From the NCBI GenBank assembly GCA_003663325.1, contig QMZT01000001.1:15366-79365 (forward strand): a stretch of DNA of 64,000 nt. Reading direction: 5' to 3'. Positions 1-64,000 of the stretch are shown here, in pieces. The notes under the pieces are model-generated. The model was not told where the DNA came from. It made no database searches and was given only the letters and a program-made list of their open reading frames with translations. The position numbers and the translations under genes were made by a program. The DNA is from Candidatus Aenigmatarchaeota archaeon (GTDB lineage Archaea > Aenigmatarchaeota > Aenigmatarchaeia > QMZP01 > QMZT01). Each line of letters begins with the position of its first letter. Positions within the stretch are counted from its first letter, which is position 1.

Positions 1-135
1 AATAAAAAAAGCATTGATAGGTAGAGCTTATTAATAAAGTAGGAAAGAAGGATTAAAAAAATGCCAGAGAAATGCACAAGCTGTCTTAAAACCTCATATC
101 TCATTATTTTTAACTTATCTTTGAAATTATAAATT

Positions 136-648
136 ATGAATTTGAATTTTATGAATAGTAAACATAAAGCTCTATATGAAACCTTTAAGTTTTCTTTAAA
201 GCTTTTACTACTCTCACTACCATTCTATATTTTAATACCATTTTTGGACCTCTCCTTTCTTCAAGAAATAACATTAATTAATGTTAAATTTTTGCTTGAG
301 CTTATGGGATTTGGTGTAAAAAGAGAAGGTTTCATGCTAATACTAAACAATGGCTTCAATTTTCTTATCTCTGCAGATTGTACTGCATGGAAATCCATGG
401 TGTTTATAGCAGCGTTGATGATATCCACACCCTCTATAAGCTTGAGAAAGAAAGCCTTTGGTATTGTTGGCGGTTTTTTTATACTATGGGTTGGTAATAT
501 AGCCAGGATAACATTACTCGTTTTCGTTCAAAGGTATTATGGAAACGAGGTAATGGGCATTATACATAATTATCTTTGGCAGCTTGGGCTAATATTGCTT
601 GTACTTATTACATGGATTTCATGGATCTTTATATCAAAAAGAGACTAG
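136..648 (+). CDS. exosortase/archaeosortase-family integral membrane protein (short 170-aa form)
   Basis: Polytopic hydrophobic ORF. Cys ('ISADCTAWKS'), Arg ('GNIARITL') and His ('IIHNYLW') occur in the order of the exosortase/archaeosortase catalytic triad. 4-nt convergent overlap with the next gene. Confidence 0.55.
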   Translation: MNLNFMNSKHKALYETFKFSLKLLLLSLPFYILIPFLDLSFLQEITLINVKFLLELMGFGVKREGFMLILNNGFNFLISADCTAWKSMVFIAALMISTPSISLRKKAFGIVGGFFILWVGNIARITLLVFVQRYYGNEVMGIIHNYLWQLGLILLVLITWISWIFISKRD

Positions 649-1223
649 TATCTTACTATCTTTAAACCCCTTGTTAGATCAAATACCCTTGAGGGAATAC
701 CTCTGAGCCTGCCACCATCAATTATGTAATCTACACGCCCTTTTACATCTTGCGGTATCTTCTTTACACTTGATGCTGGCTTCTCTCCGCTAACATTTGC
801 TGATGTTGTGATAAATAAGATGTTGAGGGATCTTATAAGATCTGTGAAGATATTTTTGGGCATTCTTATACCTATCTTCCCTTCCCTGCTAACAGCCTTT
901 AGAGCTTCATAATTTTTAACTTTTAATATCAATGTATAGGGACCAGGAAGAAGTGACGCTATAAACCTCATACCATTTTTACTTACTTTACAATTTTCCT
1001 CTATCCATTCAAGTGATGGAACGATAATAGAGAATGGCTTGCTAGGTGATCTTTTTTTAATCTCGTATATTCTTTGAATGCTCTCTTTATAGTTAACATT
1101 ACACCCAATACCATAAACAGTGTCGGTTGGGTAAATAAATATTTTACCTCCTACTAATGCCTTTATCACTTCCGCTTTTATATCTTTTTTAAAAATAACC
1201 GAATCAAGCTTGAATACCTTCAT
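645..1223 (-). CDS. tsaC: L-threonylcarbamoyladenylate synthase, YrdC/Sua5 family (t6A modification)
   Basis: YrdC-domain motifs 'IYPTDTVYGIGCNV', 'PFSIIV', 'ITTSANVSGE', 'PSRVFD'. At 192 aa it is the YrdC-only form. Confidence 0.85.
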   Translation of the reverse strand: MKVFKLDSVIFKKDIKAEVIKALVGGKIFIYPTDTVYGIGCNVNYKESIQRIYEIKKRSPSKPFSIIVPSLEWIEENCKVSKNGMRFIASLLPGPYTLILKVKNYEALKAVSREGKIGIRMPKNIFTDLIRSLNILFITTSANVSGEKPASSVKKIPQDVKGRVDYIIDGGRLRGIPSRVFDLTRGLKIVRY

Positions 1224-1261
1224 ATTTGAAAAATTTAAAAAGCTTTCATATTAATTATTTT

Positions 1262-1527
1262 TGTTGAGCTGGGGGTGCAGCTTTCCCAAAAAGGGAGGAA
1301 GCTCCACCCACCCAATAGGCAGCATCGCAAGATGCATGGCCGAGAGGCCATCTCTCAGGAAGCAGAAACGAACCCATGCATGCTATAGATGATGCATATC
1401 GCATATACATGAGCATGCAGTGGGGTGAAACGGTCCTGAGAGTGCCGGGTGCAAGCTGTTGCGCTTAGATAAATGCTGCAGCCCTTTTAATAAGGGTTAC
1501 AGAAGGTGGGCTATTCCCAGCACAACA
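1262..1527 (+). ncRNA. rnpB: RNase P RNA (compact archaeal form, about 266 nt)
   Basis: GC-rich island in a non-coding gap. 12-bp terminal helix (P1) pairs 1262-1273 'TGTTGAGCTGGG' with 1516-1527 'CCCAGCACAACA' (one mismatch). CR-I-like 'GGGAGGAAGCTCC' at 1293-1305. 'GGGGTGAAACGG' (J11/12-like) at 1422-1433. CR-V-like 'ACAGAAGGTGGGCT' at 1499-1512. Confidence 0.7.
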
Positions 1528-1567
1528 TTTAAATAAGAAAGGGCATTATATTTTTAATGGCGATAGT

Positions 1568-1762
1568 ATGATTTTCCCGATAAGATGTATGACATGCGGC
1601 AAGCCAATAGCCCAATATTGGGAGAAATACCAAGAGAAGATAAAAGATGGAAAGGATGCAAAAAGCGTACTTGATGAACTGGGTATAAAGAGATACTGCT
1701 GCAGGGCAGTATTCCTTACACATGTTGATCTTATTGATAAGATTGGAAGATTTGTAAAGTAG
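1568..1762 (+). CDS. rpoN: DNA-directed RNA polymerase subunit N (Rpo10)
   Basis: 64 aa. 'MIFPIRCMTCGKPI' ... 'RYCCR' zinc-binding pattern diagnostic of RpoN/Rpb10. Confidence 0.9.
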   Translation: MIFPIRCMTCGKPIAQYWEKYQEKIKDGKDAKSVLDELGIKRYCCRAVFLTHVDLIDKIGRFVK

Positions 1763-1767
1763 AAACT

Positions 1768-2832
1768 ATGGACAGGATCGATAAAAAGATAAAGGAGATA
1801 GCGAAGAAAATAGTTGATTCTGAGGTTAAAAGGAAAAAAATTGCGTACTTTTTAAGGGAGATAGGAGACAAGATGGGTATTTTTAATGAAGTTGAAAAGA
1901 TCGCGATAAAGAATTTAAAGGTGGTTGGAGTTGATGGTGGCATAGCTAAAAAGAGCCTGCACGGATTCGATTTTATAGTAACGAGAGCAGTCGCTACATA
2001 CTTTAGATATTCTAAAGGAAGATTGACCAGTGTTAACTATTTTCCATCAAAATCGCCAATACCTGCGATTAAAATATTAGAGGCACTATCCGATCTGGAT
2101 TGGTCATATTCGATATCGATTTCAAGGCAGATGGCAGAGATATCTGTTGCTATAGCCGCCGTTAAAAAATTTAAGCCAGACCTCTTGCTTTTAGATGGTT
2201 CAGTTGTGCCTCACTATACTGACAGACCAAGCAGATCATCTGCTATATATGAGGCATACGTAGAGCTTATAAATCTATACAAAGAGCTATTTGATACGAC
2301 AACGGCTTATGGTATTATAATAGCCGGGGTAATAGAGGACTCCAGAGGTAATAGATTCGGAGAAATAATAGAGGAAAAGGTACTCTCTGAGATAAAAAAT
2401 CCCCTTGTGAATGAAGTAAAGAAGATGATTTATAAAACAAGGGACACAAATCTCCTTTTTTGGGCACTAAAGAAGGGCGAGAGAAGCTTGGTATTTGATT
2501 ATGCACGTGAGCCCGAATCACACCCTATATTAAGAGAGTTTCCGGAATATATGAAAAGGATAAAGAGCTTTTATTTGAAGACATCAAGATTTGATAGGCC
2601 TATAAGGGTGGATTTCATAGGAGAAGATTTCATAGCAGACAGGCTTTCATCCATAATATTTTCACTCTCATGTTATCACGATGGCTATGGCTTGCCATCA
2701 GTTTTGATAGAGGCGGATAATGCCGCTAAGTTAAAGGAGGATGATGCCGAATTAATCTATAATGCTATATTATCTGAGACAGGTATGCTGCCAAGTGTTT
2801 TAAGGATGCGAAGAGAGAACAGACCATTTTGA
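1768..2832 (+). CDS. nurA: NurA-family 5'-3' nuclease (DNA end resection)
   Basis: NurA-like motif series 'VVGVDGG', 'LLLLDGSVVP', 'AGVIEDSRG', 'RVDF', 'GYGLPSVLIEADNAAK'. Confidence 0.65.
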   Translation: MDRIDKKIKEIAKKIVDSEVKRKKIAYFLREIGDKMGIFNEVEKIAIKNLKVVGVDGGIAKKSLHGFDFIVTRAVATYFRYSKGRLTSVNYFPSKSPIPAIKILEALSDLDWSYSISISRQMAEISVAIAAVKKFKPDLLLLDGSVVPHYTDRPSRSSAIYEAYVELINLYKELFDTTTAYGIIIAGVIEDSRGNRFGEIIEEKVLSEIKNPLVNEVKKMIYKTRDTNLLFWALKKGERSLVFDYAREPESHPILREFPEYMKRIKSFYLKTSRFDRPIRVDFIGEDFIADRLSSIIFSLSCYHDGYGLPSVLIEADNAAKLKEDDAELIYNAILSETGMLPSVLRMRRENRPF

Positions 2833-2834
2833 TC

Positions 2835-3422
2835 TTAAAGCTTCACCTTTGTTACACGTAGCTCAGGCAATTTAACTATATACCCATTTTTTGTATTTGC
2901 TATAGCTGCATTTACAAATAAGCTTGTACCGTCCATAAACACACCTTGCGATTCATGCACGTGACCAAAAACATGTAATATAGGCCTTTTCTCATTCACA
3001 AACTCTCTGTATATCATAAGGCCTATATTGTTACCAGACCATGCAAGGTCTAATATACCATAAGGAGGATGATGTGTTATAAATATCAGCCTCTCAGATG
3101 GCATATCCCTTGCCTTTTCTTTAATAAGTTCATAACTCATAAACCTCTCATCTACACCAAAAAAATAATAGTCTTTAAATAATTCTATGTTATTTGAAAG
3201 CACACTTACCAATTCATTGTTTGAAACTATTTTTTCATCCCAATTTCCGTAGATTACGAATGTTTTCGTTTGCATGCTATCAAGTATTCTCCTTGCAGAA
3301 CTTGCAGATAGAAAATCGCCCGCATTTATTACAACATCTATCTTTTCCCTCCTACAAATATTGTTTATTCTTTCAGCCATATCTTCCAGGTGATGTATAT
3401 CAGAGATACATAGTATTTTCAT
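2835..3422 (-). CDS. metallophosphoesterase (calcineurin-like)
   Basis: Start reassigned to 'MKILCISDIHH' (ATG at 3422). Motifs 'SDIHH', 'NAGDF', 'GNWD', 'ITHHPP', 'FGHVHE'. The 348-aa track ORF is an upstream extension antisense to the nitroreductase gene. Confidence 0.75.
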   Translation of the reverse strand: MKILCISDIHHLEDMAERINNICRREKIDVVINAGDFLSASSARRILDSMQTKTFVIYGNWDEKIVSNNELVSVLSNNIELFKDYYFFGVDERFMSYELIKEKARDMPSERLIFITHHPPYGILDLAWSGNNIGLMIYREFVNEKRPILHVFGHVHESQGVFMDGTSLFVNAAIANTKNGYIVKLPELRVTKVKL

Positions 3423-3474
3423 AAATAGAGAATAATCCCAAAAATTTTTTAAACTTTTCAGCTTTCTATCAAAT

Positions 3475-3987
3475 ATGGATGTAATAAGTGCTATAAGGAA
3501 AAGGAGATCGATAAGAAGGTATAGTGATAGGGAGGTTGAGGATGAAAAGCTTAAAGTGATACTAAAGGCTGCCATGTTTTCTCCATCTGCCATGCACCTT
3601 CGTCCATGGCATTTTGTTGTTGTAAGGGATAAAGAGATAAGAGAAAGGCTTTCTAAGGTTACGGAATGGGCATACTTTTTAAGAGAGGCTCCACTAAACA
3701 TTGTGGTATGCGGGGACAAAAATGCAAAACGCTGGATTGAGGATTGTAGCATAGCAGCGGAACATATAATGTTACAAGCCACCGAGCTTGGATTAGGTTC
3801 ATGCTGGGTAGCTATACATAATTCCTCCTCTAACCCCAAAGCTGAAGAAGAGGTAAAGGAAACACTAGCAATACCAGACAATTTCGGTGTGCTTTGTATA
3901 ATAGCAATTGGTTACAGGGGTGAGGAAAAGGAGGAGCATAGCGATAAGGAGTTTGAGGAAGAAAAGGTGCACTATGACCATTTCTAG
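3475..3987 (+). CDS. nitroreductase-family flavoprotein
   Basis: 'IRKRRSIRRY', 'SPSAMHLRPWHFVVV', 'GLGSCWV' typical of the NADH/FMN nitroreductase fold. Confidence 0.8.
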   Translation: MDVISAIRKRRSIRRYSDREVEDEKLKVILKAAMFSPSAMHLRPWHFVVVRDKEIRERLSKVTEWAYFLREAPLNIVVCGDKNAKRWIEDCSIAAEHIMLQATELGLGSCWVAIHNSSSNPKAEEEVKETLAIPDNFGVLCIIAIGYRGEEKEEHSDKEFEEEKVHYDHF

Positions 3988-3995
3988 TTTAAATA
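3988..3995 (+). promoter_or_regulatory. candidate TATA box (TTTAAATA) for the giant surface-protein gene
   Basis: TTTAAATA lies 29 nt upstream of the ATG at 4024. The same octamer recurs at similar spacing before several other genes in the window. Confidence 0.35.
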
Positions 3996-4023
3996 TTTTA
4001 TTGCAAGTTACCAATAAATAAAC

Positions 4024-7000
4024 ATGAATCTGAAGCTCTTCTCAGCATTTATATTTACTTTATTGATGATTGGTTTGGTGGTGGCTGATACACCACCGCC
4101 AAAGATATTGCTTGTAGAGGATGCGCATTTCTGTGGTGGCTACTCGCCAACAGAAAAATGCACAAACGCACAAATAGAACCCTTCTATACAAAAGCTTTG
4201 GAAGCTAACGGCTATGAATACGATACGTATGTAGTTTCTGGTAGTAGTGATAATGGACCGGATTTAGAAACCCTTAGCAAGTATGATATAGTGATATGGT
4301 TTACTGGGGAGGATCATAAGAACACATTAACATCTGTAGATATTAATAATCTTCAACAATACCTAGACAATGGCGGAGCATTCTTTCTTACAGGTCAAGA
4401 TATAGGATATGATATATGGGACACTGCGTTTTATGGAGAATACTTGCATGCATTCTACTGTGCAGATAGTTCTGGTGAATATGATCATACCCTTGTAGGA
4501 ACAAATAATAATCCTATTGGAGATGGCCTTTTTCCTACTATAGACTCTACAATAAAAGGTGGTGCAGATAATCAATACTTTCCATCTGTAATATTTTACC
4601 GTGATGGCAAAGATATATATTTTCGCTACAACATGTTATCCTCAGAGTTTTACTATGAATACATTGATGCAGCTCTTATAATATGTGGAAACGGGAAAAA
4701 ATATGTTTTAAGGCAAAGCGTGCTGCCTGCTGCTATAAAAGCTAAAACCGCCACCTATAAAGTTGTTTATTTTGCATTTGGTTTTGAAGGTATAGATAGC
4801 GATGCAGATAGAAATGAAATAATGAAAAGGGTTATTGGGTATTTGAGCAGACCGAGGGTAAAGGGCACAAGGGTATTAGAGGTTAATGGGATACAGTACA
4901 ATCTCACTTGTGATAAAAGCCTAGATAAATGCTCCAGAATGCTTTATCCTTATCTATACTATACCTGCTATAATGATCAACTTTTTGGTAATATAACAGA
5001 TGTAGAGTTCTACGTCTATGACCAAAACAATAATCTTGTTAAGCAAGGAAAGCCAAGCTTGCAATATGATGCAAACAGCAACAAATGGTGGGGAATTGGT
5101 GTAATAATTATAAACGGGCTGGCTGATGGTCCTTATGTAGTGAAATTGAGATGTAAAGATAGCGATGGGTTTTGGAGCAAATTTGATGAAGTGAATCTAA
5201 CAATAGATAACACCTTTGATAATAAGCCAATTATAGATAGCGTGGAGGGTAAAACATCAACACCTATATATACAAATAAAGTTGAGCCAACAATAACTAC
5301 GACGTATCTTGCAAACAAAGAATTACCAGAGAAAATGCTCTTTTTGTGCTATAATTCTACTTCTATAATTAAAAACACCACCTTAGAATGGATAACATAC
5401 CAAGCCTCGTACAATTTCAATATAACAAATACATTTTATAATTGTTCATCAAGTGATGGCTTAAGAAGGGTTTATCTTTTTTATATGGATAAAGCTGGTA
5501 ACGTTATATTGCCAAAAGATGGTGATGGGTATAAGGATATTATTTTGGACAGGGTGAAGCCAGAGATACACTCAATAAGCCCTACAGGTTATATAAAAAG
5601 CGGAACGAATATAGCTGTTAATGCAAGTGATGGGTTGTCAGGTATAGCTACAGCGATATATAATAACGGTACCCATAACTTTACCTTTACACCAAATATA
5701 AGCTTTGATCCACACTGGCAAGTAGAGGGAATAAGCACGCTCAAGGTATGGATCACGGATAATGCTGGCAATGTTAGATACGCATCTTACAATTATATAG
5801 TTGACAACACACCACCGACAATAGATGTAATTGAGCCTGACAACAACAGCCTTACAAATAAACAAAGTATAGAGATAAGATTTAATGTAACAGACCAGGC
5901 TGGTGTAGATAACAACAGTATAAATGTGGTGGTCTCAAACGGAAGTATATATAGCTCTATATGCAATCAGATAAACAATGGTTATGCCTGCACATACCTA
6001 TGGAATACAACCAATCTCACATTCGGGAACTATACAATAAGGATATATGCGAGTGACAGCCTTAATAATAGCGCTTACGATATTATCAATGTAAAAATTG
6101 ATAGAATACCTCCCATTATTACAATAATACAACCGCCCAATGAGTATAATACAACCTCAAGCAACAATCTGCTAAATGTCAGTGCATACGATAACACAGA
6201 TATAGATTATGAAAGTGCATACTTCATATTTAAAAACTTAACCGCAGAGTACAATGAGTCTGCATACAAAGGCTCATGGAAACAGCTTACTTATTCTAAT
6301 GGGTATTTTATATCTACATTTAGTGTTGAGCTTGGGCTTAGTGATGGCCATTACAAGCTTTTGGTTTCAATAAATGATACTCTTGGTAATATGAACATTG
6401 CATGGGTAAATATAAGCATAGACAACACCCCTCCCCAAACCACAGACAATTCAAGCAGTGTAGATGTATGGTATAGAAGTGATCAATACATAAGCTTGAG
6501 TTGTAGTGATAATATGATGGGGTGTAATGAGACATACTATTGTGTAGCATCACAGCTATGCATACCATCAATAAAGGGAAATAGTACAAGCGTTACATGT
6601 AATGATGGCGATGAGTGTATATTGTATGTTTTTTACAAAAGCATTGATAAGGTTGGCAATGAAGAAAACATCAAGAGTTCAAACAAAATCAAGATAGATA
6701 AAAGAGCACCAACAATAACAATAGAGAACCCGACACAAGGAAGAGTATATTCAGGGATTATTGAGCTAAGGGCAACCATAAGTGACCACGGCTCTGGGGT
6801 AGATAATGCTTGGTATGAGATAATAAATGCATCAAATACAAGCGAGATAATAGCAACAGGTGCATTGCAGGCGCCACTCTATAATTCAACATGGAATTCA
6901 TCTAACTACACCTATGCAACATTGATATTCAAGGTATATGCAAATGATACCTTGGGAAATAACGCTACCGCAAACGTAACATTTGATGTAAATAATAAAA

Positions 7001-10000
7001 AACCGACAGCAACAATATATTATCCAAAATACATATTTATAGGAAAGGCTTTTAATCTGGATTTAAGGGCAAAGAGGGAAAATGGAAATCTATCTAATGC
7101 GAGCTACACAATCTTTAATGCAAGCGATATAGTTAAGACAAACACCACTACAGGAATAAACAAGAGCGAATTTAAGTTTTCAGATTTGGTAACTATTGAT
7201 ATACTTGCTGATGGAAACTATACCATTAACTTTACAGCATACGACTATGCTATACCACCTAATAAGGCATTTGATAGTGCATGGTTCTATGTGGATAAAA
7301 TACCACCGCAAACGATAGATAGTAGTGACCCACAAGAAAGATGGAAAGGCAGCGATGTATACATAAATCTTTCATGCTATGATAATGCCGCCGGTTGCGA
7401 GACACTTGTTTATTGCATAAACACAAGTAATCAGGATTGCCAACCAAACAAAAGTGTTTCTATAGATAAGAATATAAGCATTCTTATTTCATGCAACGAA
7501 GGAGATGAATGCATAAAGTGGATAAAATACTACTCCAACGACACGGTAAATAATACAGAAACATTAAAAGCCAGCTATGCAATAAAGATAGATAAGAAAG
7601 CCCCAATTACTGCAGATAACTCTTCAAGCGAATGGAAGAATGGCGATCAAATTATACAACTGAACTGCTCTGATACCGGCTCCGGTTGTAACGTAACACT
7701 TTACTGTATAGATGATACGGGGGCGTGTGTACCACAAAACATATATGAAGGGTATGTAAACTTGACATGTAATGATATATGCAAGAAATACATAAGATAC
7801 AGGAGTAATGATTCTGTAGGTAATCTGGAGCCTATAAAGACATCAAAGCTCATAAGAATAGACAAGTCCTTGCCACAAACGGCAATATCACCAAATTCAT
7901 CATACCTCCCAATCAACACGCCATTTTCCCTTTCTTGCTCTGATACAGGCTCCGGCTGCAATAAAACATACTATAAAATCATAGATAGCAATGGTATTTG
8001 TCCATCAACAGGCTATTCCGAAGGTGAAAATGGTATCGTAAGCTGTGATAATGGTGCAGTGTGCGAGAAAAGGATTTGCTACTATTCTTCAGATATGGCA
8101 GGAAATAAAGAAAATGTGAAAGTGAGTGGTATATTTAAAATCGATAAAGCACCCCCAGTCCTTACTGCTTTATACATTAATGTAACGGATGACACGATAT
8201 TTGGGGATAAAAGGGTTTTGAATGGAAGCATTATCAAGGTGTATGTAAACTTAAGTGATACTTCCAACGTTAGCTCAGTAAACGTTACAGTAAAAACACC
8301 AAGCAAATTATTCAATCTTACACTTTCCCTTGAAGATGGTAATTATAGCAACGGTACATGGAGCAATGTGCTTGTTGTTAATGAAACAGGTATATACAAC
8401 CTCACATATATTTATGCCCTAGACAGCTTTAACAATAAATTGGTAACTTATAGAGGTTACTATTTTCACTCTGTTGTACCAAGGCTTAATATCCTGCTAA
8501 ATAATAAAACCTTTGCTGATGCAGGAAAAACATATATATTGGAAATGAAAGCAAGCTTTAATATTACACTCATAAACCCCGTGTTAATTATTTATCTTCC
8601 ACCATTCTTTGAAAATAAAAGCGTTTATAAATGCACATTTTCTGGTGGTTGCGATATAACCAAATTTGGGGATGTTTTGCATGTAAACGCTAGCGGTTAT
8701 GGTACATATCTTAGCATAAATACAAACATCTTTGCAAATACAATAGCTAGTGATACAAATGTTAGTTGGAATACAAGCTACAATAATTTACAATTTAAGA
8801 ACAAAACGATTATATTGACACCACAGATCAACATAACTAATACGTGGTGCGATGGAAAAGCATGCACAGTTGATCAGAACAAAGTATTCAATCTCACAAT
8901 AGAGGTTAGCAATATCAAGAGTGACAAACATAGTGGCACCGCTTACAATATTACATTAAATATAACATTTCACAACGCCACCTCGGCTCTTGTACCTATT
9001 GGCGATCTCCCATCAAACTCCTCAGCTAACATAACAATCAGGGTTAATATAACCGAGGCGGGAAATAAAAGCATTAGCATGTTTGCATTTGATGGTACCT
9101 GTAGCTATAACTCAAGCAATACAACATTAATAATAGTTGTAAGGGATAAAGAAAAGCCAACAGTGGAGCTTGTGGAATTTGAAGATAGCTATGTAAACGT
9201 GAACGAAACGATTAATTATTATGTGACCGCACGAGACAATGTAGGCATAGGCAGTATTATTGCACAGATAAATGATAGCGAGGGTCTTGAGAGCAACTAC
9301 ACACTCTCACTTTTTGCAGGAAGTAAAGAGTATGGCATATGGAGATTAAGCTACGTTTATACACAAAAAGAAGGGATTTATAAGATAATGAAAATTTATG
9401 TAAATGATACAGCTGGCAATACACTTTCCTATACACCACCAATCAACGCTTCTGTGTTTTATGTTACAGCCTTTATATTAAATATGAGCCTTTCACCCCA
9501 AATATTAACAATAGGAGAAGGAGTCAATATCTATGTGAATATATCTAATAACGCATCACCCATAACAAATGTTTACGCAACCATAGTAAAACCCAATAAC
9601 TACACAAAAAGCTATGAGCTTAATTATGATGGATACGAAAATGGTAAATACATATATAGTTTGGAGTATACGAATACAACAACCTCTGGAAGCTATATAG
9701 TTAATCTAACAGTGAGAACAAAAATTGAAAAAAACGCAAAAGCCTATTTCTCAGTTCCTTACGGCTTTCCTTCCCTCGTCTCAAGTAGTGGCAATAACAT
9801 AAGTGTACCACCAAACACAAAATTTAACATTACATGGTTGATAAAACCTGTGAATGGAGATTTACTTAGTGTTAATGCAACCATATTTATAGAAAATAAA
9901 AGTGTTATCAATACATCAGAAGGATATAAAAAGTTTGTAGGTAACATCTATTGGGAGAAATATAAAGATAATGGAAAAATGTTGATGTGGGAGTTCAATG

Positions 10001-12198
10001 CCTCAGATGCGGGCGAAACAAATATTAGTTTGGTTGTAAATACAACAAATTCAAGTGCAAACATCTCAATAGCTATTAATATTATAAAGAGCGATACATT
10101 ACCACCCCGTATCCATAACGTTTCAATAAACAAAAACAAATTTAACCTTTATCAATATGCAATAATAACCGCTAATGCTAGTGATAACACTCTTATAAAA
10201 CACACCTCTCTGGAGATATCTCATAATAATTATAAGGTTAATATAAGCTCTGAACAAATAGGAGAAGGATTGTATAGGTTTACCTTTTCATCGATAAATG
10301 AAACAGGTAGTTATTGGTACAGGGTATGGGTTTGTGATGTTTTTGACAACTGCAATGTATCCTCTAGCTTCAATTTTTCTGCCTTTAATACATACACTGT
10401 TATAGCAAGTATAGACAAAACCAGGTATAATAAAGGCAGGAACGTTACGTTCTTACTAGAGGTATTAGATGTTAATAATATGAGTGTTGATAACTACAAA
10501 ACAACTTCTATCGTTAAGATAGATAATCCAGAAAGTGAGGTATGTGATGGTTATATAGACTCTGTAAAAAATGCTACATTCTACTATTTCATCTCACCCA
10601 GCGACTATCCAAATTCGGATAATGATGCCTGCTATTATGTGTTTATAAATGTCACCAAAAATGGAAATACAGGGAATGCGAGCCTTTCGTTTAATGTTTC
10701 AAAAAAATTGAACGTAGAGTTTATATCACCTCAGACGGGCGAATATGTACCTGTAGACACACCTGTTCTAGTTGAGATTAGTGTGAATGATGTAAATGAG
10801 AATGTGCTGGATAATGTCAGAGCCCGAGCATATTGCTTTGAATGTGGTGACAAGAATACTATACTTACCTACTATCCGCCACGCAGAACATATGTAAATT
10901 TCCAAGCATTTGATGCACCACAAACAGAAACAGGAGACTTTGCTATATTTGCATATGTAACAGATATCTATGATAATGATCAAGGTGAGAATCCTCCAAG
11001 GGTTGTACCTACCACAATAGAGAGCTCTGTACCACAAACCCAAGCGGCACAGGGCATAGGCGGTACTTCTTCTACCCAAGGGGCAAGTGGAGGAGAAGCA
11101 ACATGTAAATGCGAATTATGGAAAAATGTTGGCTGTGGAGCAAATAAGTGCAAAGCACACGAAATGTATCAAGTAAGGGTATGCGAGCCTGCTGGATGCG
11201 GTATAGAAGAAAGGTGTATAAGGCATAAAGAGTGCGAGCCAAAACGGGATTTTGTATTAAAGGTAAGTGAGCGATATATAAGAATTGGAAAGGGTTACAA
11301 TGCAAGCATCATCATATCTATAGAGAATACAGGCAACACCGCGCTAAACCTCACATTTTTCGTAAAAAAGGAGTGTTGTATAGTGCCAAATCCCGGTCGC
11401 ATTACGATTGACCCAAACGAAAGGGTAGAGATACCCATAGATATTCACGTCCCGCTCTATGAAAGGTCTGGGCAGTACATAATTATAATAGGTGCGAGCT
11501 CCGGGCTACTCAACAAAACCATTGCTATCGATATATTTGCAGCGGAAAGTCCTCTAACAAAAAGGTTTAACGCTCTTAGGAATATACTTAGAGACATAAA
11601 AAACGATATAAAGGAGTATAAAGATTCTGGTATTGATGTCTCAAAACTAGAAGAATTGGTAAGTATTGCTGAAGCGTATCTCAATAGATCACAAGAAAGT
11701 ATTATAAGGGATGATGTAAGTGGGTTAGAGACGTATCTGGATAAAATAAGTGAAAAGCTTGGAATGGCACAAAATGAGCTTGTCTATCTATGGATTTACA
11801 AGTTCCTCAATGAAAATAAGTGGAATCTTACTATAATTGCTATTCTTATATTCATATTCAGCTACATTATCTCTGAGATAATAATACCCTATTATAAACT
11901 TAGCAAGGAGTTGACAGCACTTAAGGAAAAAGAAAACACTTTAGTGCAATCAAGGCTGGAAACAGAGAAACAATACTTTACAAGAAGGATAGATGAGACA
12001 ACATTTAATAAAATGGTTATAGAGATACAACAAAACATATTAAAGGTTAGATCAAAGATAAGAAATAAAACAATTGAAAAGGAAGGGCTTATAAGAGCAA
12101 AGCTTAGGCCATCCTCCCTGCTATATTGGAGTGAAAGCATTATTTTAAGAATTGTTTCGCTCCTAAAGAATATTATCGATAAGGCTAAAGCGAGATAG
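4024..12198 (+). CDS. giant (2724 aa) membrane-anchored, glycosylation-sequon-rich surface protein with tandem beta-sandwich-type repeats
   Basis: Uninterrupted ORF. N-terminal signal/anchor 'LKLFSAFIFTLLMIGLVVA'. Very many N-x-S/T sequons. Recurring 'D-x-(A/L/S)-G-N' and 'D-x-x-SG(V/I)' repeat signatures. Four copies of a roughly 90-aa Cys module ('LSCSD..GC..YYC'). Cys knot 'CKCELWKNVGCGANKCKAHEMYQVRVCEPAGCGIEERCIRHKEC'. One C-terminal TM 'LTIIAILIFIFSYIISEIIIPYY' followed by a charged helical tail. Confidence 0.85.
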   Translation: MNLKLFSAFIFTLLMIGLVVADTPPPKILLVEDAHFCGGYSPTEKCTNAQIEPFYTKALEANGYEYDTYVVSGSSDNGPDLETLSKYDIVIWFTGEDHKNTLTSVDINNLQQYLDNGGAFFLTGQDIGYDIWDTAFYGEYLHAFYCADSSGEYDHTLVGTNNNPIGDGLFPTIDSTIKGGADNQYFPSVIFYRDGKDIYFRYNMLSSEFYYEYIDAALIICGNGKKYVLRQSVLPAAIKAKTATYKVVYFAFGFEGIDSDADRNEIMKRVIGYLSRPRVKGTRVLEVNGIQYNLTCDKSLDKCSRMLYPYLYYTCYNDQLFGNITDVEFYVYDQNNNLVKQGKPSLQYDANSNKWWGIGVIIINGLADGPYVVKLRCKDSDGFWSKFDEVNLTIDNTFDNKPIIDSVEGKTSTPIYTNKVEPTITTTYLANKELPEKMLFLCYNSTSIIKNTTLEWITYQASYNFNITNTFYNCSSSDGLRRVYLFYMDKAGNVILPKDGDGYKDIILDRVKPEIHSISPTGYIKSGTNIAVNASDGLSGIATAIYNNGTHNFTFTPNISFDPHWQVEGISTLKVWITDNAGNVRYASYNYIVDNTPPTIDVIEPDNNSLTNKQSIEIRFNVTDQAGVDNNSINVVVSNGSIYSSICNQINNGYACTYLWNTTNLTFGNYTIRIYASDSLNNSAYDIINVKIDRIPPIITIIQPPNEYNTTSSNNLLNVSAYDNTDIDYESAYFIFKNLTAEYNESAYKGSWKQLTYSNGYFISTFSVELGLSDGHYKLLVSINDTLGNMNIAWVNISIDNTPPQTTDNSSSVDVWYRSDQYISLSCSDNMMGCNETYYCVASQLCIPSIKGNSTSVTCNDGDECILYVFYKSIDKVGNEENIKSSNKIKIDKRAPTITIENPTQGRVYSGIIELRATISDHGSGVDNAWYEIINASNTSEIIATGALQAPLYNSTWNSSNYTYATLIFKVYANDTLGNNATANVTFDVNNKKPTATIYYPKYIFIGKAFNLDLRAKRENGNLSNASYTIFNASDIVKTNTTTGINKSEFKFSDLVTIDILADGNYTINFTAYDYAIPPNKAFDSAWFYVDKIPPQTIDSSDPQERWKGSDVYINLSCYDNAAGCETLVYCINTSNQDCQPNKSVSIDKNISILISCNEGDECIKWIKYYSNDTVNNTETLKASYAIKIDKKAPITADNSSSEWKNGDQIIQLNCSDTGSGCNVTLYCIDDTGACVPQNIYEGYVNLTCNDICKKYIRYRSNDSVGNLEPIKTSKLIRIDKSLPQTAISPNSSYLPINTPFSLSCSDTGSGCNKTYYKIIDSNGICPSTGYSEGENGIVSCDNGAVCEKRICYYSSDMAGNKENVKVSGIFKIDKAPPVLTALYINVTDDTIFGDKRVLNGSIIKVYVNLSDTSNVSSVNVTVKTPSKLFNLTLSLEDGNYSNGTWSNVLVVNETGIYNLTYIYALDSFNNKLVTYRGYYFHSVVPRLNILLNNKTFADAGKTYILEMKASFNITLINPVLIIYLPPFFENKSVYKCTFSGGCDITKFGDVLHVNASGYGTYLSINTNIFANTIASDTNVSWNTSYNNLQFKNKTIILTPQINITNTWCDGKACTVDQNKVFNLTIEVSNIKSDKHSGTAYNITLNITFHNATSALVPIGDLPSNSSANITIRVNITEAGNKSISMFAFDGTCSYNSSNTTLIIVVRDKEKPTVELVEFEDSYVNVNETINYYVTARDNVGIGSIIAQINDSEGLESNYTLSLFAGSKEYGIWRLSYVYTQKEGIYKIMKIYVNDTAGNTLSYTPPINASVFYVTAFILNMSLSPQILTIGEGVNIYVNISNNASPITNVYATIVKPNNYTKSYELNYDGYENGKYIYSLEYTNTTTSGSYIVNLTVRTKIEKNAKAYFSVPYGFPSLVSSSGNNISVPPNTKFNITWLIKPVNGDLLSVNATIFIENKSVINTSEGYKKFVGNIYWEKYKDNGKMLMWEFNASDAGETNISLVVNTTNSSANISIAINIIKSDTLPPRIHNVSINKNKFNLYQYAIITANASDNTLIKHTSLEISHNNYKVNISSEQIGEGLYRFTFSSINETGSYWYRVWVCDVFDNCNVSSSFNFSAFNTYTVIASIDKTRYNKGRNVTFLLEVLDVNNMSVDNYKTTSIVKIDNPESEVCDGYIDSVKNATFYYFISPSDYPNSDNDACYYVFINVTKNGNTGNASLSFNVSKKLNVEFISPQTGEYVPVDTPVLVEISVNDVNENVLDNVRARAYCFECGDKNTILTYYPPRRTYVNFQAFDAPQTETGDFAIFAYVTDIYDNDQGENPPRVVPTTIESSVPQTQAAQGIGGTSSTQGASGGEATCKCELWKNVGCGANKCKAHEMYQVRVCEPAGCGIEERCIRHKECEPKRDFVLKVSERYIRIGKGYNASIIISIENTGNTALNLTFFVKKECCIVPNPGRITIDPNERVEIPIDIHVPLYERSGQYIIIIGASSGLLNKTIAIDIFAAESPLTKRFNALRNILRDIKNDIKEYKDSGIDVSKLEELVSIAEAYLNRSQESIIRDDVSGLETYLDKISEKLGMAQNELVYLWIYKFLNENKWNLTIIAILIFIFSYIISEIIIPYYKLSKELTALKEKENTLVQSRLETEKQYFTRRIDETTFNKMVIEIQQNILKVRSKIRNKTIEKEGLIRAKLRPSSLLYWSESIILRIVSLLKNIIDKAKAR

Positions 12199-12202
12199 TT
12201 AG

Positions 12203-12754
12203 CTAAATACCTGTAAACAGTTGCCTTATACTTTTTCCTATCGATATTGAGAATAGTTTATAGTTGGTAGGGCCTGTTAAAACGAGCTTCACATCAGACT
12301 GTATACCTTTACATAACCCATTAAGGAAAAGCCATAAAATACTATCCAGAGCTTTTTTGTTACCCAACATTTTAATGGTCATATATTCATTAGGTACCTG
12401 TGAAATTATATTTAGAGAGAACATTACCATTCCCTTCCCATTTGAGCTAACAAAATTCCCAACCTTGCTATATCCTGCCCTATGCCTTTTATCAAACACT
12501 TCCCTGATACAGATGCCTAGCATCTCTGACACTATACTATAAACATCATTATTATTCTCAGCCTTTACTATCAAACCAAACCCCCCATGGTATGATATAT
12601 CACTTAAAATTTTGTTTAACGTACTGTTATTTGTTTCTATGCATCTTTCTTTGCAATCAAGGCTAAACCTTATAAATACCTTATTCCCTCTACCACTCAT
12701 CTTTATTTCCACAACGTTTTGTGATACCTTTATCCTCATTGTTACTGATTCCAT
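12203..12754 (-). CDS. imidazoleglycerol-phosphate dehydratase (IGPD/HisB-fold) homolog lacking the metal-binding histidines
   Basis: Start moved to 'MESVTMRIKV' (12754), just after the upstream stop at 12757. 'YHGGFGLIVKAENN' matches the IGPD 'HGGF..V.A.GD' block. 'NDVYSIVSEMLGI' replaces 'DDHHxxED.GI'. 'TGPTNYKLFSISIGKSIRQL' replaces 'G.N.HH..E..FKA..RAL'. Confidence 0.5.
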   Translation of the reverse strand: MESVTMRIKVSQNVVEIKMSGRGNKVFIRFSLDCKERCIETNNSTLNKILSDISYHGGFGLIVKAENNNDVYSIVSEMLGICIREVFDKRHRAGYSKVGNFVSSNGKGMVMFSLNIISQVPNEYMTIKMLGNKKALDSILWLFLNGLCKGIQSDVKLVLTGPTNYKLFSISIGKSIRQLFTGI

Positions 12755-12756
12755 GC

Positions 12757-13770
12757 TTACCTTGCCTTCATCCATTTCTTCCCAGCTATCCTTATCTCCT
12801 CTCCACATGCATTACATCTTTCATTGTATGAAACAATATGAAATCCGTATCTCTTTATAAGAAGATTCCCACATTTCCAGCAATATGTGGACTCATTCTT
12901 ATGACCAAATACATTCCCAATATAAACATAACGCATACCCATGTTTTTTGCAATGCTATAGGCACGCTCTAATATATGTAATGGTGTTGATCGAATATCC
13001 ATTAACTTGTAATCAGGGTGAAACGCTGAAAAGTGGATAGGTGTTGACTCACCAAGATTCTTTTTGATCCATAGCACTATATTCTCTATAGCTTCTTTAC
13101 TATCATTATACCCGGGTATAATTAGTGTCGTGGTCTCTATCCAAACACCACACTCCTTGTACTCTTTCAATGCATTAAATATTGGTCTTATATCCGGCAC
13201 CATCGCCATTGTTCTGTAAAACCTTTCATCACCCTTGATATCAACATTTATGGCATCCATGTACTTAGATACCCTTTTAACAGCATCCTTATTTGTATAA
13301 CCATTACTGACCCATACATTATACAGCCCATTTTTCTTTGCCAATCTCATTACATCATATGCATACTCATAAAATATTGTTGGCTCAGTATAGGTATATG
13401 CAATGCCCTCCACACCATTTTCCATGGCTAACTCTACCATATGCTCTGGCTCTATCTCCTCACCGTATACCTCATCAAATTCCTGACTAAGTTGCCAGTT
13501 CTGACAAAATTTGCATCTTAAATTACACCCAACAGTTGCAAAAGAAAGACACTGACTACCTGGAGCAAAATGAAACAATGGCTTTTTTTCTATCGGGTCA
13601 ATAGCTATGGCTGCTGCCTTTCCATAATTTAAAGAATAAAGAATACCATTCACATTTTTTCTAACTCTGCAAAATCCAGTAGTATTGTTAGCTATTATAC
13701 ACCCTCTAGGGCAAAGTTCACATCTTACCCTTTTATTCTCTAATTCCCTGTAAAACATCGCTTTTCTCAT
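12757..13770 (-). CDS. AmmeMemoRadiSam-system radical SAM enzyme (PFL-activase-like)
   Basis: N-terminal 'CELCPRGC' cluster, 'IDPIEKKPLFHF', radical SAM 'GCNLRCKFCQNW' (CxxxCxxC), C-terminal 'CWKCG...CNACG' zinc-ribbon-like pairs. Confidence 0.8.
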   Translation of the reverse strand: MRKAMFYRELENKRVRCELCPRGCIIANNTTGFCRVRKNVNGILYSLNYGKAAAIAIDPIEKKPLFHFAPGSQCLSFATVGCNLRCKFCQNWQLSQEFDEVYGEEIEPEHMVELAMENGVEGIAYTYTEPTIFYEYAYDVMRLAKKNGLYNVWVSNGYTNKDAVKRVSKYMDAINVDIKGDERFYRTMAMVPDIRPIFNALKEYKECGVWIETTTLIIPGYNDSKEAIENIVLWIKKNLGESTPIHFSAFHPDYKLMDIRSTPLHILERAYSIAKNMGMRYVYIGNVFGHKNESTYCWKCGNLLIKRYGFHIVSYNERCNACGEEIRIAGKKWMKAR

Positions 13771-13807
13771 TTTAAGAATTATATAATTTTAGCTTAAAAA
13801 TGCCCCG

Positions 13808-13881
13808 GCCGGGATTTCCCATGCTTATTGGTTGCAGGATGCATCGAAACCCGCTGGTGGTTTCGATTTTGAACCCGGGTC
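13808..13881 (-). repeat. 74-nt segment (T arm + T-loop intron) identical to 62440-62513 (inverted orientation)
   Basis: Base-by-base comparison of the reverse complement of 13808-13881 with 62440-62513 shows no mismatch. Flanking bases differ on both sides. Confidence 0.85.
13815..13867 (-). other. tRNA-Glu intron 2 (53 nt, T-loop 59/60)
   Basis: Interrupts TTCAAA|...|T of the T-loop. Identical in sequence to the tRNA-Arg intron at 62454-62506. Contains the 9-bp hairpin ATCGAAACC/GGTTTCGAT. Confidence 0.65.
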
Positions 13882-13888
13882 TTCGGCT

Positions 13889-13955
13889 TTCCTCGCTTAT
13901 TTCATAGCATAGCGATGCATGCTCAACCCTTCCAAGCCATTTCATTATTCAAGCT
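13889..13955 (-). other. tRNA-Glu intron 1 (67 nt, canonical 37/38 position)
   Basis: A BHB can be drawn. Anticodon stem, bulge AA|A38, 4-bp helix CUUU/GAGG (two G.U), bulge CG|A, inner helix GCTT/AAGC. Confidence 0.7.
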
Positions 13956-14045
13956 CGAAAGGCCGATATCCTTGGCCGGACTAGACTACCGGGGCATAAA
14001 ATAGATAACTTATTTAAAATTTATATTTTTGAGCCTTTTAACTTA

Positions 14046-14840
14046 CTAAATCTTGGTATAGTAGCTTAGCTTTGCATTTTTAAGTGCATACCTGCTGTGT
14101 TTGTTAAAATCGGGGAGTAAGAGAAATGGAGATGTTATATTTACTTGTATTGTAGCTGAACATGGTTTGCTGTGCTTCTCTATAACGCCTGCCTTTATTT
14201 CATAACCATCCTCTATCCTATCTATTAACACATCACCAAGATTAACAGCGCTGCATGCACTCCTTCTTATCTCTTTCAGTATCTTGTTACCTTTTTCTAC
14301 AAGAGGCATTATATTTATGCTATAATTTTTAGTTGGATGAAATGCTAGTTTTAGGGTTACTCTTTCACCCCCGAGTGGATAGTTTTCAACAAATGTGATA
14401 TACCTTTTTGCCAGATCAATTCTAATTTTATCCTCCATTTTAAGCTCTATATCTCTTATATCATATACCGGTAATTTTACAAACCTTCCCATGAAATTGA
14501 AGCCTGTGAGTGTATATCTATTCAAATTTTTTATGGTCTCATTCTTCATACTTGCTATAACATATGCATTATCAAGCTCCCCTTCCCATACCTCTTTACC
14601 AAAACCACTAGCTAGCAGTGCTAGTAATGCATTATAGATGGAATAATCTAGTGCAGTATCCATGTAAATCTTAGCCGAATATAATGCATTCTTAGCCATA
14701 TATATATCTTTCATAACGCTAACCTCTACCCCAGATTTCATAAGAAATGTTTTATTTATAGCCATGAAAATCATAGCTGAAAGGATGAATATTGCTATGA
14801 TTATGTATAGGTTTGTTTCAAAACCCTTTCTTTTTTTCAT
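14046..14840 (-). CDS. pilin-like N-terminus protein, function unknown (last gene of hydrolase operon)
   Basis: 'MKKRKG|FETNLYIIIAIFILSAMIFMAI': basic leader ending in Gly, then Phe and a hydrophobic helix. 4-nt overlap with the upstream M23 gene. Confidence 0.6.
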   Translation of the reverse strand: MKKRKGFETNLYIIIAIFILSAMIFMAINKTFLMKSGVEVSVMKDIYMAKNALYSAKIYMDTALDYSIYNALLALLASGFGKEVWEGELDNAYVIASMKNETIKNLNRYTLTGFNFMGRFVKLPVYDIRDIELKMEDKIRIDLAKRYITFVENYPLGGERVTLKLAFHPTKNYSINIMPLVEKGNKILKEIRRSACSAVNLGDVLIDRIEDGYEIKAGVIEKHSKPCSATIQVNITSPFLLLPDFNKHSRYALKNAKLSYYTKI

Positions 14841-15790
14841 GAAATCACCACCCTGCCTTTATTCCCGTTAGGAAGGGGTATATCAAATTCATAAACCACC
14901 TGTTTCTTTGATACAATCGCTTGCTCACAATTATCTGGCGGTGAAACAAAGTAATGGCAAGGGTTTAATGCTTTACCCCTGCTGTCTATGATACCAAAAT
15001 GCAGATGTGGACCAGAGCTATAACCCGTATTCCCACATATGCCCAATCTTGTATTACTATTAACCCTCTCCCCTACTCTCACATATACATTTTTGAGGTG
15101 GTAATACACTGTATATATATTTCCATACCCCTCAATATAATGCCTTATCTTTACACTGTTTCCCAATCCATCGTTACATGAGCAACTATGCATACCCCAC
15201 TCATTCTTACTCTTTATCGTGCAATCAATACCTTGATTTTCCTTACACCCTGTGGTAACACTTTCAACTATACCGCTCAAAGCAGGGTAAACATCATCAC
15301 CATCACATTTAAAATCCACACCCCGGTGAAACTCATAACCAAATTTTAGTGCACGCAGCCCATAACCAGAAGTTATTACTACATTCCTTTTATGCAATGG
15401 CAAGCCTAGTACGATACCTTCTATTTTTTCACTTTCTTTATTATACCCTTTCCAAACCCTTCTTACTACCTTACCACCTTCCATAATTACAAGATGATAA
15501 TCATTTCCAAATAATAATGCCAGTGTGTCATTTACCCACTTTTCATATCCCGTCTTGTTATTGTAAAGCATACCAAGAGCCTGCATACCATTTATTCCAC
15601 CTTTTTCTCTGGAAAGCAGCGCTAATATATTATTTCCCTTATCGCTTAGCCTAAACGCAACACTTAGCTCGTTTCTCAACGAGAATAATGAGCCTTTGTT
15701 TACAAAAGAAAGTATGCTAAGAAAAAGGTAACCTATCATGAATACCAAAAATAATACTATTATATCTGCAAAACCCTTATATCTTAACAT
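14837..15790 (-). CDS. M23-family (LytM-type) zinc metallopeptidase with pilin-like/TM N-terminus
   Basis: N-terminus 'MLRYKG|FADIIVLFLVFMIGYLF'. C-terminal M23 motifs 'FHRGVDF' (HxxxD) and 'GNTGYSSGPHLHFGI' (HxH). Confidence 0.8.
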   Translation of the reverse strand: MLRYKGFADIIVLFLVFMIGYLFLSILSFVNKGSLFSLRNELSVAFRLSDKGNNILALLSREKGGINGMQALGMLYNNKTGYEKWVNDTLALLFGNDYHLVIMEGGKVVRRVWKGYNKESEKIEGIVLGLPLHKRNVVITSGYGLRALKFGYEFHRGVDFKCDGDDVYPALSGIVESVTTGCKENQGIDCTIKSKNEWGMHSCSCNDGLGNSVKIRHYIEGYGNIYTVYYHLKNVYVRVGERVNSNTRLGICGNTGYSSGPHLHFGIIDSRGKALNPCHYFVSPPDNCEQAIVSKKQVVYEFDIPLPNGNKGRVVIS

Positions 15791-16553
15791 ATAACCTACC
15801 TACATGTACCTCCCTTTCAACAACTATACAAATCCTGTTTCTTTTATTTTTACATTCATTCATACTTTTTGCAAATTTTAGTACAGCTAGAGTATTTTTC
15901 ATAATATTTGCCCGGGTAAATAAGTACACGCTTGCATTACCTCCACTTTTATAAATACCATCTATATACTCTTTAAATCTCTCTACATCATCGCTATTAC
16001 GTATAACAAATGTGCTTGCATTACCAGCTTCAATTCTCTTGATTTTCAAAAAAAGATTGTTATTTTTAGAATAAATGCTAAGCATATAGCTTCTGTTCTT
16101 TTCAAATAAGATATCGTCGCTAGCAACAACATCTTTGTACTCTATCGGAACGAATATTTCATGCCATGAATATGACGAATGCTTCTTTATTTCTCTTTTA
16201 ACCTCTACAACCTCTCTTAAAAACTCATCGCCAATCCCAAATTTCCATTGCTTGCCATTTTCAAGATCTGTTATTGTTATTGTTAGCGGTTGTGGTAACA
16301 TACACTTCTCTACAATATCCTTCTCGCTTATTGTATCGAGCACAGCTGAACTTATGCTTCCATTGCCAAGTTGTTGAAGACAATGTTTTATAGAATGTGC
16401 AATCTTAAATGCATCCACCCCTTCTGTAGGCATTTTTATTCTCCCCTCCAGTTTAATGAAATGTTCAACAAAGTACATTGAAAGCAAAATGCTGGCGGTA
16501 ACAAATATGATGGTGCTGATTATAACTTTAGCATCTGCATATCCTCTTAGCAT
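15777..16553 (-). CDS. pilin-like N-terminus protein, function unknown
   Basis: 'MLRG|YADAKVIISTIIFVTASILLSMYF'. 14-nt overlap with the downstream gene and 7-nt overlap with the upstream gene. Confidence 0.55.
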   Translation of the reverse strand: MLRGYADAKVIISTIIFVTASILLSMYFVEHFIKLEGRIKMPTEGVDAFKIAHSIKHCLQQLGNGSISSAVLDTISEKDIVEKCMLPQPLTITITDLENGKQWKFGIGDEFLREVVEVKREIKKHSSYSWHEIFVPIEYKDVVASDDILFEKNRSYMLSIYSKNNNLFLKIKRIEAGNASTFVIRNSDDVERFKEYIDGIYKSGGNASVYLFTRANIMKNTLAVLKFAKSMNECKNKRNRICIVVEREVHVGRLYVKI

Positions 16554-17503
16554 ACCTCACACCTCAATGAAAATCTCTTGGAAAAGCATTTCTCGTAATA
16601 ACAAAGGGTTCTTTTCACATACACCTTTGTCTCTTCTTTACATTTTTCATCAATATGCCTTTCCACAATTTCCCAACAATTAGAAGTGGTGCAGTATTTA
16701 TTTACAAGCCATTCTATATTCTTTGGACCACAATTGTAGGATGCAAGCGTAAGCATGATTTTGCTGTCTCCATAATCTTTAAACTTGTTTATAAGCTGCG
16801 ACAGATACCTTACACCACCTTCAATATTCTCCTCTGGATTATAAGCATCTATGCCCAAGCTATCTGCTGTTGTTGGCATTATCTGCATATAACCAATTGC
16901 CCCTGCTGGCGAGACAAGGAAACCATCTTCATCACAATGCCTAAAATTGCTCTCCGAAGCCATCACCGCCATTACAAGGGCTTTATCAACATTATATATG
17001 TTTGCATACTTCTCTATTTTCGCCTTTAACCATTCATCACCAGGCTGCATGCATCGCCATTCTTTTGATATAACTATGCCTCTCTGGTCCTTGGTCAAAA
17101 GCACATGTGTAATATTCTCCAATCTCTCACACTTGCTCCCTTTGCACTCTATAGCAAGTTTTCCTGTAAATAGAACCTTTTTACTTTTTCCAACAATCTT
17201 ACCATCCTTTATCAATTCAAGCATTATATAATGGCTGCCTTTCTTGCCAAGGCTTATAAATGGGCTGAACCTGCCTATCTCTATGTTGTAAGTATTGTTA
17301 AATTTCTTTTCAATTACGCCATAATCAACATCTGATAATGCACTTAAATAGACAGCAAGTATATTAGCATCAAGCTCAACCATAATTTTTGGTACCATGC
17401 CTATAGTTGGTTGTAGAAGCTTTGTAAATATCGCGACCAATAAAAGCATAGAAACTAATACGGTGCCAATAATGATAAAAGTCATTTTTATACTTGCTAA
17501 CAT
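16547..17503 (-). CDS. SLT-domain lytic transglycosylase (GH23-like) with N-terminal TM anchor
   Basis: N-terminal helix 'MTFIIIGTVLVSMLLLVAIF'. SLT motifs 'VMASESNFRH' (catalytic E-S), 'GAIGYMQIMPTTA', 'NIEGGVRYL', 'LASYNCGP'. Confidence 0.8.
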   Translation of the reverse strand: MLASIKMTFIIIGTVLVSMLLLVAIFTKLLQPTIGMVPKIMVELDANILAVYLSALSDVDYGVIEKKFNNTYNIEIGRFSPFISLGKKGSHYIMLELIKDGKIVGKSKKVLFTGKLAIECKGSKCERLENITHVLLTKDQRGIVISKEWRCMQPGDEWLKAKIEKYANIYNVDKALVMAVMASESNFRHCDEDGFLVSPAGAIGYMQIMPTTADSLGIDAYNPEENIEGGVRYLSQLINKFKDYGDSKIMLTLASYNCGPKNIEWLVNKYCTTSNCWEIVERHIDEKCKEETKVYVKRTLCYYEKCFSKRFSLRCEVC

Positions 17504-18024
17504 TTCTCCCCCTCTTTAAGTCTGCTAAGCCTTATACTAATACCATCCTCTAGCTCCTCAACGTGCATGCAATACTCATCTATACCCTCACCAGGCCCAT
17601 CAATCCTTTCCATATTCGTACTTATGCGATACTTTTTGGCTATGCATTCTGTTTTTGCAGGCTTTTTTACCAAATCCAGCAAGTTTCCCTTGTAAAGCTT
17701 TGAAAAAAATGAAATGATGCCTGAGCTTCTTCTTGGTACTATTACAATAAAACTCTTACCACTCTTTCCAATGCACGCAGCTATACTTGAGGCCTTTTCT
17801 GTGCTCTTCCCTGTAAGAAACAAGATATGGTCCACACAATCTCCAATGCTCACTAAAGAATTCCCTTCCTTTATATTGTAAAACGGTAGCACAGCCTCTG
17901 ACCAACATTTCGTATAAGCTGTGCTTATAACAAATCTGAGAAATATCACACTCACTATCGCTATCAATATAAGTATGCCGAAAACAATGAATATTGTCTG
18001 TGCCTCTGGTCCATCTGCTTTCAT
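17497..18024 (-). CDS. pilin-like N-terminus protein, Cys-containing, function unknown
   Basis: 'MKADG|PEAQTIFIVFGILILIAIVSVIFL'. 7-nt overlap with the downstream SLT gene. Confidence 0.55.
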   Translation of the reverse strand: MKADGPEAQTIFIVFGILILIAIVSVIFLRFVISTAYTKCWSEAVLPFYNIKEGNSLVSIGDCVDHILFLTGKSTEKASSIAACIGKSGKSFIVIVPRRSSGIISFFSKLYKGNLLDLVKKPAKTECIAKKYRISTNMERIDGPGEGIDEYCMHVEELEDGISIRLSRLKEGEKC

Positions 18025-18054
18025 ATTTAATATTTATTTTCTAAAATATAAGAG

Positions 18055-18186
18055 TCAAGCAAATGGCAATAACTTCTCTATCTCTGTCAAAGAAAGCCTT
18101 GAAAGGACTATTATCGCGAGTGTTATAAACACTATTATCAGTATTATTTGAACTATGTGCTCATACAAAAATGATACCACACCCAT
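18055..18186 (-). CDS. micro-ORF, 43 aa, single TM (MGVVSFLYEHIVQIILIIVFITLAIIVLSRLSLTEIEKLLPFA)
   Basis: Hand-translated; below the ORF-track cutoff. Its ATG directly abuts the TAA of the preceding micro-ORF. Confidence 0.45.
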   Translation of the reverse strand: MGVVSFLYEHIVQIILIIVFITLAIIVLSRLSLTEIEKLLPFA

Positions 18187-18294
18187 TTATATCCCCAAAT
18201 ACTCTGCAAACCTTTGAAGGAGGAGCACAGTAAGGATGACAACGCCTAAGGATATGATTATGGTTACAAGCCTCATTAAATCCATACCCCTCAT
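18187..18294 (-). CDS. micro-ORF, 35 aa, single TM (MRGMDLMRLVTIIISLGVVILTVLLLQRFAEYLGI)
   Basis: Hand-translated. 7-nt gap from the preceding micro-ORF. Confidence 0.45.
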   Translation of the reverse strand: MRGMDLMRLVTIIISLGVVILTVLLLQRFAEYLGI

Positions 18295-18301
18295 ATTACC
18301 T

Positions 18302-18403
18302 CTACAATAATTTAAACCTTGAAAGGTATTTTAATGCAATCAATATTATCATGAAAAGTATGATGATACCAAACATGAGCCCAAGCATAACATCCCTATC
18401 CAT
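18302..18403 (-). CDS. micro-ORF, 33 aa, single TM (MDRDVMLGLMFGIIILFMIILIALKYLSRFKLL)
   Basis: Hand-translated. 6-nt gap from the preceding micro-ORF. Confidence 0.45.
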   Translation of the reverse strand: MDRDVMLGLMFGIIILFMIILIALKYLSRFKLL

Positions 18404-18409
18404 AACCAA

Positions 18410-18559
18410 TTACCTTGGAAGCATTTCTTTGATGGAGTTAAACAGAGAGGTAAAGGCTGTGCTTACATTTTCAGATTGCTTTGTTAGAAACATTATTATT
18501 AAAAGGGCCGCTATAACCAAGATCAGCATTACGGCAAGCGTTTTAAGTGAGAACTCCAT
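18410..18559 (-). CDS. micro-ORF, 49 aa, pilin-like N-terminus (MEFSLKTLAVMLILVIAALLIIMFLTKQSENVSTAFTSLFNSIKEMLPR)
   Basis: Hand-translated. Starts 15 nt after the stop of the 92-aa pilin-like gene. Its N-terminus resembles that protein ('xxSLxxLxV..ILVI'). Confidence 0.5.
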   Translation of the reverse strand: MEFSLKTLAVMLILVIAALLIIMFLTKQSENVSTAFTSLFNSIKEMLPR

Positions 18560-18574
18560 GCTATCATTTTTATA

Positions 18575-18853
18575 TTAACAAACAAGCTTTCTATTACTAC
18601 ACTTGCAACCCTTTAAAAGATCACTACATGTTTCTTCCTTATCATTAACTATAATCTTTAAATCTGTTACCGTGGATGGTAGCTCCCCATCTCCTATCAC
18701 ACTACAAGCAGCTGCTGCATGCTGTTTACAAATATTTGATGCCTCAGACAACGTGCTTGCACGCTGTATACCAATACCAAATATGGTTATAACAACCAAT
18801 GCTGTTATTAAAATAACAATTGCAACCACGATAAGCTCAAGTGATATCCTCAT
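18575..18853 (-). CDS. small Cys-rich pilin-like protein (first gene of operon)
   Basis: 'MRISLELIVVAIVILITALVVITIFGIG' resembles the 'ISLE(Y/F)LLLI' class III signal-peptide core with almost no leader. An in-frame stop lies 4 codons upstream. Six Cys in the C-terminal half. Confidence 0.6.
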   Translation of the reverse strand: MRISLELIVVAIVILITALVVITIFGIGIQRASTLSEASNICKQHAAAACSVIGDGELPSTVTDLKIIVNDKEETCSDLLKGCKCSNRKLVC

Positions 18854-18876
18854 AATTAAATATTAACCCTTTTCTT

Positions 18877-18886
18877 ATTTAAATAT
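18877..18886 (-). promoter_or_regulatory. candidate TATA box for the pilin/hydrolase operon
   Basis: ATATTTAAAT (minus-strand reading) lies 24-33 nt upstream of the ATG at 18853, implying a very short or absent 5' UTR. Confidence 0.3.
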
Positions 18887-18970
18887 TGCTTAATAGCCTT
18901 AATATGTTGTGCAAGCTGTTAATCTTTTTATTTCTTTCCTTTGAACACTTTAAAATACGAAGGTGGGGTA

Positions 18971-20167
18971 ATGAAAATTCTTTTAATGGTTTTGGACGGC
19001 GCAGCAGATAGAAGCAATGCAACACAAACCCCATTTCAAGCTGCAATAAAACCAAATATAGACAGGCTTGCAAAGAATGGCAAAGTGGGGATGATAGATA
19101 TTGGGTACAAAGGCAGTGTGGAATCTGATTTTGGTTTTCTCAATCTCCTTGGATTCTATTCAAAAAATACATATCCAGGAAGAGGATATTTAGAGGCATT
19201 GGGTGCAGGTATAGAGCCTAAACATGGAGATTTGTGTATAAGGGGCAATTTTGCAACCCTCAACGCTGATGGTAATCTTATTGATAGAAGGGCTGGGAGG
19301 GATGAAACAGGGTTGGAGGAGCTTGCAAATATGTTGGATGGTATGGAAATAGATGGCGTGCATTTTACTGTTAAAAAATCAGCTGGTCATAGAGTAATAA
19401 TAATAGCGAGCGGTAAAAATTTAAGCACAGAGCTTATGCCAAACGATACAAGAGAAATAAACACACCTGTAAGGCAAATTGTGGCAAAAAACGAAAAGGC
19501 TAAATTTACAGCCTCAGTGCTGAATAAATTCATAACAAGAAGCAGGAAGTTGCTTGAGAGACATGAGATAAATAAAAAGCGTAGCAAACCAGCAAATGTC
19601 ATTTTGATGAGGGGTTTTGGTAAGAGAAGGGATATAGAGGGTTTTGAAAAAAGGTATGGGATGAAGGCTTGCTGTATAGCAGGAATTCCTATAGCAAAGG
19701 GTGTAGCAAGGTGGCTCGGCATGGATGTTATTGAGGTTGAGGGGGCAACAGGTATGCCAAATACAAACCTTGCTGGAAAGTTTAATGCAGCCATAAAGGC
19801 TATAGATAAATATGATTTTATATGGTTGCATATAAACGCATGCGATATACTTTCTCATGATGGGAAGAGGGAGGAGAAAAGAAGATACATAGAAAAGATT
19901 GATAGTGAGGTTGGAAAACTATTAAAGAGGATTGATATAAGCAAGCTTATTATAGCCATAACCTCCGATCATAGAACTGTAAGCATACCAGAGTTTAAGT
20001 TTTATAGGCATGTCCCAGACCCTGTACCCGTTCTTATAGCGGGAAATGGTATAGAGGCTGATAAAGTGGGAAGGTTTAATGAAATAGATGCAGAAAGCGG
20101 CAGTCTTAAGCTAAAGGGAAACGAGCTTATAGGCAAGATAATATCTTTATGTAAGAGAAAGAATTAA
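18971..20167 (+). CDS. apgM: 2,3-bisphosphoglycerate-independent phosphoglycerate mutase, archaeal type
   Basis: Start moved to 'MKILLMVLDGAADR', preceded by GGTGGGGT (SD-like). 'ITSDHRT' and overall length fit ApgM. Confidence 0.8.
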   Translation: MKILLMVLDGAADRSNATQTPFQAAIKPNIDRLAKNGKVGMIDIGYKGSVESDFGFLNLLGFYSKNTYPGRGYLEALGAGIEPKHGDLCIRGNFATLNADGNLIDRRAGRDETGLEELANMLDGMEIDGVHFTVKKSAGHRVIIIASGKNLSTELMPNDTREINTPVRQIVAKNEKAKFTASVLNKFITRSRKLLERHEINKKRSKPANVILMRGFGKRRDIEGFEKRYGMKACCIAGIPIAKGVARWLGMDVIEVEGATGMPNTNLAGKFNAAIKAIDKYDFIWLHINACDILSHDGKREEKRRYIEKIDSEVGKLLKRIDISKLIIAITSDHRTVSIPEFKFYRHVPDPVPVLIAGNGIEADKVGRFNEIDAESGSLKLKGNELIGKIISLCKRKN

Positions 20168-20168
20168 T

Positions 20169-22082
20169 ATGGAAAAGGAATTTACAAGCCTGGATATATT
20201 TTTTATTTTAAAAGAGATAAGGGATGCTATTAATGGGGGATTCATAAGAAAGATACACCAATATAATGGCAAGGGTTATTCTTTTTTGTTAGATATCTAT
20301 TCTCCAAGAAAGGGTGAATCGTTCTGGCTGTACTTTGATAAGAATAAAATATACATCACGGAGTATAAGAAGAAGGCACCTTACAAGCTTCCCATATTTT
20401 GCTCGATCCTAAGGAAATACCTAGAGAATGCGAAGATAGAAAGTATTAATCAACATGAATTTGAAAGAATAGTAGAGCTTTGTACCACTAAAGGGATACT
20501 TGTTATAGAGCTTTTCTCTAAAGGGAATGTTATACTTTGCAATCAAGACAGGGAAATAATAGCACCCCTCTATACACAACATTGGAAAGACAGGGAAATT
20601 AAGCGTGGCGCTGTGTATAGCTACCCTCCACCCAAGCCAAACCCATTCTCTATGAGCTTTGAAGATTTTAAAAAGATTATGAGCAATGAGAAGAAGGTTA
20701 TTGTTGGCATTGCATTAATGGGTTTCGGTGGTACATATGGTAAGGAGATATGTAAAATTGCAAATATAGATGAAAATAGAATCGCAAAGGAGCTGAGTAT
20801 GAACGAGGTGAGAAGAATTTTTAAGGCAATATCAACAATAAAGAAGAGGGAAATAAAAGCTACCGTATATGAGGATGATGTAACACCTTTCCCTCTAGAG
20901 ATATATAAAAATAAGAAGATTATCAAAACCTTTGATAGTTTCTCGCCAGCCATTGATAATTTTATTATATCTAAAATAAAGAGCAGCCAGCAAATAGAAG
21001 GGGAGGAAAAAATAAAAAGAATTATAGAGAGGCAAAAGAGCGCTATAGAAAAATGGGAGAAAAAGGAAAAAGAGAGCAGAGAAAAAGCAAATATTATCTA
21101 TACACATTACCCTCTTTTCAAAACCATATTGCAATGGATAAGGAACGCTAGAGACAAGGGAATGGGATGGGAGGAAATAAAAAAATGGATAAAAGAAAAA
21201 GGAACAGGGTGGGCTGATAATATAAAAGAAATAAGGGAGCATGAAGGTGTTATCATAGTAAATGTTGAGAATAATGAAATAGAGATTGATATAAAAAAGA
21301 GCACAGAGGAAAATGCTGCAATGTATTTTGAAAATGCAAAGAAGGCAAGAAGAAAAATAAAAGGTATCATGGAGGCTATCAAAAAATATGAGGATATGGA
21401 GAAATGTGAAAGGAAGGAAAGGGAAAGGGAAAGTATTAAAAAGAAGGAAAAGAAAGCGTGGTATGAGAAATTCCGTTATTTCTATACCTCTGATAATTTT
21501 CTTGTGCTTGGTGGAAAAGATGCAGTAAGTAATGAAGTCTTGATAAAGAAATATACAGATAAAAATGACGTTGTTTTACATGCTGATATAACGGGCTCAC
21601 CATTTGTTGTTATAAAATCTGCTGGAAAAAAGATAACAGAGGTAGCAAAAAAAGAAGCCAGTGAGTTCGCTGCTATTTATAGCAAGGCATGGCAAAGGGG
21701 ATTAATGAATGTAGATGTATATTGTGTGAGGCCAGAGCAGATATCAAAAAAAGCTCCCAGTGGAGAGTATCTTGGCAAAGGCTCTTTCATGATTTATGGT
21801 AAGAGAGAGTGGTTTAGAAATGTTGAGCTAAAACTTGCGATAGGGTTTGTTTTTGATAAAGCCTGTGTAAGGGTTATAGGCGGACCTCTCTCTACGATAA
21901 AGAACAAGACTGAGTACTTTGTTGTAATAAGACCTGGAGATTTGAAGCTTAAAGAAATTGTTGAGAAAATAAAAAAGAAGGTAGCAAGAGATGTAGGTAA
22001 AGAGAAGGCATTGCTTATTAAAAAAATAAACATCTCAGATTTCCAGAGGTTTATACCAGCAGGAAAGGGAAGCATAGATTGA
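20169..22082 (+). CDS. NFACT-family (Rqc2/RqcH/FbpA-like) ribosome quality-control protein
   Basis: NFACT-N-like N-terminus, central Lys/Glu coiled coil, NFACT-R/DUF814 block 'GGKDAVSNEVLIKKY...VLHADITGSPFVVIK'. Confidence 0.75.
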   Translation: MEKEFTSLDIFFILKEIRDAINGGFIRKIHQYNGKGYSFLLDIYSPRKGESFWLYFDKNKIYITEYKKKAPYKLPIFCSILRKYLENAKIESINQHEFERIVELCTTKGILVIELFSKGNVILCNQDREIIAPLYTQHWKDREIKRGAVYSYPPPKPNPFSMSFEDFKKIMSNEKKVIVGIALMGFGGTYGKEICKIANIDENRIAKELSMNEVRRIFKAISTIKKREIKATVYEDDVTPFPLEIYKNKKIIKTFDSFSPAIDNFIISKIKSSQQIEGEEKIKRIIERQKSAIEKWEKKEKESREKANIIYTHYPLFKTILQWIRNARDKGMGWEEIKKWIKEKGTGWADNIKEIREHEGVIIVNVENNEIEIDIKKSTEENAAMYFENAKKARRKIKGIMEAIKKYEDMEKCERKERERESIKKKEKKAWYEKFRYFYTSDNFLVLGGKDAVSNEVLIKKYTDKNDVVLHADITGSPFVVIKSAGKKITEVAKKEASEFAAIYSKAWQRGLMNVDVYCVRPEQISKKAPSGEYLGKGSFMIYGKREWFRNVELKLAIGFVFDKACVRVIGGPLSTIKNKTEYFVVIRPGDLKLKEIVEKIKKKVARDVGKEKALLIKKINISDFQRFIPAGKGSID

Positions 22083-22239
22083 CATTTCAATAGTTTCAAT
22101 ATATGCAACTAAGTTTTATATAATGTTTCCTTTATATGAAGTTATATGTTTAGAGGTATAAGTATAGAGGATATTGTAAATGCAATATTACGTGCTCAGA
22201 GAGGTTAAGCATTTTTAAATATAAACCAAACTAAAAATA

Positions 22240-23004
22240 ATGAAACTGCGCTTTGTGGAAGGGAAGCCCGCCCTGCTTATAAAAGATACACTTGTAATAG
22301 CCGATCTGCATATAGGAATTGAGAGGGAGTATGCTGAGAATGGTATAAAAATACCACCCTTAGCTGATGTGCTTCTCAAAGAAATTAAGGATCTAATCAA
22401 AGCCAGTCATGCAAGATCTCTCATACTGATGGGTGACATAAAGCACATAGTCCCAGGGCACAGCAGCTATGAAAGAAAGGAGGTTAGAAAATTCCTTAAC
22501 GCTATTAATGAGATAGTAAATGTGGGGATTATAAAGGGCAACCATGACTCAAATATAGAAAACTATATTCCGGAAGGTGTTAGAATTTTTAACGCAAAAG
22601 GCATTATTTTGGAAAACGATTTTTATTTGTTCCATGGCCACACATGGCCAAGAACAGGCTTTCTAAAGGCTAAGTACTGTATAATGGCTCATATCCACCC
22701 ACAAATAGAAATAGTTAGTAGGCTCGGTTATAATTTTATAGATGATGTATGGGTTGTCTCGGAAATGAAAGATAGTATATTAGAAAGATACAATGGTTAT
22801 GAAAATAAAAGCCTGCCAGAGGTTATAATCATGCCAAAATTCAATAAAATGGCAGGCGGGCTCGTGATAAATAAAGAAACATGCTTGGAGAAATTGGATA
22901 ATAAGCATTCATCCCCCCTTCTCAGAAATTTAGATATCATGAAAAGCAAGATATTTACACTCTCAGGCCTATACCTCGGTAGGCTTTCTGAGCTGAGCCA
23001 CTAG
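22240..23004 (+). CDS. metallophosphoesterase (archaeal MJ0037/SbcD-like family)
   Basis: 'IADLHIGIE', 'MGDIKH', 'KGNHDS', 'FHGHTWP', 'MAHIHP'. TTTAAATA at 22214-22221. Confidence 0.75.
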   Translation: MKLRFVEGKPALLIKDTLVIADLHIGIEREYAENGIKIPPLADVLLKEIKDLIKASHARSLILMGDIKHIVPGHSSYERKEVRKFLNAINEIVNVGIIKGNHDSNIENYIPEGVRIFNAKGIILENDFYLFHGHTWPRTGFLKAKYCIMAHIHPQIEIVSRLGYNFIDDVWVVSEMKDSILERYNGYENKSLPEVIIMPKFNKMAGGLVINKETCLEKLDNKHSSPLLRNLDIMKSKIFTLSGLYLGRLSELSH

Positions 23005-23015
23005 ACCTTGTCGTT

Positions 23016-23981
23016 TTAAAATTTAATGATGTTAAGCTTTGTCACAAGTGTAAATATTACAAAGAGCAAGGCAAGCATTATAAGCGAGTGCTTTATACCC
23101 GCAAACGCTGAATTTTCAGAAAGCTGACCAGTTAGAAGACCCATAAATATTGCCTCTATTATCAGTGAAGAGAAAAACAGAGCAGTATAATAGCATCCTA
23201 CACCCCCTGATATATTAAATGCTGTGCATATAAGTCCAAAAAAATCGCATGGGAAAATAAGGTATGCCGTCTCACAAGGGTTCCTAAAGTTAAACGTAAA
23301 ACCACCCCCCAGAGGGCTGGTTCCCATGAAGCTTGAACCGCTAAGCCCACCAAGTGCGGAAGAACCAGAAAACATTGGCGCCAAGACCAAAATTATGCCG
23401 AGAGATATGCCTATGAATATAAAGAATGTTGCGTACATTACCATTACATGTTGCCTGACTATATTTCTCCTATCTTCTTCCAGCTCTCTTAGGGTGAACA
23501 TATCCCTTGCCAACGAGTCTAAAATTGATGCGATATCTCCTCCAGAGACGTAAGACTCCTTTATGATATCTATAGCCTCTCTTATAACCCTGGATTTAAA
23601 CCGCCTTCCAAATATCTCAAGAGCCCTTAAAAATGGAACGTTCCACGAAAGCCTGTTTGCAAGCTTTTCTATTTCTGGTGTAAGTTTTCCGTAATTTGTC
23701 TTTGTTGCAAGCCTAACAGCATCCGGCAGTGTCATTCCAGAACGCTTCATACTTGCTAAATCTCTTATAAAATTTGGAAATTCTTTCTCTGCAGCCTTTA
23801 TTAACAGAAATTCGCTATAGCGATAGAGAAATGAGGGTGTGACTATTATGAAGATTGATATTACACCCACATTTATTATTGATGCAACATCCTGTGTGAT
23901 TATACTTGTTAGCGTTAACAGGCACGCACTAATAGCTAGCGATATCAAAAGTACCTTTTTCCTCATATCTATTTCAACCAT
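23016..23981 (-). CDS. type II secretion system F-domain platform protein (TadC/FlaJ-like)
   Basis: Polytopic. Soluble helical domain between TMs ('FPNFIRDLASMKRSGMTLPDAVRLA...') typical of T2SSF/TadC. Adjacent to a paralog and the ATPase. Confidence 0.7.
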   Translation of the reverse strand: MVEIDMRKKVLLISLAISACLLTLTSIITQDVASIINVGVISIFIIVTPSFLYRYSEFLLIKAAEKEFPNFIRDLASMKRSGMTLPDAVRLATKTNYGKLTPEIEKLANRLSWNVPFLRALEIFGRRFKSRVIREAIDIIKESYVSGGDIASILDSLARDMFTLRELEEDRRNIVRQHVMVMYATFFIFIGISLGIILVLAPMFSGSSALGGLSGSSFMGTSPLGGGFTFNFRNPCETAYLIFPCDFFGLICTAFNISGGVGCYYTALFFSSLIIEAIFMGLLTGQLSENSAFAGIKHSLIMLALLFVIFTLVTKLNIIKF

Positions 23982-23985
23982 CCTA

Positions 23986-24834
23986 TCACTCCGTTGGAGA
24001 CATACCCTTAAATAATACTATGAATCCTATTGAGACGAGTGGTATGAACACGAACACGAGGAAGGTCTGTATAAGTAATATACCCCCACCCGATAGTGGT
24101 CCCATAATAGACGATAGCACTATGAAAAACACGCTACCCACAATTATGAGTGTAATATATATCTCTGTAAAGAATGATACTTGCCTTGAGTATTTGTCTA
24201 GTGATCTTCTATAATCTCCCATGAATTCTCTTGTTTTTTCCTCAAAATATCTACCTAGATCACCACCTCTTGTGAGCACAGACACCATTCCCCACAGAAA
24301 CTCTGAAAATTTCGCTGAAGGCGTTCTATTTGCAGCTTTGGCTATTGCACTTGGCAAATCCATACCAAGCATCGCAACATCCCTGTATATCCTTTTACAT
24401 TCATTACCAATCTCACCCTTTTTTAACGATGTTAGCTTGAATATCTCTACAGGGTTTACATTAGATGAAGCTATTGTTGACATGTAAACGCTAACAAAAG
24501 GCAGCTCTTTCATTATCCTGTTTTCTATCCCTTTAGCCTTCATAGAAGGGTAGTAGTTACCCGCTAAAAATGCAAGCAGTGAAGCAAACAGTGAAACTAT
24601 TATTGATAATGTAAATGAATAACTGGGAGCCATGGTTACTATACCGATAAAAAATGATGCTATTGGTAAGGAAATCATGTATACAATCAAAGCTATAAAA
24701 AGAAGGTTACATACATAGGTTTTGATATCTATAAGCATCCTGGCCTGTTTTAGCTTTAACTTCAACTCATCAAAATACTCAATATACGGTTCTACCAAGC
24801 CTCCAAAGAGCCCAAGCGAGATTTTCTCTATCAT
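23986..24834 (-). CDS. type II secretion system F-domain platform protein (TadB/FlaJ-like)
   Basis: Same architecture ('ELPFVSVYMSTIASSNVNPVEIF...IYRDVAMLGMDLPSAIAKAA'). Confidence 0.7.
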   Translation of the reverse strand: MIEKISLGLFGGLVEPYIEYFDELKLKLKQARMLIDIKTYVCNLLFIALIVYMISLPIASFFIGIVTMAPSYSFTLSIIVSLFASLLAFLAGNYYPSMKAKGIENRIMKELPFVSVYMSTIASSNVNPVEIFKLTSLKKGEIGNECKRIYRDVAMLGMDLPSAIAKAANRTPSAKFSEFLWGMVSVLTRGGDLGRYFEEKTREFMGDYRRSLDKYSRQVSFFTEIYITLIIVGSVFFIVLSSIMGPLSGGGILLIQTFLVFVFIPLVSIGFIVLFKGMSPTE

Positions 24835-24842
24835 TATAATCT

Positions 24843-26657
24843 TTATATAAGACTTAAAATCTTGTCAGGGTTTGAATAATAGGTGTTGATTATGTTTGCA
24901 ACATCTCTATAATCATAAATCTTATTCTCAACCATCCACTCCAACACAGATTTCCTAGCAGCCAATTCATCTTTAAGCATATTATGAGGTATACCGAGAA
25001 TAGTGGCTATATCCTCCATAACCTTCGATTTTCCAACTATATCAAACTTATCATTAGCGGGATTCCATTTGAATATAGTTTCCACCGCTGGCTTATTACC
25101 CCTTATACCCACAACCTCAACTATTTCATTCGCTCTCCTTGCATACTCTTCCTTTATCTTTACCCTCACCAAGAACACGATTATATCAAGATTCTCTATC
25201 AATGTTGCAGGCAAAGATATTGGTGGGCTTGTAAGCCTGTCTATGAATTGTGGCATAGACGCAGCGTGTATTGTTGCCATTCCAGCATGCCCTGTTGCTA
25301 TTTGCTGGAAAAGGACATAAGCCTCTTTACCTCTAACCTCACCAACTATTATATAATCCGGCCTTTGCCTGAGCGAGGACTTGAGCAAGTCAAAAAGGCT
25401 CACCTCACCCTTTACCCCTTCCTCGCTTATTGCTGTTCTTGCAACCTCTGGTACCCAATGCGGGTGCGGCAGCCTTAATTCTGGTGTATCTTCTATGGAG
25501 ACAACTTTAAGGGAAGGCCTTATAAAAAGCGAAAGTGCATTGAGAAATGACGTCTTACCTGTTGCCGTCCCACCAGATATAAGTATGGATTTCCTGTGCT
25601 CTATAGCAAGCCACAAATACGCCATTTGAAGTGCATTTACTGTTCCATATTCAATCATGTGAACAGGAGTTAAAGGCTTCTCTGTGAATTTCCTTATTGT
25701 AAAATTACTCCCTTTCATTGCTATATCTGTTCCAAGGGTTGCTTGTACCCTGCTCCCGTCCGGCAAGCTCCCATCCATCAACGGTTCAGCAACATTCAGC
25801 ATCCTTCCGCATTTCTGCGCGAGTTTCATAACAAACGTATCAAGCTCATCCTTGTCTTCAAACATAATATTGGTTATTAAAGAACCAAACAAAGGATTTC
25901 TGTGATAAACATATATTGGTACCTTTTCCCCGTCACAACTTATATCTTCTATATCGGGATCCCTCATTAACGCTTCAATCTTTCCTAATCCTAATATATC
26001 CCTTTCTATATAATAGCGATAGGTATCTTTCTTTTCAGGTGTTAGCTCAAGTGTGGAAAAAATATCATAAAGCTCTTTTCTTAATATCTCTTTTGCCTTA
26101 ATATCCCCTATCTTTATAAAGTCTACATCCAACCTTTCTTCAAGTATCCTTTTTATCTCTTCTAGCTGTTTTATATCAGCCTTTGATATAAACGGTTCTA
26201 TTACATTATATACCAAATTATTATGCTCATTATTCCAAAATATGTGTGCGTATGCATAAATCTTCTCACCACGTCTTGGTTTGAGTGGTATTAACGGATA
26301 GCGTATATTTATATTTCTTATTGCTTCCTTTTCCTCTGTTGAAAGCGGTGATATCATTTTTGGTTGAAATGGCGGCAGCTCTAGCTCAAAATTACCCTTT
26401 CTTATCCTTACCTCACCCTCTAAGGTGACCTTTCCACCGGTAATCTTTCCACCAGCACCACCTGCCCCCAAAACCTTTAATATATTATCGCCACTTATTA
26501 CTATCTTTCCTTCACTTATGTTAATCTCACCACCACCCATACCAGCTCTTTTTTGCTTTTTCATGTAATTGATGTAACCGGATTTCATTTTAGCTATCAA
26601 TTTTCTGAAAGAAAATTTCTCTGCCTTTCGAACCTTTATTCTTGGAACATTAACCAT
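24843..26657 (-). CDS. type IV pilus/archaellum-type assembly ATPase (FlaI/TadA/VirB11 superfamily) with Gly-rich N-terminal extension
   Basis: Walker A 'GGTATGKTSFLNAL', Asp/Walker B 'PDYIIVGEVRGKEA', His box 'GHAGMATIHA'. The first roughly 100 aa hold a basic stretch plus 'GGGEINISEGKIVISGDNILKVLGAGGAGGKITGGKVTLEGEVRI'. Confidence 0.85.
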   Translation of the reverse strand: MVNVPRIKVRKAEKFSFRKLIAKMKSGYINYMKKQKRAGMGGGEINISEGKIVISGDNILKVLGAGGAGGKITGGKVTLEGEVRIRKGNFELELPPFQPKMISPLSTEEKEAIRNINIRYPLIPLKPRRGEKIYAYAHIFWNNEHNNLVYNVIEPFISKADIKQLEEIKRILEERLDVDFIKIGDIKAKEILRKELYDIFSTLELTPEKKDTYRYYIERDILGLGKIEALMRDPDIEDISCDGEKVPIYVYHRNPLFGSLITNIMFEDKDELDTFVMKLAQKCGRMLNVAEPLMDGSLPDGSRVQATLGTDIAMKGSNFTIRKFTEKPLTPVHMIEYGTVNALQMAYLWLAIEHRKSILISGGTATGKTSFLNALSLFIRPSLKVVSIEDTPELRLPHPHWVPEVARTAISEEGVKGEVSLFDLLKSSLRQRPDYIIVGEVRGKEAYVLFQQIATGHAGMATIHAASMPQFIDRLTSPPISLPATLIENLDIIVFLVRVKIKEEYARRANEIVEVVGIRGNKPAVETIFKWNPANDKFDIVGKSKVMEDIATILGIPHNMLKDELAARKSVLEWMVENKIYDYRDVANIINTYYSNPDKILSLI

Positions 26658-26665
26658 TTCAACAC

Positions 26666-27109
26666 CTACTTTAATATAATTGAATTCCCTGTTTTATAAA
26701 TTATGAGTTTGCCTCTACCACTTAATATTGTGCTCTTTTTAAATGTGTAGGTTTTATTCATGAAATAAAGATTGGAAAAGCTTTCTCTACCATTTCTTAC
26801 ATATACATAAAGCCCATTCTCTCGTAAAGCAATAAAATATGGTTTCTGACCTGCAAACTTTGGTATCTTTACTACAATGCTCGAGGAGCTGTTGGTGGAT
26901 AAAAGTAATGATAGTATGCTGTTAGCTACAGTCTCCTTTATTTGTTCAAGCTGATCATATTCTGCAAACTCCGCATACACGCTGGTATAGCTATTAAATA
27001 TAAAATACGTCGCTATAAAGATGCTAACCGCTAGTGAAAAAAGCACTATTTGTTCAAAAGCCAAGACTTGCCCAATTTTCGCCATATTTAGAATTTTGGT
27101 GTAACCCAT
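26666..27109 (-). CDS. pilin-like protein (class III signal-peptide-like N-terminus)
   Basis: 'MAKIGQ|VLAFEQIVLFSLAVSIFIATYFIF'. An alternative start at the internal Met (27085) gives a short basic leader. First gene upstream of the ATPase. Confidence 0.6.
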   Translation of the reverse strand: MGYTKILNMAKIGQVLAFEQIVLFSLAVSIFIATYFIFNSYTSVYAEFAEYDQLEQIKETVANSILSLLLSTNSSSSIVVKIPKFAGQKPYFIALRENGLYVYVRNGRESFSNLYFMNKTYTFKKSTILSGRGKLIIYKTGNSIILK

Positions 27110-27188
27110 TTTTATTTGATGAAATGCATTATAAATGGACTAATTACTTGAAAATAAAGAATTTTATTATTTTTTGTTAAATAATCAT

Positions 27189-28502
27189 ATGAGTCTTAAA
27201 AAAATCATAGGTATCGGTGCTATTGCGGCTAGCTTGTTATTTAGCAAAGACGCAGAACTGACCATAAAAGATAAACATCTCGCTCCAAATAAAACTTCAA
27301 GTGTTGAAATGGCGTTCAGAAGATTGGACCCTTTTGTTGAGTGGTATGTTGAGCAAGATTATACAAATAAAGAAAAAGAGGGGCATGTAAGCTTGAGAAG
27401 CACGGATAAAACAGTTTGGTTTGTGCTTGCAGCCTATGATCCAGAACAAGATATAATAAAAATACCTGATTATAAAGATGAAAAGAAATGGAAAAAAGCT
27501 ATAAATGCTATACCTCATGAATTATGGCATGCACTCTCTGATTCCATAGGCAATAAAGGCCTTTTGTATTATCCTGATTATGAAGGGCCGGATATGAGAG
27601 AAATTGCGGAGTATTGCAAAGAAAAGACAAAATTGCTTAATGAAATAATAAAAAGAAAAAACAAATATGTAGATGTGTATTACGCGGTAAAAGACGTAAA
27701 CAATGCTATTGAATATTATAAAGATGTGCTGTTTTACACAGTGGAAAGTGCAAAATGGTTTAACAGAGATGTTAGGCCGTATATGGGTATAATAAAGGAG
27801 ATGGACAAAAAATTTTACCACAATATTATAGAAAGTATTAGAAGGATAAGGAAAAAACATAAAAGATTGTGGTATGCGTTTCGTGATCAGTATAAATGGG
27901 TAGGAGATATTTTACAATTAGCTGGTAAACTTGCTATCAAAAAGGATATAGAAGGCTTAACAAAAATACAGAAGGAAATAGCAGACAGCTTGCAAATTTG
28001 GGATAAAGAGTACGGGTCACTTTTATACGATGTAAAAGGATTTATAAGCAGTATTACAAAATTTTGCACCTCCAACAATTTATGTGAAGATGTGATGCTT
28101 GATGCACCTCTTCCACCTAATAGTATATATTACCGCTCTCGTGATTATATTGAAGGAGATATAGCAAGGCTTAAGTTATATGAAATTTTAGGGACCGATG
28201 AAATAATGGCAAGAATGGTAGCATCGCTTTATAACCCTTACTACGGACAACCAACCATTAATTATTTTCAGCTTACTGAAAAGGATTTGGAATTCCTTGA
28301 AAAATTTACATATAATGGTAAGCCTATTTTTAGAAAGGGCATAGAGAAATACAAGGTTGGTTTGGAAATGATAAAAGATGGTATGGACCCAAAAGATGTT
28401 AGCGAATTGCTTAGGGATGCTACACACTTTATTTATAAAGGAAAGGAGTATAATTGGCCAGAGGCGAATTTTAAGATAAAGGGCTACATACCTTATGAGT
28501 AG
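27189..28502 (+). CDS. secreted protein with HExxH zinc-metalloprotease motif
   Basis: ATG start 'MSLKKIIGIGAIAASLLFS' (signal-like); the track start at 27174 is TTG. 'IPHELWHALSD' is the only HExxH. Divergent from the pilus core. Confidence 0.5.
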   Translation: MSLKKIIGIGAIAASLLFSKDAELTIKDKHLAPNKTSSVEMAFRRLDPFVEWYVEQDYTNKEKEGHVSLRSTDKTVWFVLAAYDPEQDIIKIPDYKDEKKWKKAINAIPHELWHALSDSIGNKGLLYYPDYEGPDMREIAEYCKEKTKLLNEIIKRKNKYVDVYYAVKDVNNAIEYYKDVLFYTVESAKWFNRDVRPYMGIIKEMDKKFYHNIIESIRRIRKKHKRLWYAFRDQYKWVGDILQLAGKLAIKKDIEGLTKIQKEIADSLQIWDKEYGSLLYDVKGFISSITKFCTSNNLCEDVMLDAPLPPNSIYYRSRDYIEGDIARLKLYEILGTDEIMARMVASLYNPYYGQPTINYFQLTEKDLEFLEKFTYNGKPIFRKGIEKYKVGLEMIKDGMDPKDVSELLRDATHFIYKGKEYNWPEANFKIKGYIPYE

Positions 28503-28515
28503 TTTTATAAAATCA

Positions 28516-28600
28516 CGCTGGGGCTGGGATTTGAACCCAGAAGTCCACAAGGGACACCAGCTCTCCAGGCTGGCGCGTTACCTGGTTCCGCCACCCCAGC
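28516..28600 (-). tRNA. tRNA-Ser(GGA), intron-less
   Basis: Acceptor GCTGGGG/CCCCAGC. Anticodon stem CCAGC/GCTGG with loop CTGGAGA. Long variable arm GTCC-CTTGT-GGAC. T arm CTGGG-TTCAAAT-CCCAG. Discriminator G. Confidence 0.9.
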
Positions 28601-28814
28601 ATAATGCTTTGCAATGATTATATATAATTTGGAATCGTTAATTTTAATTCATTTAAGATTAAAATTGTTAGTTCTATAATAATAGGAACAATATGTTTGG
28701 CTCCTATTTTCACAGCAAAAAATGCCATAATCTATACAAACTATCAATGGCCTGTTATAGCTTATTATTCCCATCGAAGCTAAATTTTTTATTAACTCTT
28801 GAAAATACATTTTT

Positions 28815-29843
28815 ATGGGCGTTAATCTAGCAGATATTGTACCATGTAGCAAGATAAAGGTTTCTGATCTAAATGGAAAAATTATCGCTATAGATGCATT
28901 CAATACCATTTATCAATTTCTAAGTATAATAAGAGACAGATTTACCGGGGAATGTTTAAGAGACAGCAGCGGGAGGATAACCAGCCATATATCCGGACTT
29001 TTTTACAGAACAGCAAAGCTTTTAGAAGAAGGGATAACACCCGTATTCGTTTTTGACGGTGAACCACCATCATTCAAGCAGAAAACGCAAGAAGAGAGGC
29101 ATATGATAAAAGAAAAGGCAAGCATAATGCTGGAAAAGGCAAGAGAGGAAGGAGATACGGAGAAGATAAGAATGTACGCACAGGCAACTGCAAAATTGAC
29201 AGAAAGTATGGTAGAGGATGCGAAAACATTGCTTAAATATATGGGGGTTCTATGCATAGATGCACCTTCTGAAGGTGAAGCACAGGCAGCGTATATTGCA
29301 AAAAAGGGAATTGCATATGCAAGTGCTAGTCAAGACTGGGATTCCTTGCTTTTTGGCACCCCACGCCTTATTAGGAATCTCGCATTGACGGGAAAAAGAA
29401 AACTTCCCAGAAAAGAAGTATACGTAGAGGTTGTTCCAGAGATGGCAGAACTTAACACCATACTCTCAACACTTTCTATAACGCACGATCAATTAATAGC
29501 ACTTTCCATACTTATAGGCACAGATTATAATCCTGGAGGGGTTAAGGGCATAGGACCAAAGAAGGCGTTAGAGATTGTGAAAAAATGCGGTGATATTGAG
29601 AAAATATTTAATCAAGTTGAATGGGATTTCGATGTAAGCGCAATGGACATATTTAACTTCTTTAAAAACCCGCCTGTTATTGATTGTGATATTACAAAAA
29701 CACAACCAGACTTTGACAGCCTAAAAGAATTCATGCTACAACATGATTTTTCTGAAGAAAGGGTTGATAAAGTAATAAATGCACTAGAATCCTTGAAAGG
29801 TGAAAGGCAAGAGGATCTTAGCAAATGGTTTGCGAAAAAATGA
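28815..29843 (+). CDS. fen: flap endonuclease 1
   Basis: 'MGVNLADIV', 'IAIDAFNTIYQFLS', 'PVFVFDGEPP', 'IDAPSEGEAQAA', 'IGTDYNPGGVKGIGPKKA'. Confidence 0.9.
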   Translation: MGVNLADIVPCSKIKVSDLNGKIIAIDAFNTIYQFLSIIRDRFTGECLRDSSGRITSHISGLFYRTAKLLEEGITPVFVFDGEPPSFKQKTQEERHMIKEKASIMLEKAREEGDTEKIRMYAQATAKLTESMVEDAKTLLKYMGVLCIDAPSEGEAQAAYIAKKGIAYASASQDWDSLLFGTPRLIRNLALTGKRKLPRKEVYVEVVPEMAELNTILSTLSITHDQLIALSILIGTDYNPGGVKGIGPKKALEIVKKCGDIEKIFNQVEWDFDVSAMDIFNFFKNPPVIDCDITKTQPDFDSLKEFMLQHDFSEERVDKVINALESLKGERQEDLSKWFAKK

Positions 29844-30457
29844 TAGACAGGCTGTATGTGCTACAATTGGAAAGAGGTTTTTTTACACCGCGTTTAGCTT
29901 CAAAAATGCTATGCATAGCTAAGAGTGATGCCAAAAAAATGATAAGGGAAATGCTAGACAAGGGCTTTGTAAGAGAGGTAGAAGGAAAGAAAGGGCGTTA
30001 CATGCTTAGTAAAAAAGGGAGAAAGATGGTAAGGGTTGGTTTAACCGGTGGTTGCTTTGATATTTTGCATGCTGGCCATATAAAAATGCTTGAATCAGCA
30101 AAAAAGTTATGCGATGTGCTTGTTGTAGTTATTGCAAGCGATGAAACCATTATTAAAGAAAAAAACAGGCAGGCTGTGTTTGATGAGAAAGAGAGAAAGA
30201 TGCTTGTAGGCGCTATTAAATATGTTGATTTCGTTATTATCGGGAGCAAGAGCATGAATATTAAATCTGTTATAGAAAGGGTAAAGCCAGACATTATCAT
30301 ATTTGGTAAGGATCAAAAAAAGCTTGAAGAGCGTGTTAAAGAATTAATACCAAGGCTTAAAATTAAACCAAAGATAAAGAGGATTGGTACGTGGGTTAAG
30401 GGTAAAAAAAGCAGTAAAATAAGAAGTTGGTTAGCAAAACTTAATTCAGCATATTAG
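29840..30457 (+). CDS. cytidylyltransferase-fold protein (RibL/FAD synthase-like) with N-terminal winged-helix domain
   Basis: ATGA overlap with the fen stop. 'GLTGGCFDILHAGHIKMLESAKK' (HxGH nucleotidyltransferase motif) follows a roughly 65-aa HTH-like segment. Confidence 0.65.
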   Translation: MIDRLYVLQLERGFFTPRLASKMLCIAKSDAKKMIREMLDKGFVREVEGKKGRYMLSKKGRKMVRVGLTGGCFDILHAGHIKMLESAKKLCDVLVVVIASDETIIKEKNRQAVFDEKERKMLVGAIKYVDFVIIGSKSMNIKSVIERVKPDIIIFGKDQKKLEERVKELIPRLKIKPKIKRIGTWVKGKKSSKIRSWLAKLNSAY

Positions 30458-31170
30458 ATTGGGAGGAACAAAATAAATATAACAAGCACGGGCTGGTGTA
30501 TGAAATAGATCAAAAGGGAATGTCTGCCAGCCATGCATATAGCACTTAAAACCTTACTATCCCTGTTCTTAATACCAAACTGTCTTTTACCATCCCTGTA
30601 AAAAACTGTTCCAAGAAACATGCCAAAGAATACAACGCCTAACCAAGGAAATAACGGGAAGTAGTCAAATGTTTTTATATTAGCACTAGCGCCGGCAAAA
30701 GAAAAAAGCGGAGCATGGATGTTCATTAAAGGCAGGCTTATTAGGAAGGATATTAAGGTAAATAGGAGATAAACTACTGGCTTTGCTTTAATTCTCAAAG
30801 CGAGATAGGATAGCAGGGTAGCTGTACTAAAGAAATGTAATATGCCAAAAAAGATAAACTCTTGGGGAAACGCAAGAAATGTAATGATGGTTATAATGCT
30901 TGCATAACCCAGAAGCTTCACTGACCTGCGTATATATTTAAGACATAACTCCTTGCCTTTTAATCTCTTTGAGGCTCTTGCGTAGCTTATTGTCATCGAT
31001 ATGCCAAACAAGATTATGAAAAGACTGGCAATAAAAAATGCAATATAGCTTAATGGCTCATCAATATAGGTGCCATGTTTGAAATAGGTTATATCAAAGG
31101 CTGCATGAAAACCTATCATTAAGATAACCGCAATGCCTCTTGCAAAATCTATCTCCCAAAACCTTTTCAT
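30454..31170 (-). CDS. DUF1624/heparan-alpha-glucosaminide N-acetyltransferase-like membrane protein
   Basis: Start moved to 'MKRFWEIDFARGIAVILMIGFHAAFD'. Polytopic. Confidence 0.55.
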   Translation of the reverse strand: MKRFWEIDFARGIAVILMIGFHAAFDITYFKHGTYIDEPLSYIAFFIASLFIILFGISMTISYARASKRLKGKELCLKYIRRSVKLLGYASIITIITFLAFPQEFIFFGILHFFSTATLLSYLALRIKAKPVVYLLFTLISFLISLPLMNIHAPLFSFAGASANIKTFDYFPLFPWLGVVFFGMFLGTVFYRDGKRQFGIKNRDSKVLSAICMAGRHSLLIYFIHQPVLVIFILFLPI

Positions 31171-31213
31171 ACTATTCTTTTTATTTATTCCTTTAGGATT
31201 ATTATTAAGTGGT

Positions 31214-32230
31214 ATGGAAAAAAGATTGGAAGATGCAAGTGTAATTGCTAACTCGATCAGAGAGAACATAGAGAGAAGGCTTTATACATTAGATTTTGAT
31301 GTACAGTGTCATTTTGCAACGAGGATGTATAGAGTAACGGGTGATAAATCTTATACGAAGCCCATAGTTGCGTGGTTTTTGGCTGAGAAAGAAAAGCTCC
31401 TTACTGATTTAAAAAATGCAAGCAGCAAGAGGTATGTTAGCAATCGTTCTGAGGAATTATTCGAAGAGTATAAAATGAGAGTGAAGAGAAAGGCAGGAAG
31501 AGATGTGAAGGAGGTAAAAAGAATAAAGCTGTTCAGCACAAGAAAAGAGTCTCTCTTTTACTACAGGATTATTGAGAACCTGTACTTTTTGAAAAATTTT
31601 GGACTTTCTAAAGGAAAGCTGGGATGTGCATTTAAAAGGGGTTTAACATTTCTTAGAAATAGAAAAGATGAGATAAAGAATTATATATTTGAGGACAGCG
31701 CGATAAAATACTATGGAACACAATTAATCAATCAGGTTAATTATCTAAAATTCTTGGGAGTAGTGGATGTTATACCCAGCTTTGAGAACAAATTTATCAA
31801 AATGTTTATGAAAAGGAAAAGGCTACCTGATTATATGTATAGGAATAAAATTTATGGGCTGACGCATTTTATAATCGCAGACTCAGATTATTATCAAAGG
31901 TTCGCATCCAAAAGATTTATGTGGATAATCGATTATTTTAGAAATAACATAGGTGAAATAATTGGCAAGACAAATGCTGATATAATCTCAGAGGTTGGGC
32001 TGTGTTTTAAGCTCATGAGAGTAAAAGATAGAAAGGTATTCAAGCTTGTTACAAACTATCTTTTAAATGCCTATGATGGTAAAATAGGGTATATACCGCG
32101 AGATGATAGCAAGGATCTAAATATAGCTGAGCATACCAATATAGTTGCCTTTTTGTTTTTGCACAATTTCAGAAGGTTTTATAAAGGTCCTGATATAAGA
32201 AATATTGTAGAGCAATTCATAACACCATAA
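31214..32230 (+). CDS. hypothetical protein
   Basis: ORF with good coding look. Start set at 'MEKRLEDAS' to avoid overlap with the divergent membrane gene. No motif recognised. Confidence 0.45.
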   Translation: MEKRLEDASVIANSIRENIERRLYTLDFDVQCHFATRMYRVTGDKSYTKPIVAWFLAEKEKLLTDLKNASSKRYVSNRSEELFEEYKMRVKRKAGRDVKEVKRIKLFSTRKESLFYYRIIENLYFLKNFGLSKGKLGCAFKRGLTFLRNRKDEIKNYIFEDSAIKYYGTQLINQVNYLKFLGVVDVIPSFENKFIKMFMKRKRLPDYMYRNKIYGLTHFIIADSDYYQRFASKRFMWIIDYFRNNIGEIIGKTNADIISEVGLCFKLMRVKDRKVFKLVTNYLLNAYDGKIGYIPRDDSKDLNIAEHTNIVAFLFLHNFRRFYKGPDIRNIVEQFITP

Positions 32231-32254
32231 CAAGAAATTTTGGTGGTAAAAGTG

Positions 32255-32524
32255 ATGGAAGAGCTTTATACTGAGTTGCTAACCCGTAATTATTTAGGTA
32301 CGATGCTTGACCCGTATTTTTGGAGAGAAGATGTTAAGGATTATGAAAAGGCCACGCGTCTCGAATATGTTGGTAGAAAGGCAGAGAGGGAAGGGTATGG
32401 TGATGTAGCAACCATGCTGTATGTAAAAGCAATTCAATATTATGAAAAGGCTGGTTGGTTTGGTAGTGCGTTGCAATTAAGAAGAAAGATACTTGGGCAC
32501 AAAAATAAAAGGGTTAAAGGTTAA
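32255..32524 (+). CDS. hypothetical small protein
   Basis: ATG 'MEELYTELL' preceded by GGTGGT. No motif recognised. Confidence 0.4.
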   Translation: MEELYTELLTRNYLGTMLDPYFWREDVKDYEKATRLEYVGRKAEREGYGDVATMLYVKAIQYYEKAGWFGSALQLRRKILGHKNKRVKG

Positions 32525-32534
32525 TTAAATTTTA

Positions 32535-33353
32535 ATGATAAACTATTACTTTTCCCTTATGAGGATAAAAAATTGGAGAGCCTATTTATTAATATCTATT
32601 CTCGGCTTCTTGCTATCTTTTGGATATACCAATGATATTATAAAGATTACAGCCTTTTTTATAGCCGTTTCACTATACCTTGGATTTAGTTTTTCAATCA
32701 ATGAATGCTTTGACACTAGCGAGGACAGGCTAAAAGGTACAAAGAACCCGATAGCGCTGGGTAAAATAAAATTTGAACATGGATTGTGCTTTTCTGGCAT
32801 ACTTGCAATACTTGGCTTGAGCTTGGCTGCGGTGTTTGGAATGAACGCATTTCTGTTTTACTTAACAATGATATTGCTTTCACTTGCTTATTCTTCAAAA
32901 CCACTGAGACTAAAATCTAGATTCATTTTGGATCTCTTATCCCATGGCTTGTTTTTCGGAGCATTCCTTTTCATTTTTCCTTTTATTGTGTTTAGCAAAG
33001 CCATAAACATAATACATTATCTTATAATGCTTGTAATATTTTATTTCTCAATCATACTTGAGCTGAGAAATCATATAAGCGACTTCGACTATGATAGGCG
33101 TGCTGGATTAAAGACAAGCGCATGCGTACTAGGTAAAGATAAAAGTATAAAGGTATTAAGGTTTTTATTCATGCTGTATCCATTATCCTTGCTTCCTATC
33201 TTTTTGCTTACCAATCTTTATTATCTATTTTTTGTTCTAGCTAGCACTCTATATTTGCTTTTGTTTTTATTTAAGGATAGATACATTATAATAGATATAT
33301 ATACCAACATCTCACTATTCCTTATAATGTTGAAACTGGTAGTGATAAGATGA
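32535..33353 (+). CDS. UbiA-family prenyltransferase (DGGGP synthase-like)
   Basis: Polytopic, with two Asp-rich motifs 'NECFDTSEDR' and 'SDFDYDRRAGLKT'. Confidence 0.75.
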   Translation: MINYYFSLMRIKNWRAYLLISILGFLLSFGYTNDIIKITAFFIAVSLYLGFSFSINECFDTSEDRLKGTKNPIALGKIKFEHGLCFSGILAILGLSLAAVFGMNAFLFYLTMILLSLAYSSKPLRLKSRFILDLLSHGLFFGAFLFIFPFIVFSKAINIIHYLIMLVIFYFSIILELRNHISDFDYDRRAGLKTSACVLGKDKSIKVLRFLFMLYPLSLLPIFLLTNLYYLFFVLASTLYLLLFLFKDRYIIIDIYTNISLFLIMLKLVVIR

Positions 33354-34438
33354 GGATAGCAATATGTAGTGATTATTTTTATCCTAAGATTGGAGGTATA
33401 ACAACACATATAGAACAGCTAGCAAAATGTATGGAAAAGAGGGGGCATGAAGTGATAATAGTTACGAAAAAAGCTGATTATGATGACGAGGTGCATGGGC
33501 TGAACGTAGTAAGAATAAATTCCATATTCAGAACATCCAAAACCATCGATATACCAAATACCAAGGAATTAAAGAATGCGTTGGAATCGGTTAAGCCAGA
33601 TATAATTCACGCACACCATGCATTCTCTCCAATCTCACTTCTTGCTTTAAGTATAGGAAAGAAGATGGGAATAAAAACTGTTCTAACCAATCATTCAATA
33701 CAATTTCTTTATGATTTTGATTATCTTTGGAGACCATCCTCATACATACTCTTTCCCTATAGAGAGTATATAAAGAATGCAGACAAAATCATAGCTGTTA
33801 GTAACGCTGCAGCAGAGTTTATATCCCACTTTACAGATAAGAAAATACATATCATACCAAATGGGATAGATATTGCAAACTTTTCTGTGAAAAGAAAGGT
33901 ATTTGATGGGAAGAGCGTGTTATTTGTAGGAAGGTTCGTATACAGAAAGGGTATACATATATTGCTAGAGGCAATGTCACATGTTCTCAAAAAGCAAGAT
34001 GCGAAGCTAACACTTGTTGGAAGCGGCTATCTTAAACACATTATAAAGCTCTTCGTAAGAGCATTTAATTTAGGCAAGAACGTTAAAATAATGGAAAATA
34101 TTCCAAAGGAAGAATTAATAAAAATATATAGAAAAGCTCATGTGTTTGTAATGCCATCCATATATGGCGAGTCCTTTGGTATCGTTTTGCTTGAGGCCAT
34201 GGCAACAAAAACGCCTATAGTTGCATATAATCAAGGAGGGATAGGCGAGATTATAGAGAGTGGTGTTACAGGTATACTTGTGAAAAAAGAAAGCGTTGAA
34301 GAGATGGCTAAAAATATCTTGCTTCTTCTAAATAACAAAGATCTTGCAAGGAAAATAGCCAGCAATGCATTTAAGGCTGTGAAAAGATATGATTGGAACG
34401 TTATTGCAGAGGAGATAGAGAACGTGTATGAGGGGTAG
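33350..34438 (+). CDS. glycosyltransferase family 4 (GT-B)
   Basis: 'GGITTHIEQLA', 'PSIYGESFGIVLLEAMATKTPIVA'. ATGA overlap with the UbiA gene. Confidence 0.8.
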   Translation: MRIAICSDYFYPKIGGITTHIEQLAKCMEKRGHEVIIVTKKADYDDEVHGLNVVRINSIFRTSKTIDIPNTKELKNALESVKPDIIHAHHAFSPISLLALSIGKKMGIKTVLTNHSIQFLYDFDYLWRPSSYILFPYREYIKNADKIIAVSNAAAEFISHFTDKKIHIIPNGIDIANFSVKRKVFDGKSVLFVGRFVYRKGIHILLEAMSHVLKKQDAKLTLVGSGYLKHIIKLFVRAFNLGKNVKIMENIPKEELIKIYRKAHVFVMPSIYGESFGIVLLEAMATKTPIVAYNQGGIGEIIESGVTGILVKKESVEEMAKNILLLLNNKDLARKIASNAFKAVKRYDWNVIAEEIENVYEG

Positions 34439-35531
34439 AGTGATAAGTGTTATTATACCGGTTTATAAGGAATCCCCCTACCTAGAGAAACTTATAAAAT
34501 GCCTTTCAGCCCAGCATGCGGATAAGGAAATTATTGTTATAATAGATGAACCAACGAAGGCCTCTCTTGAGCTCGTTAATAAATTCAAGGAAATAAAATT
34601 CATTTTAAATCGCAAAAGAATGGGAAAGGTGGCTGCATTAAACAAAGCGGCAAAAATCACAAGAGGAGAGATACTGCTTTTTCTTGATGCAGATGTAGAG
34701 ATAAATGATAATGAGTTTTTGAAAAAATTGGAATTGGAAATGAGGGATGCAGAGTTCATAGATATTAAAAAGGTTGTTGTCAAGGATTCATTCTTATCGA
34801 GAATGACATACTATGAATACCTTGGCTTTAACATAGGCTCGTACCTCCTTTCCCGTTTCCTAAGAAAGTGTCCAGCTGTTAATGGTTCTGCATTTGCCGT
34901 AAAAAGGTATGTGTTTGAGAAAATAGGGGGTTTTAGAAAGGTTATAGTAGAGGATGTAGATATAGCAACAAGGGCATTTGTTAATGGATACGCATTCAAA
35001 TACTTACCCAATATTCATGTTTACAATCACGTACCTAAGACATGGTGGGCGTGGATAGAGCAAAGAAAAAGATGGTCTATAGGGACTGCCCTTTGGTTCA
35101 GAGAGTGGTATAAAGAAATGATAGGCATCGCTATAAAAAAACCAGAAATAGTCTTACCAGCTTTGCTTTTTGTTTTTCCAGCCGTTGTTATAGTAATCGT
35201 CAATATTTTCATACCTAATTTATGGGTTTACAAACTACTATCGTTGGTGTTTATTTTCTTTGCCATAAAGTTTAACATTATGTTTCCCTTGCTTATGTTA
35301 ACAACCGTGGGTATTAATATTGTAAAGAATTTATTTATCTTGCTTGCGAGCTTTCTTTTCTTCGCTTTCCTCTTCTTTTATTTCTCACGAAGGCTTGGCT
35401 TTCACTTTAATTTACAGGAATTTCTTCTCTACTATATGTTCTATTCAATTCTCTCGCTTTTCATACTTATTGTTGGCTTTATGAGTGTGTTTATATTGAG
35501 GAAAAGTAAGATAGAAGGATGGAAAGTTTAG
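34428..35531 (+). CDS. glycosyltransferase family 2 with C-terminal membrane domain
   Basis: 'VSVIIPVYKE', 'LLFLDADVE', 'QRKRWSIG' (QxxRW-like), then multiple TMs. 11-nt overlap with the GT4 gene. Confidence 0.8.
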   Translation: MRGRVISVIIPVYKESPYLEKLIKCLSAQHADKEIIVIIDEPTKASLELVNKFKEIKFILNRKRMGKVAALNKAAKITRGEILLFLDADVEINDNEFLKKLELEMRDAEFIDIKKVVVKDSFLSRMTYYEYLGFNIGSYLLSRFLRKCPAVNGSAFAVKRYVFEKIGGFRKVIVEDVDIATRAFVNGYAFKYLPNIHVYNHVPKTWWAWIEQRKRWSIGTALWFREWYKEMIGIAIKKPEIVLPALLFVFPAVVIVIVNIFIPNLWVYKLLSLVFIFFAIKFNIMFPLLMLTTVGINIVKNLFILLASFLFFAFLFFYFSRRLGFHFNLQEFLLYYMFYSILSLFILIVGFMSVFILRKSKIEGWKV

Positions 35532-35533
35532 TA

Positions 35534-37885
35534 TTAGCTCTGATTTATTCTCCTTACAATCGTTGCCCCTTCTGTTTCTTTGTTTCTTTCCAGCTTATAA
35601 ATGGCTCCTGTTACAGAATCTGCAAGCATTTCATCATGTGTAATAATGAACACCTGTTCAACAAGATCATTTATTTTCTCTCTTAGCGCGTAGCCAAAAT
35701 GCTCTATCGCGTTCCTATCAAGATTATGTGTAGGCTCATCCAAAATTAACCATCTGAGATTCGGTGTGAATGCAAGGGAAAAGGCTATTCTTAGGGCAAG
35801 ACTAGCCAATGTTCTCTCACCCCCAGATGCCTTTTCAATGTTTATTGGACCTTTTGCACTAAATAGCTTTAATATGTAATCGTTATCCTCAAAATATATA
35901 CCAATTCTATCGAAATCTGGATATGGATAAAGCTCTTCCCATACAGCATTCATAACATTATTTATTGTTTCAAGAAACCTCTCTCTTAGCTGCGTTTGTG
36001 TATTAACAACGACCTCAATAAAGCTATCCATTTTCTTTATTATCTCGTTGAGTTGCTTCACTTCTGCCGAGTACTTATTGTACAATTCTATATCCTTTCT
36101 GTAATATTCCAACGCATTTCTTTTTTCTTTCTCTAACGCATTTAAAGATCTCACCCTTTCTCTAAGCTTCCCCTCTTCCCATACGATCTTGTTAAGTTTT
36201 GATTTGAGATCCTCAAAGTCTATCTTAGCTAGCCAATTTTTAATATGTTCTATTTCTTTCTCCGAACTCTCAATATCACTCTTCATTTTTGTTATTCTTT
36301 GCCTATCCTCCTCAATACCCTTCTTTATAATCTCCATCTCCATAACCTCTCTTTCCTTTATTATTTCACCCTCCAGCTTCTCTCTCGCTTTGTTTAAGGA
36401 ATCCATGCTGGCTTTAATATCTGCTACCCTTTCCTCTATCTGCTCTCTTAATATTGCTATTTCCTTTTCATTATTCTTTACCTCCTCCTCTATGTTACCA
36501 ATTTCCTTGAGTTTATTTTTTGCATTGATGAGATCTTCATAATCACGCTCACAGGCATCCCTTTCCTTTTCAACACTCGCCATTTCCTTTTTCTTCACCT
36601 CGATCGCTTTCTCCCACCTCTCTAATAACTCTTTCTTCTCTTTTATTATCTCCTCCTTTCTTTTATCATCAAGCAAAGAATTGCATACAGGGCATTTTCC
36701 CTTGGCACGGGCTAAATCATCAATAGAGGATTTTGTTTCTTCGATCCTTGCCTCTAAGTGTGCGATTTGATTGCCAATTTTCTCTACTATTTCCTTCTTG
36801 CTCTCTATCACCTCTTCTATAGCTACCTTGTACTTGCTCTCTATTTGCTTGATAATACGCTCAGCCTTTAATTTCTCTTCCCTTGCTATTTCCATATCTT
36901 TTATTTGTCTTTCAAGAACACTTACTCTAGCGTTCTTTTCTGCTATCTCTTTCCTCGAACTATCCAAGTACTTCTCAAGCCTGCTTATCTCATCCCTTAG
37001 CAACGCTATATTTTTTCTAACATCTTCAATATTTTCTGAGATCCCGACCTTGCTAAGCTTCTCAATCTTCTTCTTCAACTCATTCTCTACCTCGTTTACT
37101 TTTGATTTTAGGCTCTCTACGAACCTTTCTTTGGTATGAAGCACTTCACTATTCTTTTCATATGCATGAATAGTATTGGCTAACTCTTCTCTTTTTTTGG
37201 AAAGTGCTGATAGCCTTTTACCCACATTCTCCTGCTCTTTCTTTAAATTTTCTATTTCTTTCTCCAGCTTATTAACAATCTCCTCAACACCCTTCTTTTT
37301 AATATCATCCAGAACCTTGATTTTGCTTTTTTGCTCATCTATCAGCCTATTTTTTATCTTTACAGAACTTTCTCTAACCCTTTCATACCTATCTAACCTT
37401 AGCATATCATCTATTTGTTCCCTTCTCGCACCTCTTGGTATCCTGAGAAAATTCTCTAACCCGTTTTGCTCGGAATAGACAGCTCTAGAGAATAAATCAT
37501 AGTCCAAGCTTAGTATTCTTCTAACCTCTCTTTCCACAGCCTTCGGACCAACCTCTAATAGCTTGTTATTCTCTCTTATCTCTGCGTGGCTTTTCTTGTT
37601 CCTATCCACCACCCTTTTTATATAGTAGGCTTTACCATTGGCTACAAACTCCAATTCTATAACAGCTTCGTTCATTCTTTTAGGCTTCTCCATTATCATA
37701 TCCTCTATTTTTACCTTTCTTGAGGCAAGAGAGGGAAAGTTTCCAAAGAGGGCAAAAGATATGGCTTGCATAACACTACTTTTTCCCGATCCCATAATAC
37801 CTATTAGTGCATTAACACCCCTACTAAATTCAAATTCTGAGTTAAGATGGGATTTCCAGCCAACAAGTTTGATCCTTGTAATCAT
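35534..37885 (-). CDS. rad50: DNA double-strand break repair ATPase Rad50
   Basis: Walker A 'GIMGSGKSS', long coiled coil with zinc hook 'GKCPVCNS', signature 'SGGERTLASLALR', Walker B 'WLILDEPTHNLD'. Confidence 0.9.
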   Translation of the reverse strand: MITRIKLVGWKSHLNSEFEFSRGVNALIGIMGSGKSSVMQAISFALFGNFPSLASRKVKIEDMIMEKPKRMNEAVIELEFVANGKAYYIKRVVDRNKKSHAEIRENNKLLEVGPKAVEREVRRILSLDYDLFSRAVYSEQNGLENFLRIPRGARREQIDDMLRLDRYERVRESSVKIKNRLIDEQKSKIKVLDDIKKKGVEEIVNKLEKEIENLKKEQENVGKRLSALSKKREELANTIHAYEKNSEVLHTKERFVESLKSKVNEVENELKKKIEKLSKVGISENIEDVRKNIALLRDEISRLEKYLDSSRKEIAEKNARVSVLERQIKDMEIAREEKLKAERIIKQIESKYKVAIEEVIESKKEIVEKIGNQIAHLEARIEETKSSIDDLARAKGKCPVCNSLLDDKRKEEIIKEKKELLERWEKAIEVKKKEMASVEKERDACERDYEDLINAKNKLKEIGNIEEEVKNNEKEIAILREQIEERVADIKASMDSLNKAREKLEGEIIKEREVMEMEIIKKGIEEDRQRITKMKSDIESSEKEIEHIKNWLAKIDFEDLKSKLNKIVWEEGKLRERVRSLNALEKEKRNALEYYRKDIELYNKYSAEVKQLNEIIKKMDSFIEVVVNTQTQLRERFLETINNVMNAVWEELYPYPDFDRIGIYFEDNDYILKLFSAKGPINIEKASGGERTLASLALRIAFSLAFTPNLRWLILDEPTHNLDRNAIEHFGYALREKINDLVEQVFIITHDEMLADSVTGAIYKLERNKETEGATIVRRINQS

Positions 37886-38098
37886 ACAATCATAGAATTA
37901 TTTGTAGGTTTATTAAAAATTTAATTATATTCTAATATGGCGATGCTGAGTTTAATTTAGAAGGAAATAGGTACGAGGTGGGCATCATTTCTTGCACATC
38001 AGGGCTTATGAAACCAAGACCTCGCCAATACCTCTTAATCCCGTAACAAATCCGAGGATCGTACCTAAGAAAAATGTGTTAGCGTGTTTGCACGGCTA

Positions 38099-38434
38099 TT
38101 ATAGTTTTCCACTCAAATAATCCTTTAGGATGTCTTTAATTTTTCTTGGTTTAGTTATAATTGTCTTTACTTTAAGTTTTTCAAACCAACTCATTGCTCT
38201 AGGTCCCATTCCTCCAGCAATGATAACATCTACCTTTTGCTTTACAATAAATTGCGGAATTATACCTGGCTCATGTCTATTGAAAAACGGATTTTCCTTT
38301 ATTTCTACATTTTTTATATCGTTATTTTCTATTTCAACAAAAAGATAATACGGACATCTACCTAAATGGCATGATAATGTACTTTCTAGTCCTTTATTTT
38401 CTTCACTTGCGAATGCTATTTTCATTATTCCCAT
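38099..38434 (-). CDS. NifB/NifX-family (dinitrogenase Fe-Mo cofactor-like fold) small protein
   Basis: 'MKIAFASE...GHLGRCPYYLFVEI...VDVIIAGGMGPRA' pattern of the MTH1175-like family. Confidence 0.65.
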   Translation of the reverse strand: MGIMKIAFASEENKGLESTLSCHLGRCPYYLFVEIENNDIKNVEIKENPFFNRHEPGIIPQFIVKQKVDVIIAGGMGPRAMSWFEKLKVKTIITKPRKIKDILKDYLSGKL

Positions 38435-38752
38435 CTTTCAATATTTTAGAATTTTTCCCCGCTCTTTTGTTTATAAGCCTATAATAAACACTTTTCCATC
38501 TCTTCTTGATCTAACTATCCCCATATTTTCAATTTTGCCGGTTGAATCGAACAGTTGATCATTTCTTTTTTATAGGGAATATTTTTAAGCGGTTTCATCA
38601 CTTAATGCATTGAATATCTTTAGTTCATGTCCCATATTGATATATTGATATAGATATAAATTTAAAATCCCAAATCCTCTAAAACAAAAACACTTTCTGA
38701 CTTATACGGGATATTATTCTTTATTTTTTTAATACCAAATCAAAAATTAAAT

Positions 38753-39892
38753 ATGAGAATAGCTGTGCTGTCAGACCTTCATCTAGGTTATGGAAATAAT
38801 ACCGAGAGGTACGAGGATAGCTTTAATGCTGCGAAGGAGGCATTGGACAAAGCGAGGCATGCGGATGTTATATTAATAGCTGGAGATATATTTGATGCCC
38901 GTGATCCAAGCTCTGATGTGTTTGCAAGGGCAATGGAGATTTTTGTAGAAATGAAAAGGTATGAGAGCAAGGCAAAAATAATAGAATGCTGCAAGAAACT
39001 TCCAAAAACAGCAACCATTGGCATACCAATAATAGCTATACATGGAACGCATGAAAGAAGAGCGAGGGGGCTTATAAATCCTGTCGAAACAATGGAGAAA
39101 GCAGGATTGCTTATACATTTGCATTGCAGCGGTGTCGGAGTTGAGAAAGATGGTGAAAGGATTTTTATACAGGGCCTCTCTGGTGTACCAGAACAATACA
39201 CGTTAGCAGCGCTAAAAAAATGCGATTTCAGGCCAAAACAGGGATACTTTAACATATTCCTTTTTCACCAATCACTAAAGGAATTTGTATATGACCCAAG
39301 GGGTATAGAAATAAACCAATTGCCTGGTGGGTTTGATGTTTACGTATGCGGTCATGTGCATGAGAGCGCTGTAAAGAAATTGGAAAAAGGTGTGCTTTTA
39401 ATACCCGGATCAACTATACCAACACAGATACTAAAGAATAACCCAACCTTTGGCTTCTGGATGTTTGATGTTATTGATAATAACATAGCTAACTTGCATT
39501 TTGTCGAGCTAGAAAATCAGAGAAAGGTTTATGTTATAAGCGCAACAAGTCCATCTGAAGTGATTAAAAAAATTGATGAGATACTGGCAGGCATGCATGA
39601 TAAAAAGCCAATAATTAGGGTAGATGCAAACCTAAGCCAGCATGAGATAGATATGATAAAAAGTAAATATGAAGGTAAAGCGCTAATGATCTTAAAGGGG
39701 TTGGAGAGAAAGATAGAGGTTGGAAGGATAAGTATAGATGAGCAGATAATGTCTGTTGAAGAACTTGGAAGGATAATCTTAAGGGAGAATATGGAAAAAA
39801 GAGGGCTTGATGCGAAGGTGTTTGAAGAGGTATTTGAGCTTTTGGAGAATGGGAAGATAGAGGATGCAATAAAATTCTTAAAACAAACATGA
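38753..39892 (+). CDS. mre11: DNA double-strand break repair nuclease Mre11
   Basis: Phosphoesterase motifs 'LSDLHLGYG', 'IAGDIFD', 'AIHGTHE', 'FLFHQ', 'CGHVHE'. Confidence 0.85.
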   Translation: MRIAVLSDLHLGYGNNTERYEDSFNAAKEALDKARHADVILIAGDIFDARDPSSDVFARAMEIFVEMKRYESKAKIIECCKKLPKTATIGIPIIAIHGTHERRARGLINPVETMEKAGLLIHLHCSGVGVEKDGERIFIQGLSGVPEQYTLAALKKCDFRPKQGYFNIFLFHQSLKEFVYDPRGIEINQLPGGFDVYVCGHVHESAVKKLEKGVLLIPGSTIPTQILKNNPTFGFWMFDVIDNNIANLHFVELENQRKVYVISATSPSEVIKKIDEILAGMHDKKPIIRVDANLSQHEIDMIKSKYEGKALMILKGLERKIEVGRISIDEQIMSVEELGRIILRENMEKRGLDAKVFEEVFELLENGKIEDAIKFLKQT

Positions 39893-39915
39893 ATTTTTGG
39901 TAAATATAAAATCGG

Positions 39916-40830
39916 CTATTCTATTATCTCTGCATCATCCACCCTTCCATCACCATTCAGATCAAGACCTCTAACAACATGCGATATGCTGTTTCTTCTA
40001 AATTTGTTTCCATGTAATATTTTTTCCGGATATCTTATAAACGCAACAACGGCCGCCATTGTTCCTTGAAAACGCTTGCCGGCAAGCACTATAATCTTTT
40101 TATTTTTGTTAAATGGATTTTTTATGAGATTGGCAATGCCTATTTCATCCTCCACATACCTTTTTCCACTTATCTTTGATACTATGTCCCTCTCATGACC
40201 CATGTCAAAATAAATATCCATGTGTTTGTTGATAGCCTTTGTTACCATATTCACCGATGGGCCGCCAACAACTATTAGATTCTCTCTTAACTCCTTTTCT
40301 TTAACCTCGGTATCAAGCTTGTAACATTCTGAGTTCGCATGGTTCATGAACGTGCCTAAATAAAGGGCAAGGTCTATCGCGCACGTTGCATCTGTGGCTC
40401 TCGCATTAAAGGGGCCATGAGGGTCTGGAGAACCAACCACGATCTTGAAATTTTGTCGCCCTTCCTTTATGAATGGTTCAAAAATAATAGAAGGCTTTTT
40501 AACCCATGTAGCATTTTTAAAATCATGATCAACTATGAAGGCATAAGCCTTTTTAGAGATCTTATAAAATTTCGCAACTGTCCCATGTCTTTGCTCTCTA
40601 TCAACTTCTTTTAATAAGCCAAGCTTTATAAACCTTCTTACATAGTAATAAACCTTCTGCTCATGCATACCCAATCTTTTTGAAACGTCTATAGGGCATG
40701 AAGGCTTTATAAATTCTTTAAGCACTAACCACCCTGTTTTATTTGTTATCGCATCATATCCAATAAGGTCTTTAAGTATCTTAACCTCTATTACCTTAAC
40801 ACCTTTCTCTGTGTCTATGATGTACTTCAT
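39916..40830 (-). CDS. winged-helix DNA-binding-domain protein with large C-terminal domain and terminal EF-hand-type loop
   Basis: 'VSKRLGMHEQKVYYYVRRFIKLGLLKEV' (wHTH). 'LIVVGGPSVNMVTKAIN' segment. C-terminal 'DLNGDGRVDDAE' fits DxNxDGxxDxxE. Confidence 0.5.
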   Translation of the reverse strand: MKYIIDTEKGVKVIEVKILKDLIGYDAITNKTGWLVLKEFIKPSCPIDVSKRLGMHEQKVYYYVRRFIKLGLLKEVDREQRHGTVAKFYKISKKAYAFIVDHDFKNATWVKKPSIIFEPFIKEGRQNFKIVVGSPDPHGPFNARATDATCAIDLALYLGTFMNHANSECYKLDTEVKEKELRENLIVVGGPSVNMVTKAINKHMDIYFDMGHERDIVSKISGKRYVEDEIGIANLIKNPFNKNKKIIVLAGKRFQGTMAAVVAFIRYPEKILHGNKFRRNSISHVVRGLDLNGDGRVDDAEIIE

Positions 40831-40969
40831 AATATCACAAAAAATCTAAATATTATAATTTTTACTTTAATAAAATTTAAAAAGTATTTAGCACTGGTGT
40901 TCTTTGGTATAAATTTTTATTTAGTAAAGCGTTTAAATAACCTCCTATTTCTCTAAAATTAGTGAGTCT

Positions 40970-42199
40970 ATGGTAAGCACGCTGAGCGTGTTCAGGGAGT
41001 ATGATATAAGGGGAAGGGTTGGAGAAGAAATAAATACTGAGTTTTGTTATGAAGTGGGAAGGGCGTTAGCAACAGTATACAAAAAACTTGTAATAGGGAT
41101 GGATAAAAGGGAAAGTTCTAAGGATATTTATAAAGCTGTGATAGATGGTATGCTTGATTCTGGTGGGAATGTTATAACACTTTCTGTTTTGCCTACACCC
41201 GTTGTTGCTTTTACTGCAAAAAAACTTAACTGTTACGGTGTACAGATAACCGCTTCGCACAACCCAAAAGGGTACAATGGTATGAAGATTTTTTCAAATA
41301 TGGGGAGAGCATTAAGTAGGGGCGAAAGGTGTTTTGAGCAGGTTTACTTTAAAAGGAAGTGGGTAAAGGGGAACGGGAGTGTCGAGAGGTATAACGCAAA
41401 AAAAGCATATATTAACGCATTCCCAAAGAAGAATCTCAAGCTAAGTGTTGTTATAGATATTGGTGATGGTGTTGGAGAATTTATGGGGAAGGTGTTGAAG
41501 AGGATTGGTTGCAAGGTAAGGATTATAAGGGGTGTGAGGTTCAAATACAACCCGTCTGTAGAAAATATAACAACGTTGAAAGAGTTATCATCAACATGCG
41601 ATGCAGGCTTTGCTGTGGATGGGGATTGTGACAGACTTATGGTTGTGGATGAAAAGGGGAATGTGGTAGATATTAACAGGCTCATAATTCTGTTTTCAAA
41701 GGGAAAGGAGATAGTGACCACATTTGAAACGAGCAATATGATTGAAAGATACGCAAAGGTAAAAAGAGTAAAGACTGGGGATACGTTTATCTCTAGGGAG
41801 CTTAGGAGAAGCAACGCGTTACTTGGTGCCGAGGCAAGTGGTCACTTTTTATGGAAGGAGTGGCTTCTCTATTCCGACCCCATATACACCTCTTACAAAC
41901 TGCTATCTATGATGAATAATGAAAAAAAGCCCCTATCTGAACTTTTGGCATCCACGCCGGAGATATTTGTGGAAAGATTTAACATGCCCTATGCAAGTGG
42001 ATGGGAAGAAAGATTGAGTAAATGGAGATGTGTAAATACTGGGGATGGGGTAAAGATAATATTTGAGAAAGGTTACGGGTTTATAAGAAGATCTGTAACA
42101 GAAGGCGTTTTGAGAGTGACAATAGAAAGCAAGGACAGAAGGTATCTAAGTTATATGAGGAGCATGTTGGAAAATGCTTTAAATATTAAAAAGATTTAA
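40970..42199 (+). CDS. phosphohexomutase (phosphoglucosamine/phosphomanno/phosphoglucomutase family)
   Basis: 'FREYDIRG', active-site 'QITASHNPKGYNGMK', metal loop 'GFAVDGDCDR', 'GAEASGH'. Confidence 0.85.
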   Translation: MVSTLSVFREYDIRGRVGEEINTEFCYEVGRALATVYKKLVIGMDKRESSKDIYKAVIDGMLDSGGNVITLSVLPTPVVAFTAKKLNCYGVQITASHNPKGYNGMKIFSNMGRALSRGERCFEQVYFKRKWVKGNGSVERYNAKKAYINAFPKKNLKLSVVIDIGDGVGEFMGKVLKRIGCKVRIIRGVRFKYNPSVENITTLKELSSTCDAGFAVDGDCDRLMVVDEKGNVVDINRLIILFSKGKEIVTTFETSNMIERYAKVKRVKTGDTFISRELRRSNALLGAEASGHFLWKEWLLYSDPIYTSYKLLSMMNNEKKPLSELLASTPEIFVERFNMPYASGWEERLSKWRCVNTGDGVKIIFEKGYGFIRRSVTEGVLRVTIESKDRRYLSYMRSMLENALNIKKI

Positions 42200-42214
42200 T
42201 CGGAATATGTTAAA

Positions 42215-42841
42215 ATGAAGTTAAAGGCGATAATATTTGATATGGACGGGGTTTTGGTCGATCCAAGGGAAACCGCTTATCACTTGTTTTTACATATTGC
42301 AAAAAGGTTTGGGTATAAAGAGCCAGGTAAAGAAGAGGTCATAAGGTTGATAGGTATAAAGATAGAGAAGATCATAGAAAGGTTGTTTGGCGTAGATAAG
42401 CAAGAAGCTTTACGGATTAAACAGCTAGTGATTAGCATGTTTGATGAGTATAATGATAGGTATGGAAAGGTTATAGATAGCGTGGAGAGGGTTTTATCCA
42501 CGCTTAAATACAAAAAGGCTATTGTGTCTAATAGCACAAAGCCGATTGTGCTAAAAACACTTGAAAGATTCAACTTGGAAAAATTCTTTGATGTCATTAT
42601 TACATCAGATGACGTTAGAAAGGAGAAACCAGATCCTGAAGCTTTGCTGTTAGCGATAAAGAAGATGGGGGTAAGTAAGGATGAATGCGTGTTTGTTGGC
42701 GATACAAAAATTGATATGCTTGCAGCAAATAATGCGGGAATAAAATTTATAGGTGTATTAAGCGGGATAGGCAAAAAGGATGAGTTTGGCAACGAAGTTG
42801 TTATACCTTCAATAAAATATTTGCAGGCTGTGGTTTCATGA
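42215..42841 (+). CDS. HAD-superfamily phosphatase
   Basis: 'AIIFDMDGVLVD', 'IVSNS', 'KEKPDPE', 'VGDTKIDMLAANNAG'. Confidence 0.8.
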   Translation: MKLKAIIFDMDGVLVDPRETAYHLFLHIAKRFGYKEPGKEEVIRLIGIKIEKIIERLFGVDKQEALRIKQLVISMFDEYNDRYGKVIDSVERVLSTLKYKKAIVSNSTKPIVLKTLERFNLEKFFDVIITSDDVRKEKPDPEALLLAIKKMGVSKDECVFVGDTKIDMLAANNAGIKFIGVLSGIGKKDEFGNEVVIPSIKYLQAVVS

Positions 42842-43530
42842 AGATACTTATACTCGCTGCAGGAAAAGGTGTAAGGCTGAGGCCGCTAACACTTAAGAGA
42901 CCAAAACCACTCATAGAGATAAACGGTAAGCCTTTTCTCTCTTATCTTTTAGAAAATATAAACGAGGCTGGGTTTAGGGATATAGGGGTTGTTGTTAATT
43001 ATAAAAAAGAGATGATAATAGATTTTTTGAAAGAAAATGGGATAGAAGCAGAGATTATACCACAACCAAAATTGCTTGGAACAGGAAATGCTATTTTATG
43101 TGCGGAGAAATGGGCTAATGGAGAGGAGTTTGTTGTAGTAAATGGAGATTGCTTATACTCTAGTAGGGATATGGCTATGCTTAGAAAGAAGGACGGGCTT
43201 AATTACGTAGTCGCAACCTTCCACAATAACCCTGAGAGATATGGTGTAATTATAGAGAAGGATGGTATGCTGGAAAGAATAGTTGAAAAACCAAGGGTAT
43301 TTGTTGGAAACAAGATAAACACAGGGCTTTACAAGTTCACAAAGGATATATTTGATGCTTTAAGGAAGATAAGGGTATCGGAAAGGGGGGAGTATGAGGT
43401 TACAGATGCTATAAATATCTTATGTAAAGATAGGCGTGTTAAAGTAGTAAACATAATAGACTATTGGCTTGAATTGGGAAAAATTAGTGATATAAAGGTT
43501 TTAGAAAAGGTCTTGAAGGAATTAAAATAA
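42838..43530 (+). CDS. sugar-1-phosphate nucleotidyltransferase
   Basis: 'MKILILAAGKGVRLRPLTLKRPKPL'. ATGA overlap with the HAD gene. Confidence 0.8.
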   Translation: MKILILAAGKGVRLRPLTLKRPKPLIEINGKPFLSYLLENINEAGFRDIGVVVNYKKEMIIDFLKENGIEAEIIPQPKLLGTGNAILCAEKWANGEEFVVVNGDCLYSSRDMAMLRKKDGLNYVVATFHNNPERYGVIIEKDGMLERIVEKPRVFVGNKINTGLYKFTKDIFDALRKIRVSERGEYEVTDAINILCKDRRVKVVNIIDYWLELGKISDIKVLEKVLKELK

Positions 43531-44019
43531 AGACATTAACGAGATAAAAGCTGGACCAATCATGCTGCCTACGTATGCTGCAATAATAAATTGAAAGAAC
43601 CTGCCTATTGTTGCAGCCAATAAAAAGGGCTTTATATTCATTCTAAATATACCCCCAGCCCATGTAAAGACCTTGAAAGGTATTGGTGTGAATGCAGCAA
43701 TTAAAATTGCACAGGCTCCATATTTCTTAAACCACCTTTCAACCCTATCTATATGTTTCCCCTTGAATAGCTTCAGGGCAAAGGGATAGCCAAGATACCA
43801 TCCGAGAGCAAAGCCTATCAATGCACCAATAACAGAACCAATAGTTGCTATTATAGTTGTTATTAATGGATCAAGACCAAGGGCTGTGGATGGTGTGATT
43901 ATAACAGCTGTGGGCACAGGAAATATAAAGGATTCGAGAACAGCAATGACGAATGTTCCAAAGAGCCCATAAGATAGTACAAAATTCTGCGCAAGCATTA
44001 TAAATTCATTCAAGACCAT
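43522..44019 (-). CDS. DedA/VTT-domain membrane protein
   Basis: 'GLFGTFVIAVLESFIFPVP' and a polytopic profile. Confidence 0.65.
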   Translation of the reverse strand: MVLNEFIMLAQNFVLSYGLFGTFVIAVLESFIFPVPTAVIITPSTALGLDPLITTIIATIGSVIGALIGFALGWYLGYPFALKLFKGKHIDRVERWFKKYGACAILIAAFTPIPFKVFTWAGGIFRMNIKPFLLAATIGRFFQFIIAAYVGSMIGPAFISLMSLF

Positions 44020-44046
44020 ATTATTCTTTATACCGAAATTATTATA

Positions 44047-44517
44047 TTATTTTCTTATCTCACAAAATACGACACCAACCTTGCTCAATACCTTCTTTAA
44101 ATCATTGCCGTGCATTTGTATGCTAACTTCATTAAGCCCTGCGTTAAAATCTACCATATCGTTAGCAAATATCCCAATATCAGCAAATATCTCTAGCTTT
44201 GTTTTATGTCCAAATGGCGGCACAGCACCAATTTTGCAATTCGTAACGGCAAACACTTCTTTTGGGCTTGCAAGTTTTGGCTTACCACCGACTAATTTTT
44301 TTAATTTCTTGGTATCAACCTTCCTATCAGCAGGAACAAGAGCAACTACAAATTTTTCTTTAAGCTTGAATACCATAGCCTTTACACCCTGCCTTAGCTC
44401 GACACCCCTTGCCCTCGCGGCCTCTTCAGAGGTAAAAACAGGTTTATGCTTGATTACCTTAAACCACGAATTTGTTTCCTTAAGAATCCCTTTAATCCTT
44501 TCAAACTCTTCTTTCAT
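44047..44517 (-). CDS. YbaK/ProX-type aminoacyl-tRNA deacylase domain protein
   Basis: Start moved to 'MKEEFERIKG'. 'FTSEEAARARGVELRQGVKAMVFK', 'VVALVPADRKVDTKKLKK', 'GAVPPFGH'. Confidence 0.7.
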   Translation of the reverse strand: MKEEFERIKGILKETNSWFKVIKHKPVFTSEEAARARGVELRQGVKAMVFKLKEKFVVALVPADRKVDTKKLKKLVGGKPKLASPKEVFAVTNCKIGAVPPFGHKTKLEIFADIGIFANDMVDFNAGLNEVSIQMHGNDLKKVLSKVGVVFCEIRK

Positions 44518-44572
44518 TAAATAGAATTTCCCCTCTATCCTAAAATAATTAACTTGTAAATTATAATTTAGT

Positions 44573-45667
44573 ATGCAGAGGGATATAAAATGGGTATATA
44601 AGAGCAAGGAGCTAATAAGAGAAGCCAAGAAAAGGCTTTACCCTGCTATACCCTTTGAAGGTGTAATAGGAGATAAATACTTTGATAAAATTGAGATTGG
44701 GAGACCTTTGGTTATGAGCGAAGGTGTTGCAAGGGATTGGTTAGAGCTTAACTATGTTTTTGCTACACATTTTATGCCAAAAAGAAGGCCTGGTATTGGC
44801 GAGATAGGGGCAGAGGTGGAGGAGGGAAAGATTATTATAGATACTTCTGCTCTGAAAAAGTTGAGATGGGTGCTGGAAAGGTTTAGAGATATAGAAACGG
44901 ATTATGAGGATTGGATAAAAGAAAAAGAACAATACGAAAAACTAACCTCTACACTTAGCTCAATATGCTTACTTAATCATATCCCAGTTGACTGTGGGAT
45001 TTATATAGGCGAAAGATATATGTTACTTCCAAATACGAAATTTGTGGATAGCATAAAATCGGCTGGGATAGTGGATAAAAACATAGTGGACAGATTAGAA
45101 AGAATAGTGAAGAGGTATGCACACCTTGTATCGGTTTTATTAGAGATAGAGGAACATTATACAACAATCCCATACGTTGATGATATGATAAGGCTGGACT
45201 CACCCCCAGTGGAAGGTGATATAACGATGCATACACATCCAGGATTTGATGATTTATACGAGGCTTTACCATCAAATAGCGATGTTGGTATATTTGCTAT
45301 GGGTGGCAAGCAACGATATTATGTTATGCGCGTTCCAAATAATGGTTTTTTTAGAGATGTACAAAAAATTGTTGATAGTAAAGCCTTAGATGAGTATGAG
45401 CTGATTAATATAAAGAGAGAGAAAGCCCTGCCTGCAATAAAAGATACGCATATTTTAGGTTTTTGCATAGAAAAGCATGGCAGGAATGCTTTACTCAGGC
45501 CTGTTATAAATGAGAGGGGGTATGAAAGATACGAAGAGTGGCTGAATGCTAATGGGCTTTATGGAGAAGACATGAATGTAAGGGAAATTGAGTTAGATAC
45601 AGGAAAGGGCAAAATAGAATATGAGGGAGCTATGTTATTTCATACCATATCATCCATAGAAGTGTGA
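44573..45667 (+). CDS. hypothetical protein with JAB/MPN-like HxH...SxxD motif
   Basis: 'ITMHTHPGFDDLYEALPSNSDVGIF' in the C-terminal half. No other motif recognised. Confidence 0.4.
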   Translation: MQRDIKWVYKSKELIREAKKRLYPAIPFEGVIGDKYFDKIEIGRPLVMSEGVARDWLELNYVFATHFMPKRRPGIGEIGAEVEEGKIIIDTSALKKLRWVLERFRDIETDYEDWIKEKEQYEKLTSTLSSICLLNHIPVDCGIYIGERYMLLPNTKFVDSIKSAGIVDKNIVDRLERIVKRYAHLVSVLLEIEEHYTTIPYVDDMIRLDSPPVEGDITMHTHPGFDDLYEALPSNSDVGIFAMGGKQRYYVMRVPNNGFFRDVQKIVDSKALDEYELINIKREKALPAIKDTHILGFCIEKHGRNALLRPVINERGYERYEEWLNANGLYGEDMNVREIELDTGKGKIEYEGAMLFHTISSIEV

Positions 45668-45861
45668 CTATAGCCCAAAATCGTGCAACAATATCCTTGT
45701 AAACTAGAAATGTGAGTAAAGCTATCGTACCAAGTATTACTATTACCCAATCTTCAATATCACCGAGCATTTTAATGGACTACGGCAGCCCTCTTCGTCC
45801 ACCTTTAACATCTCCTTTTTGTTCTTTCTTATAATTCTATAAAAAATTAGGATATATTATT

Positions 45862-46506
45862 TTAAATATTTGACGCCCTGCTCAGCTTTTGATACTCAAA
45901 ATAAGAATAAATTATAGCATAAATAGCAACTAAGATTACTGGAATGAGAACAAAAAATATTGCATAGCTTTGAAAAACCATGCCAATAAGACTAATCACG
46001 CTTGCAACCTTGAATAATTTTCCGCACATCTTATGCGTTCTATTCCATACCCTTTCATTGCTTAAAGTCCAAGGTGTTCTTATGCCAATAAACCAATTTC
46101 TTTTTGCGTTCTCACAAAGAATACCAAAATAATAGAAAAGTATGGCGCATGCAGGTATTATAGCAATAGGTGTGTTAACTTTAATTCCCAAATTCCAGAG
46201 AATAACAAAAAGATAAATCCAAAATAAAAACATGGCAATTATAATTATAAACCTATCATAATATTTTCTGAATCTTTCAATATTTCTTTTCAGTGGGTCT
46301 ACTTTTGGTATGGTAAAAAGGGCTAAGCTTGTGATAACGATCAACAAAGGAAAAGAAAGTATCCAAATTTTTGGCACGTACCCATCAACCTTACCTCCAG
46401 CATTCCAATGTGAAGCTATCTTTTCTGGCAGCATAGGATAAAAATATATAGCAATAATGAAAGAAAGAAAAGCTATTCCCACAATAACTATCTTGGCCAT
46501 TTTCAT
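45862..46506 (-). CDS. DUF1648/SdpI-family membrane protein
   Basis: 'FYPMLPEKIASHWNAGGKVDGY' N-terminal signature, then an SdpI-like multi-TM region ('GIRTPWTLSNERVW'). Confidence 0.7.
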   Translation of the reverse strand: MKMAKIVIVGIAFLSFIIAIYFYPMLPEKIASHWNAGGKVDGYVPKIWILSFPLLIVITSLALFTIPKVDPLKRNIERFRKYYDRFIIIIAMFLFWIYLFVILWNLGIKVNTPIAIIPACAILFYYFGILCENAKRNWFIGIRTPWTLSNERVWNRTHKMCGKLFKVASVISLIGMVFQSYAIFFVLIPVILVAIYAIIYSYFEYQKLSRASNI

Positions 46507-46557
46507 AATCCAAAACCTCGATTATTTTTTGTTCATCTGTCTTAAATATTTAAAAAT

Positions 46558-48105
46558 TCACATATCTAGAAAATCCCTTAGGCTTGTTTTTTTCTTTACC
46601 TTGATACCCTTGCTTTTTATACCATAAAGTGTCCTCTTCATTGTTTTTTCCTTCTTTAAAGAGCTCCAATAGTACGCTTCATCCCTTGTCCCCTTCGTTA
46701 CCAATATTATTATCTTCCCGACACTATGCCTTCCAACCCTTCCCCTTCTTTGTATATTCCTTATCTCTGAGGGAACGGGCTCATAAAAGATTGCTATATC
46801 CATAGATGGTATATCTAGCCCTTCCTCACTCACAGAGGTTCCAACCAGTATATTATACTTTCCCTCTCTAAAATCCTTTAAACGTCTTGCTTGCTCCTTT
46901 TGTGTTATCCCCTCTTTTTGCCCAACAAAAACAACAGGCCTCGCATTATCTATCCTTTTAAGTATCTCTACCAATTCCTTTACCGTGCTCCTATAGTTTG
47001 CAAATATTATTATTTTAACCTGTCCTTTCTTCAAAGCGTCCTCAACTATGCCGCAAAGCATACCTATTTTTGGATGGATGATACCCTTTTCGAAAAGCTC
47101 TTTTGTTTTTTTAATAGCTTGCACAAAATTATAATTTTTTAAAAGCTCAAAAACAGCTCTGCTTTTCTCCTTTTTCATTTTCTCAAAATACTCATGCAAA
47201 AACTTTATCCCTTGCGTTTCTAACAACTCCAGCCCGTGCTCCACCTTTATAGCCTTTGTCAATATTGTTATTGCAAAAAATGCCTTCTTATTGCCTTTTT
47301 CAATGTTTTCTATAACTGTTTTTTGTAGCTTGAGCAAATCCTTCCTGGTTACGAGATTTATAGGCTTGGACAAACCAAACTTCTTTAGCTTTTCCAATTC
47401 CTTTTTATAAACGCTCATTAAAAGTTCTCTAATACTTTTCATACTCTCTGGAAGCTTAACGTATACCCATTCTATATCCTTCCTTTTTACCCATGGCTTT
47501 ACATCCTCATCCCTCTCTGTCCTTATCTCCACATCCTCTATCCCTAAATTTTTGCATATCTCTTCAATTTTTTCTCTTTTGCCGCCAGGAGAAGCTGTCA
47601 GACCAAGTATATGCGGTTTCTTTCCATGCTTTTTATAATATTTTGCTATGAATACATATGCATAGTTTCCGATGGCATGATGGGCCTCGTCAAATATGAT
47701 AAGACTGAAGTTATTAAGCCTTAACCTGCCACGCTCTATATCATTCTTTATAACTTGAGGAGTAGAAAATATGAGATTGCAATTTTCATACAATACCTTT
47801 CTTTTCTCTGGCTTTATTGAACCCGTGGTTATGCACATCTTGCTTACATCCATATCCATTATATCTGCAAACGAATGCATATGCTGTTCAACGAGTGGTT
47901 TTGTTGGCGCAAGCATGAGAACCTTAGAATCTGGCATTTCCTTTAATTTATACGCAGCTAGCATTATTGCTATGGCGGTCTTTCCTAAGCCTGTGGGAAG
48001 TACACACAGCAAGCTTTTTTTTACAGCCTTTGCAAATATAAGCTCTTGGTAGATCCTAGCCTCAAGCTTATTTTTCTTTATGAGTGGGTGATTTACGTAT
48101 GCCAT
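46558..48105 (-). CDS. Hef/FANCM/Mph1-like superfamily 2 helicase (helicase domains only)
   Basis: 'RIYQELIF', 'VLPTGLGKTAIAI', 'IIFDEAHHAIGNYAY', 'LGLTASPG', 'LVGTSVSEEGLDIP', 'IQRRGRVGR'. No ERCC4 nuclease domain follows. Confidence 0.75.
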   Translation of the reverse strand: MAYVNHPLIKKNKLEARIYQELIFAKAVKKSLLCVLPTGLGKTAIAIMLAAYKLKEMPDSKVLMLAPTKPLVEQHMHSFADIMDMDVSKMCITTGSIKPEKRKVLYENCNLIFSTPQVIKNDIERGRLRLNNFSLIIFDEAHHAIGNYAYVFIAKYYKKHGKKPHILGLTASPGGKREKIEEICKNLGIEDVEIRTERDEDVKPWVKRKDIEWVYVKLPESMKSIRELLMSVYKKELEKLKKFGLSKPINLVTRKDLLKLQKTVIENIEKGNKKAFFAITILTKAIKVEHGLELLETQGIKFLHEYFEKMKKEKSRAVFELLKNYNFVQAIKKTKELFEKGIIHPKIGMLCGIVEDALKKGQVKIIIFANYRSTVKELVEILKRIDNARPVVFVGQKEGITQKEQARRLKDFREGKYNILVGTSVSEEGLDIPSMDIAIFYEPVPSEIRNIQRRGRVGRHSVGKIIILVTKGTRDEAYYWSSLKKEKTMKRTLYGIKSKGIKVKKKTSLRDFLDM

Positions 48106-48139
48106 AAACCTTTATTAAAATTAGGAGTTAAAAATTATA

Positions 48140-48496
48140 GTGATGTCAAGCAAATGTAAGCAGGTTGTTGGATTGGTGGAAAAGATAAAGATAGTTGGCA
48201 ATGATAAAGCCATAGAGACACTAGCTCTAATGGATACCGGGGCTATTAGAACGTCTATAGATATGTCTCTTGCCGCTGAAGCAAAACTTGGGCCTATTGT
48301 TGGTATTGAAAAAATAAAGCAATCCTCTACAAAGAGGTCTACTAAAAGACCAATAGTGGAAGCTATTATAGAGCTTAAGGGCAAAAGATTTAAGAAGAAG
48401 GTAAACTTGCAGGATCGTTCTCATATGAGATACCTTGCAATTATTGGAAGGGATATACTTAAAGGAAATTTCATAGTGGATCCAGAAAAGGGATAA
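48140..48496 (+). CDS. retropepsin-like aspartic protease domain protein (RimK-associated 'Zn_protease' family-like)
   Basis: 'ALMDTGAIRTSI' (D-T-G) and 'YLAIIGRDIL' flap/dimer motif. Confidence 0.6.
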   Translation: MMSSKCKQVVGLVEKIKIVGNDKAIETLALMDTGAIRTSIDMSLAAEAKLGPIVGIEKIKQSSTKRSTKRPIVEAIIELKGKRFKKKVNLQDRSHMRYLAIIGRDILKGNFIVDPEKG

Positions 48497-48536
48497 ATCT
48501 TATATAATATCGTATCTAACTAAAAATGGTGATAAA

Positions 48537-48740
48537 ATGGAAAGGCTTCCCTTTGCCACGCTTGAAAGAATATTAAAAGATGCTGGCGCTAAAAGAGTAT
48601 CAAAAAGTGCAGTTATGGAATTCAACGATGTTATTATGGATTTTGCAAATAATATTGCTAGAGCCGCTATAAAGTTTGCAGAGCATGCGGGCAGAAGGAC
48701 TGTTACAGCTAAGGATGTGAAGCTTGCAAGAAAATACTGA
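48537..48740 (+). CDS. archaeal histone (HMf family)
   Basis: 67 aa. 'LPFATLERILKDAGAKRVS...AEHAGRRTVTAKDVKLA' histone fold. TTATATAA at 48500-48507 and GGTGAT before the ATG. Confidence 0.9.
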   Translation: MERLPFATLERILKDAGAKRVSKSAVMEFNDVIMDFANNIARAAIKFAEHAGRRTVTAKDVKLARKY

Positions 48741-48741
48741 A

Positions 48742-49152
48742 CTATTTCTTACTCTTTGGTTTTATTTTTGGCAATGGCAATGGTATTGGTAACTGCAAAT
48801 CCTCTGCTATTCCTACAATCTTTATTAAGCATTTCTTGAAAAGATAGTTCATTATCTCTATAGTCTCTTTTTCCGGTATCTTATTATCTTTGTTCCACAA
48901 CTCCAGTATCTCCTTGTTATTATCTGTCAAATAGAGCAGCTCGCCAGAAATCTTTATGTTCCCTATGTTTGGCATGTATGATGTTTCAAACTCAAAAAGC
49001 ATTGATAGAACCTTCTTTCCTATTGTTGGCACTGTAACTTCTTTGACACCCAATATCCTTGGGGTTGAATTTATCTTTATTTCCTCATGCCCTGCAAACT
49101 CCTCGCTCTTTTTTGCATCTATGCCCTGAAAGGATAAACCAACTACAGGCAT
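48742..49152 (-). CDS. hypothetical protein
   Basis: 136-aa ORF with a Pro/Lys tail 'LPIPLPLPKIKPKSKK'. No motif recognised. Confidence 0.4.
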   Translation of the reverse strand: MPVVGLSFQGIDAKKSEEFAGHEEIKINSTPRILGVKEVTVPTIGKKVLSMLFEFETSYMPNIGNIKISGELLYLTDNNKEILELWNKDNKIPEKETIEIMNYLFKKCLIKIVGIAEDLQLPIPLPLPKIKPKSKK

Positions 49153-49197
49153 TTTACCTCCTCCATTTAGTTATAATTCTTATTTGAAGTTAAATCT

Positions 49198-49205
49198 TTT
49201 AAATA
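49198..49205 (+). promoter_or_regulatory. candidate TATA box (TTTAAATA) for the DJ-1/PfpI gene
   Basis: 27 nt upstream of the ATG at 49232. Confidence 0.3.
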
Positions 49206-49231
49206 TTCCCCATAAAATTAAATAGGTAAAA

Positions 49232-49768
49232 ATGAAGAAAATACTCGTCCCACTTTCAAACGGGTTTGAAGAAATAGAAGCCGTTACAATAATTGATGTA
49301 TTGAGAAGGGCTGGAATAGAGGTCGTTGTTTCTGGCATCCCGGGCAGTATAGTTCAAGGTGCTCATGGTATAAGTGTGGTAGCCGATACAAGGTTACAGA
49401 ATATTAAAGAGGAAGAATTTGATGGTATAGTATTGCCCGGCGGAGATCCTGGCTATAAAAACCTTATGAAATCACACGATATATTGATGCTTGTAAAGAA
49501 ATTTTATGAAAATGGGAAGCTTGTTGGTGCGATATGCGCAGCTCCGCTTGTGCTTGCAAAGGCCGGTGTGCTAGACAATAAATTAGCTACGATATACCCT
49601 GGAATGGAAAGGGACATACCAAGACCAAGAGACGCTAGCGTTATAGTTGATGGCAACGTTATAACCTCCAAAGGTCCGGGAACGGCAATTGAATTTGCTT
49701 TGGCTATTGTTGAATACCTTCTCGGAAAAGCTAAGGCTATTGAGCTCAAAAACATTATTGTGGCATGA
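49232..49768 (+). CDS. DJ-1/PfpI-family protein
   Basis: 'FDGIVLPGG', nucleophile elbow 'VGAICAAP', 'ITSKGPGTAIEFA'. Confidence 0.85.
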   Translation: MKKILVPLSNGFEEIEAVTIIDVLRRAGIEVVVSGIPGSIVQGAHGISVVADTRLQNIKEEEFDGIVLPGGDPGYKNLMKSHDILMLVKKFYENGKLVGAICAAPLVLAKAGVLDNKLATIYPGMERDIPRPRDASVIVDGNVITSKGPGTAIEFALAIVEYLLGKAKAIELKNIIVA

Positions 49769-49829
49769 TTTAATATTCATTTAAAAATTTTATTGTCATA
49801 AATTAATCATAATATTTCAGAGGGAAAGC

Positions 49830-50186
49830 ATGGTATTAGAAAAGATAAGAGGAATAGCAAAGAAGAGTGTTGTGGATGAAGAATTTGATGTGAATGAGGA
49901 TTACATAGAGGTTGATGTTTCAGAAGCGGAGAAAAAACAAGGAAAGGTAATAATAAGGGTTGACAAGCTTGAGAGCTTCTCAGATACGGAGAGGGTTGTA
50001 AAACATCTTAGGGACGGTGCATTAGTATTTTTAAAGATAAAAAACCTCAGGGAAAAGGATATGGGTGATCTTAAGAGGTCTGTTGAAAGGATCAAAAAGA
50101 CTATAATTGCTATAGGTGGGGATATAGTAGGTATTGAGCAGGATTGGCTTATATTAACACCAGATTATGCAAGGATAGAAAGATAA
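49830..50186 (+). CDS. sepF: cell division protein SepF
   Basis: 'VIIRVDKLESFSDTERVVKHLRDGALVFLKIKNL...DLKRSVERIK...GGDIVGIEQDWLILTP' is the SepF/DUF552 pattern. Confidence 0.8.
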   Translation: MVLEKIRGIAKKSVVDEEFDVNEDYIEVDVSEAEKKQGKVIIRVDKLESFSDTERVVKHLRDGALVFLKIKNLREKDMGDLKRSVERIKKTIIAIGGDIVGIEQDWLILTPDYARIER

Positions 50187-50206
50187 AATATTTTTAATGG
50201 GATTAA

Positions 50207-50656
50207 ATGAATAGAGCAAAGTATATAATGTCATTCTTTATAGTAATAACAATGCTCCTTTCCATTGTAGGTTTTGCGATAATCTCTGTTACACCTCTTC
50301 AAAAAAGAAGCGGATTCAGTTTACCTCTTGTTATTAATAGAACACTTACACAAGAAGAGAGAGCAAGCGTTGTCAGGAGTGGTAGAACGCTCATAGAATA
50401 TATCTTCCCTGCATCATGCTATTCATGTTTTGAAAAAAGATCGATGTATGTCAGGTTTGTTAATAGTCCAGACTATAAAGGATACGTGGTGCTGGAAAGC
50501 GTAGCGAGCGATATAAATGAGAGCATAGATAGGATGATAGGTATGTACGGCAATGTTTATGATCTAACAAACATTACAACACAAGAGGAGCTCGAGAAGT
50601 TATTTTGCGAGGCAGCGTTAATTAAACCAGAGATATGCGTACTTTTTGAGATATGA
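50207..50656 (+). CDS. membrane-anchored hypothetical protein with CxxC motif
   Basis: N-terminal TM 'IMSFFIVITMLLSIVGFAIISV'. 'PASCYSCFEK' (CxxC) plus a second distal Cys pair. Confidence 0.45.
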   Translation: MNRAKYIMSFFIVITMLLSIVGFAIISVTPLQKRSGFSLPLVINRTLTQEERASVVRSGRTLIEYIFPASCYSCFEKRSMYVRFVNSPDYKGYVVLESVASDINESIDRMIGMYGNVYDLTNITTQEELEKLFCEAALIKPEICVLFEI

Positions 50657-50698
50657 GAACACTCAATTTTTAAAAAACTTGTTGGAAATTTATTGGTT

Positions 50699-51232
50699 AT
50701 GAAAAGGAATAGTTTGGATGATGTAAGAAATTATGCCCAGAGATTTAAAGATGAGGTTGATAGATGGCGCTGTTCTATTCAATTGGCTCCATATTATAGG
50801 TTTGGTGAGTGGCTACGTGAGAATGAAAAGGATAGTAAAGAATTGCCAGAGATATGCAAGAAATACGCAAATATGAGGCATGCCGCTTCACATGCTAATG
50901 GGTTCTTAGGCCGTGGTGAATATGTATTAGCATTGCCTGTCTCTAATGGATGTGTTGTTGCAAACATGAGGCTGGAGGGAGAGGCAGAAAGAATTAAAAG
51001 GGAGTATAGATTGGATGATGAACAAGCAAAGCGCATTGCTATTCAATTTGCCGGATACGCGAGCAAAGCAATTGAAGAAGGGGATATAGAGGCTGCCATT
51101 TGTGCTTGGAAGGCTGGTGGTTTTTTGGACGAAGACGTGCCATCAAGCATTGCAAGAAAACTAAAAGGCTACGCGAGGAAAAGCTATGCGAATGCAAAAA
51201 GATTGTTAGAATTGCTGGATGAAATTGGGTAA
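50699..51232 (+). CDS. hypothetical protein
   Basis: ATG 'MKRNSLDD' (the track start is TTG). Helical, no motif recognised. Confidence 0.4.
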   Translation: MKRNSLDDVRNYAQRFKDEVDRWRCSIQLAPYYRFGEWLRENEKDSKELPEICKKYANMRHAASHANGFLGRGEYVLALPVSNGCVVANMRLEGEAERIKREYRLDDEQAKRIAIQFAGYASKAIEEGDIEAAICAWKAGGFLDEDVPSSIARKLKGYARKSYANAKRLLELLDEIG

Positions 51233-51250
51233 GCAAGAAGGAGGTAAGCT

Positions 51251-51258
51251 TTTAAATA
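51251..51258 (+). promoter_or_regulatory. candidate TATA box (TTTAAATA) for the L1-P0-P1 operon
   Basis: 54 nt upstream of the ATG at 51312. The predicted short leader contains GGAGGG (SD-like). Confidence 0.3.
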
Positions 51259-51311
51259 CTTTTCTAACTAAACATTAATAACCCGCTAACTACTTCGGTA
51301 GGAGGGTAAAG

Positions 51312-51944
51312 ATGAAAAACATTTTAGAGGCTTTGAGAAAGGCAAGGGAAGAGAGCAAGAAAAGAAAATTTACTCAAACATGGGATCTAATTTTAGCGCT
51401 TAAGAATATAGACTTGAAAAAGCCTGAAAATAGAATTAATTTGGAATTTTCCCTGCCTGAGGGAAGGGGAAAAGATGTCAAGGTGTTGTTTATTGCAGAT
51501 ACGCTCTTGGAGGACGCAAAAAAGCATGCACATCTCGTTATTTCAAAAAATGAGCTTGAGAAGATAGGTAAAAATAAAAAGCTTATAAAGAAATACGCAT
51601 CCCAATATGATTGGTTGTTTGCGGAAGCCCCACTTATGCCTTTAGTCGGAAAGCTATTTGGTACTGTTCTAGGGCCCAGAGGCAAGATGCCTAAACCTGT
51701 TTCCCCCAAAGCCAAGGTTGAGCCTTTCATAGAATCTGCAAAGAAATTGGTAAGGATAAGAGTAAAGGACAGCCCTGTTATTCATATCCCTGTAGGCACA
51801 GAGGATATGGAAGATGAAAAGGTTGCAAAGAATATAGAGGCTGTTTACAATTTTATAAAGGAGAGATTGCCAAAGGGGGTTGCAAACATAAAGAATGTTT
51901 ATATAAAGTTAACAATGGGGAAACCTGTAAAGTTGGAAATGTGA
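51312..51944 (+). CDS. rpl1: 50S ribosomal protein L1 (uL1)
   Basis: 'KRKFTQTWDLILALKNIDLKKPENRI', 'LGPRGKMPKP'. Confidence 0.9.
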   Translation: MKNILEALRKAREESKKRKFTQTWDLILALKNIDLKKPENRINLEFSLPEGRGKDVKVLFIADTLLEDAKKHAHLVISKNELEKIGKNKKLIKKYASQYDWLFAEAPLMPLVGKLFGTVLGPRGKMPKPVSPKAKVEPFIESAKKLVRIRVKDSPVIHIPVGTEDMEDEKVAKNIEAVYNFIKERLPKGVANIKNVYIKLTMGKPVKLEM

Positions 51945-51948
51945 TAGT

Positions 51949-52791
51949 ATGGTATCTGAGAAGAAGAAAAGGATTGTAGAAGAGATAGCAAAGGAGATGA
52001 AAAATTATAAAGTTATTGGTATAGTTAATATGTTTAAATTACCTGCAAGGCAATTGCAAGATATAAAAAGGAAAATGAAAGGAAAGGCAAAGATAGTAAT
52101 GGTTAAAAAAAGACTTATAACCAGAGCCATAGATAAATCGGGTAAAAAGGGGCTGAAAAAATTAATAGATTATATAGAAGGGCAACCTGCGCTGATTTTC
52201 GCTAACACAAACCCGTTTGAAATAGCAAAGATAATAGACTCTGCCAAATCACCAGCTTTCGCAAAACCCGGTGACATAGCACCAAAAGATATAGTTATAA
52301 AGGCCGGTCCAACCCCACTTAAAGCCGGACCCGTTATAGGTGAGCTGCAACGTGCAAAATTGCCAGTATCCGTGGAGGGTGAAAATATAGTAATAAGGGA
52401 AGATACACTTTTTGTGAAGGAAGGCGAGGAAATAGACAAAACAAAGGCAGATATACTTGGAAAGCTTGGTATCGAGCCCATGGAGATTAAGCTTAGTTTG
52501 GTTGCTGCTTATGAAGATGGGATTGTTTACACAAGTGATATACTTTTCGTACCAAAAGAAAAATATGTAGAGGATTTAATGAATGCACATGCTGCTGCAT
52601 TCAACTTGGCGTTAAATATAAATTACATAACTACATATACGTTACCATTACTATTATCCAAGGCATATAATGCTGCACTCAGCTTGGCGTTAAATGCTGC
52701 TATACCAACAAAAGAAGTATTGCCGCAGCTAATGGCAAAGGCTAATGCTCACATGATGGCATTAAAAGCCATAATAGCTAAAGAAAAATAA
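51949..52791 (+). CDS. rplP0: 50S ribosomal protein L10/P0 (uL10)
   Basis: Position after L1. 'LPARQLQDIRKK'-type N-terminal block ('KLPARQLQDIKRKMKGKAKIVMVKK'). Confidence 0.85.
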   Translation: MVSEKKKRIVEEIAKEMKNYKVIGIVNMFKLPARQLQDIKRKMKGKAKIVMVKKRLITRAIDKSGKKGLKKLIDYIEGQPALIFANTNPFEIAKIIDSAKSPAFAKPGDIAPKDIVIKAGPTPLKAGPVIGELQRAKLPVSVEGENIVIREDTLFVKEGEEIDKTKADILGKLGIEPMEIKLSLVAAYEDGIVYTSDILFVPKEKYVEDLMNAHAAAFNLALNINYITTYTLPLLLSKAYNAALSLALNAAIPTKEVLPQLMAKANAHMMALKAIIAKEK

Positions 52792-52804
52792 TGGAGGTGT
52801 GTAA

Positions 52805-53107
52805 ATGGAGATGATATACGCCGTGTTGCTGTTGCATAGTATGGGCAAAGAGGTAACGGAGGAATCGCTAAAGAAGGTATTAGAGGCTGCAGGAGGGAAG
52901 GTTGATGAAGCACAAGTAAAAGCATTGGTTACAAACCTTAAGGATGTAGATATAGATGAGGCAATAAAACAGACACCTGTGGCTCAGGTGCAAGCAGCAG
53001 AGCCCGCTAAAGAAGAGAAGGAAGAAAAGAAGGAAGAGGAAGAGAAAAAGGAAGAAGAGAAATCAGAAAAAGAGGCTGCAGCAGGACTAAGTGCACTATT
53101 TGGCTAA
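52805..53107 (+). CDS. rpl12: 50S ribosomal stalk protein P1 (L12)
   Basis: '[11 protein letters not shown]' start and acidic tail ending in '[10 protein letters not shown]'. Confidence 0.9.
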
Positions 53108-53166
53108 AACTCTTTCTTATTTTTCTTTAGCAAAACAATAAAATTAGCCTTAGCTATATAATTAAT

Positions 53167-55434
53167 ATGAAAAAGCCGTTCGTTCTGTGGTTTAAGGAGA
53201 TAAGCAACAAAGATGTTCACCTAGTAGGTGGAAAGAATGCGTCCCTTGGGGAAATGATTTCAAAAACAAATATCCCTGTACCAGATGGGTTTGCAATAAC
53301 CTCCTATGCATATCAATATTTTATTAAAAAAAATGGGCTTGAGGATTTTATAAAGAAAAAGCTTGCTAAATTAGATACGAGCAATATTAAAATGTTAAGA
53401 AAGCTTGCTAAAGAGATAAGAAGCGCGATAAAAAATGCCAAGATGCCAAAAGAATTAGAAAGAGAAGTGCTTAAATATTACAAAAAAATGTGTAAAAGGT
53501 TTGGGAAAGAGATACTTGTTGCCGTTAGGAGCTCAGCAACCGCTGAAGATTTACCCACAGCAAGCTTTGCTGGACAACAAGAAACATATTTGAATGTTAA
53601 AGGGGACGAGCTTATAGAAAGGATAAAGGATTGCTTTGCCTCTTTGTTCACAGACAGGGCTATAAGTTATAGAGAAAACAAGGGATTCGATCATTTTAAA
53701 ATTGCACTATCTGTAGGTATAGAAAAGATGGTAAACTCTGTTGCAAGTGGGGTTATGTTTAGCATAGACCCAAACACGGGTTTTAGAAACCTTATAGTTA
53801 TAGAGGCCATTTATGGTCTTGGTGAGTATATCGTTCAGGGAAAAGTATCGCCGGATGAATACCACGTATTTAAACCAACAATGGGGGTGGTATTTAAAAA
53901 GATCGGAAGCAAGGATAAGATGCTTGTGAGGGAAGGGAATAAAACTGTAGAAAAGAGCGTAAGTAACAAAATGAGAAAAAGCTATGTGCTGAGCAATGAG
54001 GAAATAAAGGAGCTTGGAAAGTACGCTATGCTTATAGAGAGGCATTATGGAAGGCCAATGGATATGGAATGGGCAAAGGATGAAGATGGCAAGCTTTATA
54101 TAGTTCAGGCAAGACCTGAAACAGTACACGGAATTAAAACAGAGCGTATAATAAGAAAATATGTTTTGAAAGAGAAAAGCAGAGTTCTTTTGAGAGGGGA
54201 TTCTGTAGGAAGGAAGATAACAGCAGGCAAGGTCAATATAATAAAAAGCATTAAAGATATAGGAAGGTTTAAGCGGGGCCAGATCTTGGTCACAGAAATG
54301 ACGGATCCTGATTGGGAGCCTATAATGAAAATGGCATCTGGTATAATTACAGATAAAGGCGGGCTTACGTGTCATGCCGCTATAGTAAGTAGGGAGCTTG
54401 GTGTACCTGCCATAGTAGGAACAGCTAATGCTACAAAAAGATTAAAGAACGGTATGGATATTACCTTAGATTGTAGTGAAAAGGAAGGCAAGGTCTGGGA
54501 AGGCACGCTTAGGTATGAAATCGTAGAGGAGAAGGTAGAGCGTATACCTGAAACAAACACAAAGATAATGGTTAACGTTGCAACACCTGAAGAAGCTTTA
54601 CAGGCTTCACTTTTACCAGTAGATGGTGTTGGTCTGGCTAGGGAGGAGTTTATAATAAATGATCACATAGGAGAGCATCCATTGAAGATGATAGAAGAAA
54701 ACAGGGCTGATGAGTTTGTAAAAAAGCTTGCCGAAGGAATAGCAGGCATAGCCATGCCTTTTTATCCAAGAGAGGTTATAGTAAGGTTTTCTGATTTCAA
54801 AACAAATGAGTATGCAAACCTTAAAGGTGGCAAGAAATACGAACCAAAGGAAGACAATCCTATGATAGGATGGAGAGGGGCATCAAGATATATAAGCAAG
54901 GAGTTTAAGCCAGCCTTTAGGTTAGAATGCAGAGCTATTAAAATGGTTATTGATGAGTTTGGAATAAACAATTTAAGTGTTATGATACCATTTTGCAGGA
55001 CTTTGGAAGAGGCTAAGGAGGTATTAAAAATAATGAAGGAGGAAGGATTGAGCAGGAGAAAGATAAATATATATGTGATGGCTGAGATACCCTCCAATAT
55101 AATACTGGCTGAGGAATTTGCAAAGTACTTTGATGGGTTTTCGATAGGAAGTAACGATTTAACACAACTTACATTGGGTATAGATAGGGATAACGAGAGG
55201 CTTTCAAAGGAGTTTGATGAAAGGAACACGGCAGTAAAAAGATTGATAAAGGAACTTATAAGAGTAGGAAAAGAAAATAATAAATATGTGGGTATATGCG
55301 GTGAAGCACCAAGCAACTATCCTGAGATAGTAAGGTTTTTGGTTAAGAACGGCATAACCTCAATATCCGTAAATCCTGATGTTGCAATAAAAACAAAACT
55401 CATAGTCTCGGAGGTTGAGAAGAATGAAAAATGA
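53167..55434 (+). CDS. ppsA: phosphoenolpyruvate synthase (pyruvate, water dikinase)
   Basis: 'VGGKNASLGEM', phosphohistidine 'GGLTCHAAIVSRELGVPA', C-terminal PEP-utilising 'GICGEAPS'. Confidence 0.9.
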   Translation: MKKPFVLWFKEISNKDVHLVGGKNASLGEMISKTNIPVPDGFAITSYAYQYFIKKNGLEDFIKKKLAKLDTSNIKMLRKLAKEIRSAIKNAKMPKELEREVLKYYKKMCKRFGKEILVAVRSSATAEDLPTASFAGQQETYLNVKGDELIERIKDCFASLFTDRAISYRENKGFDHFKIALSVGIEKMVNSVASGVMFSIDPNTGFRNLIVIEAIYGLGEYIVQGKVSPDEYHVFKPTMGVVFKKIGSKDKMLVREGNKTVEKSVSNKMRKSYVLSNEEIKELGKYAMLIERHYGRPMDMEWAKDEDGKLYIVQARPETVHGIKTERIIRKYVLKEKSRVLLRGDSVGRKITAGKVNIIKSIKDIGRFKRGQILVTEMTDPDWEPIMKMASGIITDKGGLTCHAAIVSRELGVPAIVGTANATKRLKNGMDITLDCSEKEGKVWEGTLRYEIVEEKVERIPETNTKIMVNVATPEEALQASLLPVDGVGLAREEFIINDHIGEHPLKMIEENRADEFVKKLAEGIAGIAMPFYPREVIVRFSDFKTNEYANLKGGKKYEPKEDNPMIGWRGASRYISKEFKPAFRLECRAIKMVIDEFGINNLSVMIPFCRTLEEAKEVLKIMKEEGLSRRKINIYVMAEIPSNIILAEEFAKYFDGFSIGSNDLTQLTLGIDRDNERLSKEFDERNTAVKRLIKELIRVGKENNKYVGICGEAPSNYPEIVRFLVKNGITSISVNPDVAIKTKLIVSEVEKNEK

Positions 55435-56365
55435 GCTTGGGGATGTTTATGATCTTATTATAATAGGATGTGGCCCTGCAGGGCTAAGTGCAGCACTTAC
55501 AGCTTGCTATTTAAAGCTTAAGCATATAGTGCTTGAGGCAAATATAGCTGGTGGTGCCCCTATACAAGCCTATCCTTGGAAGATGGTGGACTCTTTTTTG
55601 GGCTTTAAAGATGCTAAAGGGAGCAAGGTTGCAAAGATTATGGTAGAGCATGTGAAAAAAGAAGGTAGTGAGATAAAGGAAGGAGAGGAGGTAAAGGAAA
55701 TAAGAAAAAACAAAGGTGTGTTTGAGGTCTTAACAGAAAAAAACGTGTATAAAGCAAGATGTGTACTTATTGCAACAGGAACTATAGGGACGCCCAGAAA
55801 ATTGGGAATAAAAGGTGAGGCTAACGTTCATGTTCATTACTCTATACGTGACCCTTCTGAGTTTAAGGGAAAAACCGTTATTGTTGTTGGTGGTGGTGAC
55901 TCTGCTGTAGAAGCTGCGCTTGCGCTTAAAGGATGTGGTGCAGATGTAACACTTATCCATAGAAGAGACGAATTGAGGGCAAGTGAAAAAAACAAAGAGG
56001 AAATAAAGAGGAGTGGTATAGAGATTCTTTGGAACACAGAGCTTAAAGAGGTTATCGGCGATGATAAAATAGAGAAGGTATTGCTTTACAACAATAAAAG
56101 TGGTGCTGTGAGCCAAAAAAAGGTTAGTGATGTATTTATTTTTATAGGATCTGTATTAAACACAGACTTCATAAAAAATCTGGGCATAAAGATGGAGGAG
56201 AACAAAGTTTTGGTGGATAGGGATATGAAGACAAGTGTAGATGGGGTGTATGCAGCTGGCGATATAACAGGGATATTGAAAAGAATACCAGAGGCTATAG
56301 GAGAGGGTCACCTCGCTGTATACTCTATATTTAAATATTTAAGGCAACCATATTGGGCAAAGTGA
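55424..56365 (+). CDS. FAD/NAD(P)-dependent oxidoreductase, thioredoxin-reductase-like but without CxxC
   Basis: 'YDLIIIGCGPAGLSAAL', 'VVGGGDSAVEAAL', 'VYAAGDITG'. No redox CxxC seen. ATG overlaps the end of ppsA. Confidence 0.7.
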   Translation: MKNELGDVYDLIIIGCGPAGLSAALTACYLKLKHIVLEANIAGGAPIQAYPWKMVDSFLGFKDAKGSKVAKIMVEHVKKEGSEIKEGEEVKEIRKNKGVFEVLTEKNVYKARCVLIATGTIGTPRKLGIKGEANVHVHYSIRDPSEFKGKTVIVVGGGDSAVEAALALKGCGADVTLIHRRDELRASEKNKEEIKRSGIEILWNTELKEVIGDDKIEKVLLYNNKSGAVSQKKVSDVFIFIGSVLNTDFIKNLGIKMEENKVLVDRDMKTSVDGVYAAGDITGILKRIPEAIGEGHLAVYSIFKYLRQPYWAK

Positions 56366-56369
56366 TAAA

Positions 56370-56867
56370 ATGAAGATCATTATGGCGTTCAGCAGTGGCG
56401 ATAATAGTGCTGAAGCTATCATAGACCTCTTACTAAGCAGGAGCAAGAAAAAGTTTTATAATGTAAAATTGAGCGATGTATCAAAGGTGAAAAGCTTCGA
56501 TATCTTTGAGCTTGCCTCTCTTAAGGTGCCAGATGTTGTTACTGAAAAGCTTGAAAACAGGGTATCGGAGATGATTAGAAAGGGTAAAAAGCACTTAATT
56601 ATTAGCGGTCAGCTTTCTATCATAACGAAGTATGGATATGTGCCACTAATAAACATAGAGGGATGTAAAAATCTAAACCCGTGGATGATAATATTTTTTG
56701 ATATAATAGGAAGTGATAGCAGGGGTGATCAGCAAAGTATGGATAGGCAGTATGCCCTTTTATTATCAACAATAACAGAATCCTTTTTAAAGACTATAAA
56801 GGTTGATATTAAAAATATAAATAAATCCATTAAAGAATTAAGCAATATTATAAAGGAGATGGTTTAA
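56370..56867 (+). CDS. hypothetical protein
   Basis: 165-aa ORF. Its stop overlaps the start of the next gene. No motif recognised. Confidence 0.4.
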   Translation: MKIIMAFSSGDNSAEAIIDLLLSRSKKKFYNVKLSDVSKVKSFDIFELASLKVPDVVTEKLENRVSEMIRKGKKHLIISGQLSIITKYGYVPLINIEGCKNLNPWMIIFFDIIGSDSRGDQQSMDRQYALLLSTITESFLKTIKVDIKNINKSIKELSNIIKEMV

Positions 56868-57286
56868 TGACACAAATTCTTGAGCTCACCATTTTGTCCA
56901 TAGTGATATCATTTATTACGATGTTAATATACAGGCTCATGACCGATCCAAAGAAGATGAAAGAAATAAAGGATAACCTCTCCCATTACAAAAAACTTTT
57001 TAACAAGGCACAAAAAAGCAACGATATGGAGAAGGCACAGAAATATATGGGGGAGATCATGAAGCTTAATCAACACATTCTAAGGATTAATATGAGGCCT
57101 ATGCTCATTTCAATGATAATTGTTATATTAGCAATCACGTATTTGGGTAATGTATATAAAGGCATAACTATAGCATTGCCTTTTAGCTTGCCGTTTCTTG
57201 GTAAAGAGATCGGCTGGTTCTGGTGGTATGTAATTGTTTCTTTCTCTTCAACGCTTGTGATAAGGAATATACTTGGTGTTGAATAG
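56867..57286 (+). CDS. DUF106/EMC3-TMCO1-like membrane protein (archaeal YidC/Oxa1-like insertase candidate)
   Basis: TM1, then a Lys-rich coiled hairpin ('DPKKMKEIKDNLSHYKKLFNKAQKSNDMEKAQKYMGEIMKLNQ'), then two TMs, the Mj0480-like topology. Confidence 0.55.
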   Translation: MTQILELTILSIVISFITMLIYRLMTDPKKMKEIKDNLSHYKKLFNKAQKSNDMEKAQKYMGEIMKLNQHILRINMRPMLISMIIVILAITYLGNVYKGITIALPFSLPFLGKEIGWFWWYVIVSFSSTLVIRNILGVE

Positions 57287-57295
57287 CTTATATAA

Positions 57296-58996
57296 TTACA
57301 TTCTAGAGTATATAGCATAAAGGATTACATAATAGATTATAATATAAATGCCTGTATACGCAATATCTATGAATATTTCATACCAATTTAGCGTATAAAA
57401 CATGAATCTTTCCAAAATTCTTATTGAGAGCGAGAGTGGCATATATGTTGAGACAGGCTTTATGTAATCTGGAAATGCTTCACGAGGGATAAAGATACCA
57501 GAAAGAAATATCATAGGTGTTACAAATATAAGAGATGCAAGTATGGTGGTGCTTTCAGTTTTTGAGAAAGAGGCAATAATAAGCCCAAGCAAAACAAATA
57601 TTATTATAGATAGCGAGCATGCAAAGAATGTTGTAATTATCATAGCTGGTGGCATATATATATTTAGAAAAATTATGCTCGAGATAATTACTAGTGGAAG
57701 GGGTATTAGGGATATGAGGTAATTAAAAAGTAATTTCTCGCCGATAAAAAACGCAGGAGAGACGGGGGCTATCTTTAATCTTTCTAGAATACCGGAAATA
57801 CGCAGCCTTATAAATGATATGGATGAAAGGAATGTTGAGATGAGCATAAATATGATTATAAGAATACCTGGATAAACGAAATCTATAAACCTTCGCTCTC
57901 CGAAAAAGTTTACTGTATTAAATGTTACATACTCTGCTATCCTTTCGGACCCTTTCTTCTTTAGTAGCTCAATATACCTCTTCACGCTGTTTATCTTTAA
58001 AAGTATAATATACAAGTTGTCATTTATTTGATCTATTTCCCTGCTAACATTATCTATTTTCTTATAGATGTATTCAACATTTTCCTTTGCATCAGAAACA
58101 CCTTCTTCCATTTCGTCACCAAGCCTACCTATATCACCCTCTATATCTTCCTCTACGCTTCCTATAGATTCAGCAAATATGATAAGCTTTGTTAGGATTG
58201 TGCTTATATTTGCTAGTGTCTCATCCAGCTCTTTTGTACTTATATTGTAAGCCTTCATTATTTGCTTTGTTTCATTTAGTGTATAGCTTGCTTTGCTAAA
58301 CGAATCCCTGCATGTAATAAGCTCGTTTTTAAAAGAACTCATATTTTGCTTTACCACCGAGAGCTTGTATTCAAGTTCTTTAATAGCCAGACGAGAATAC
58401 AGTTTATCTATTGCTGTTTCTGTTACTTTCAACCTTGCCTTTATATCCTCAAGGTAATTTTTAAACAATTCTATGCGTTTCAGCATATATTCAATATTAT
58501 TCTCAACCGATGAGAGCTCATAGGTTATATTATCGGCCCTTCTTATCATGTAATTGACAACAGATTGTGTAAGCGCTCTTGATAATTGATTGGATATGGT
58601 TTCAAAATACGAAGTTATATAGATGCTCACAGGCTTCGTATTATCTACGTATACATCTATAACAGCTCCAGAATCACTCTCATTTACCAGCACACCACCC
58701 TTTATTTCTGATCTCTGAAGCAAGGCGCCTATCAGCTTTCTACATCCTCCCTTAACCTCCCTTACTAAAAACATATTGCTTCCAGAAACAGTTTCAAGAA
58801 GACTATCGTATATTATGCCTTCGCTGTGCCCTTCTTTACATATTACTAGTGGAACCTTGCTTGGCCCTGTAGTTATAAATGCCGTACCTATTATAAGTGT
58901 TATGAGTAGTGGGCTAACAAATATGAGCAGAAAACTTCTTATATCCCTTAAGAAATGTATAATGTCCCGGGATAATATATAAGCCAACCTTCTCAT
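57296..58996 (-). CDS. ABC-2-type transporter permease with large extracytoplasmic helical insert
   Basis: One N-terminal TM, a roughly 330-aa soluble insert rich in heptad-like repeats, then a C-terminal multi-TM ABC-2 block. 4-nt overlap with the ATPase gene. Confidence 0.7.
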   Translation of the reverse strand: MRRLAYILSRDIIHFLRDIRSFLLIFVSPLLITLIIGTAFITTGPSKVPLVICKEGHSEGIIYDSLLETVSGSNMFLVREVKGGCRKLIGALLQRSEIKGGVLVNESDSGAVIDVYVDNTKPVSIYITSYFETISNQLSRALTQSVVNYMIRRADNITYELSSVENNIEYMLKRIELFKNYLEDIKARLKVTETAIDKLYSRLAIKELEYKLSVVKQNMSSFKNELITCRDSFSKASYTLNETKQIMKAYNISTKELDETLANISTILTKLIIFAESIGSVEEDIEGDIGRLGDEMEEGVSDAKENVEYIYKKIDNVSREIDQINDNLYIILLKINSVKRYIELLKKKGSERIAEYVTFNTVNFFGERRFIDFVYPGILIIIFMLISTFLSSISFIRLRISGILERLKIAPVSPAFFIGEKLLFNYLISLIPLPLVIISSIIFLNIYMPPAMIITTFFACSLSIIIFVLLGLIIASFSKTESTTILASLIFVTPMIFLSGIFIPREAFPDYIKPVSTYMPLSLSIRILERFMFYTLNWYEIFIDIAYTGIYIIIYYVILYAIYSRM

Positions 58997-59688
58997 AAAA
59001 ATTCACCATAACTCATAAATCTTTCTGCATTCATAACATCACCTTCATACACCATACAACCATTTTCCACAACTATGACCCTATCGCAAAGGTATTCTGC
59101 CTCTTCCATTATATTGGTTGAGATTACAACAGATACCCCGCTACTTTTTATAGATTTTATAAGCTCCCATAACTCCTTCCTTCTCGCTGGATCTAAACCG
59201 AGACTTGGTTCATCCAGCAACAATATCTTTGGGCCGTGCAGCATGGCACACGCTATATTAAGCCTTCTTTTCATACCACCAGAAAGATTCTCAGCGAGCA
59301 CATCTTTTTTATCCCATAACCTGAAATATTTGGCTGCGGTTTCTGCAACATCCTCTATATTTTCAACCCCGTAGAGGTGTGCAAAGTATTTTAAGTTCTC
59401 GCTAACACTTAGCTTTTCAAAGAAGCTGTTATCCTGAGGTGAATAACCTATACTGCTCCTGTACTCTTTGCTTTTAATATCAACATCATTACCATTCATT
59501 AAAATACGCCCCGAGTCTGGCTTTATTATACCAGCTATAACCTTAAGTATTGTTGTTTTACCCGAACCGTTATGCCCTATAAGCCCTACGATCTCCTCCC
59601 TATTCACAACCATAGAAAAAGAATCCAATGCCTTGAATTTTCTATAAAATACAGAAATATTTATAAGATGGAGCAAAGCGTTCATCAT
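58993..59688 (-). CDS. ABC transporter ATP-binding protein
   Basis: Walker A 'GHNGSGKTT', signature 'LSGGMKRRL', Walker B 'ILLLDEPS'. Confidence 0.9.
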   Translation of the reverse strand: MMNALLHLINISVFYRKFKALDSFSMVVNREEIVGLIGHNGSGKTTILKVIAGIIKPDSGRILMNGNDVDIKSKEYRSSIGYSPQDNSFFEKLSVSENLKYFAHLYGVENIEDVAETAAKYFRLWDKKDVLAENLSGGMKRRLNIACAMLHGPKILLLDEPSLGLDPARRKELWELIKSIKSSGVSVVISTNIMEEAEYLCDRVIVVENGCMVYEGDVMNAERFMSYGEFL

Positions 59689-59727
59689 ATTTAATTTTAC
59701 TAAATAAAATAAAAAAAGAAAAAAGGC

Positions 59728-59955
59728 TTAGATAAGCTCTTGCTCCAACTCGCTAGTATTCTCGCTTTCATTTTGCAATTCACTCTCAAACAACTTATCG
59801 ATTTCTTCCTCTATATTCTCTTCATACCCCTTGTACCCCTTTATACTAACACCACTCTGTCCTTTCTTGATCTGTTCAGCGATCTGCTTTTGCTGCACAC
59901 AACCGCTTACTATCATTACTATTAGTAACAGAGCAAGCATCACTATTATCCTCAC
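59728..59955 (-). CDS. small acidic lipoprotein-like protein
   Basis: 'MRIIVMLALLLIVMIVSGC' (lipobox-like SGC), then a Glu-rich tail. Confidence 0.45.
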   Translation of the reverse strand: MRIIVMLALLLIVMIVSGCVQQKQIAEQIKKGQSGVSIKGYKGYEENIEEEIDKLFESELQNESENTSELEQELI

Positions 59956-59956
59956 G

Positions 59957-60832
59957 CTACCACCCGCTTCTTCTAGTTTGTAACCTTCTTGTTACATTTA
60001 TAACTCTTCCTCTAACCCTTCTAAGCCATGCAGGCATTCTTTCTTTAATTACCCTCTTTACTCTCTCTTTAATCTTTATTATTTTTGGATATGCCCTTAC
60101 AAGCCTTTCGCAAACCTTTTCGTCTGGATTTTTCTTGCAATACTCCTTCAGCTCTTCCCTGCACCTTACATCATCTGTTCTTACTGAACAGTATGCATTT
60201 TTCAATGCAATACATCTCCTATCATTTGGGTGTCTCTCGCAGAAATTCTTTATCTTTTCCCTGCATCCTTCAAGACTTGGATCATCACAGAGCTCCCTAC
60301 CTACACCCTTTATAGCTGCTTTACACTTCCTTGGATTATCTTTGCAATACTCTTTAATTTTGTTTGCAAATTCTACTGGCTTTAACCTTCTTTTATATCC
60401 TATTATGTAAACATTGTAGCGCTGCGTACCATTTTCTTCTATCACAAGATCTCCTGCCCAAACCTCGCTGTTTCCCTTTATATATGAGTCAAGGCTAATA
60501 GCTCCTACTGGACTACCGGCTGAATAGATAACCCCTGAGAATGTACCATTAGAGTAGGTTATATTCCTTATTCTGTATTTGTCTGCACCCATGTACAAAA
60601 TACCTCCAAGAGCTGATACAACCCTTCCTCTTAATCTTGCGACAACCCTGCCAGCAGAAATCTTCACAAGCTCAAAATCCATGGGATTATCCTTGCTTAT
60701 AGCTATTCCTTTACCTATTACTATAAGTGTGCCTATCCTTGGCCTTGCTTGCACAACTACTTGTGCCGCTGATAAAACAACAGAAACACTTAGCACTGCT
60801 AAAACAACCATTGCTATTAGCATCTTATTCAT
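59957..60832 (-). CDS. secreted protein with C-terminal basic Cys-pair repeats
   Basis: Signal 'MNKMLIAMVVLAVLSVSVVLSAA'. Repeated 'C(K/E)(D/R/K)(N/H)P..(K/R).C' units ('CKDNPRKC', 'CERHPNDRRC', 'CKKNPDEKVC'). Confidence 0.5.
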   Translation of the reverse strand: MNKMLIAMVVLAVLSVSVVLSAAQVVVQARPRIGTLIVIGKGIAISKDNPMDFELVKISAGRVVARLRGRVVSALGGILYMGADKYRIRNITYSNGTFSGVIYSAGSPVGAISLDSYIKGNSEVWAGDLVIEENGTQRYNVYIIGYKRRLKPVEFANKIKEYCKDNPRKCKAAIKGVGRELCDDPSLEGCREKIKNFCERHPNDRRCIALKNAYCSVRTDDVRCREELKEYCKKNPDEKVCERLVRAYPKIIKIKERVKRVIKERMPAWLRRVRGRVINVTRRLQTRRSGW

Positions 60833-60925
60833 TTATTTCACCTATTTTATTATTTCTCTGCGACAGTATAAAAAGGTTTATTGAAAAAATTTTATGTGGC
60901 TTGTTAGCAAAGAATTTTTTATACG

Positions 60926-61783
60926 ATGCTTGATAAATTAATTATGAAGCTTTTGATTGTAACAACAGAAAAGGATAAATCATGCGAAAGGATAATAGAG
61001 GAAGCTGTTAAAAGAAAGATCATAGTTAGGAGGGTTTTTTACAGTGATATGTGTTTGCATAGGCTGGAGGCAAAAAATTTTACCAAGTTTGATTTTTGCA
61101 TATTGAGAGATCCCTATAACACAGGGAAAGACTTCTCCATCTATCTCAGAACAATTATGCGTTTCTTTAAAGGCAATGTATTAGATTTTAATACGTACAT
61201 GCACTATCCATTTTATGAAGACAAGCTCTTTCAACATCTTTTGTTTAGGGATATCGCAAGAATGCCTCGCTTTTGGCATTATAATTCCAATGTAATGGTG
61301 GATATAGACACATTTCCAGTTGTTGTAAAAAAGAGAATTGGAAGCAGAGGAAGGGATATTTTCTTGATAAAAAATGAAGGTGAGCTGAGATCGTTTTTAT
61401 CTGGAAAAGAAGTTCATGAGTATCTTTTTGAGGAGCGGATAAAGGTTAGGAAAGATATAAGAGTTGTGGTTTTGGGTAACAAGGTTATTGGTGCTGTGGA
61501 AAGAGAGGTAAGATTTAAAGAAAGAGCCGGCTACAGAGGTATTGGTGTTAAGGTATCTAGCAGATACAAGATTCAAAAAGATATGAAGGAAAAGGCGTTA
61601 ATAGTAGCTAAAAGGATGGAATGTGATTTTTGTGGAATAGATTTCATAGTAGATGATAATGGAAAGGGATACCTGTTAGAATGCAATGTTTCGCCACAAT
61701 TCACATCTTCAGAGCGTGTACTAAATATAAATATAGCAGGAAAATTGGTGGAGTATATAGTAGGAAAAATCAAAGAGCAATAA
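60926..61783 (+). CDS. ATP-grasp ligase (RimK/LysX-like)
   Basis: 'VVVKKRIGSRGRDIFLI', 'FEERI', 'IRVVVLG', 'CGIDFIVDDNGKGYLLECNVSP'. Confidence 0.7.
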   Translation: MLDKLIMKLLIVTTEKDKSCERIIEEAVKRKIIVRRVFYSDMCLHRLEAKNFTKFDFCILRDPYNTGKDFSIYLRTIMRFFKGNVLDFNTYMHYPFYEDKLFQHLLFRDIARMPRFWHYNSNVMVDIDTFPVVVKKRIGSRGRDIFLIKNEGELRSFLSGKEVHEYLFEERIKVRKDIRVVVLGNKVIGAVEREVRFKERAGYRGIGVKVSSRYKIQKDMKEKALIVAKRMECDFCGIDFIVDDNGKGYLLECNVSPQFTSSERVLNINIAGKLVEYIVGKIKEQ

Positions 61784-61807
61784 GTTATTGGGATGGGGCT
61801 GCTGGGA

Positions 61808-61878
61808 TTTCCGAGCCTTTCATATTTCTTTCCCGAGGGTTTCTTTGCGGAAGCGTTAGCTCCCGTAAAGAAAGGCTC
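61808..61878 (-). other. tRNA-Trp intron 2 (71 nt, T-loop 59/60)
   Basis: Textbook hBHBh'. T stem CTGGG/CCCAG, bulge AA|T, 4-bp helix TTCG/CGGA, bulge AA|G, 8-bp inner helix AGCCTTTC/GAAAGGCT. Confidence 0.8.
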
Positions 61879-61899
61879 TTCGAACCCAGGTATGCGGGT

Positions 61900-62011
61900 A
61901 TCCCTTTATCATCAGGCATGCTTCATTATACCCATCAGCGCTCCAGCATTTTTATATTTCTTTGGCTGAAGCCTTTCTTGAGGAAGCATTAGCTCCCGTA
62001 AAAAGGCTTCA
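61900..62011 (-). other. tRNA-Trp intron 1 (112 nt, 37/38)
   Basis: Relaxed BHB: bulge AT|A38, helix C32-G/U33.G/C34-G, bulge AG|T. A 9-bp hairpin GAAGCCTTT/AAAGGCTTC follows immediately. The intron carries a C/D-like module. Confidence 0.7.
61909..61950 (-). ncRNA. C/D-box-like methylation guide module inside tRNA-Trp intron 1 (predicted target C34)
   Basis: Minus strand reads AATGCTGGAGCG-CTGA-(20 nt)-TGATGA. CTGGAGC is complementary to tRNA positions 31-37 (GCTCCAG). The 5th nucleotide upstream of CTGA pairs with C34. Confidence 0.5.
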
Positions 62012-62200
62012 CTGGAGCCCGCCAGGATGCCAAGCTACCTCACAGCCCCATGTACGATTAACTTATTTTTCTGAATTTATTTAAATTTTTTAAGATATTA
62101 ATTAAATAGTGATGTGATGCCGTCCCAATGGAAAATAGAGGGATGAGGAAAGAAGGTTTTTCTAGTTTTGTTTCTGTTAAAGTGATAAAGGAGGTGAAAA

Positions 62201-62386
62201 ATGAAGAAGGAGGTTATAGCTGTAGATGAATTTACCTATGGAATATTTGGTGATAGCGAGCCAAAATATATAACAGAAGATGGAAAAGTATATATACCAG
62301 GTTTAAACCTTAAGCTGGAGCAGATAGAAGAAATTGGAGGAGGTGTCGAAAAGGGCGGCAAGACATATATACGTGTTAAATATTAA
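62201..62386 (+). CDS. hypothetical small protein
   Basis: 61 aa, preceded by AAGGAGGTGA (strong SD-like). No motif recognised. Confidence 0.5.
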   Translation: MKKEVIAVDEFTYGIFGDSEPKYITEDGKVYIPGLNLKLEQIEEIGGGVEKGGKTYIRVKY

Positions 62387-62439
62387 GCGTAGAGGGCATG
62401 TAGGGTAGTTTGGATATCCTGAGGGCTTGCGGAGCCCTT

Positions 62440-62513
62440 GACCCGGGTTCAAAATCGAAACCACCAGCGGGTTTCGATGCATCCTGCAACCAATAAGCAT
62501 GGGAAATCCCGGC
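62440..62513 (+). repeat. 74-nt segment identical to 13808-13881 (inverted orientation)
   Basis: See the partner entry. The segment covers 3 nt of variable region, the full T arm, the 53-nt intron and the first acceptor base. Confidence 0.85.
62454..62506 (+). other. tRNA-Arg T-loop intron (53 nt)
   Basis: Identical to tRNA-Glu intron 2. Bulge AA|T beside the T stem, 3-bp helix TTC/GGA-type pairing, then hairpin ATCGAAACC/GGTTTCGAT (relaxed BHB). Confidence 0.65.
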
Positions 62514-62533
62514 ATGCCCATATGCCATGGAAG

Positions 62534-63628
62534 ATGAAGGCTTTGGTGGATGATTTTTTTGTAAAAGAAATAAGCAAGGAAATTGAAGAAAGTGAAGATG
62601 GGGAGTATTTATGGTTTAGATTGAGGAAGAAGAATTGGGATTTTTATAAGTTATTGAAGGTTATGGCAAGAAGGCTTGGGGTCTCTATAAAAAGGTTTGG
62701 ATATGCAGGGGTTAAGGATAAATTTGCTGTGACCGATCAGCTCATCTCTCTTTGGAAAGGTAGAGAGGAAGAGGTGAGGAAGATAAGACTTAGAGATGTT
62801 GAATTTTACGGGTTTAGAAGAGCAAGCATGCCGTTAAGCTTGGGTTTGCTTAAGGGCAACCAATTCAAAATAGTAGTCAGAAACATAAGAGAGAAGGAAA
62901 TAGATAAGATCGGTAAGAATGTTGAGCAAGCTAAGAAGGAAGGGGTACTAAATCTTTACGGGGAGCAAAGGTTTGGTAGCAAGAGATATGTTAATGCCAA
63001 GGTTGGCTATTTAATCGTTAAAGGCAAGGTAAAGGATGCCGTTATTACTTACTTAACTGAAACAGGAGCAAGTGAGCCAAAGGAAACGAGGGAGGCGAGA
63101 ATGTTATTAAAGAATGAGCTGGATTTTAGAAAGGCTTTAAAAATATTTCCCAAACACCTTAAGTACGAGCTTGCAATCCTTAATCACCTTGCAAGGTACG
63201 AAAATGATTATGTTGGTGCGTTAAGGGCATTGCCAAAGTACCTAAGAAAGATGTTTGTTCACGCATATCAAACAGAATTATGGAATAAGATTGCAAAAAA
63301 GGCACACAGCGTAGCTGCGCATAATATAAAAATCCCAATAATAGGTTACGAGACTAATTTATCAAAATACAAAGAAATTGAGGGCATAGTAAGGGATGTA
63401 ATGGGAGAAGAAGGGATAGGGGCTGCGAGCTTTAAAATAAATCAGATACCCGAGCTTTCTAGCAAGGGGGATGAAAGGTACATGCTTGTTTTTCCAAAAG
63501 GTATAAAATTTAGCGTTGGAGAAGATGAACTGAACGATGGCATGTTAAAAGCAATCTTTGAATTTTATGCTCCTAAAGGAAGTTACGGAACTGTTATTGT
63601 TCAGCAATTCATGAAAAATGTTGCCTAA
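62534..63628 (+). CDS. truD: tRNA pseudouridine(13) synthase TruD/Pus7 family
   Basis: Start moved past the tRNA to 'MKALVDDFFVKEI' (or Met at 62522). Catalytic 'FGYAGVKDKFAVT', plus 'NLYGEQRFG'. Confidence 0.8.
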   Translation: MKALVDDFFVKEISKEIEESEDGEYLWFRLRKKNWDFYKLLKVMARRLGVSIKRFGYAGVKDKFAVTDQLISLWKGREEEVRKIRLRDVEFYGFRRASMPLSLGLLKGNQFKIVVRNIREKEIDKIGKNVEQAKKEGVLNLYGEQRFGSKRYVNAKVGYLIVKGKVKDAVITYLTETGASEPKETREARMLLKNELDFRKALKIFPKHLKYELAILNHLARYENDYVGALRALPKYLRKMFVHAYQTELWNKIAKKAHSVAAHNIKIPIIGYETNLSKYKEIEGIVRDVMGEEGIGAASFKINQIPELSSKGDERYMLVFPKGIKFSVGEDELNDGMLKAIFEFYAPKGSYGTVIVQQFMKNVA

Positions 63629-64000
63629 CATATACTTTTCCTCCCATCTTTCAATTTCTTCATCTGTTATCACATCGCTCCTGCGTTTATTTTTTCCTCC
63701 CCACTCTCTATCCCCTAGCCCAAAGATAGCACCACTAATCATGCCAAAGATGTGTGAAAAATGAGCAATAGGTGTTGGGTAAAATATACCTGTTATATCT
63801 ATAGCTATCCATAGAAGCGCAGCTATACATACGTACATGGGAACACCAAAAGCAAGCACAATAGTCTTTGGCCTGCTTACAGCGAGGTAACCAATGATAC
63901 CATAAACAATCCCGCTTATCCCTATCGTTTCTCTATAGAATATCACAGAGCCCAGTGAAGATAAAAATAATGAAGCCAAGATAATGCGCATGAATTTTGT
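63545..64000 (-). CDS. rhomboid-family intramembrane serine protease (N-terminus beyond window)
   Basis: 'GISGIVYGIIGY' (GxSG) and 'HFSHIFGMISGAIFG' (His helix). The frame stays open to the window edge. Confidence 0.7.
   Translation of the reverse strand, partial: TKFMRIILASLFLSSLGSVIFYRETIGISGIVYGIIGYLAVSRPKTIVLAFGVPMYVCIAALLWIAIDITGIFYPTPIAHFSHIFGMISGAIFGLGDREWGGKNKRRSDVITDEEIERWEEKYMLGNIFHELLNNNSSVTSFRSIKFKDCF

Follow-up and report, generated by a model that had tools for sequence, protein, structure and literature searches.

Probable recent duplication of a 53-nt T-loop intron between the tRNA-Glu and tRNA-Arg genes of an Aenigmatarchaeota archaeon

Introduction

Near-identical introns in different tRNAs, at canonical as well as non-canonical sites, have been described in Thermoproteales, as summarised in two papers (PMC4090602, PMC4033280) that cite Fujishima 2010. 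In these summaries, the transposed introns are short, of the bulge-helix-bulge (BHB) type and devoid of an open reading frame (ORF), they are shared across isoacceptor families at the canonical position 37/38 and at non-canonical positions, and their gain, termed 'transposition', is inferred from sequence similarity and placed at the DNA level, with a mechanism that is not known. Between-gene duplication of a tRNA intron is a known kind of event in Archaea. For the spread of short archaeal tRNA introns, we know of no mechanism or defined mobile unit.

Position 59/60, in the T-loop, is a known major non-canonical intron site, and a DPANN endonuclease cleaves such an intron in vitro (PMC3239211). 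In ARMAN-2 (Micrarchaeota; epsilon2 splicing endonuclease), introns at 59/60 occur with relaxed BHB motifs and with several introns per tRNA; the examples are 13 nt long or otherwise unrelated in sequence, and no common module or duplication between tRNAs is reported (PMC3239211). DPANN splicing endonucleases (EndA) with an extra loop, found in diverse DPANN lineages, are associated with heavily disrupted tRNA genes (PMC5829648). LAGLIDADG homing endonuclease introns, present in rRNA and some tRNA genes, are also archaeal introns of the BHB type and move between alleles at the DNA level. Outside the field of introns, REP and MITE hairpins (REP with RAYT transposases; palindrome-associated IS200/IS605 elements) are hairpins of about 40 nt that occur in several copies per genome, in both orientations and near gene ends.

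Here, we describe two identical copies of a 53-nt T-loop intron in the tRNA-Glu and tRNA-Arg genes of a 64-kb stretch of DNA that was analysed as a whole (the window). As in the Thermoproteales, different isoacceptor families share the intron (Glu and Arg, 53/53 nt identical), canonical as well as non-canonical positions are used within its family and no ORF is present, but the host is a DPANN archaeon, with best protein matches and contig labels that point to Aenigmatarchaeota rather than to Thermoproteales. Relative to the Thermoproteales type as summarised by the citing papers, this locus differs by a defined 38-nt module with compensatory changes and a site-specific adapter, and additionally by the occurrence of the module in inverted orientation at the 3' splice site of tRNA-Ile and before start codons outside tRNAs. 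A DPANN host, a T-loop site at 59/60, a predicted relaxed BHB and several introns per tRNA are features in common with ARMAN-2, from which the common module and the duplication between tRNAs set the locus apart. Unlike LAGLIDADG introns, the 53 nt contain no ORF. The likeness to REP and MITE elements is one of resemblance only, as the module is present in low copy number, without an associated transposase, a conserved target tetranucleotide or clustered inverted pairs, and as its sequence is conserved across phyla and its placement is precise at splice sites and start codons. In the literature that was searched, tRNA intron duplication was not tied to Aenigmatarchaeota, nor to a structurally conserved 38-nt module that occurs in two orientations and at gene starts.

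The locus provides a zero-divergence donor/recipient pair in one genome, amid a modular family (38-nt hairpin module plus exon-matching adapter) whose members occupy different tRNA positions, both orientations and sites outside tRNAs in at least two DPANN groups. Because such a pair and such a family are available together, the unit of movement and the minimal needs of a tolerated new intron become directly testable.

Results

When ARAGORN and Rfam were applied to the untouched window, a single tRNA was found, a tRNA-Ser at 28515-28601. ARAGORN detected no tRNA in either of the two precursors described here; after in silico removal of 53 nt from each, it identified a tRNA-Glu(ttc) and a tRNA-Arg(gcg) with normal arms. 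As they stand, two of the three tRNAs of the window are invisible to both programs, the tRNA-Arg precursor giving a weak and partial Rfam tRNA match at 62394-62451, and the case illustrates why standard tRNA finders overlook genes in such genomes. The tRNA-Glu(UUC) gene (13801-13995, minus strand; 195-nt precursor, 75 nt mature) has the acceptor strands GCCCCGG/CCGGGGC and discriminator A at 13801, and it contains two introns. One is a 67-nt anticodon-loop intron (13889-13955, minus strand; ARAGORN call) that is unrelated to the sequence shared with tRNA-Arg and carries a GAAAGGGTTGAG motif common to tRNA-Glu introns of other Aenigmatarchaeota (upstream context of L025, L063 and L103); the other is the T-loop intron. 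The tRNA-Arg(GCG) gene (62394-62520, plus strand; 127-nt precursor, 74 nt mature) contains the T-loop intron only.

The window, with 36% G+C, contains an archaeal RNase P RNA, and its proteins have their best matches in Aenigmatarchaeota at approximately 50-60% identity. Since the nearest proteins are just that similar, no close relative is present in the databases. Downstream of tRNA-Arg, and outside the shared sequence, a gene for the tRNA pseudouridine-13 synthase TruD (P0241; 62522-63628, plus strand; Pfam TruD, E = 4.5e-96) starts with an ATG that lies 1 nt past the discriminator base. A radical-SAM gene neighbours tRNA-Glu; in a synteny search for its orthologues, it was not linked to tRNA-Glu in other loci.

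The reverse complement of positions 13808-13881 (minus-strand copy, in tRNA-Glu) was identical at 74 of 74 positions to 62440-62513 (plus strand, in tRNA-Arg), and the match ended abruptly on both sides. This comparison bears out the 74-nt perfect identity reported in the initial annotation, whose anatomy of the cassette (3 nt of the variable region, T stem, T-loop intron, T stem and the first acceptor base) also proved right, ARAGORN restoring both tRNAs after the deletion. The 53-nt intron and two of its sub-patterns each gave exactly two matches in the 64-kb window with 3 mismatches allowed, compared with 0 to 0.03 expected from shuffles. In a repeat scan of the 64 kb, the inverted cassette pair was the longest repeat and the sole near-perfect one of at least 28 nt.

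The window is part of the 139-kb ENA contig ERZ27227322:k141_930189, of which it takes up about 74.8-138.8 kb. In a second sample (ERZ27245482), a 2.3-kb contig (L156) carries the tRNA-Arg gene with the complete cassette and both flanks and has 2 mismatches over 2029 nt relative to the window. Assembly through both junctions in this independent contig indicates that the Arg copy is not an assembly artefact with unsupported junction contexts, a risk that had been raised earlier. From the same second sample, a further contig (L017) matches the window exactly across 1929 nt and breaks off at a distance of 3 nt from the Glu copy.

The 21 exonic bases of the cassette (GAC-CCGGG-TTCAAAT-CCCGG-C) form an ordinary archaeal T arm. 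A pattern scan across Archaea with GCCGAAGACCCGGGTTCRAA, which comprises the 3' anticodon stem, the variable region and the 5' half of the T arm of tRNA-Glu, gave matches in at least 119 loci from Bathyarchaeia, Methanotrichales, Thermoplasmata, DPANN and others. Among the 120 matches listed, 113 continue directly into NCCCGG and 100 into TCCCGGC. An intron-less tRNA-Arg(GCG) of a DHVE2 archaeon contains all 21 exonic bases, and the intron-less T arm of a tRNA-Gly (L005) contains 20 of the 21. The initial annotation had proposed co-conversion of the flanking exon; given that these bases are the standard T arm of 100 of the 120 tRNA-Glu-like genes listed and of the DHVE2 tRNA-Arg(GCG), this proposal did not hold. 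Both genes already had the ancient standard T arm and co-conversion therefore need not be invoked.

The 53-nt intron occupies 13815-13867 (minus strand) in tRNA-Glu and 62454-62506 (plus strand) in tRNA-Arg, as delimited by the two-match pattern, ARAGORN and the fold. Its first 38 nt, a conserved core termed E when read in this orientation (13830-13867, minus strand; 62454-62491, plus strand), read ATCGAAACC-ACCAGCG-GGTTTCGAT-GCATCCTGCAACC and are supported by covariation and by a covariance model (R1; 63.7 bits for the tRNA-Glu copy). A 9-bp hairpin makes up the greater part of the core (13843-13867 and 62454-62478, respectively). The remaining 15 nt (AATAAGCATGGGAAA; 13815-13829, minus strand; 62492-62506, plus strand) are an adapter that, in minimum-free-energy structures, closes a relaxed BHB; in the predicted fold its GGGAA pairs with U54-U55-C56 of the T-loop, and its GCA..GG with CCUGC of the core. 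Because exon and intron both end in AAA, the exact boundary is ambiguous by up to 3 nt (TTCAAA|A...GGGAAA|T), which places the site at about 59/60 (or 58/59).

In the minimum-free-energy structure of T arm plus intron, the 5-bp T stem is followed by a 2-nt bulge in the 3' strand (3 nt, A-A-U, in an alternative register), a 3-bp helix of U54-U55-C56 with G-A-A near the intron 3' end, and an AAA bulge in the 5' strand. Directly after the AAA bulge come the 9-bp hairpin AUCGAAACC/GGUUUCGAU with its 7-nt loop and a small second helix of CCUGC with GCA-GG. The z-scores of the window copies were modest (-1.8 to -2.3). The initial annotation had left the BHB variant for folding to define: relative to a strict 3-4-3 hBHBh' motif, which is not matched, the central helix has 3 rather than 4 bp, the 3' bulge has 2-3 nt and the intron-side helix takes the form of a three-way junction, a relaxed BHB compatible with the motifs described in PMC3239211. 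Since deletion of the 53 nt restores canonical tRNA-Glu(UUC) and tRNA-Arg(GCG), the insert is read as a T-loop intron at approximately 59/60 with a predicted relaxed BHB; with such a motif, cleavage is not guaranteed by sequence alone.

By analogy with known archaeal tRNA splicing, the precursor would be cut in the two bulges by the splicing endonuclease EndA, and the exons would be rejoined by the RNA ligase RtcB. Splicing would restore the T-loop UUCAAAU, with the predicted exon junction ...GGGTTCAAA + TCCCGG in both tRNAs. Archaeal introns are excised as circles, and the intron excised here would probably be circularised as well. At 53 nt, it is far below the hundreds of nucleotides of self-splicing group I or group II introns, to which no Rfam match was found at permissive thresholds, nor did it match any known RNA family in Rfam, whether the gathering threshold or a cut-off of E = 10 was applied. 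Origin from a degenerate T arm or tRNA fragment was considered on account of a GCGGG..CCTGC pairing that is possible in the window variant, and rejected because this pairing is lost in other copies.

Relatives of the core were sought in one genome per species, with the first 31 nt and then with the stems and a free loop, and by a metagenome scan. These pattern scans, which provide the count of copies elsewhere that had been missing, located the core ATCGAAACC-N7-GGTTTCGAT-GCATCC in 8 archaeal MAGs, whose labels are Aenigmatarchaeota, Pacearchaeota or unclassified archaeon, and on 4 contigs from metagenomes, with varied host tRNAs: tRNA-Gly, tRNA-Trp, tRNA-Ile and one unnamed tRNA. All share the layout of a 9-bp hairpin followed by GCATCC. 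Core-bearing introns were found at 37/38 in L005, L010, L001, L003, L147, L152 and L153, and in the T-loop in L009 as in the window. Viral-contig scans (three) were used to examine a viral origin and gave chance-like matches only, with other loops and no GCATCC; a match in the bacterial Beijerinckiaceae (L007) has the stems by pattern only and no GCATCC, and was taken as chance. Apart from a diverged copy in L001, the covariance model detected no additional copies in the window or the first locus set, and a relaxed pattern gave no match in other archaeal loci totalling about 800 kb. A CRISPR repeat, suggested by a core of 37-38 nt with a hairpin, was rejected as no arrays were present and each locus gave a single match; L001 is the sole locus with two E-like sequences, about 110 nt apart, one in a tRNA intron and one before a gene.

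In forward orientation, E starts 0-2 nt past the 5' splice site of the 37/38 introns of tRNA-Gly(GCC) (L005, L010), of the tRNA-Trp intron (L006), in which a C/D-box-like sequence follows E, and of the T-loop intron of L009. In these four loci, the intron is made up of E and a further 11-12 nt, the terminal bases of which pair with the four exon nucleotides that precede the 5' bulge (UUGC/GCAA in tRNA-Gly, UUCG/CGAA in L009) and, in predicted folds of family members, the conserved GCAUCC pairs with the adapter as GCAU/AUGC or AUCC/GGAU. The fold of L009, a T-loop intron (UUCGA/UCGAA helix, 3-nt AAU bulge; z = -3.3), and those of the 37/38 tRNA-Gly introns of L005 and L010 (z = -3.8 and -4.1) have the same layout as the window copies with a cleaner geometry, nearer to 3-4-3. 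These observations identify the window intron as a member of a family of approximately 50-nt DPANN introns, which combine a shared 38-nt 5' module with a 12-15-nt adapter complementary to the local exon.

In L001 and L003, the 37/38 intron of tRNA-Ile(GAU) holds the reverse complement of the core (E'), which ends within 0-1 nt of the 3' splice site. With the FKBP gene downstream of tRNA-Ile as bait, orthologous loci were fetched independently of the motif, and E' was found in the tRNA-Ile introns of L147, L152 (CP070809.1) and L153; the arrangement was absent from the tRNA-Ile loci L151 and L149. The core of L152/CP070809, a locus in which P0011 is also present, is identical to that of the window at 38 of 38 positions, at a protein identity of only about 60%. 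The LAGLIDADG ORFs encountered were all free-standing and lay beside tRNA-Ile in some relatives (L149, L150).

The motif-independent copies contain compensatory stem changes (ATCAAAACC/GGTTTTGAT, GTCAAAACC/GGTTTTGAC and GTTGAAACC/GGTTTCAAC). Among 13 distinct copies, 8 of which had been found with a pattern that fixes the stems and five of which are unbiased on one or both stem strands, so that the test rests mainly on these five, 97.4% of cells were paired and 3 of 9 pairs showed compensatory double changes (6 cells). In 500 shuffles, the observed covariation score was not reached once. These results support structural selection on the hairpin. Across phylum-level lineages, hardly any variation occurs in the hairpin and GCATCC; other family copies differ freely in the loop (7 nt), the tail (7 nt) and the adapter (15 nt).

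Outside tRNAs, E' supplies the final 17 codons of an ORF of the HypC family, with the next gene 16 nt away (L002), precedes the ATG of a tiny basic ORF by 1 nt (L008) and is followed immediately by the ATG of a small HTH protein (L015). A diverged E' is located 1 nt before the FKBP ATG in L001 and L152. L003, L147 and L151 lack this copy, and in them tRNA-Ile runs up to the ATG (GGGACCA-t-ATG), so that the locus is polymorphic for an insertion or deletion. In E', the loop together with the 3' stem gives the sequence GGAGG or GGTGG, 8-10 nt ahead of the ATG. A coding element was also considered, as one frame of the reverse strand gives LQDASKPAGGFD in every copy; it was rejected because this frame joins no neighbouring gene outside L002 and is antisense in the tRNA introns, and the conserved LQDASKPAGGFD frame is treated as a by-product of nucleotide conservation.

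Discussion

The two inserts are probably protein-spliced, BHB-type T-loop mini-introns that were recently duplicated at the DNA level, as a whole 53-nt unit, between tRNA genes. Core copies within other genomes differ at 2 or more of 38 nt (L002 versus L010; L005 versus L009), and orthologous tRNA-Ile core copies differ by several nt. The window copies are identical at 53 of 53 nt, including the loop, the tail and the site-specific adapter. Because positions that vary between other family copies are identical in this pair, a recent copy of the whole intron is indicated, and the recent transfer proposed in the initial annotation stands as the best explanation of the identity; the copy may look more recent than it is if the core is strongly constrained. 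The tRNA-Glu genes of other DPANN archaea (L025, L063, L103, L136) have a T-loop intron of unrelated sequence at the same site; the site is therefore reused, and for one gene of the pair, if not both, the present sequence is new. No T-loop intron was found in three distant tRNA-Arg(GCG) genes. That the cassette might simply be present in most tRNAs, as had been considered, does not agree with the absence of the intron from the third tRNA of the window and from orthologous tRNAs elsewhere.

Under this recent duplication, the whole 53-nt intron would have been copied at the DNA level from one tRNA gene into the other, with either tRNA-Glu or tRNA-Arg as a possible donor. The shared T arms, which flank the insertion site with 14 nt on the upstream and 7 nt on the downstream side, would have offered the same splice-site geometry as well as enough homology for ectopic gene conversion. 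Such gene conversion, or an 'intron transposition' of the Thermoproteales type, appears to be the most economical mechanism.

Alternatively, the 38-nt hairpin could be a small mobile DNA element, MITE- or REP-like and moved in trans, that landed independently in both T-loops and brought its own splice-site helix. Its presence in both orientations and outside tRNAs (at the HypC ORF end in L002; before start codons in L008, L015, L001 and L152), the tRNA-Ile/FKBP polymorphism (present in L001 and L152, absent from L003, L147 and L151) and the identity of the core in the window and L152/CP070809, despite the divergence of their proteins, are in line with such an element, as is its position in introns, invariably beside a splice site (within 0-2 nt of the 5' site when forward, within 0-1 nt of the 3' site when reversed). 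However, the site-specific adapter is also exactly common to the window copies, which argues that the copied unit was the whole intron. Moreover, the family copies lack target-site duplications, a conserved target motif and, apart from the hairpin itself, terminal inverted repeats; no transposase is nearby, and the copy number is low (1-2 per 8-64 kb, with none in viral contigs or in the ~800 kb searched at other archaeal loci). Compensatory changes reflect selection for the fold and would not be expected of pure junk. Independent landing of a mobile hairpin is considered unlikely.

Both introns might also be old, independent residents, kept identical by strong purifying selection on every base or by continuous gene conversion. 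The near-invariance of the hairpin and GCATCC, the need of the adapter to pair with the T-loop and the T-loop introns at the same site in tRNA-Glu of other DPANN archaea would fit long residence. Against it, loop, tail and adapter are identical here and variable elsewhere, and the unrelated sequences of the relatives' tRNA-Glu T-loop introns indicate that it is the site that persists, not the sequence. We consider old residence quite improbable; continuous homogenisation is a variant of the recent-duplication explanation.

Spread at the RNA level, in which the excised circular intron reverse-splices into a second pre-tRNA with subsequent reverse transcription and recombination, or endonuclease-driven homing, would account for a sense-oriented intron at the same site in both tRNAs, and the circular form of excised archaeal introns would suit the former. 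Homing, suggested in the initial annotation, fails on size, as 53 nt are too few to encode an endonuclease, and neither a reverse transcriptase gene nor a homing endonuclease gene is apparent beside either copy. The 38-nt core also occurs in opposite orientation, antisense in tRNA-Ile introns, and in protein-gene contexts outside tRNAs; DNA-level events are therefore favoured over reverse splicing, likewise suggested earlier, and the probability of RNA-level spread or homing is regarded as remote. An artefact of assembly, be it repeat collapse or a chimeric join, for which the metagenomic origin of the assembly and the second-sample contig that stops 3 nt from the Glu copy might be cited, is very unlikely, because the acceptor strands that flank each copy are mutually complementary, as in intact genes, and the 74-nt repeat is shorter than the final k of the assembler (contig names begin with k141); the independent sample, moreover, assembles the Arg copy through both junctions.

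The inverted arrangement of the copies had earlier been linked to a possible inversion of the intervening DNA. Recombination in the inverted copies is mechanically possible and would invert 48.5 kb, but it would also swap the acceptor 3' strands between the Glu and Arg bodies. The resulting pairs, GCCCCGG with CATGCCC and GGGCATG with CCGGGGC, are non-complementary. As both tRNAs would be inactivated, a stable inversion isomer is not expected, and such an isomer would be lost if these are the sole genes for these tRNAs.

With regard to function, the 38-nt hairpin module might be a portable DPANN RNA-processing signal which, placed beside a bulge, sets the cleavage site for the tRNA-splicing or end-processing machinery; we put this forward as a doubtful idea. 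If correct, E would make 5' splice sites in any tRNA loop and E' would make 3' splice sites, and an E' located 0-1 nt before an AUG would cut mRNAs into leaderless or near-leaderless messages. A related possibility is that abundant excised E introns act as perfect 38-nt antisense RNAs to E' mRNAs, in which E' holds the GGAGG/GGTGG ribosome-binding sequence. The proposed mRNA cutting parallels the layout 'tRNA end + 1 nt + ATG', which is found at tRNA-Arg/TruD in the window and at tRNA-Ile/FKBP in its relatives.

Coding sequences that follow tRNA genes and reverse core copies

In the window, the TruD gene starts at 62522, 1 nt past the discriminator base of tRNA-Arg, with the junction (62520-62524) reading CATGCCCA-t-ATG. 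This start agrees with the database gene call P0241. A mechanical ORF list also contained a TTG-started 396-aa ORF (62438-63628, plus strand) that crosses the tRNA-Arg cassette of T-arm and intron; with TruD beginning at 62522 as in P0241, this overlap was rejected as an artefact of ORF calling. The same arrangement of tRNA end, 1 nt and ATG joins tRNA-Ile to the FKBP gene at four loci from relatives (L003, L147, L149, and L151). Its occurrence at both tRNA-Arg/TruD and tRNA-Ile/FKBP suggests that the mRNAs concerned have 5' ends made by tRNA 3' processing.

Reverse-oriented copies of the 38-nt core, the conserved 5' module of the T-loop intron, were found directly before start codons at L008 (6368-6410), L015 (1881-1921), L001 (3142-3183), and L152 (about 1460-1503). 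In all four, the start codon lies 0-1 nt past the end of the core, which supplies a GGAGG or GGTGG 8-10 nt 5' of the ATG. Such a copy precedes the FKBP gene in L001 and L152 and is absent from that position in L003, L147, and L151. At L002 (2720-2772), a reverse core is read in frame and encodes the final 17 residues (RLQDASKPAGGFDIERL) of a HypC/HupF-family ORF, of which residues 1-55 alone fall within the Pfam domain.

In some Aenigmatarchaeota, a LAGLIDADG-family ORF lies immediately 5' of tRNA-Ile or the FKBP gene (L149/L150, 577-1383; L146, 1-549). tRNA-Ile is absent from the FKBP-preceding position in L146, and in L149/L150 it carries a different intron, 5' of the anticodon loop.

Other tRNA introns and neighboring features

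The 67-nt anticodon-loop intron of the window tRNA-Glu (13889-13955, minus strand) shares the motif GAAAGGGTTGAG with Aenigmatarchaeota tRNA-Glu introns at L025, L063, and L103, and on this basis looks old and orthologous. GATGA-like boxes in relatives' tRNA-Glu anticodon-loop introns make a C/D-box sRNA in this intron possible. At L006 (about 190-400), a tRNA-Trp(CCA) intron opens with the 38-nt core, followed by C/D-box-like motifs (GATGAGC, TGATGAT). Several Aenigmatarchaeota tRNAs contain three introns, in the D-loop, anticodon loop, and T-loop (L001, 2908-3124; L010, about 4130-4300; L152; L153), and will be missed by standard tRNA finders, which overlooked two of the three window tRNAs.

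Elsewhere in the window, an archaeal RNase P RNA was located at 1264-1525 (plus strand; Rfam RF00373, 131.8 bits). A 2724-residue ORF (4024-12198, plus strand), with a faint Ig-like (Big_13) signal alone, probably encodes a giant surface protein. Next to come, on the opposite strand, are a small ORF and an AmmeMemoRadiSam radical-SAM gene, the latter adjoining tRNA-Glu.

Follow-up and report, generated by a model that had tools for sequence, protein, structure and literature searches.

A predicted tRNA-Trp(CCA) gene with introns at 37/38 and 59/60 in an Aenigmatarchaeota-like archaeon, and the repeated family to which its T-loop intron belongs

We describe a tRNA-Trp(CCA) gene that is interrupted twice, once at the canonical anticodon-loop position 37/38 and once in the T-loop at 59/60, in a 64,000-nt stretch of an archaeal contig (hereafter the window). 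With a probability that we put at about 0.85, the locus is a functional gene of an uncultured Aenigmatarchaeota-like DPANN archaeon, whose transcript would be cut by the archaeal splicing endonuclease EndA at two bulge-helix-bulge (BHB) sites, after which an RNA ligase would join the exons into a 73-nt tRNA. The T-loop intron (intron 2) is, as judged by sequence comparison, a repeated element, called family A here, that sits in several non-orthologous tRNA genes. Archaeal tRNA genes with multiple introns are already known, and the present gene is real and ordinary in kind. As to the lineage, all named matches of the ribosomal protein P0 encoded here (annotated L10) belong to Ca. Aenigmarchaeota (= Aenigmatarchaeota), at 54-58% identity. 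A search for orthologues of the tRNA-Trp gene by synteny found none, as the closest TruD homologues (46-49% identical) do not adjoin tRNA genes, and a look-up of the RimK-like neighbour returned no records. The features of the locus and the other tRNA genes of the window are listed in Table 1.

Table 1 Features of the tRNA-Trp locus and other tRNA genes of the window
Feature	Position	Strand	Description
tRNA-Trp(CCA) gene	62049..61794	-	256 nt
TATA-box-like element TTTAAATA	62078..62085	-	archaeal-type; 29-36 nt upstream of mature 5' end; putative promoter, read directly from the sequence
tRNA-Trp exon 1	62012..62049	-	38 nt; standard positions 1-37 including 17a; 3' end ...CUCCAG, anticodon CCA, G37
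tRNA-Trp intron 1	61900..62011	-	112 nt; canonical 37/38
family-A-like segment in intron 1	61953..62010	-	9-bp stem GAAGCCUUU/AAAGGCUUC around hairpin GGGAGC-UAAU-GCUUCC
UGCUGGAGC-G-CUGA	61935..61948	-	candidate 2'-O-methylation guide; read directly, duplex in MFE fold
AAUGAAGC AUGC CUGAUGA	61909..61930	-	putative C-box-like and second D-box-like motifs in a non-canonical arrangement; read directly
tRNA-Trp exon 2	61879..61899	-	21 nt; positions 38-59: A38, CCCGC, variable AUAC, T-stem CUGGG, UUCGAA
tRNA-Trp intron 2	61808..61878	-	71 nt; 59/60; family A; strict hBHBh'
conserved hairpin UUUACGGGAGCUAACGCUUCC in intron 2	61869..61849	-	family A
tRNA-Trp exon 3	61794..61807	-	14 nt; positions 60-73: U60, CCCAG, CAGCCCC, discriminator A73; no encoded CCA
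tRNA-Arg(GCG)	62394..62520	+	one 53-nt 59/60 intron (62454..62506), family B; relaxed BHB
tRNA-Glu(UUC)	13801..13995	-	67-nt strict-BHB 37/38 intron (13955..13889) and 53-nt 59/60 intron (13867..13815)
tRNA-Ser(GGA)	28515..28601	-	intron-less; only window tRNA found by standard tools

When the 112 nt at 37/38 and the 71 nt at 59/60 are removed, the 73 nt that remain are called as tRNA-Trp(CCA) with a normal cloverleaf by ARAGORN. The split gene and its 73-nt product, proposed in a preliminary description that did not state the strand, are thus borne out, on the minus strand. The acceptor strands GGGGCUG/CAGCCCC are perfectly complementary across both introns, the halves of the anticodon stem match across intron 1, and the residues U8, A14, G18G19, U54U55C56 and A58 are all there on direct reading. 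The exons are predicted to be joined as ...CUCCAG/ACCCGC... (G37-A38) and ...GGGUUCGAA/UCCCAG... (A59-U60), giving a spliced tRNA (cut after nucleotide 38) with the anticodon loop CUCCAGA, a purine at 37, G1-C72 and A73. The unspliced gene received no call from ARAGORN and no Rfam match, and a second tRNA-Trp was absent from the 74 kb of contig that we searched (the 64-kb window plus 10 kb upstream). The name of the first junction needs one qualification: 37/38 is right as a standard position, whereas the extra D-loop residue 17a makes it 38/39 by linear count. An exon 1 of 37 nt by linear count was ruled out, since it yields U37, a central helix of 2/4 and an outer helix of 0; the cut after linear nucleotide 38 yields G37, a central helix of 3/4 and a 5-bp outer helix, and is the only workable motif at this junction. 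Archaeal tRNA-Trp bears G37 derivatives (PMC7668247), which fits G37 here.

Intron 2 presents the clearer of the two motifs. We took a strict hBHBh' to consist of a 4-bp central helix, two 3-nt bulges with the cut after the second bulge nucleotide, and outer (h) and inner (h') helices of at least 2-3 bp, and found all of these elements, with h = 5 bp and h' = 8 bp. The T stem (CUGGG/CCCAG, 5 bp) would act as the outer helix, and U54-G57 of the T-loop would pair with CGGA near the 3' end of the intron (61813..61810, minus strand) to form the central helix UUCG/CGGA, 4/4 bp with one G.U. The two bulges, AA^G and AA^U, lie on opposite strands; the first would comprise A58, A59 and the first intron nucleotide, and the second the last two intron nucleotides and U60. 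The inner helix would be the intron's own stem, AGCCUUUC/GAAAGGCU, in which 61877..61870 pair with 61821..61814 (minus strand). This motif was the top-scoring BHB candidate among all site pairs of the locus, only 1 of 200,000 shuffles of intron 2 reached a 4/4 central helix together with an inner helix of at least 8 bp, and folding of the T arm plus intron 2 gave z = -3.8 against shuffles. The textbook hBHBh' that had been read from the T-loop intron therefore stands in every element.

The same intron recurs in other tRNA genes. Family A occupies 59/60 in tRNA-Trp, Leu(UAA), Arg(UCG) and Ser(UGA), with copies that are 95-100% identical: the one in tRNA-Leu(UAA), on a related metagenome contig (L011), agrees with intron 2 in 71/71 positions, the one in tRNA-Arg(UCG) (L008) is 96-97% identical to it, and tRNA-Ser(UGA) (L013) carries a variant. 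At least two different tRNA genes share, without a mismatch, the ~88 nt that make up the T arm and the 71-nt intron. Related copies also lie in tRNA 3' trailers (L006, L007, L010) and in tandem arrays or "intron + 3' exon" modules. The copies within tRNA genes keep the 3' end that builds the motif, CGGA or UGGA followed by AA, whereas the trailer copies of L007 and L010 are without it and that of L006 is degenerate. In run X1 the depth over the intron core is 109-124 and that in the flanks 6-7 (~15-20x), and loose ends show several different upstream contexts for the core. All 11 T-loop-intron tRNA loci of the window and related DPANN contigs (10 distinct, as L003 and L012 have the same sequence) have the 5-bp T-stem outer helix and UUCR paired with the 3' end of the intron; their bulges are AA^N and AA^U, except that L003 and L012 have AC^U in place of the latter. 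It seems that one T-loop intron suits many tRNAs because the parts of the motif contributed by the tRNA are nearly universal T-arm sequence. With 95-100% identity among the copies and no variation in the hairpin stem, covariation offers no support for the internal structure of family A.

Family A thus shows what is expected of a transposed intron family, namely near-identical introns across tRNA identities and, in addition, at different tRNA positions (59/60 and inside 37/38), and we take the identical and the trailer copies as evidence of tRNA intron spread in a DPANN lineage, which at the DNA level would have proceeded by transposition or gene conversion. A scan with the intron core of a 596 Gb genome collection (species representatives, the window's own genome being absent) gave five matches, two of which are in DPANN and were judged real; the other three were bacterial 19-mers and were put down to chance, about 9 being expected in 596 Gb by our estimate. 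The 27-nt core, UUUACGGGAGCUAACGCUUCCNCAAAG, is a UAAC-loop hairpin. It recurs almost letter for letter in a GTDB-Nanoarchaeota MAG, within a T-loop intron, and in an Aenigmatarchaeota MAG, next to a tRNA. This conservation may reflect its transfer from one DPANN phylum to another, or a function tied to the sequence itself, for example as a binding site for a protein. The intron core was absent from the viral contigs searched; an exon 1 15-mer had 31 matches in viral contigs, which we regard as chance.

The motif at the anticodon intron (intron 1) is relaxed (hBH): the outer helix GCGGG/CCCGC has 5 bp, the central helix CUCC/AGGG 3/4 bp, the bulges are AG^U and AU^A, and there is no adjacent inner helix (h' = 0). 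EndA would cut at the canonical 37/38 through this relaxed motif, leaving G37. The MFE fold favours an alternative long helix, in which the 5' site would be hidden. Intron 1 can be aligned over its first ~58 nt with the start of intron 2 (likewise ~58 nt), and by this alignment its 5' half is a diverged family A copy. A candidate mini-intron nested in that copy (gene positions 51 and 75; central helix 3/4, outer 7, inner 5) was taken as chance because intron 2 has no equivalent. A contig from another vent metagenome (X5; 61901-62068) covers exon 1 and all but the last nucleotide of intron 1, differing from the window by one substitution and a 2-nt insertion.

The 3' half of intron 1 may have a different history. 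It could be a degenerate box C/D guide RNA for 2'-O-methylation of C34, as in euryarchaeal tRNA-Trp introns, a reading that we consider possible but on balance doubtful. According to the N+5 rule, the modified nucleotide pairs with the fifth nucleotide upstream of the D or D' box. The 9 nt of UGCUGGAGC pair with G31-G37 and the first two intron nucleotides by 7 Watson-Crick pairs and 2 G.U pairs; the complement stops one nucleotide before a D-box-like CUGA, and C34 lies opposite the fifth nucleotide upstream of the box, a guide-target fit whose chance probability we estimate at ~1e-4 per box. The motifs of the intron run in the order C-like (G^UGAAGC), D' (CUGA), an 8-nt loop, C'-like (AUGAAGC) and D (CUGA), the duplex between guide and anticodon loop appears in the MFE fold, and the X5 variant G103A turns one of its G.U pairs into A-U. 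In run X3, the tRNA-Trp of another organism has an intron that begins with G^UGACGG, 12 nt and CUGA. Archaeal tRNA-Trp is known to carry Cm34, and in Euryarchaeota a C/D RNA is nested in the tRNA-Trp intron (PMC4090602, PMC7668247).

On the other hand, the C-like boxes are UGAAGC, not UGAUGA, and coincide with the 5' end of the family A units in trailers; the spacers are 67 and 4 nt, against 12 (~12 canonical), and clean K-turn geometry could not be drawn. Intron 1 has no Rfam match at E <= 10, and the window holds no canonical C/D sRNA pattern. Genes for L7Ae, Nop5 and fibrillarin were absent from the ~60 window ORFs and from 10 kb upstream. Pre-tRNAs also often pair the anticodon with the intron for structural reasons, and the complementarity could be a mere anticodon-intron helix without guide function. 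Compared with the euryarchaeal guide intron, as presented in PMC4090602 (citing Omer 2000; Clouet d'Orval 2001; Singh 2004), intron 1 is alike in being a long 37/38 intron of tRNA-Trp(CCA) with C34 at N+5 of CUGA, and differs in its degenerate boxes, its odd spacing, the absence of a guide for position 39 and the family A sequence in its 5' half, so that its membership among C/D guides is unproven. A broader proposal, somewhat more speculative still and in our view rather unlikely, is that the T-loop introns are a mobile BHB family that uses the universal T-loop (UUCRAAU) as half of its substrate, and that the anticodon intron of tRNA-Trp is a chimera of such an element with a remnant Cm34 guide. 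As the T-loop would offer a ready-made half substrate, mobile BHB elements could enter any tRNA gene at 59/60. The trailer and tandem units and the "intron + 3' exon" modules could be a source or a by-product of the spread.

The neighbouring tRNA genes bear on how widely such introns occur and on the enzyme that would remove them. The 59/60 introns of tRNA-Glu(UUC) and tRNA-Arg(GCG) (family B) are identical in 53/53 positions although the genes are 48.6 kb apart; their central helix is 3/4 and they have no inner helix. One contig (X4) omits exactly the 53 nt of the tRNA-Arg(GCG) intron. With tRNA-Trp, three of the four window tRNAs therefore have a 59/60 intron, as first described, the exception being tRNA-Ser(GGA). 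The further claim of a genome-wide intron-rich tRNA set is plausible from these three and from the related contigs, which is as far as the showing goes. Broad positional tolerance of the endonuclease had been deduced from the 59/60 introns; a strict hBHBh' at 59/60 does not demand it, and such tolerance would be better based on the relaxed motifs of tRNA-Trp intron 1 and the Glu and Arg T-loop introns. The splicing machinery of this lineage is assumed here: EndA (tRNA_int_endo) had no match among the ~60 ORFs of the window, nor was one recorded by the precomputed Pfam annotation for the 10 kb upstream, and an RtcB gene was found in neither the window nor those 10 kb.

Could the locus instead be a tRNA-Trp pseudogene, broken by insertions of a MITE-like repeat, with a functional intron-less copy elsewhere? 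We consider this very improbable. Copies of the repeat that lie in 3' trailers or tandem arrays and not within tRNA genes would suit it, as would the failure of standard tRNA finders to detect the gene and the confinement of the genome search to 74 kb of contig. However, no other tRNA-Trp lies in those 74 kb, the exon stems and conserved residues are intact, the joined exons make a canonical tRNA, and the insert is placed exactly where a strict hBHBh' forms. The retention of CGGA/UGGA-AA by the copies within tRNA genes also argues against it, and the same design interrupts Leu, Arg, Ser and Glu genes, at least some of which must be needed; moreover, the independent metagenome of X5 preserves the gene together with intron 1. 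An assembly artefact, in which family A repeats led the assembler to fuse different tRNA genes, is barely credible: the shared ~88 nt could have misled an assembler and the Logan contigs of all runs end inside the repeat, but perfectly complementary acceptor strands and matching anticodon stem halves would be rare in a chimera, the independent X5 contig spans exon 1 into intron 1, and contigs of X1 lead from the unique left flank into intron 2 and, on the right, from the unique flank into exon 1.

The twice-interrupted tRNA-Trp gene has one of its closest known counterparts in ARMAN-2, likewise a DPANN archaeon with a T-loop 59/60 intron, whose EndA cleaved 59/60 introns in vitro; its Pro gene combines, like tRNA-Trp here, a strict hBHBh' with multiple introns, and its Cys intron was cut in vitro by the cognate EndA (2011, PMC3239211). 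The ARMAN-2 introns are short (Cys, 13 nt) and not 71 nt and structured as here, the second intron is at 53/54 instead of 37/38, the EndA is of the epsilon2 type in a lineage other than the Aenigmatarchaeota-like one studied here, and the sections consulted report no repeated intron family such as the present one. In Thermoproteales, similar introns in unrelated tRNAs were taken as transposition (Fujishima 2010, Mol Biol Evol 27:2233, via PMC4090602). By comparison, the present introns belong to DPANN and not to Crenarchaeota/Thermoproteota, their copies are centred on 59/60 with the T-loop giving half the motif, extragenic copies occur in 3' trailers and in tandem "intron + 3' exon" modules, and one copy is nested in another intron. 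DPANN EndAs with an L3 loop accompany many disrupted tRNA genes (PMC5829648).

Standard annotation detects one of the four tRNA genes of the window, so default tools will make the tRNA sets of DPANN genomes seem incomplete. tRNA-Trp has a single isoacceptor, and a genome that seems to lack it could wrongly be taken for reduced or for dependent on a host. At 59/60, the outer helix, half of the central helix and the greater part of the two bulges come from the invariant T stem and T-loop, which would account for the recurrence of introns there. The identical copies within one genome, together with those in trailers, widen the evidence for tRNA intron spread from Thermoproteales to a DPANN lineage, and the family copies provide concrete sequences with which the mechanism of BHB-intron gain may be studied.

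The unspliced tRNA-Trp locus was called neither by ARAGORN with its intron option on nor by the Rfam tRNA model (E <= 10), and the sole tRNA that they reported in the 64-kb window was tRNA-Ser(GGA). The tRNA-Trp gene is 256 nt long, starts with GGGGCUGUGAGGUAGCUUGGCAUCCUGGCGGGCUCCAG and ends with UCCCAGCAGCCCCA, and excision of 112 nt and 71 nt leaves a 73-nt product that ARAGORN identified as tRNA-Trp(CCA). The spliced tRNA has an acceptor stem of 7 bp, a D stem of 3 bp plus a U.U pair, anticodon and T stems of 5 bp each, a 9-nt D loop (A14, G18G19 and an extra 17a), a 4-nt variable region, the T loop UUCGAAU and the discriminator A73, with CCA not encoded. By direct reading, a putative archaeal TATA-like sequence, TTTAAATA, starts 36 and ends 29 nt before the mature 5' end, and the gene is followed by a T-rich tract. 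An opposite-strand ORF of 103 aa overlaps most of the gene; it is almost certainly not a real one, and gene callers could be misled by it.

[quoted passage not shown] The outer helix is CUGGG/CCCAG (5 bp), the central helix UUCG/CGGA (4/4 bp; U54-A, U55.G, C56-G, G57-C), the bulges are AA^G and AA^U, and the inner helix AGCCUUUC/GAAAGGCU has 8 bp. When intron 2 was shuffled 200,000 times with the exons fixed, 1 shuffle attained both a 4/4 central helix and 8 bp or more of inner helix. In the RNAfold prediction (z = -3.8), the T stem and the inner helix enclose a symmetric 6+6 internal loop at the BHB position. Every detail of the canonical motif that the preliminary description had read at the T loop is borne out. 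In archaeal tRNA splicing, EndA recognises the BHB and cleaves each bulge behind its second nucleotide, and RtcB ligates the exons and can circularise the introns. By this knowledge, EndA would cut each BHB of the tRNA-Trp transcript after the second bulge nucleotide, and RtcB would join the exons, while the introns may circularise. The strict motif of intron 2 could be cleaved by any archaeal EndA.

For intron 1, all junctions near 37/38 were compared. Standard position 37 is linear nucleotide 38 because the D loop has one extra residue, and cuts after linear nucleotides 38 and 150 give a central helix CUCC/AGGG of 3/4 bp, an outer helix GCGGG/CCCGC of 5 bp, bulges AG^U and AU^A without an adjacent inner helix, and the mature anticodon loop CUCCAGA with G37. 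A junction one nucleotide earlier, which was rejected, leaves 2/4 bp in the central helix, no outer helix and U37. The assignment of 112 nt to 37/38 holds in standard numbering, because the G37 junction fits archaeal tRNA-Trp, in which G37 derivatives and Cm34 are found (PMC7668247), but this intron is not a textbook one, its motif being the relaxed form "hBH". The MFE fold favours an alternative in which G31-G37 and the first intron nucleotides pair with UGCUGGAGC, ~64-72 nt into intron 1, around a 9-bp hairpin.

The window was searched for T arms that are split and have acceptor strands to match. This yielded four tRNA genes and, as had been proposed, three of them carry a 59/60 intron (Trp, Glu(UUC) and Arg(GCG), with Ser(GGA) lacking one). 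The 53-nt 59/60 introns of tRNA-Glu and tRNA-Arg(GCG), called family B here, are identical in genes 48.6 kb apart, and their BHB is relaxed, with 3/4 pairs in the central helix, where A57 is unpaired, and without a directly adjacent inner helix. The 37/38 intron of tRNA-Glu(UUC) forms a strict BHB (central 4/4, outer 5, inner 5). Default tRNA finders miss both genes. Within the 53-nt intron lies a hairpin with a 3' strand, GGGUUUCGAU, that looks like a T arm. The ORF for TruD (tRNA pseudouridine-13 synthase) begins 2 nt past the tRNA-Arg 3' end, and a long ORF listed from 62438, overlapping tRNA-Arg, is an over-extension.

Coordinates of features in the window and, where a locus is named, in other contigs
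Feature	Position	Strand	Remarks
tRNA-Trp(CCA)	62049..61794	-	introns at 37/38 and 59/60
tRNA-Glu(UUC)	13995..13801	-	67 nt at 37/38, 53 nt at 59/60
tRNA-Arg(GCG)	62394..62520	+	53 nt at 59/60
tRNA-Ser(GGA)	28515-28601	-	intron-less
TruD ORF	62522-63628	+	
103-aa ORF	61681-61992	+	
Archaeal RNase P RNA	1264-1525	+	Rfam RF00373, 131.8 bits
2,724-aa ORF	4024-12198	+	faint Big_13 match
M23 peptidase + SLT lytic transglycosylase cluster	14837-17503	-	
Trailer family A copies, L006	5985-6130		
Trailer family A copies, L007	3626-3828		
Trailer family A copies, L010	8843-8917		
Tandem array, L008	2611-3013		contig Ga0164318_10000555, behind tRNA-Arg(UCG)
145-nt 59/60 intron with the 27-nt core match, L003	7380-7525		
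26-nt core match, L002	4736-4761		
tRNA-Ser, L002	4531-4648		
RuBisCO large-subunit homologue, L048	14130-15395		contig upstream of the window
LigT / 2H-phosphoesterase, L048	19026-19568		contig upstream of the window

Within the window, the core hairpin UACGGGAGCUAAYGCUUCC is present in two copies, one per Trp intron, and intron 2 can be aligned with the opening ~58 nt of intron 1. When public metagenome contigs were scanned with the intron core, copies of this element (family A) were found in other tRNA genes: the 71-nt intron is 71/71 identical at 59/60 of tRNA-Leu(UAA) (L011), a copy 96-97% identical lies at 59/60 of tRNA-Arg(UCG) (L008), and an 82-nt variant at 59/60 of tRNA-Ser(UGA) (L013). 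Copies of 55-60 nt also begin 2 nt downstream of other tRNA genes (L006, L007, L010), followed by arrays of further related ~65-nt units. The tRNA genes ahead of these trailer copies themselves carry a T-loop intron of another type, family C, and the L006 trailer also has a degenerate remnant of "GGAAA + 3' exon". In L008, a block of intron, 3' exon and spacer is repeated in tandem (period 171 nt, 2.4 copies, 97% identical). The unit consists of a family A intron, a 14-nt 3' exon and a family-C-like unit, and in principle three identical 3' exons would be available to the transcript.

Logan contigs from four to six DNA metagenomes (marine, sediment and hydrothermal vent) were compared with the region. 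In run X1 the intron-2 core has a depth of 109-124 versus 6-7 for the unique flanks, and on leaving the repeat, Logan contigs run on into five or more distinct upstream sequences. An independent contig from the vent metagenome X5 spans 61901-62068, covering exon 1 and intron 1 minus its last nucleotide, and differs by one substitution and by a 2-nt insertion, the latter bringing the family A part closer to the consensus; in a contig from run X4, precisely the 53 nt of the Arg-type T-loop intron are skipped. In all 11 T-loop-intron loci (10 distinct sequences, grouped into three repeated families plus a single form of 145 nt), the T stem is the outer helix and UUCR is paired with the intron 3' YGRA, with bulges AA^N and AA^U, or AC^U in L003 and L012. 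The T-stem sequence follows the family, CUGGG going with family A and CCGGG with family B.

Intron 1 may hold a putative box C/D guide for C34, a reading that we consider tentative and rather doubtful. Box C/D guides pair the target residue with the fifth nucleotide upstream of the box, and here a 9-nt complement of the anticodon loop stops 1 nt before CUGA, with C34 opposite that fifth nucleotide. The motif order is also suggestive (a C-like G^UGAAGC ... CUGA, an 8-nt loop, AUGAAGC, AUGC, CUGA), the X5 variant turns one G.U of the duplex into A-U, the tRNA-Trp of a different organism (run X3) has the intron start G^UGACGG-12 nt-CUGA, and a guide for Cm34 and position 39 is described as nested in euryarchaeal tRNA-Trp introns (PMC4090602). 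However, the C-like boxes differ from RUGAUGA and fall on the 5' end of family A units, the spacers measure 67 and 4 nt, no clean K-turn can be drawn, Rfam gives no match, and neither a canonical C/D RNA nor a C/D protein gene was found in the window. The X3 contig, 6.9 kb long and from a sediment metagenome, has a tRNA-Trp exon 1 related to that at window 62009-62049 (5 mismatches), and its intron start corresponds to a canonical C box, spacer and D' start.

The 19-mer core has five exact matches in a collection of species-representative genomes, three bacterial and two from DPANN archaea. The bacterial matches do not extend, in keeping with the ~9 chance matches estimated for 596 Gb. The 27-nt family A core, UUUACGGGAGCUAACGCUUCCNCAAAG, is near-exact in two MAGs, in which the sequence outside it is unrelated to family A. 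In L003, a distant DPANN MAG (GTDB-Nanoarchaeota), 27 nt match with one mismatch just inside a 145-nt 59/60 intron whose BHB is perfect (UUCG/CGAA, inner helix 6 bp), and in L002 (Aenigmatarchaeota) 26 nt match with one mismatch in a repeat-rich trailer behind tRNA-Ser. That tRNA-Ser seems to have a ~30-nt insert right after acceptor position 7 (GCUGGGA, then UCUCCC..., resuming at ...GGCCGAG).

The window corresponds to 74821..138820 of contig k141_930189 (139,351 nt) in ENA assembly ERZ27227322. The named relatives of its ribosomal protein P0 (annotated L10) are all Ca. Aenigmarchaeota (= Aenigmatarchaeota), at 54-58% identity, the best unnamed match being 67% identical; TruD agrees (named Aenigmarchaeota matches 43%, best overall 49%). 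The gene content, with archaeal RNase P RNA, L1/P0/P1, NurA/Mre11/Rad50, the 2,724-aa ORF and M23 and SLT murein hydrolases, fits a DPANN archaeon. These hydrolases are of bacterial type, as often in DPANN genomes. Neither the window nor the 10 kb ahead of it contained a gene for the splicing endonuclease, RtcB, L7Ae, Nop5 or fibrillarin. Those 10 kb contain a RuBisCO large-subunit homologue and a LigT / 2H-phosphoesterase gene (2',5' RNA ligase family), whose product acts on the type of RNA ends made by EndA.

At a 59/60 site the tRNA would supply near-universal sequence only (T stem, U54-R57, A58, N59, U60), and the intron a complementary 3' end, YGGA-AA, and a closing stem of its own. One intron would be portable between tRNAs because the tRNA share is near-universal, and such portability fits the identical Trp/Leu(UAA) and Glu/Arg(GCG) copies and the 96-97% Arg(UCG) copy. 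Two routes of spread are compatible with the data: the intron may have transposed by itself, or gene conversion may have carried T arm and intron together as one segment. The relaxed motifs, those of Trp intron 1 and of family B, speak for an EndA of broad specificity, which agrees with the report that DPANN EndAs with an L3 loop go with heavy tRNA gene disruption (PMC5829648).

In its strict 59/60 intron and its two introns, the tRNA-Trp gene is like genes known in Crenarchaeota and ARMAN-2, where strict 59/60 introns and two- and three-intron genes occur and, for ARMAN-2, cleavage was demonstrated in vitro (PMC3239211). In Thermoproteales, near-identical intron families in unrelated tRNAs were interpreted as transposition (Fujishima 2010, as relayed in PMC4090602). 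For Aenigmatarchaeota and other DPANN archaea, an incomplete literature search found no report of such intron families, trailer copies or the conserved 27-nt core. The Trp locus belongs to an already known sort of gene, and its first description is correct; what appears to go beyond the textbook is an intron that is a repeated element, an anticodon intron that looks chimeric, and a core probably shared across phyla.
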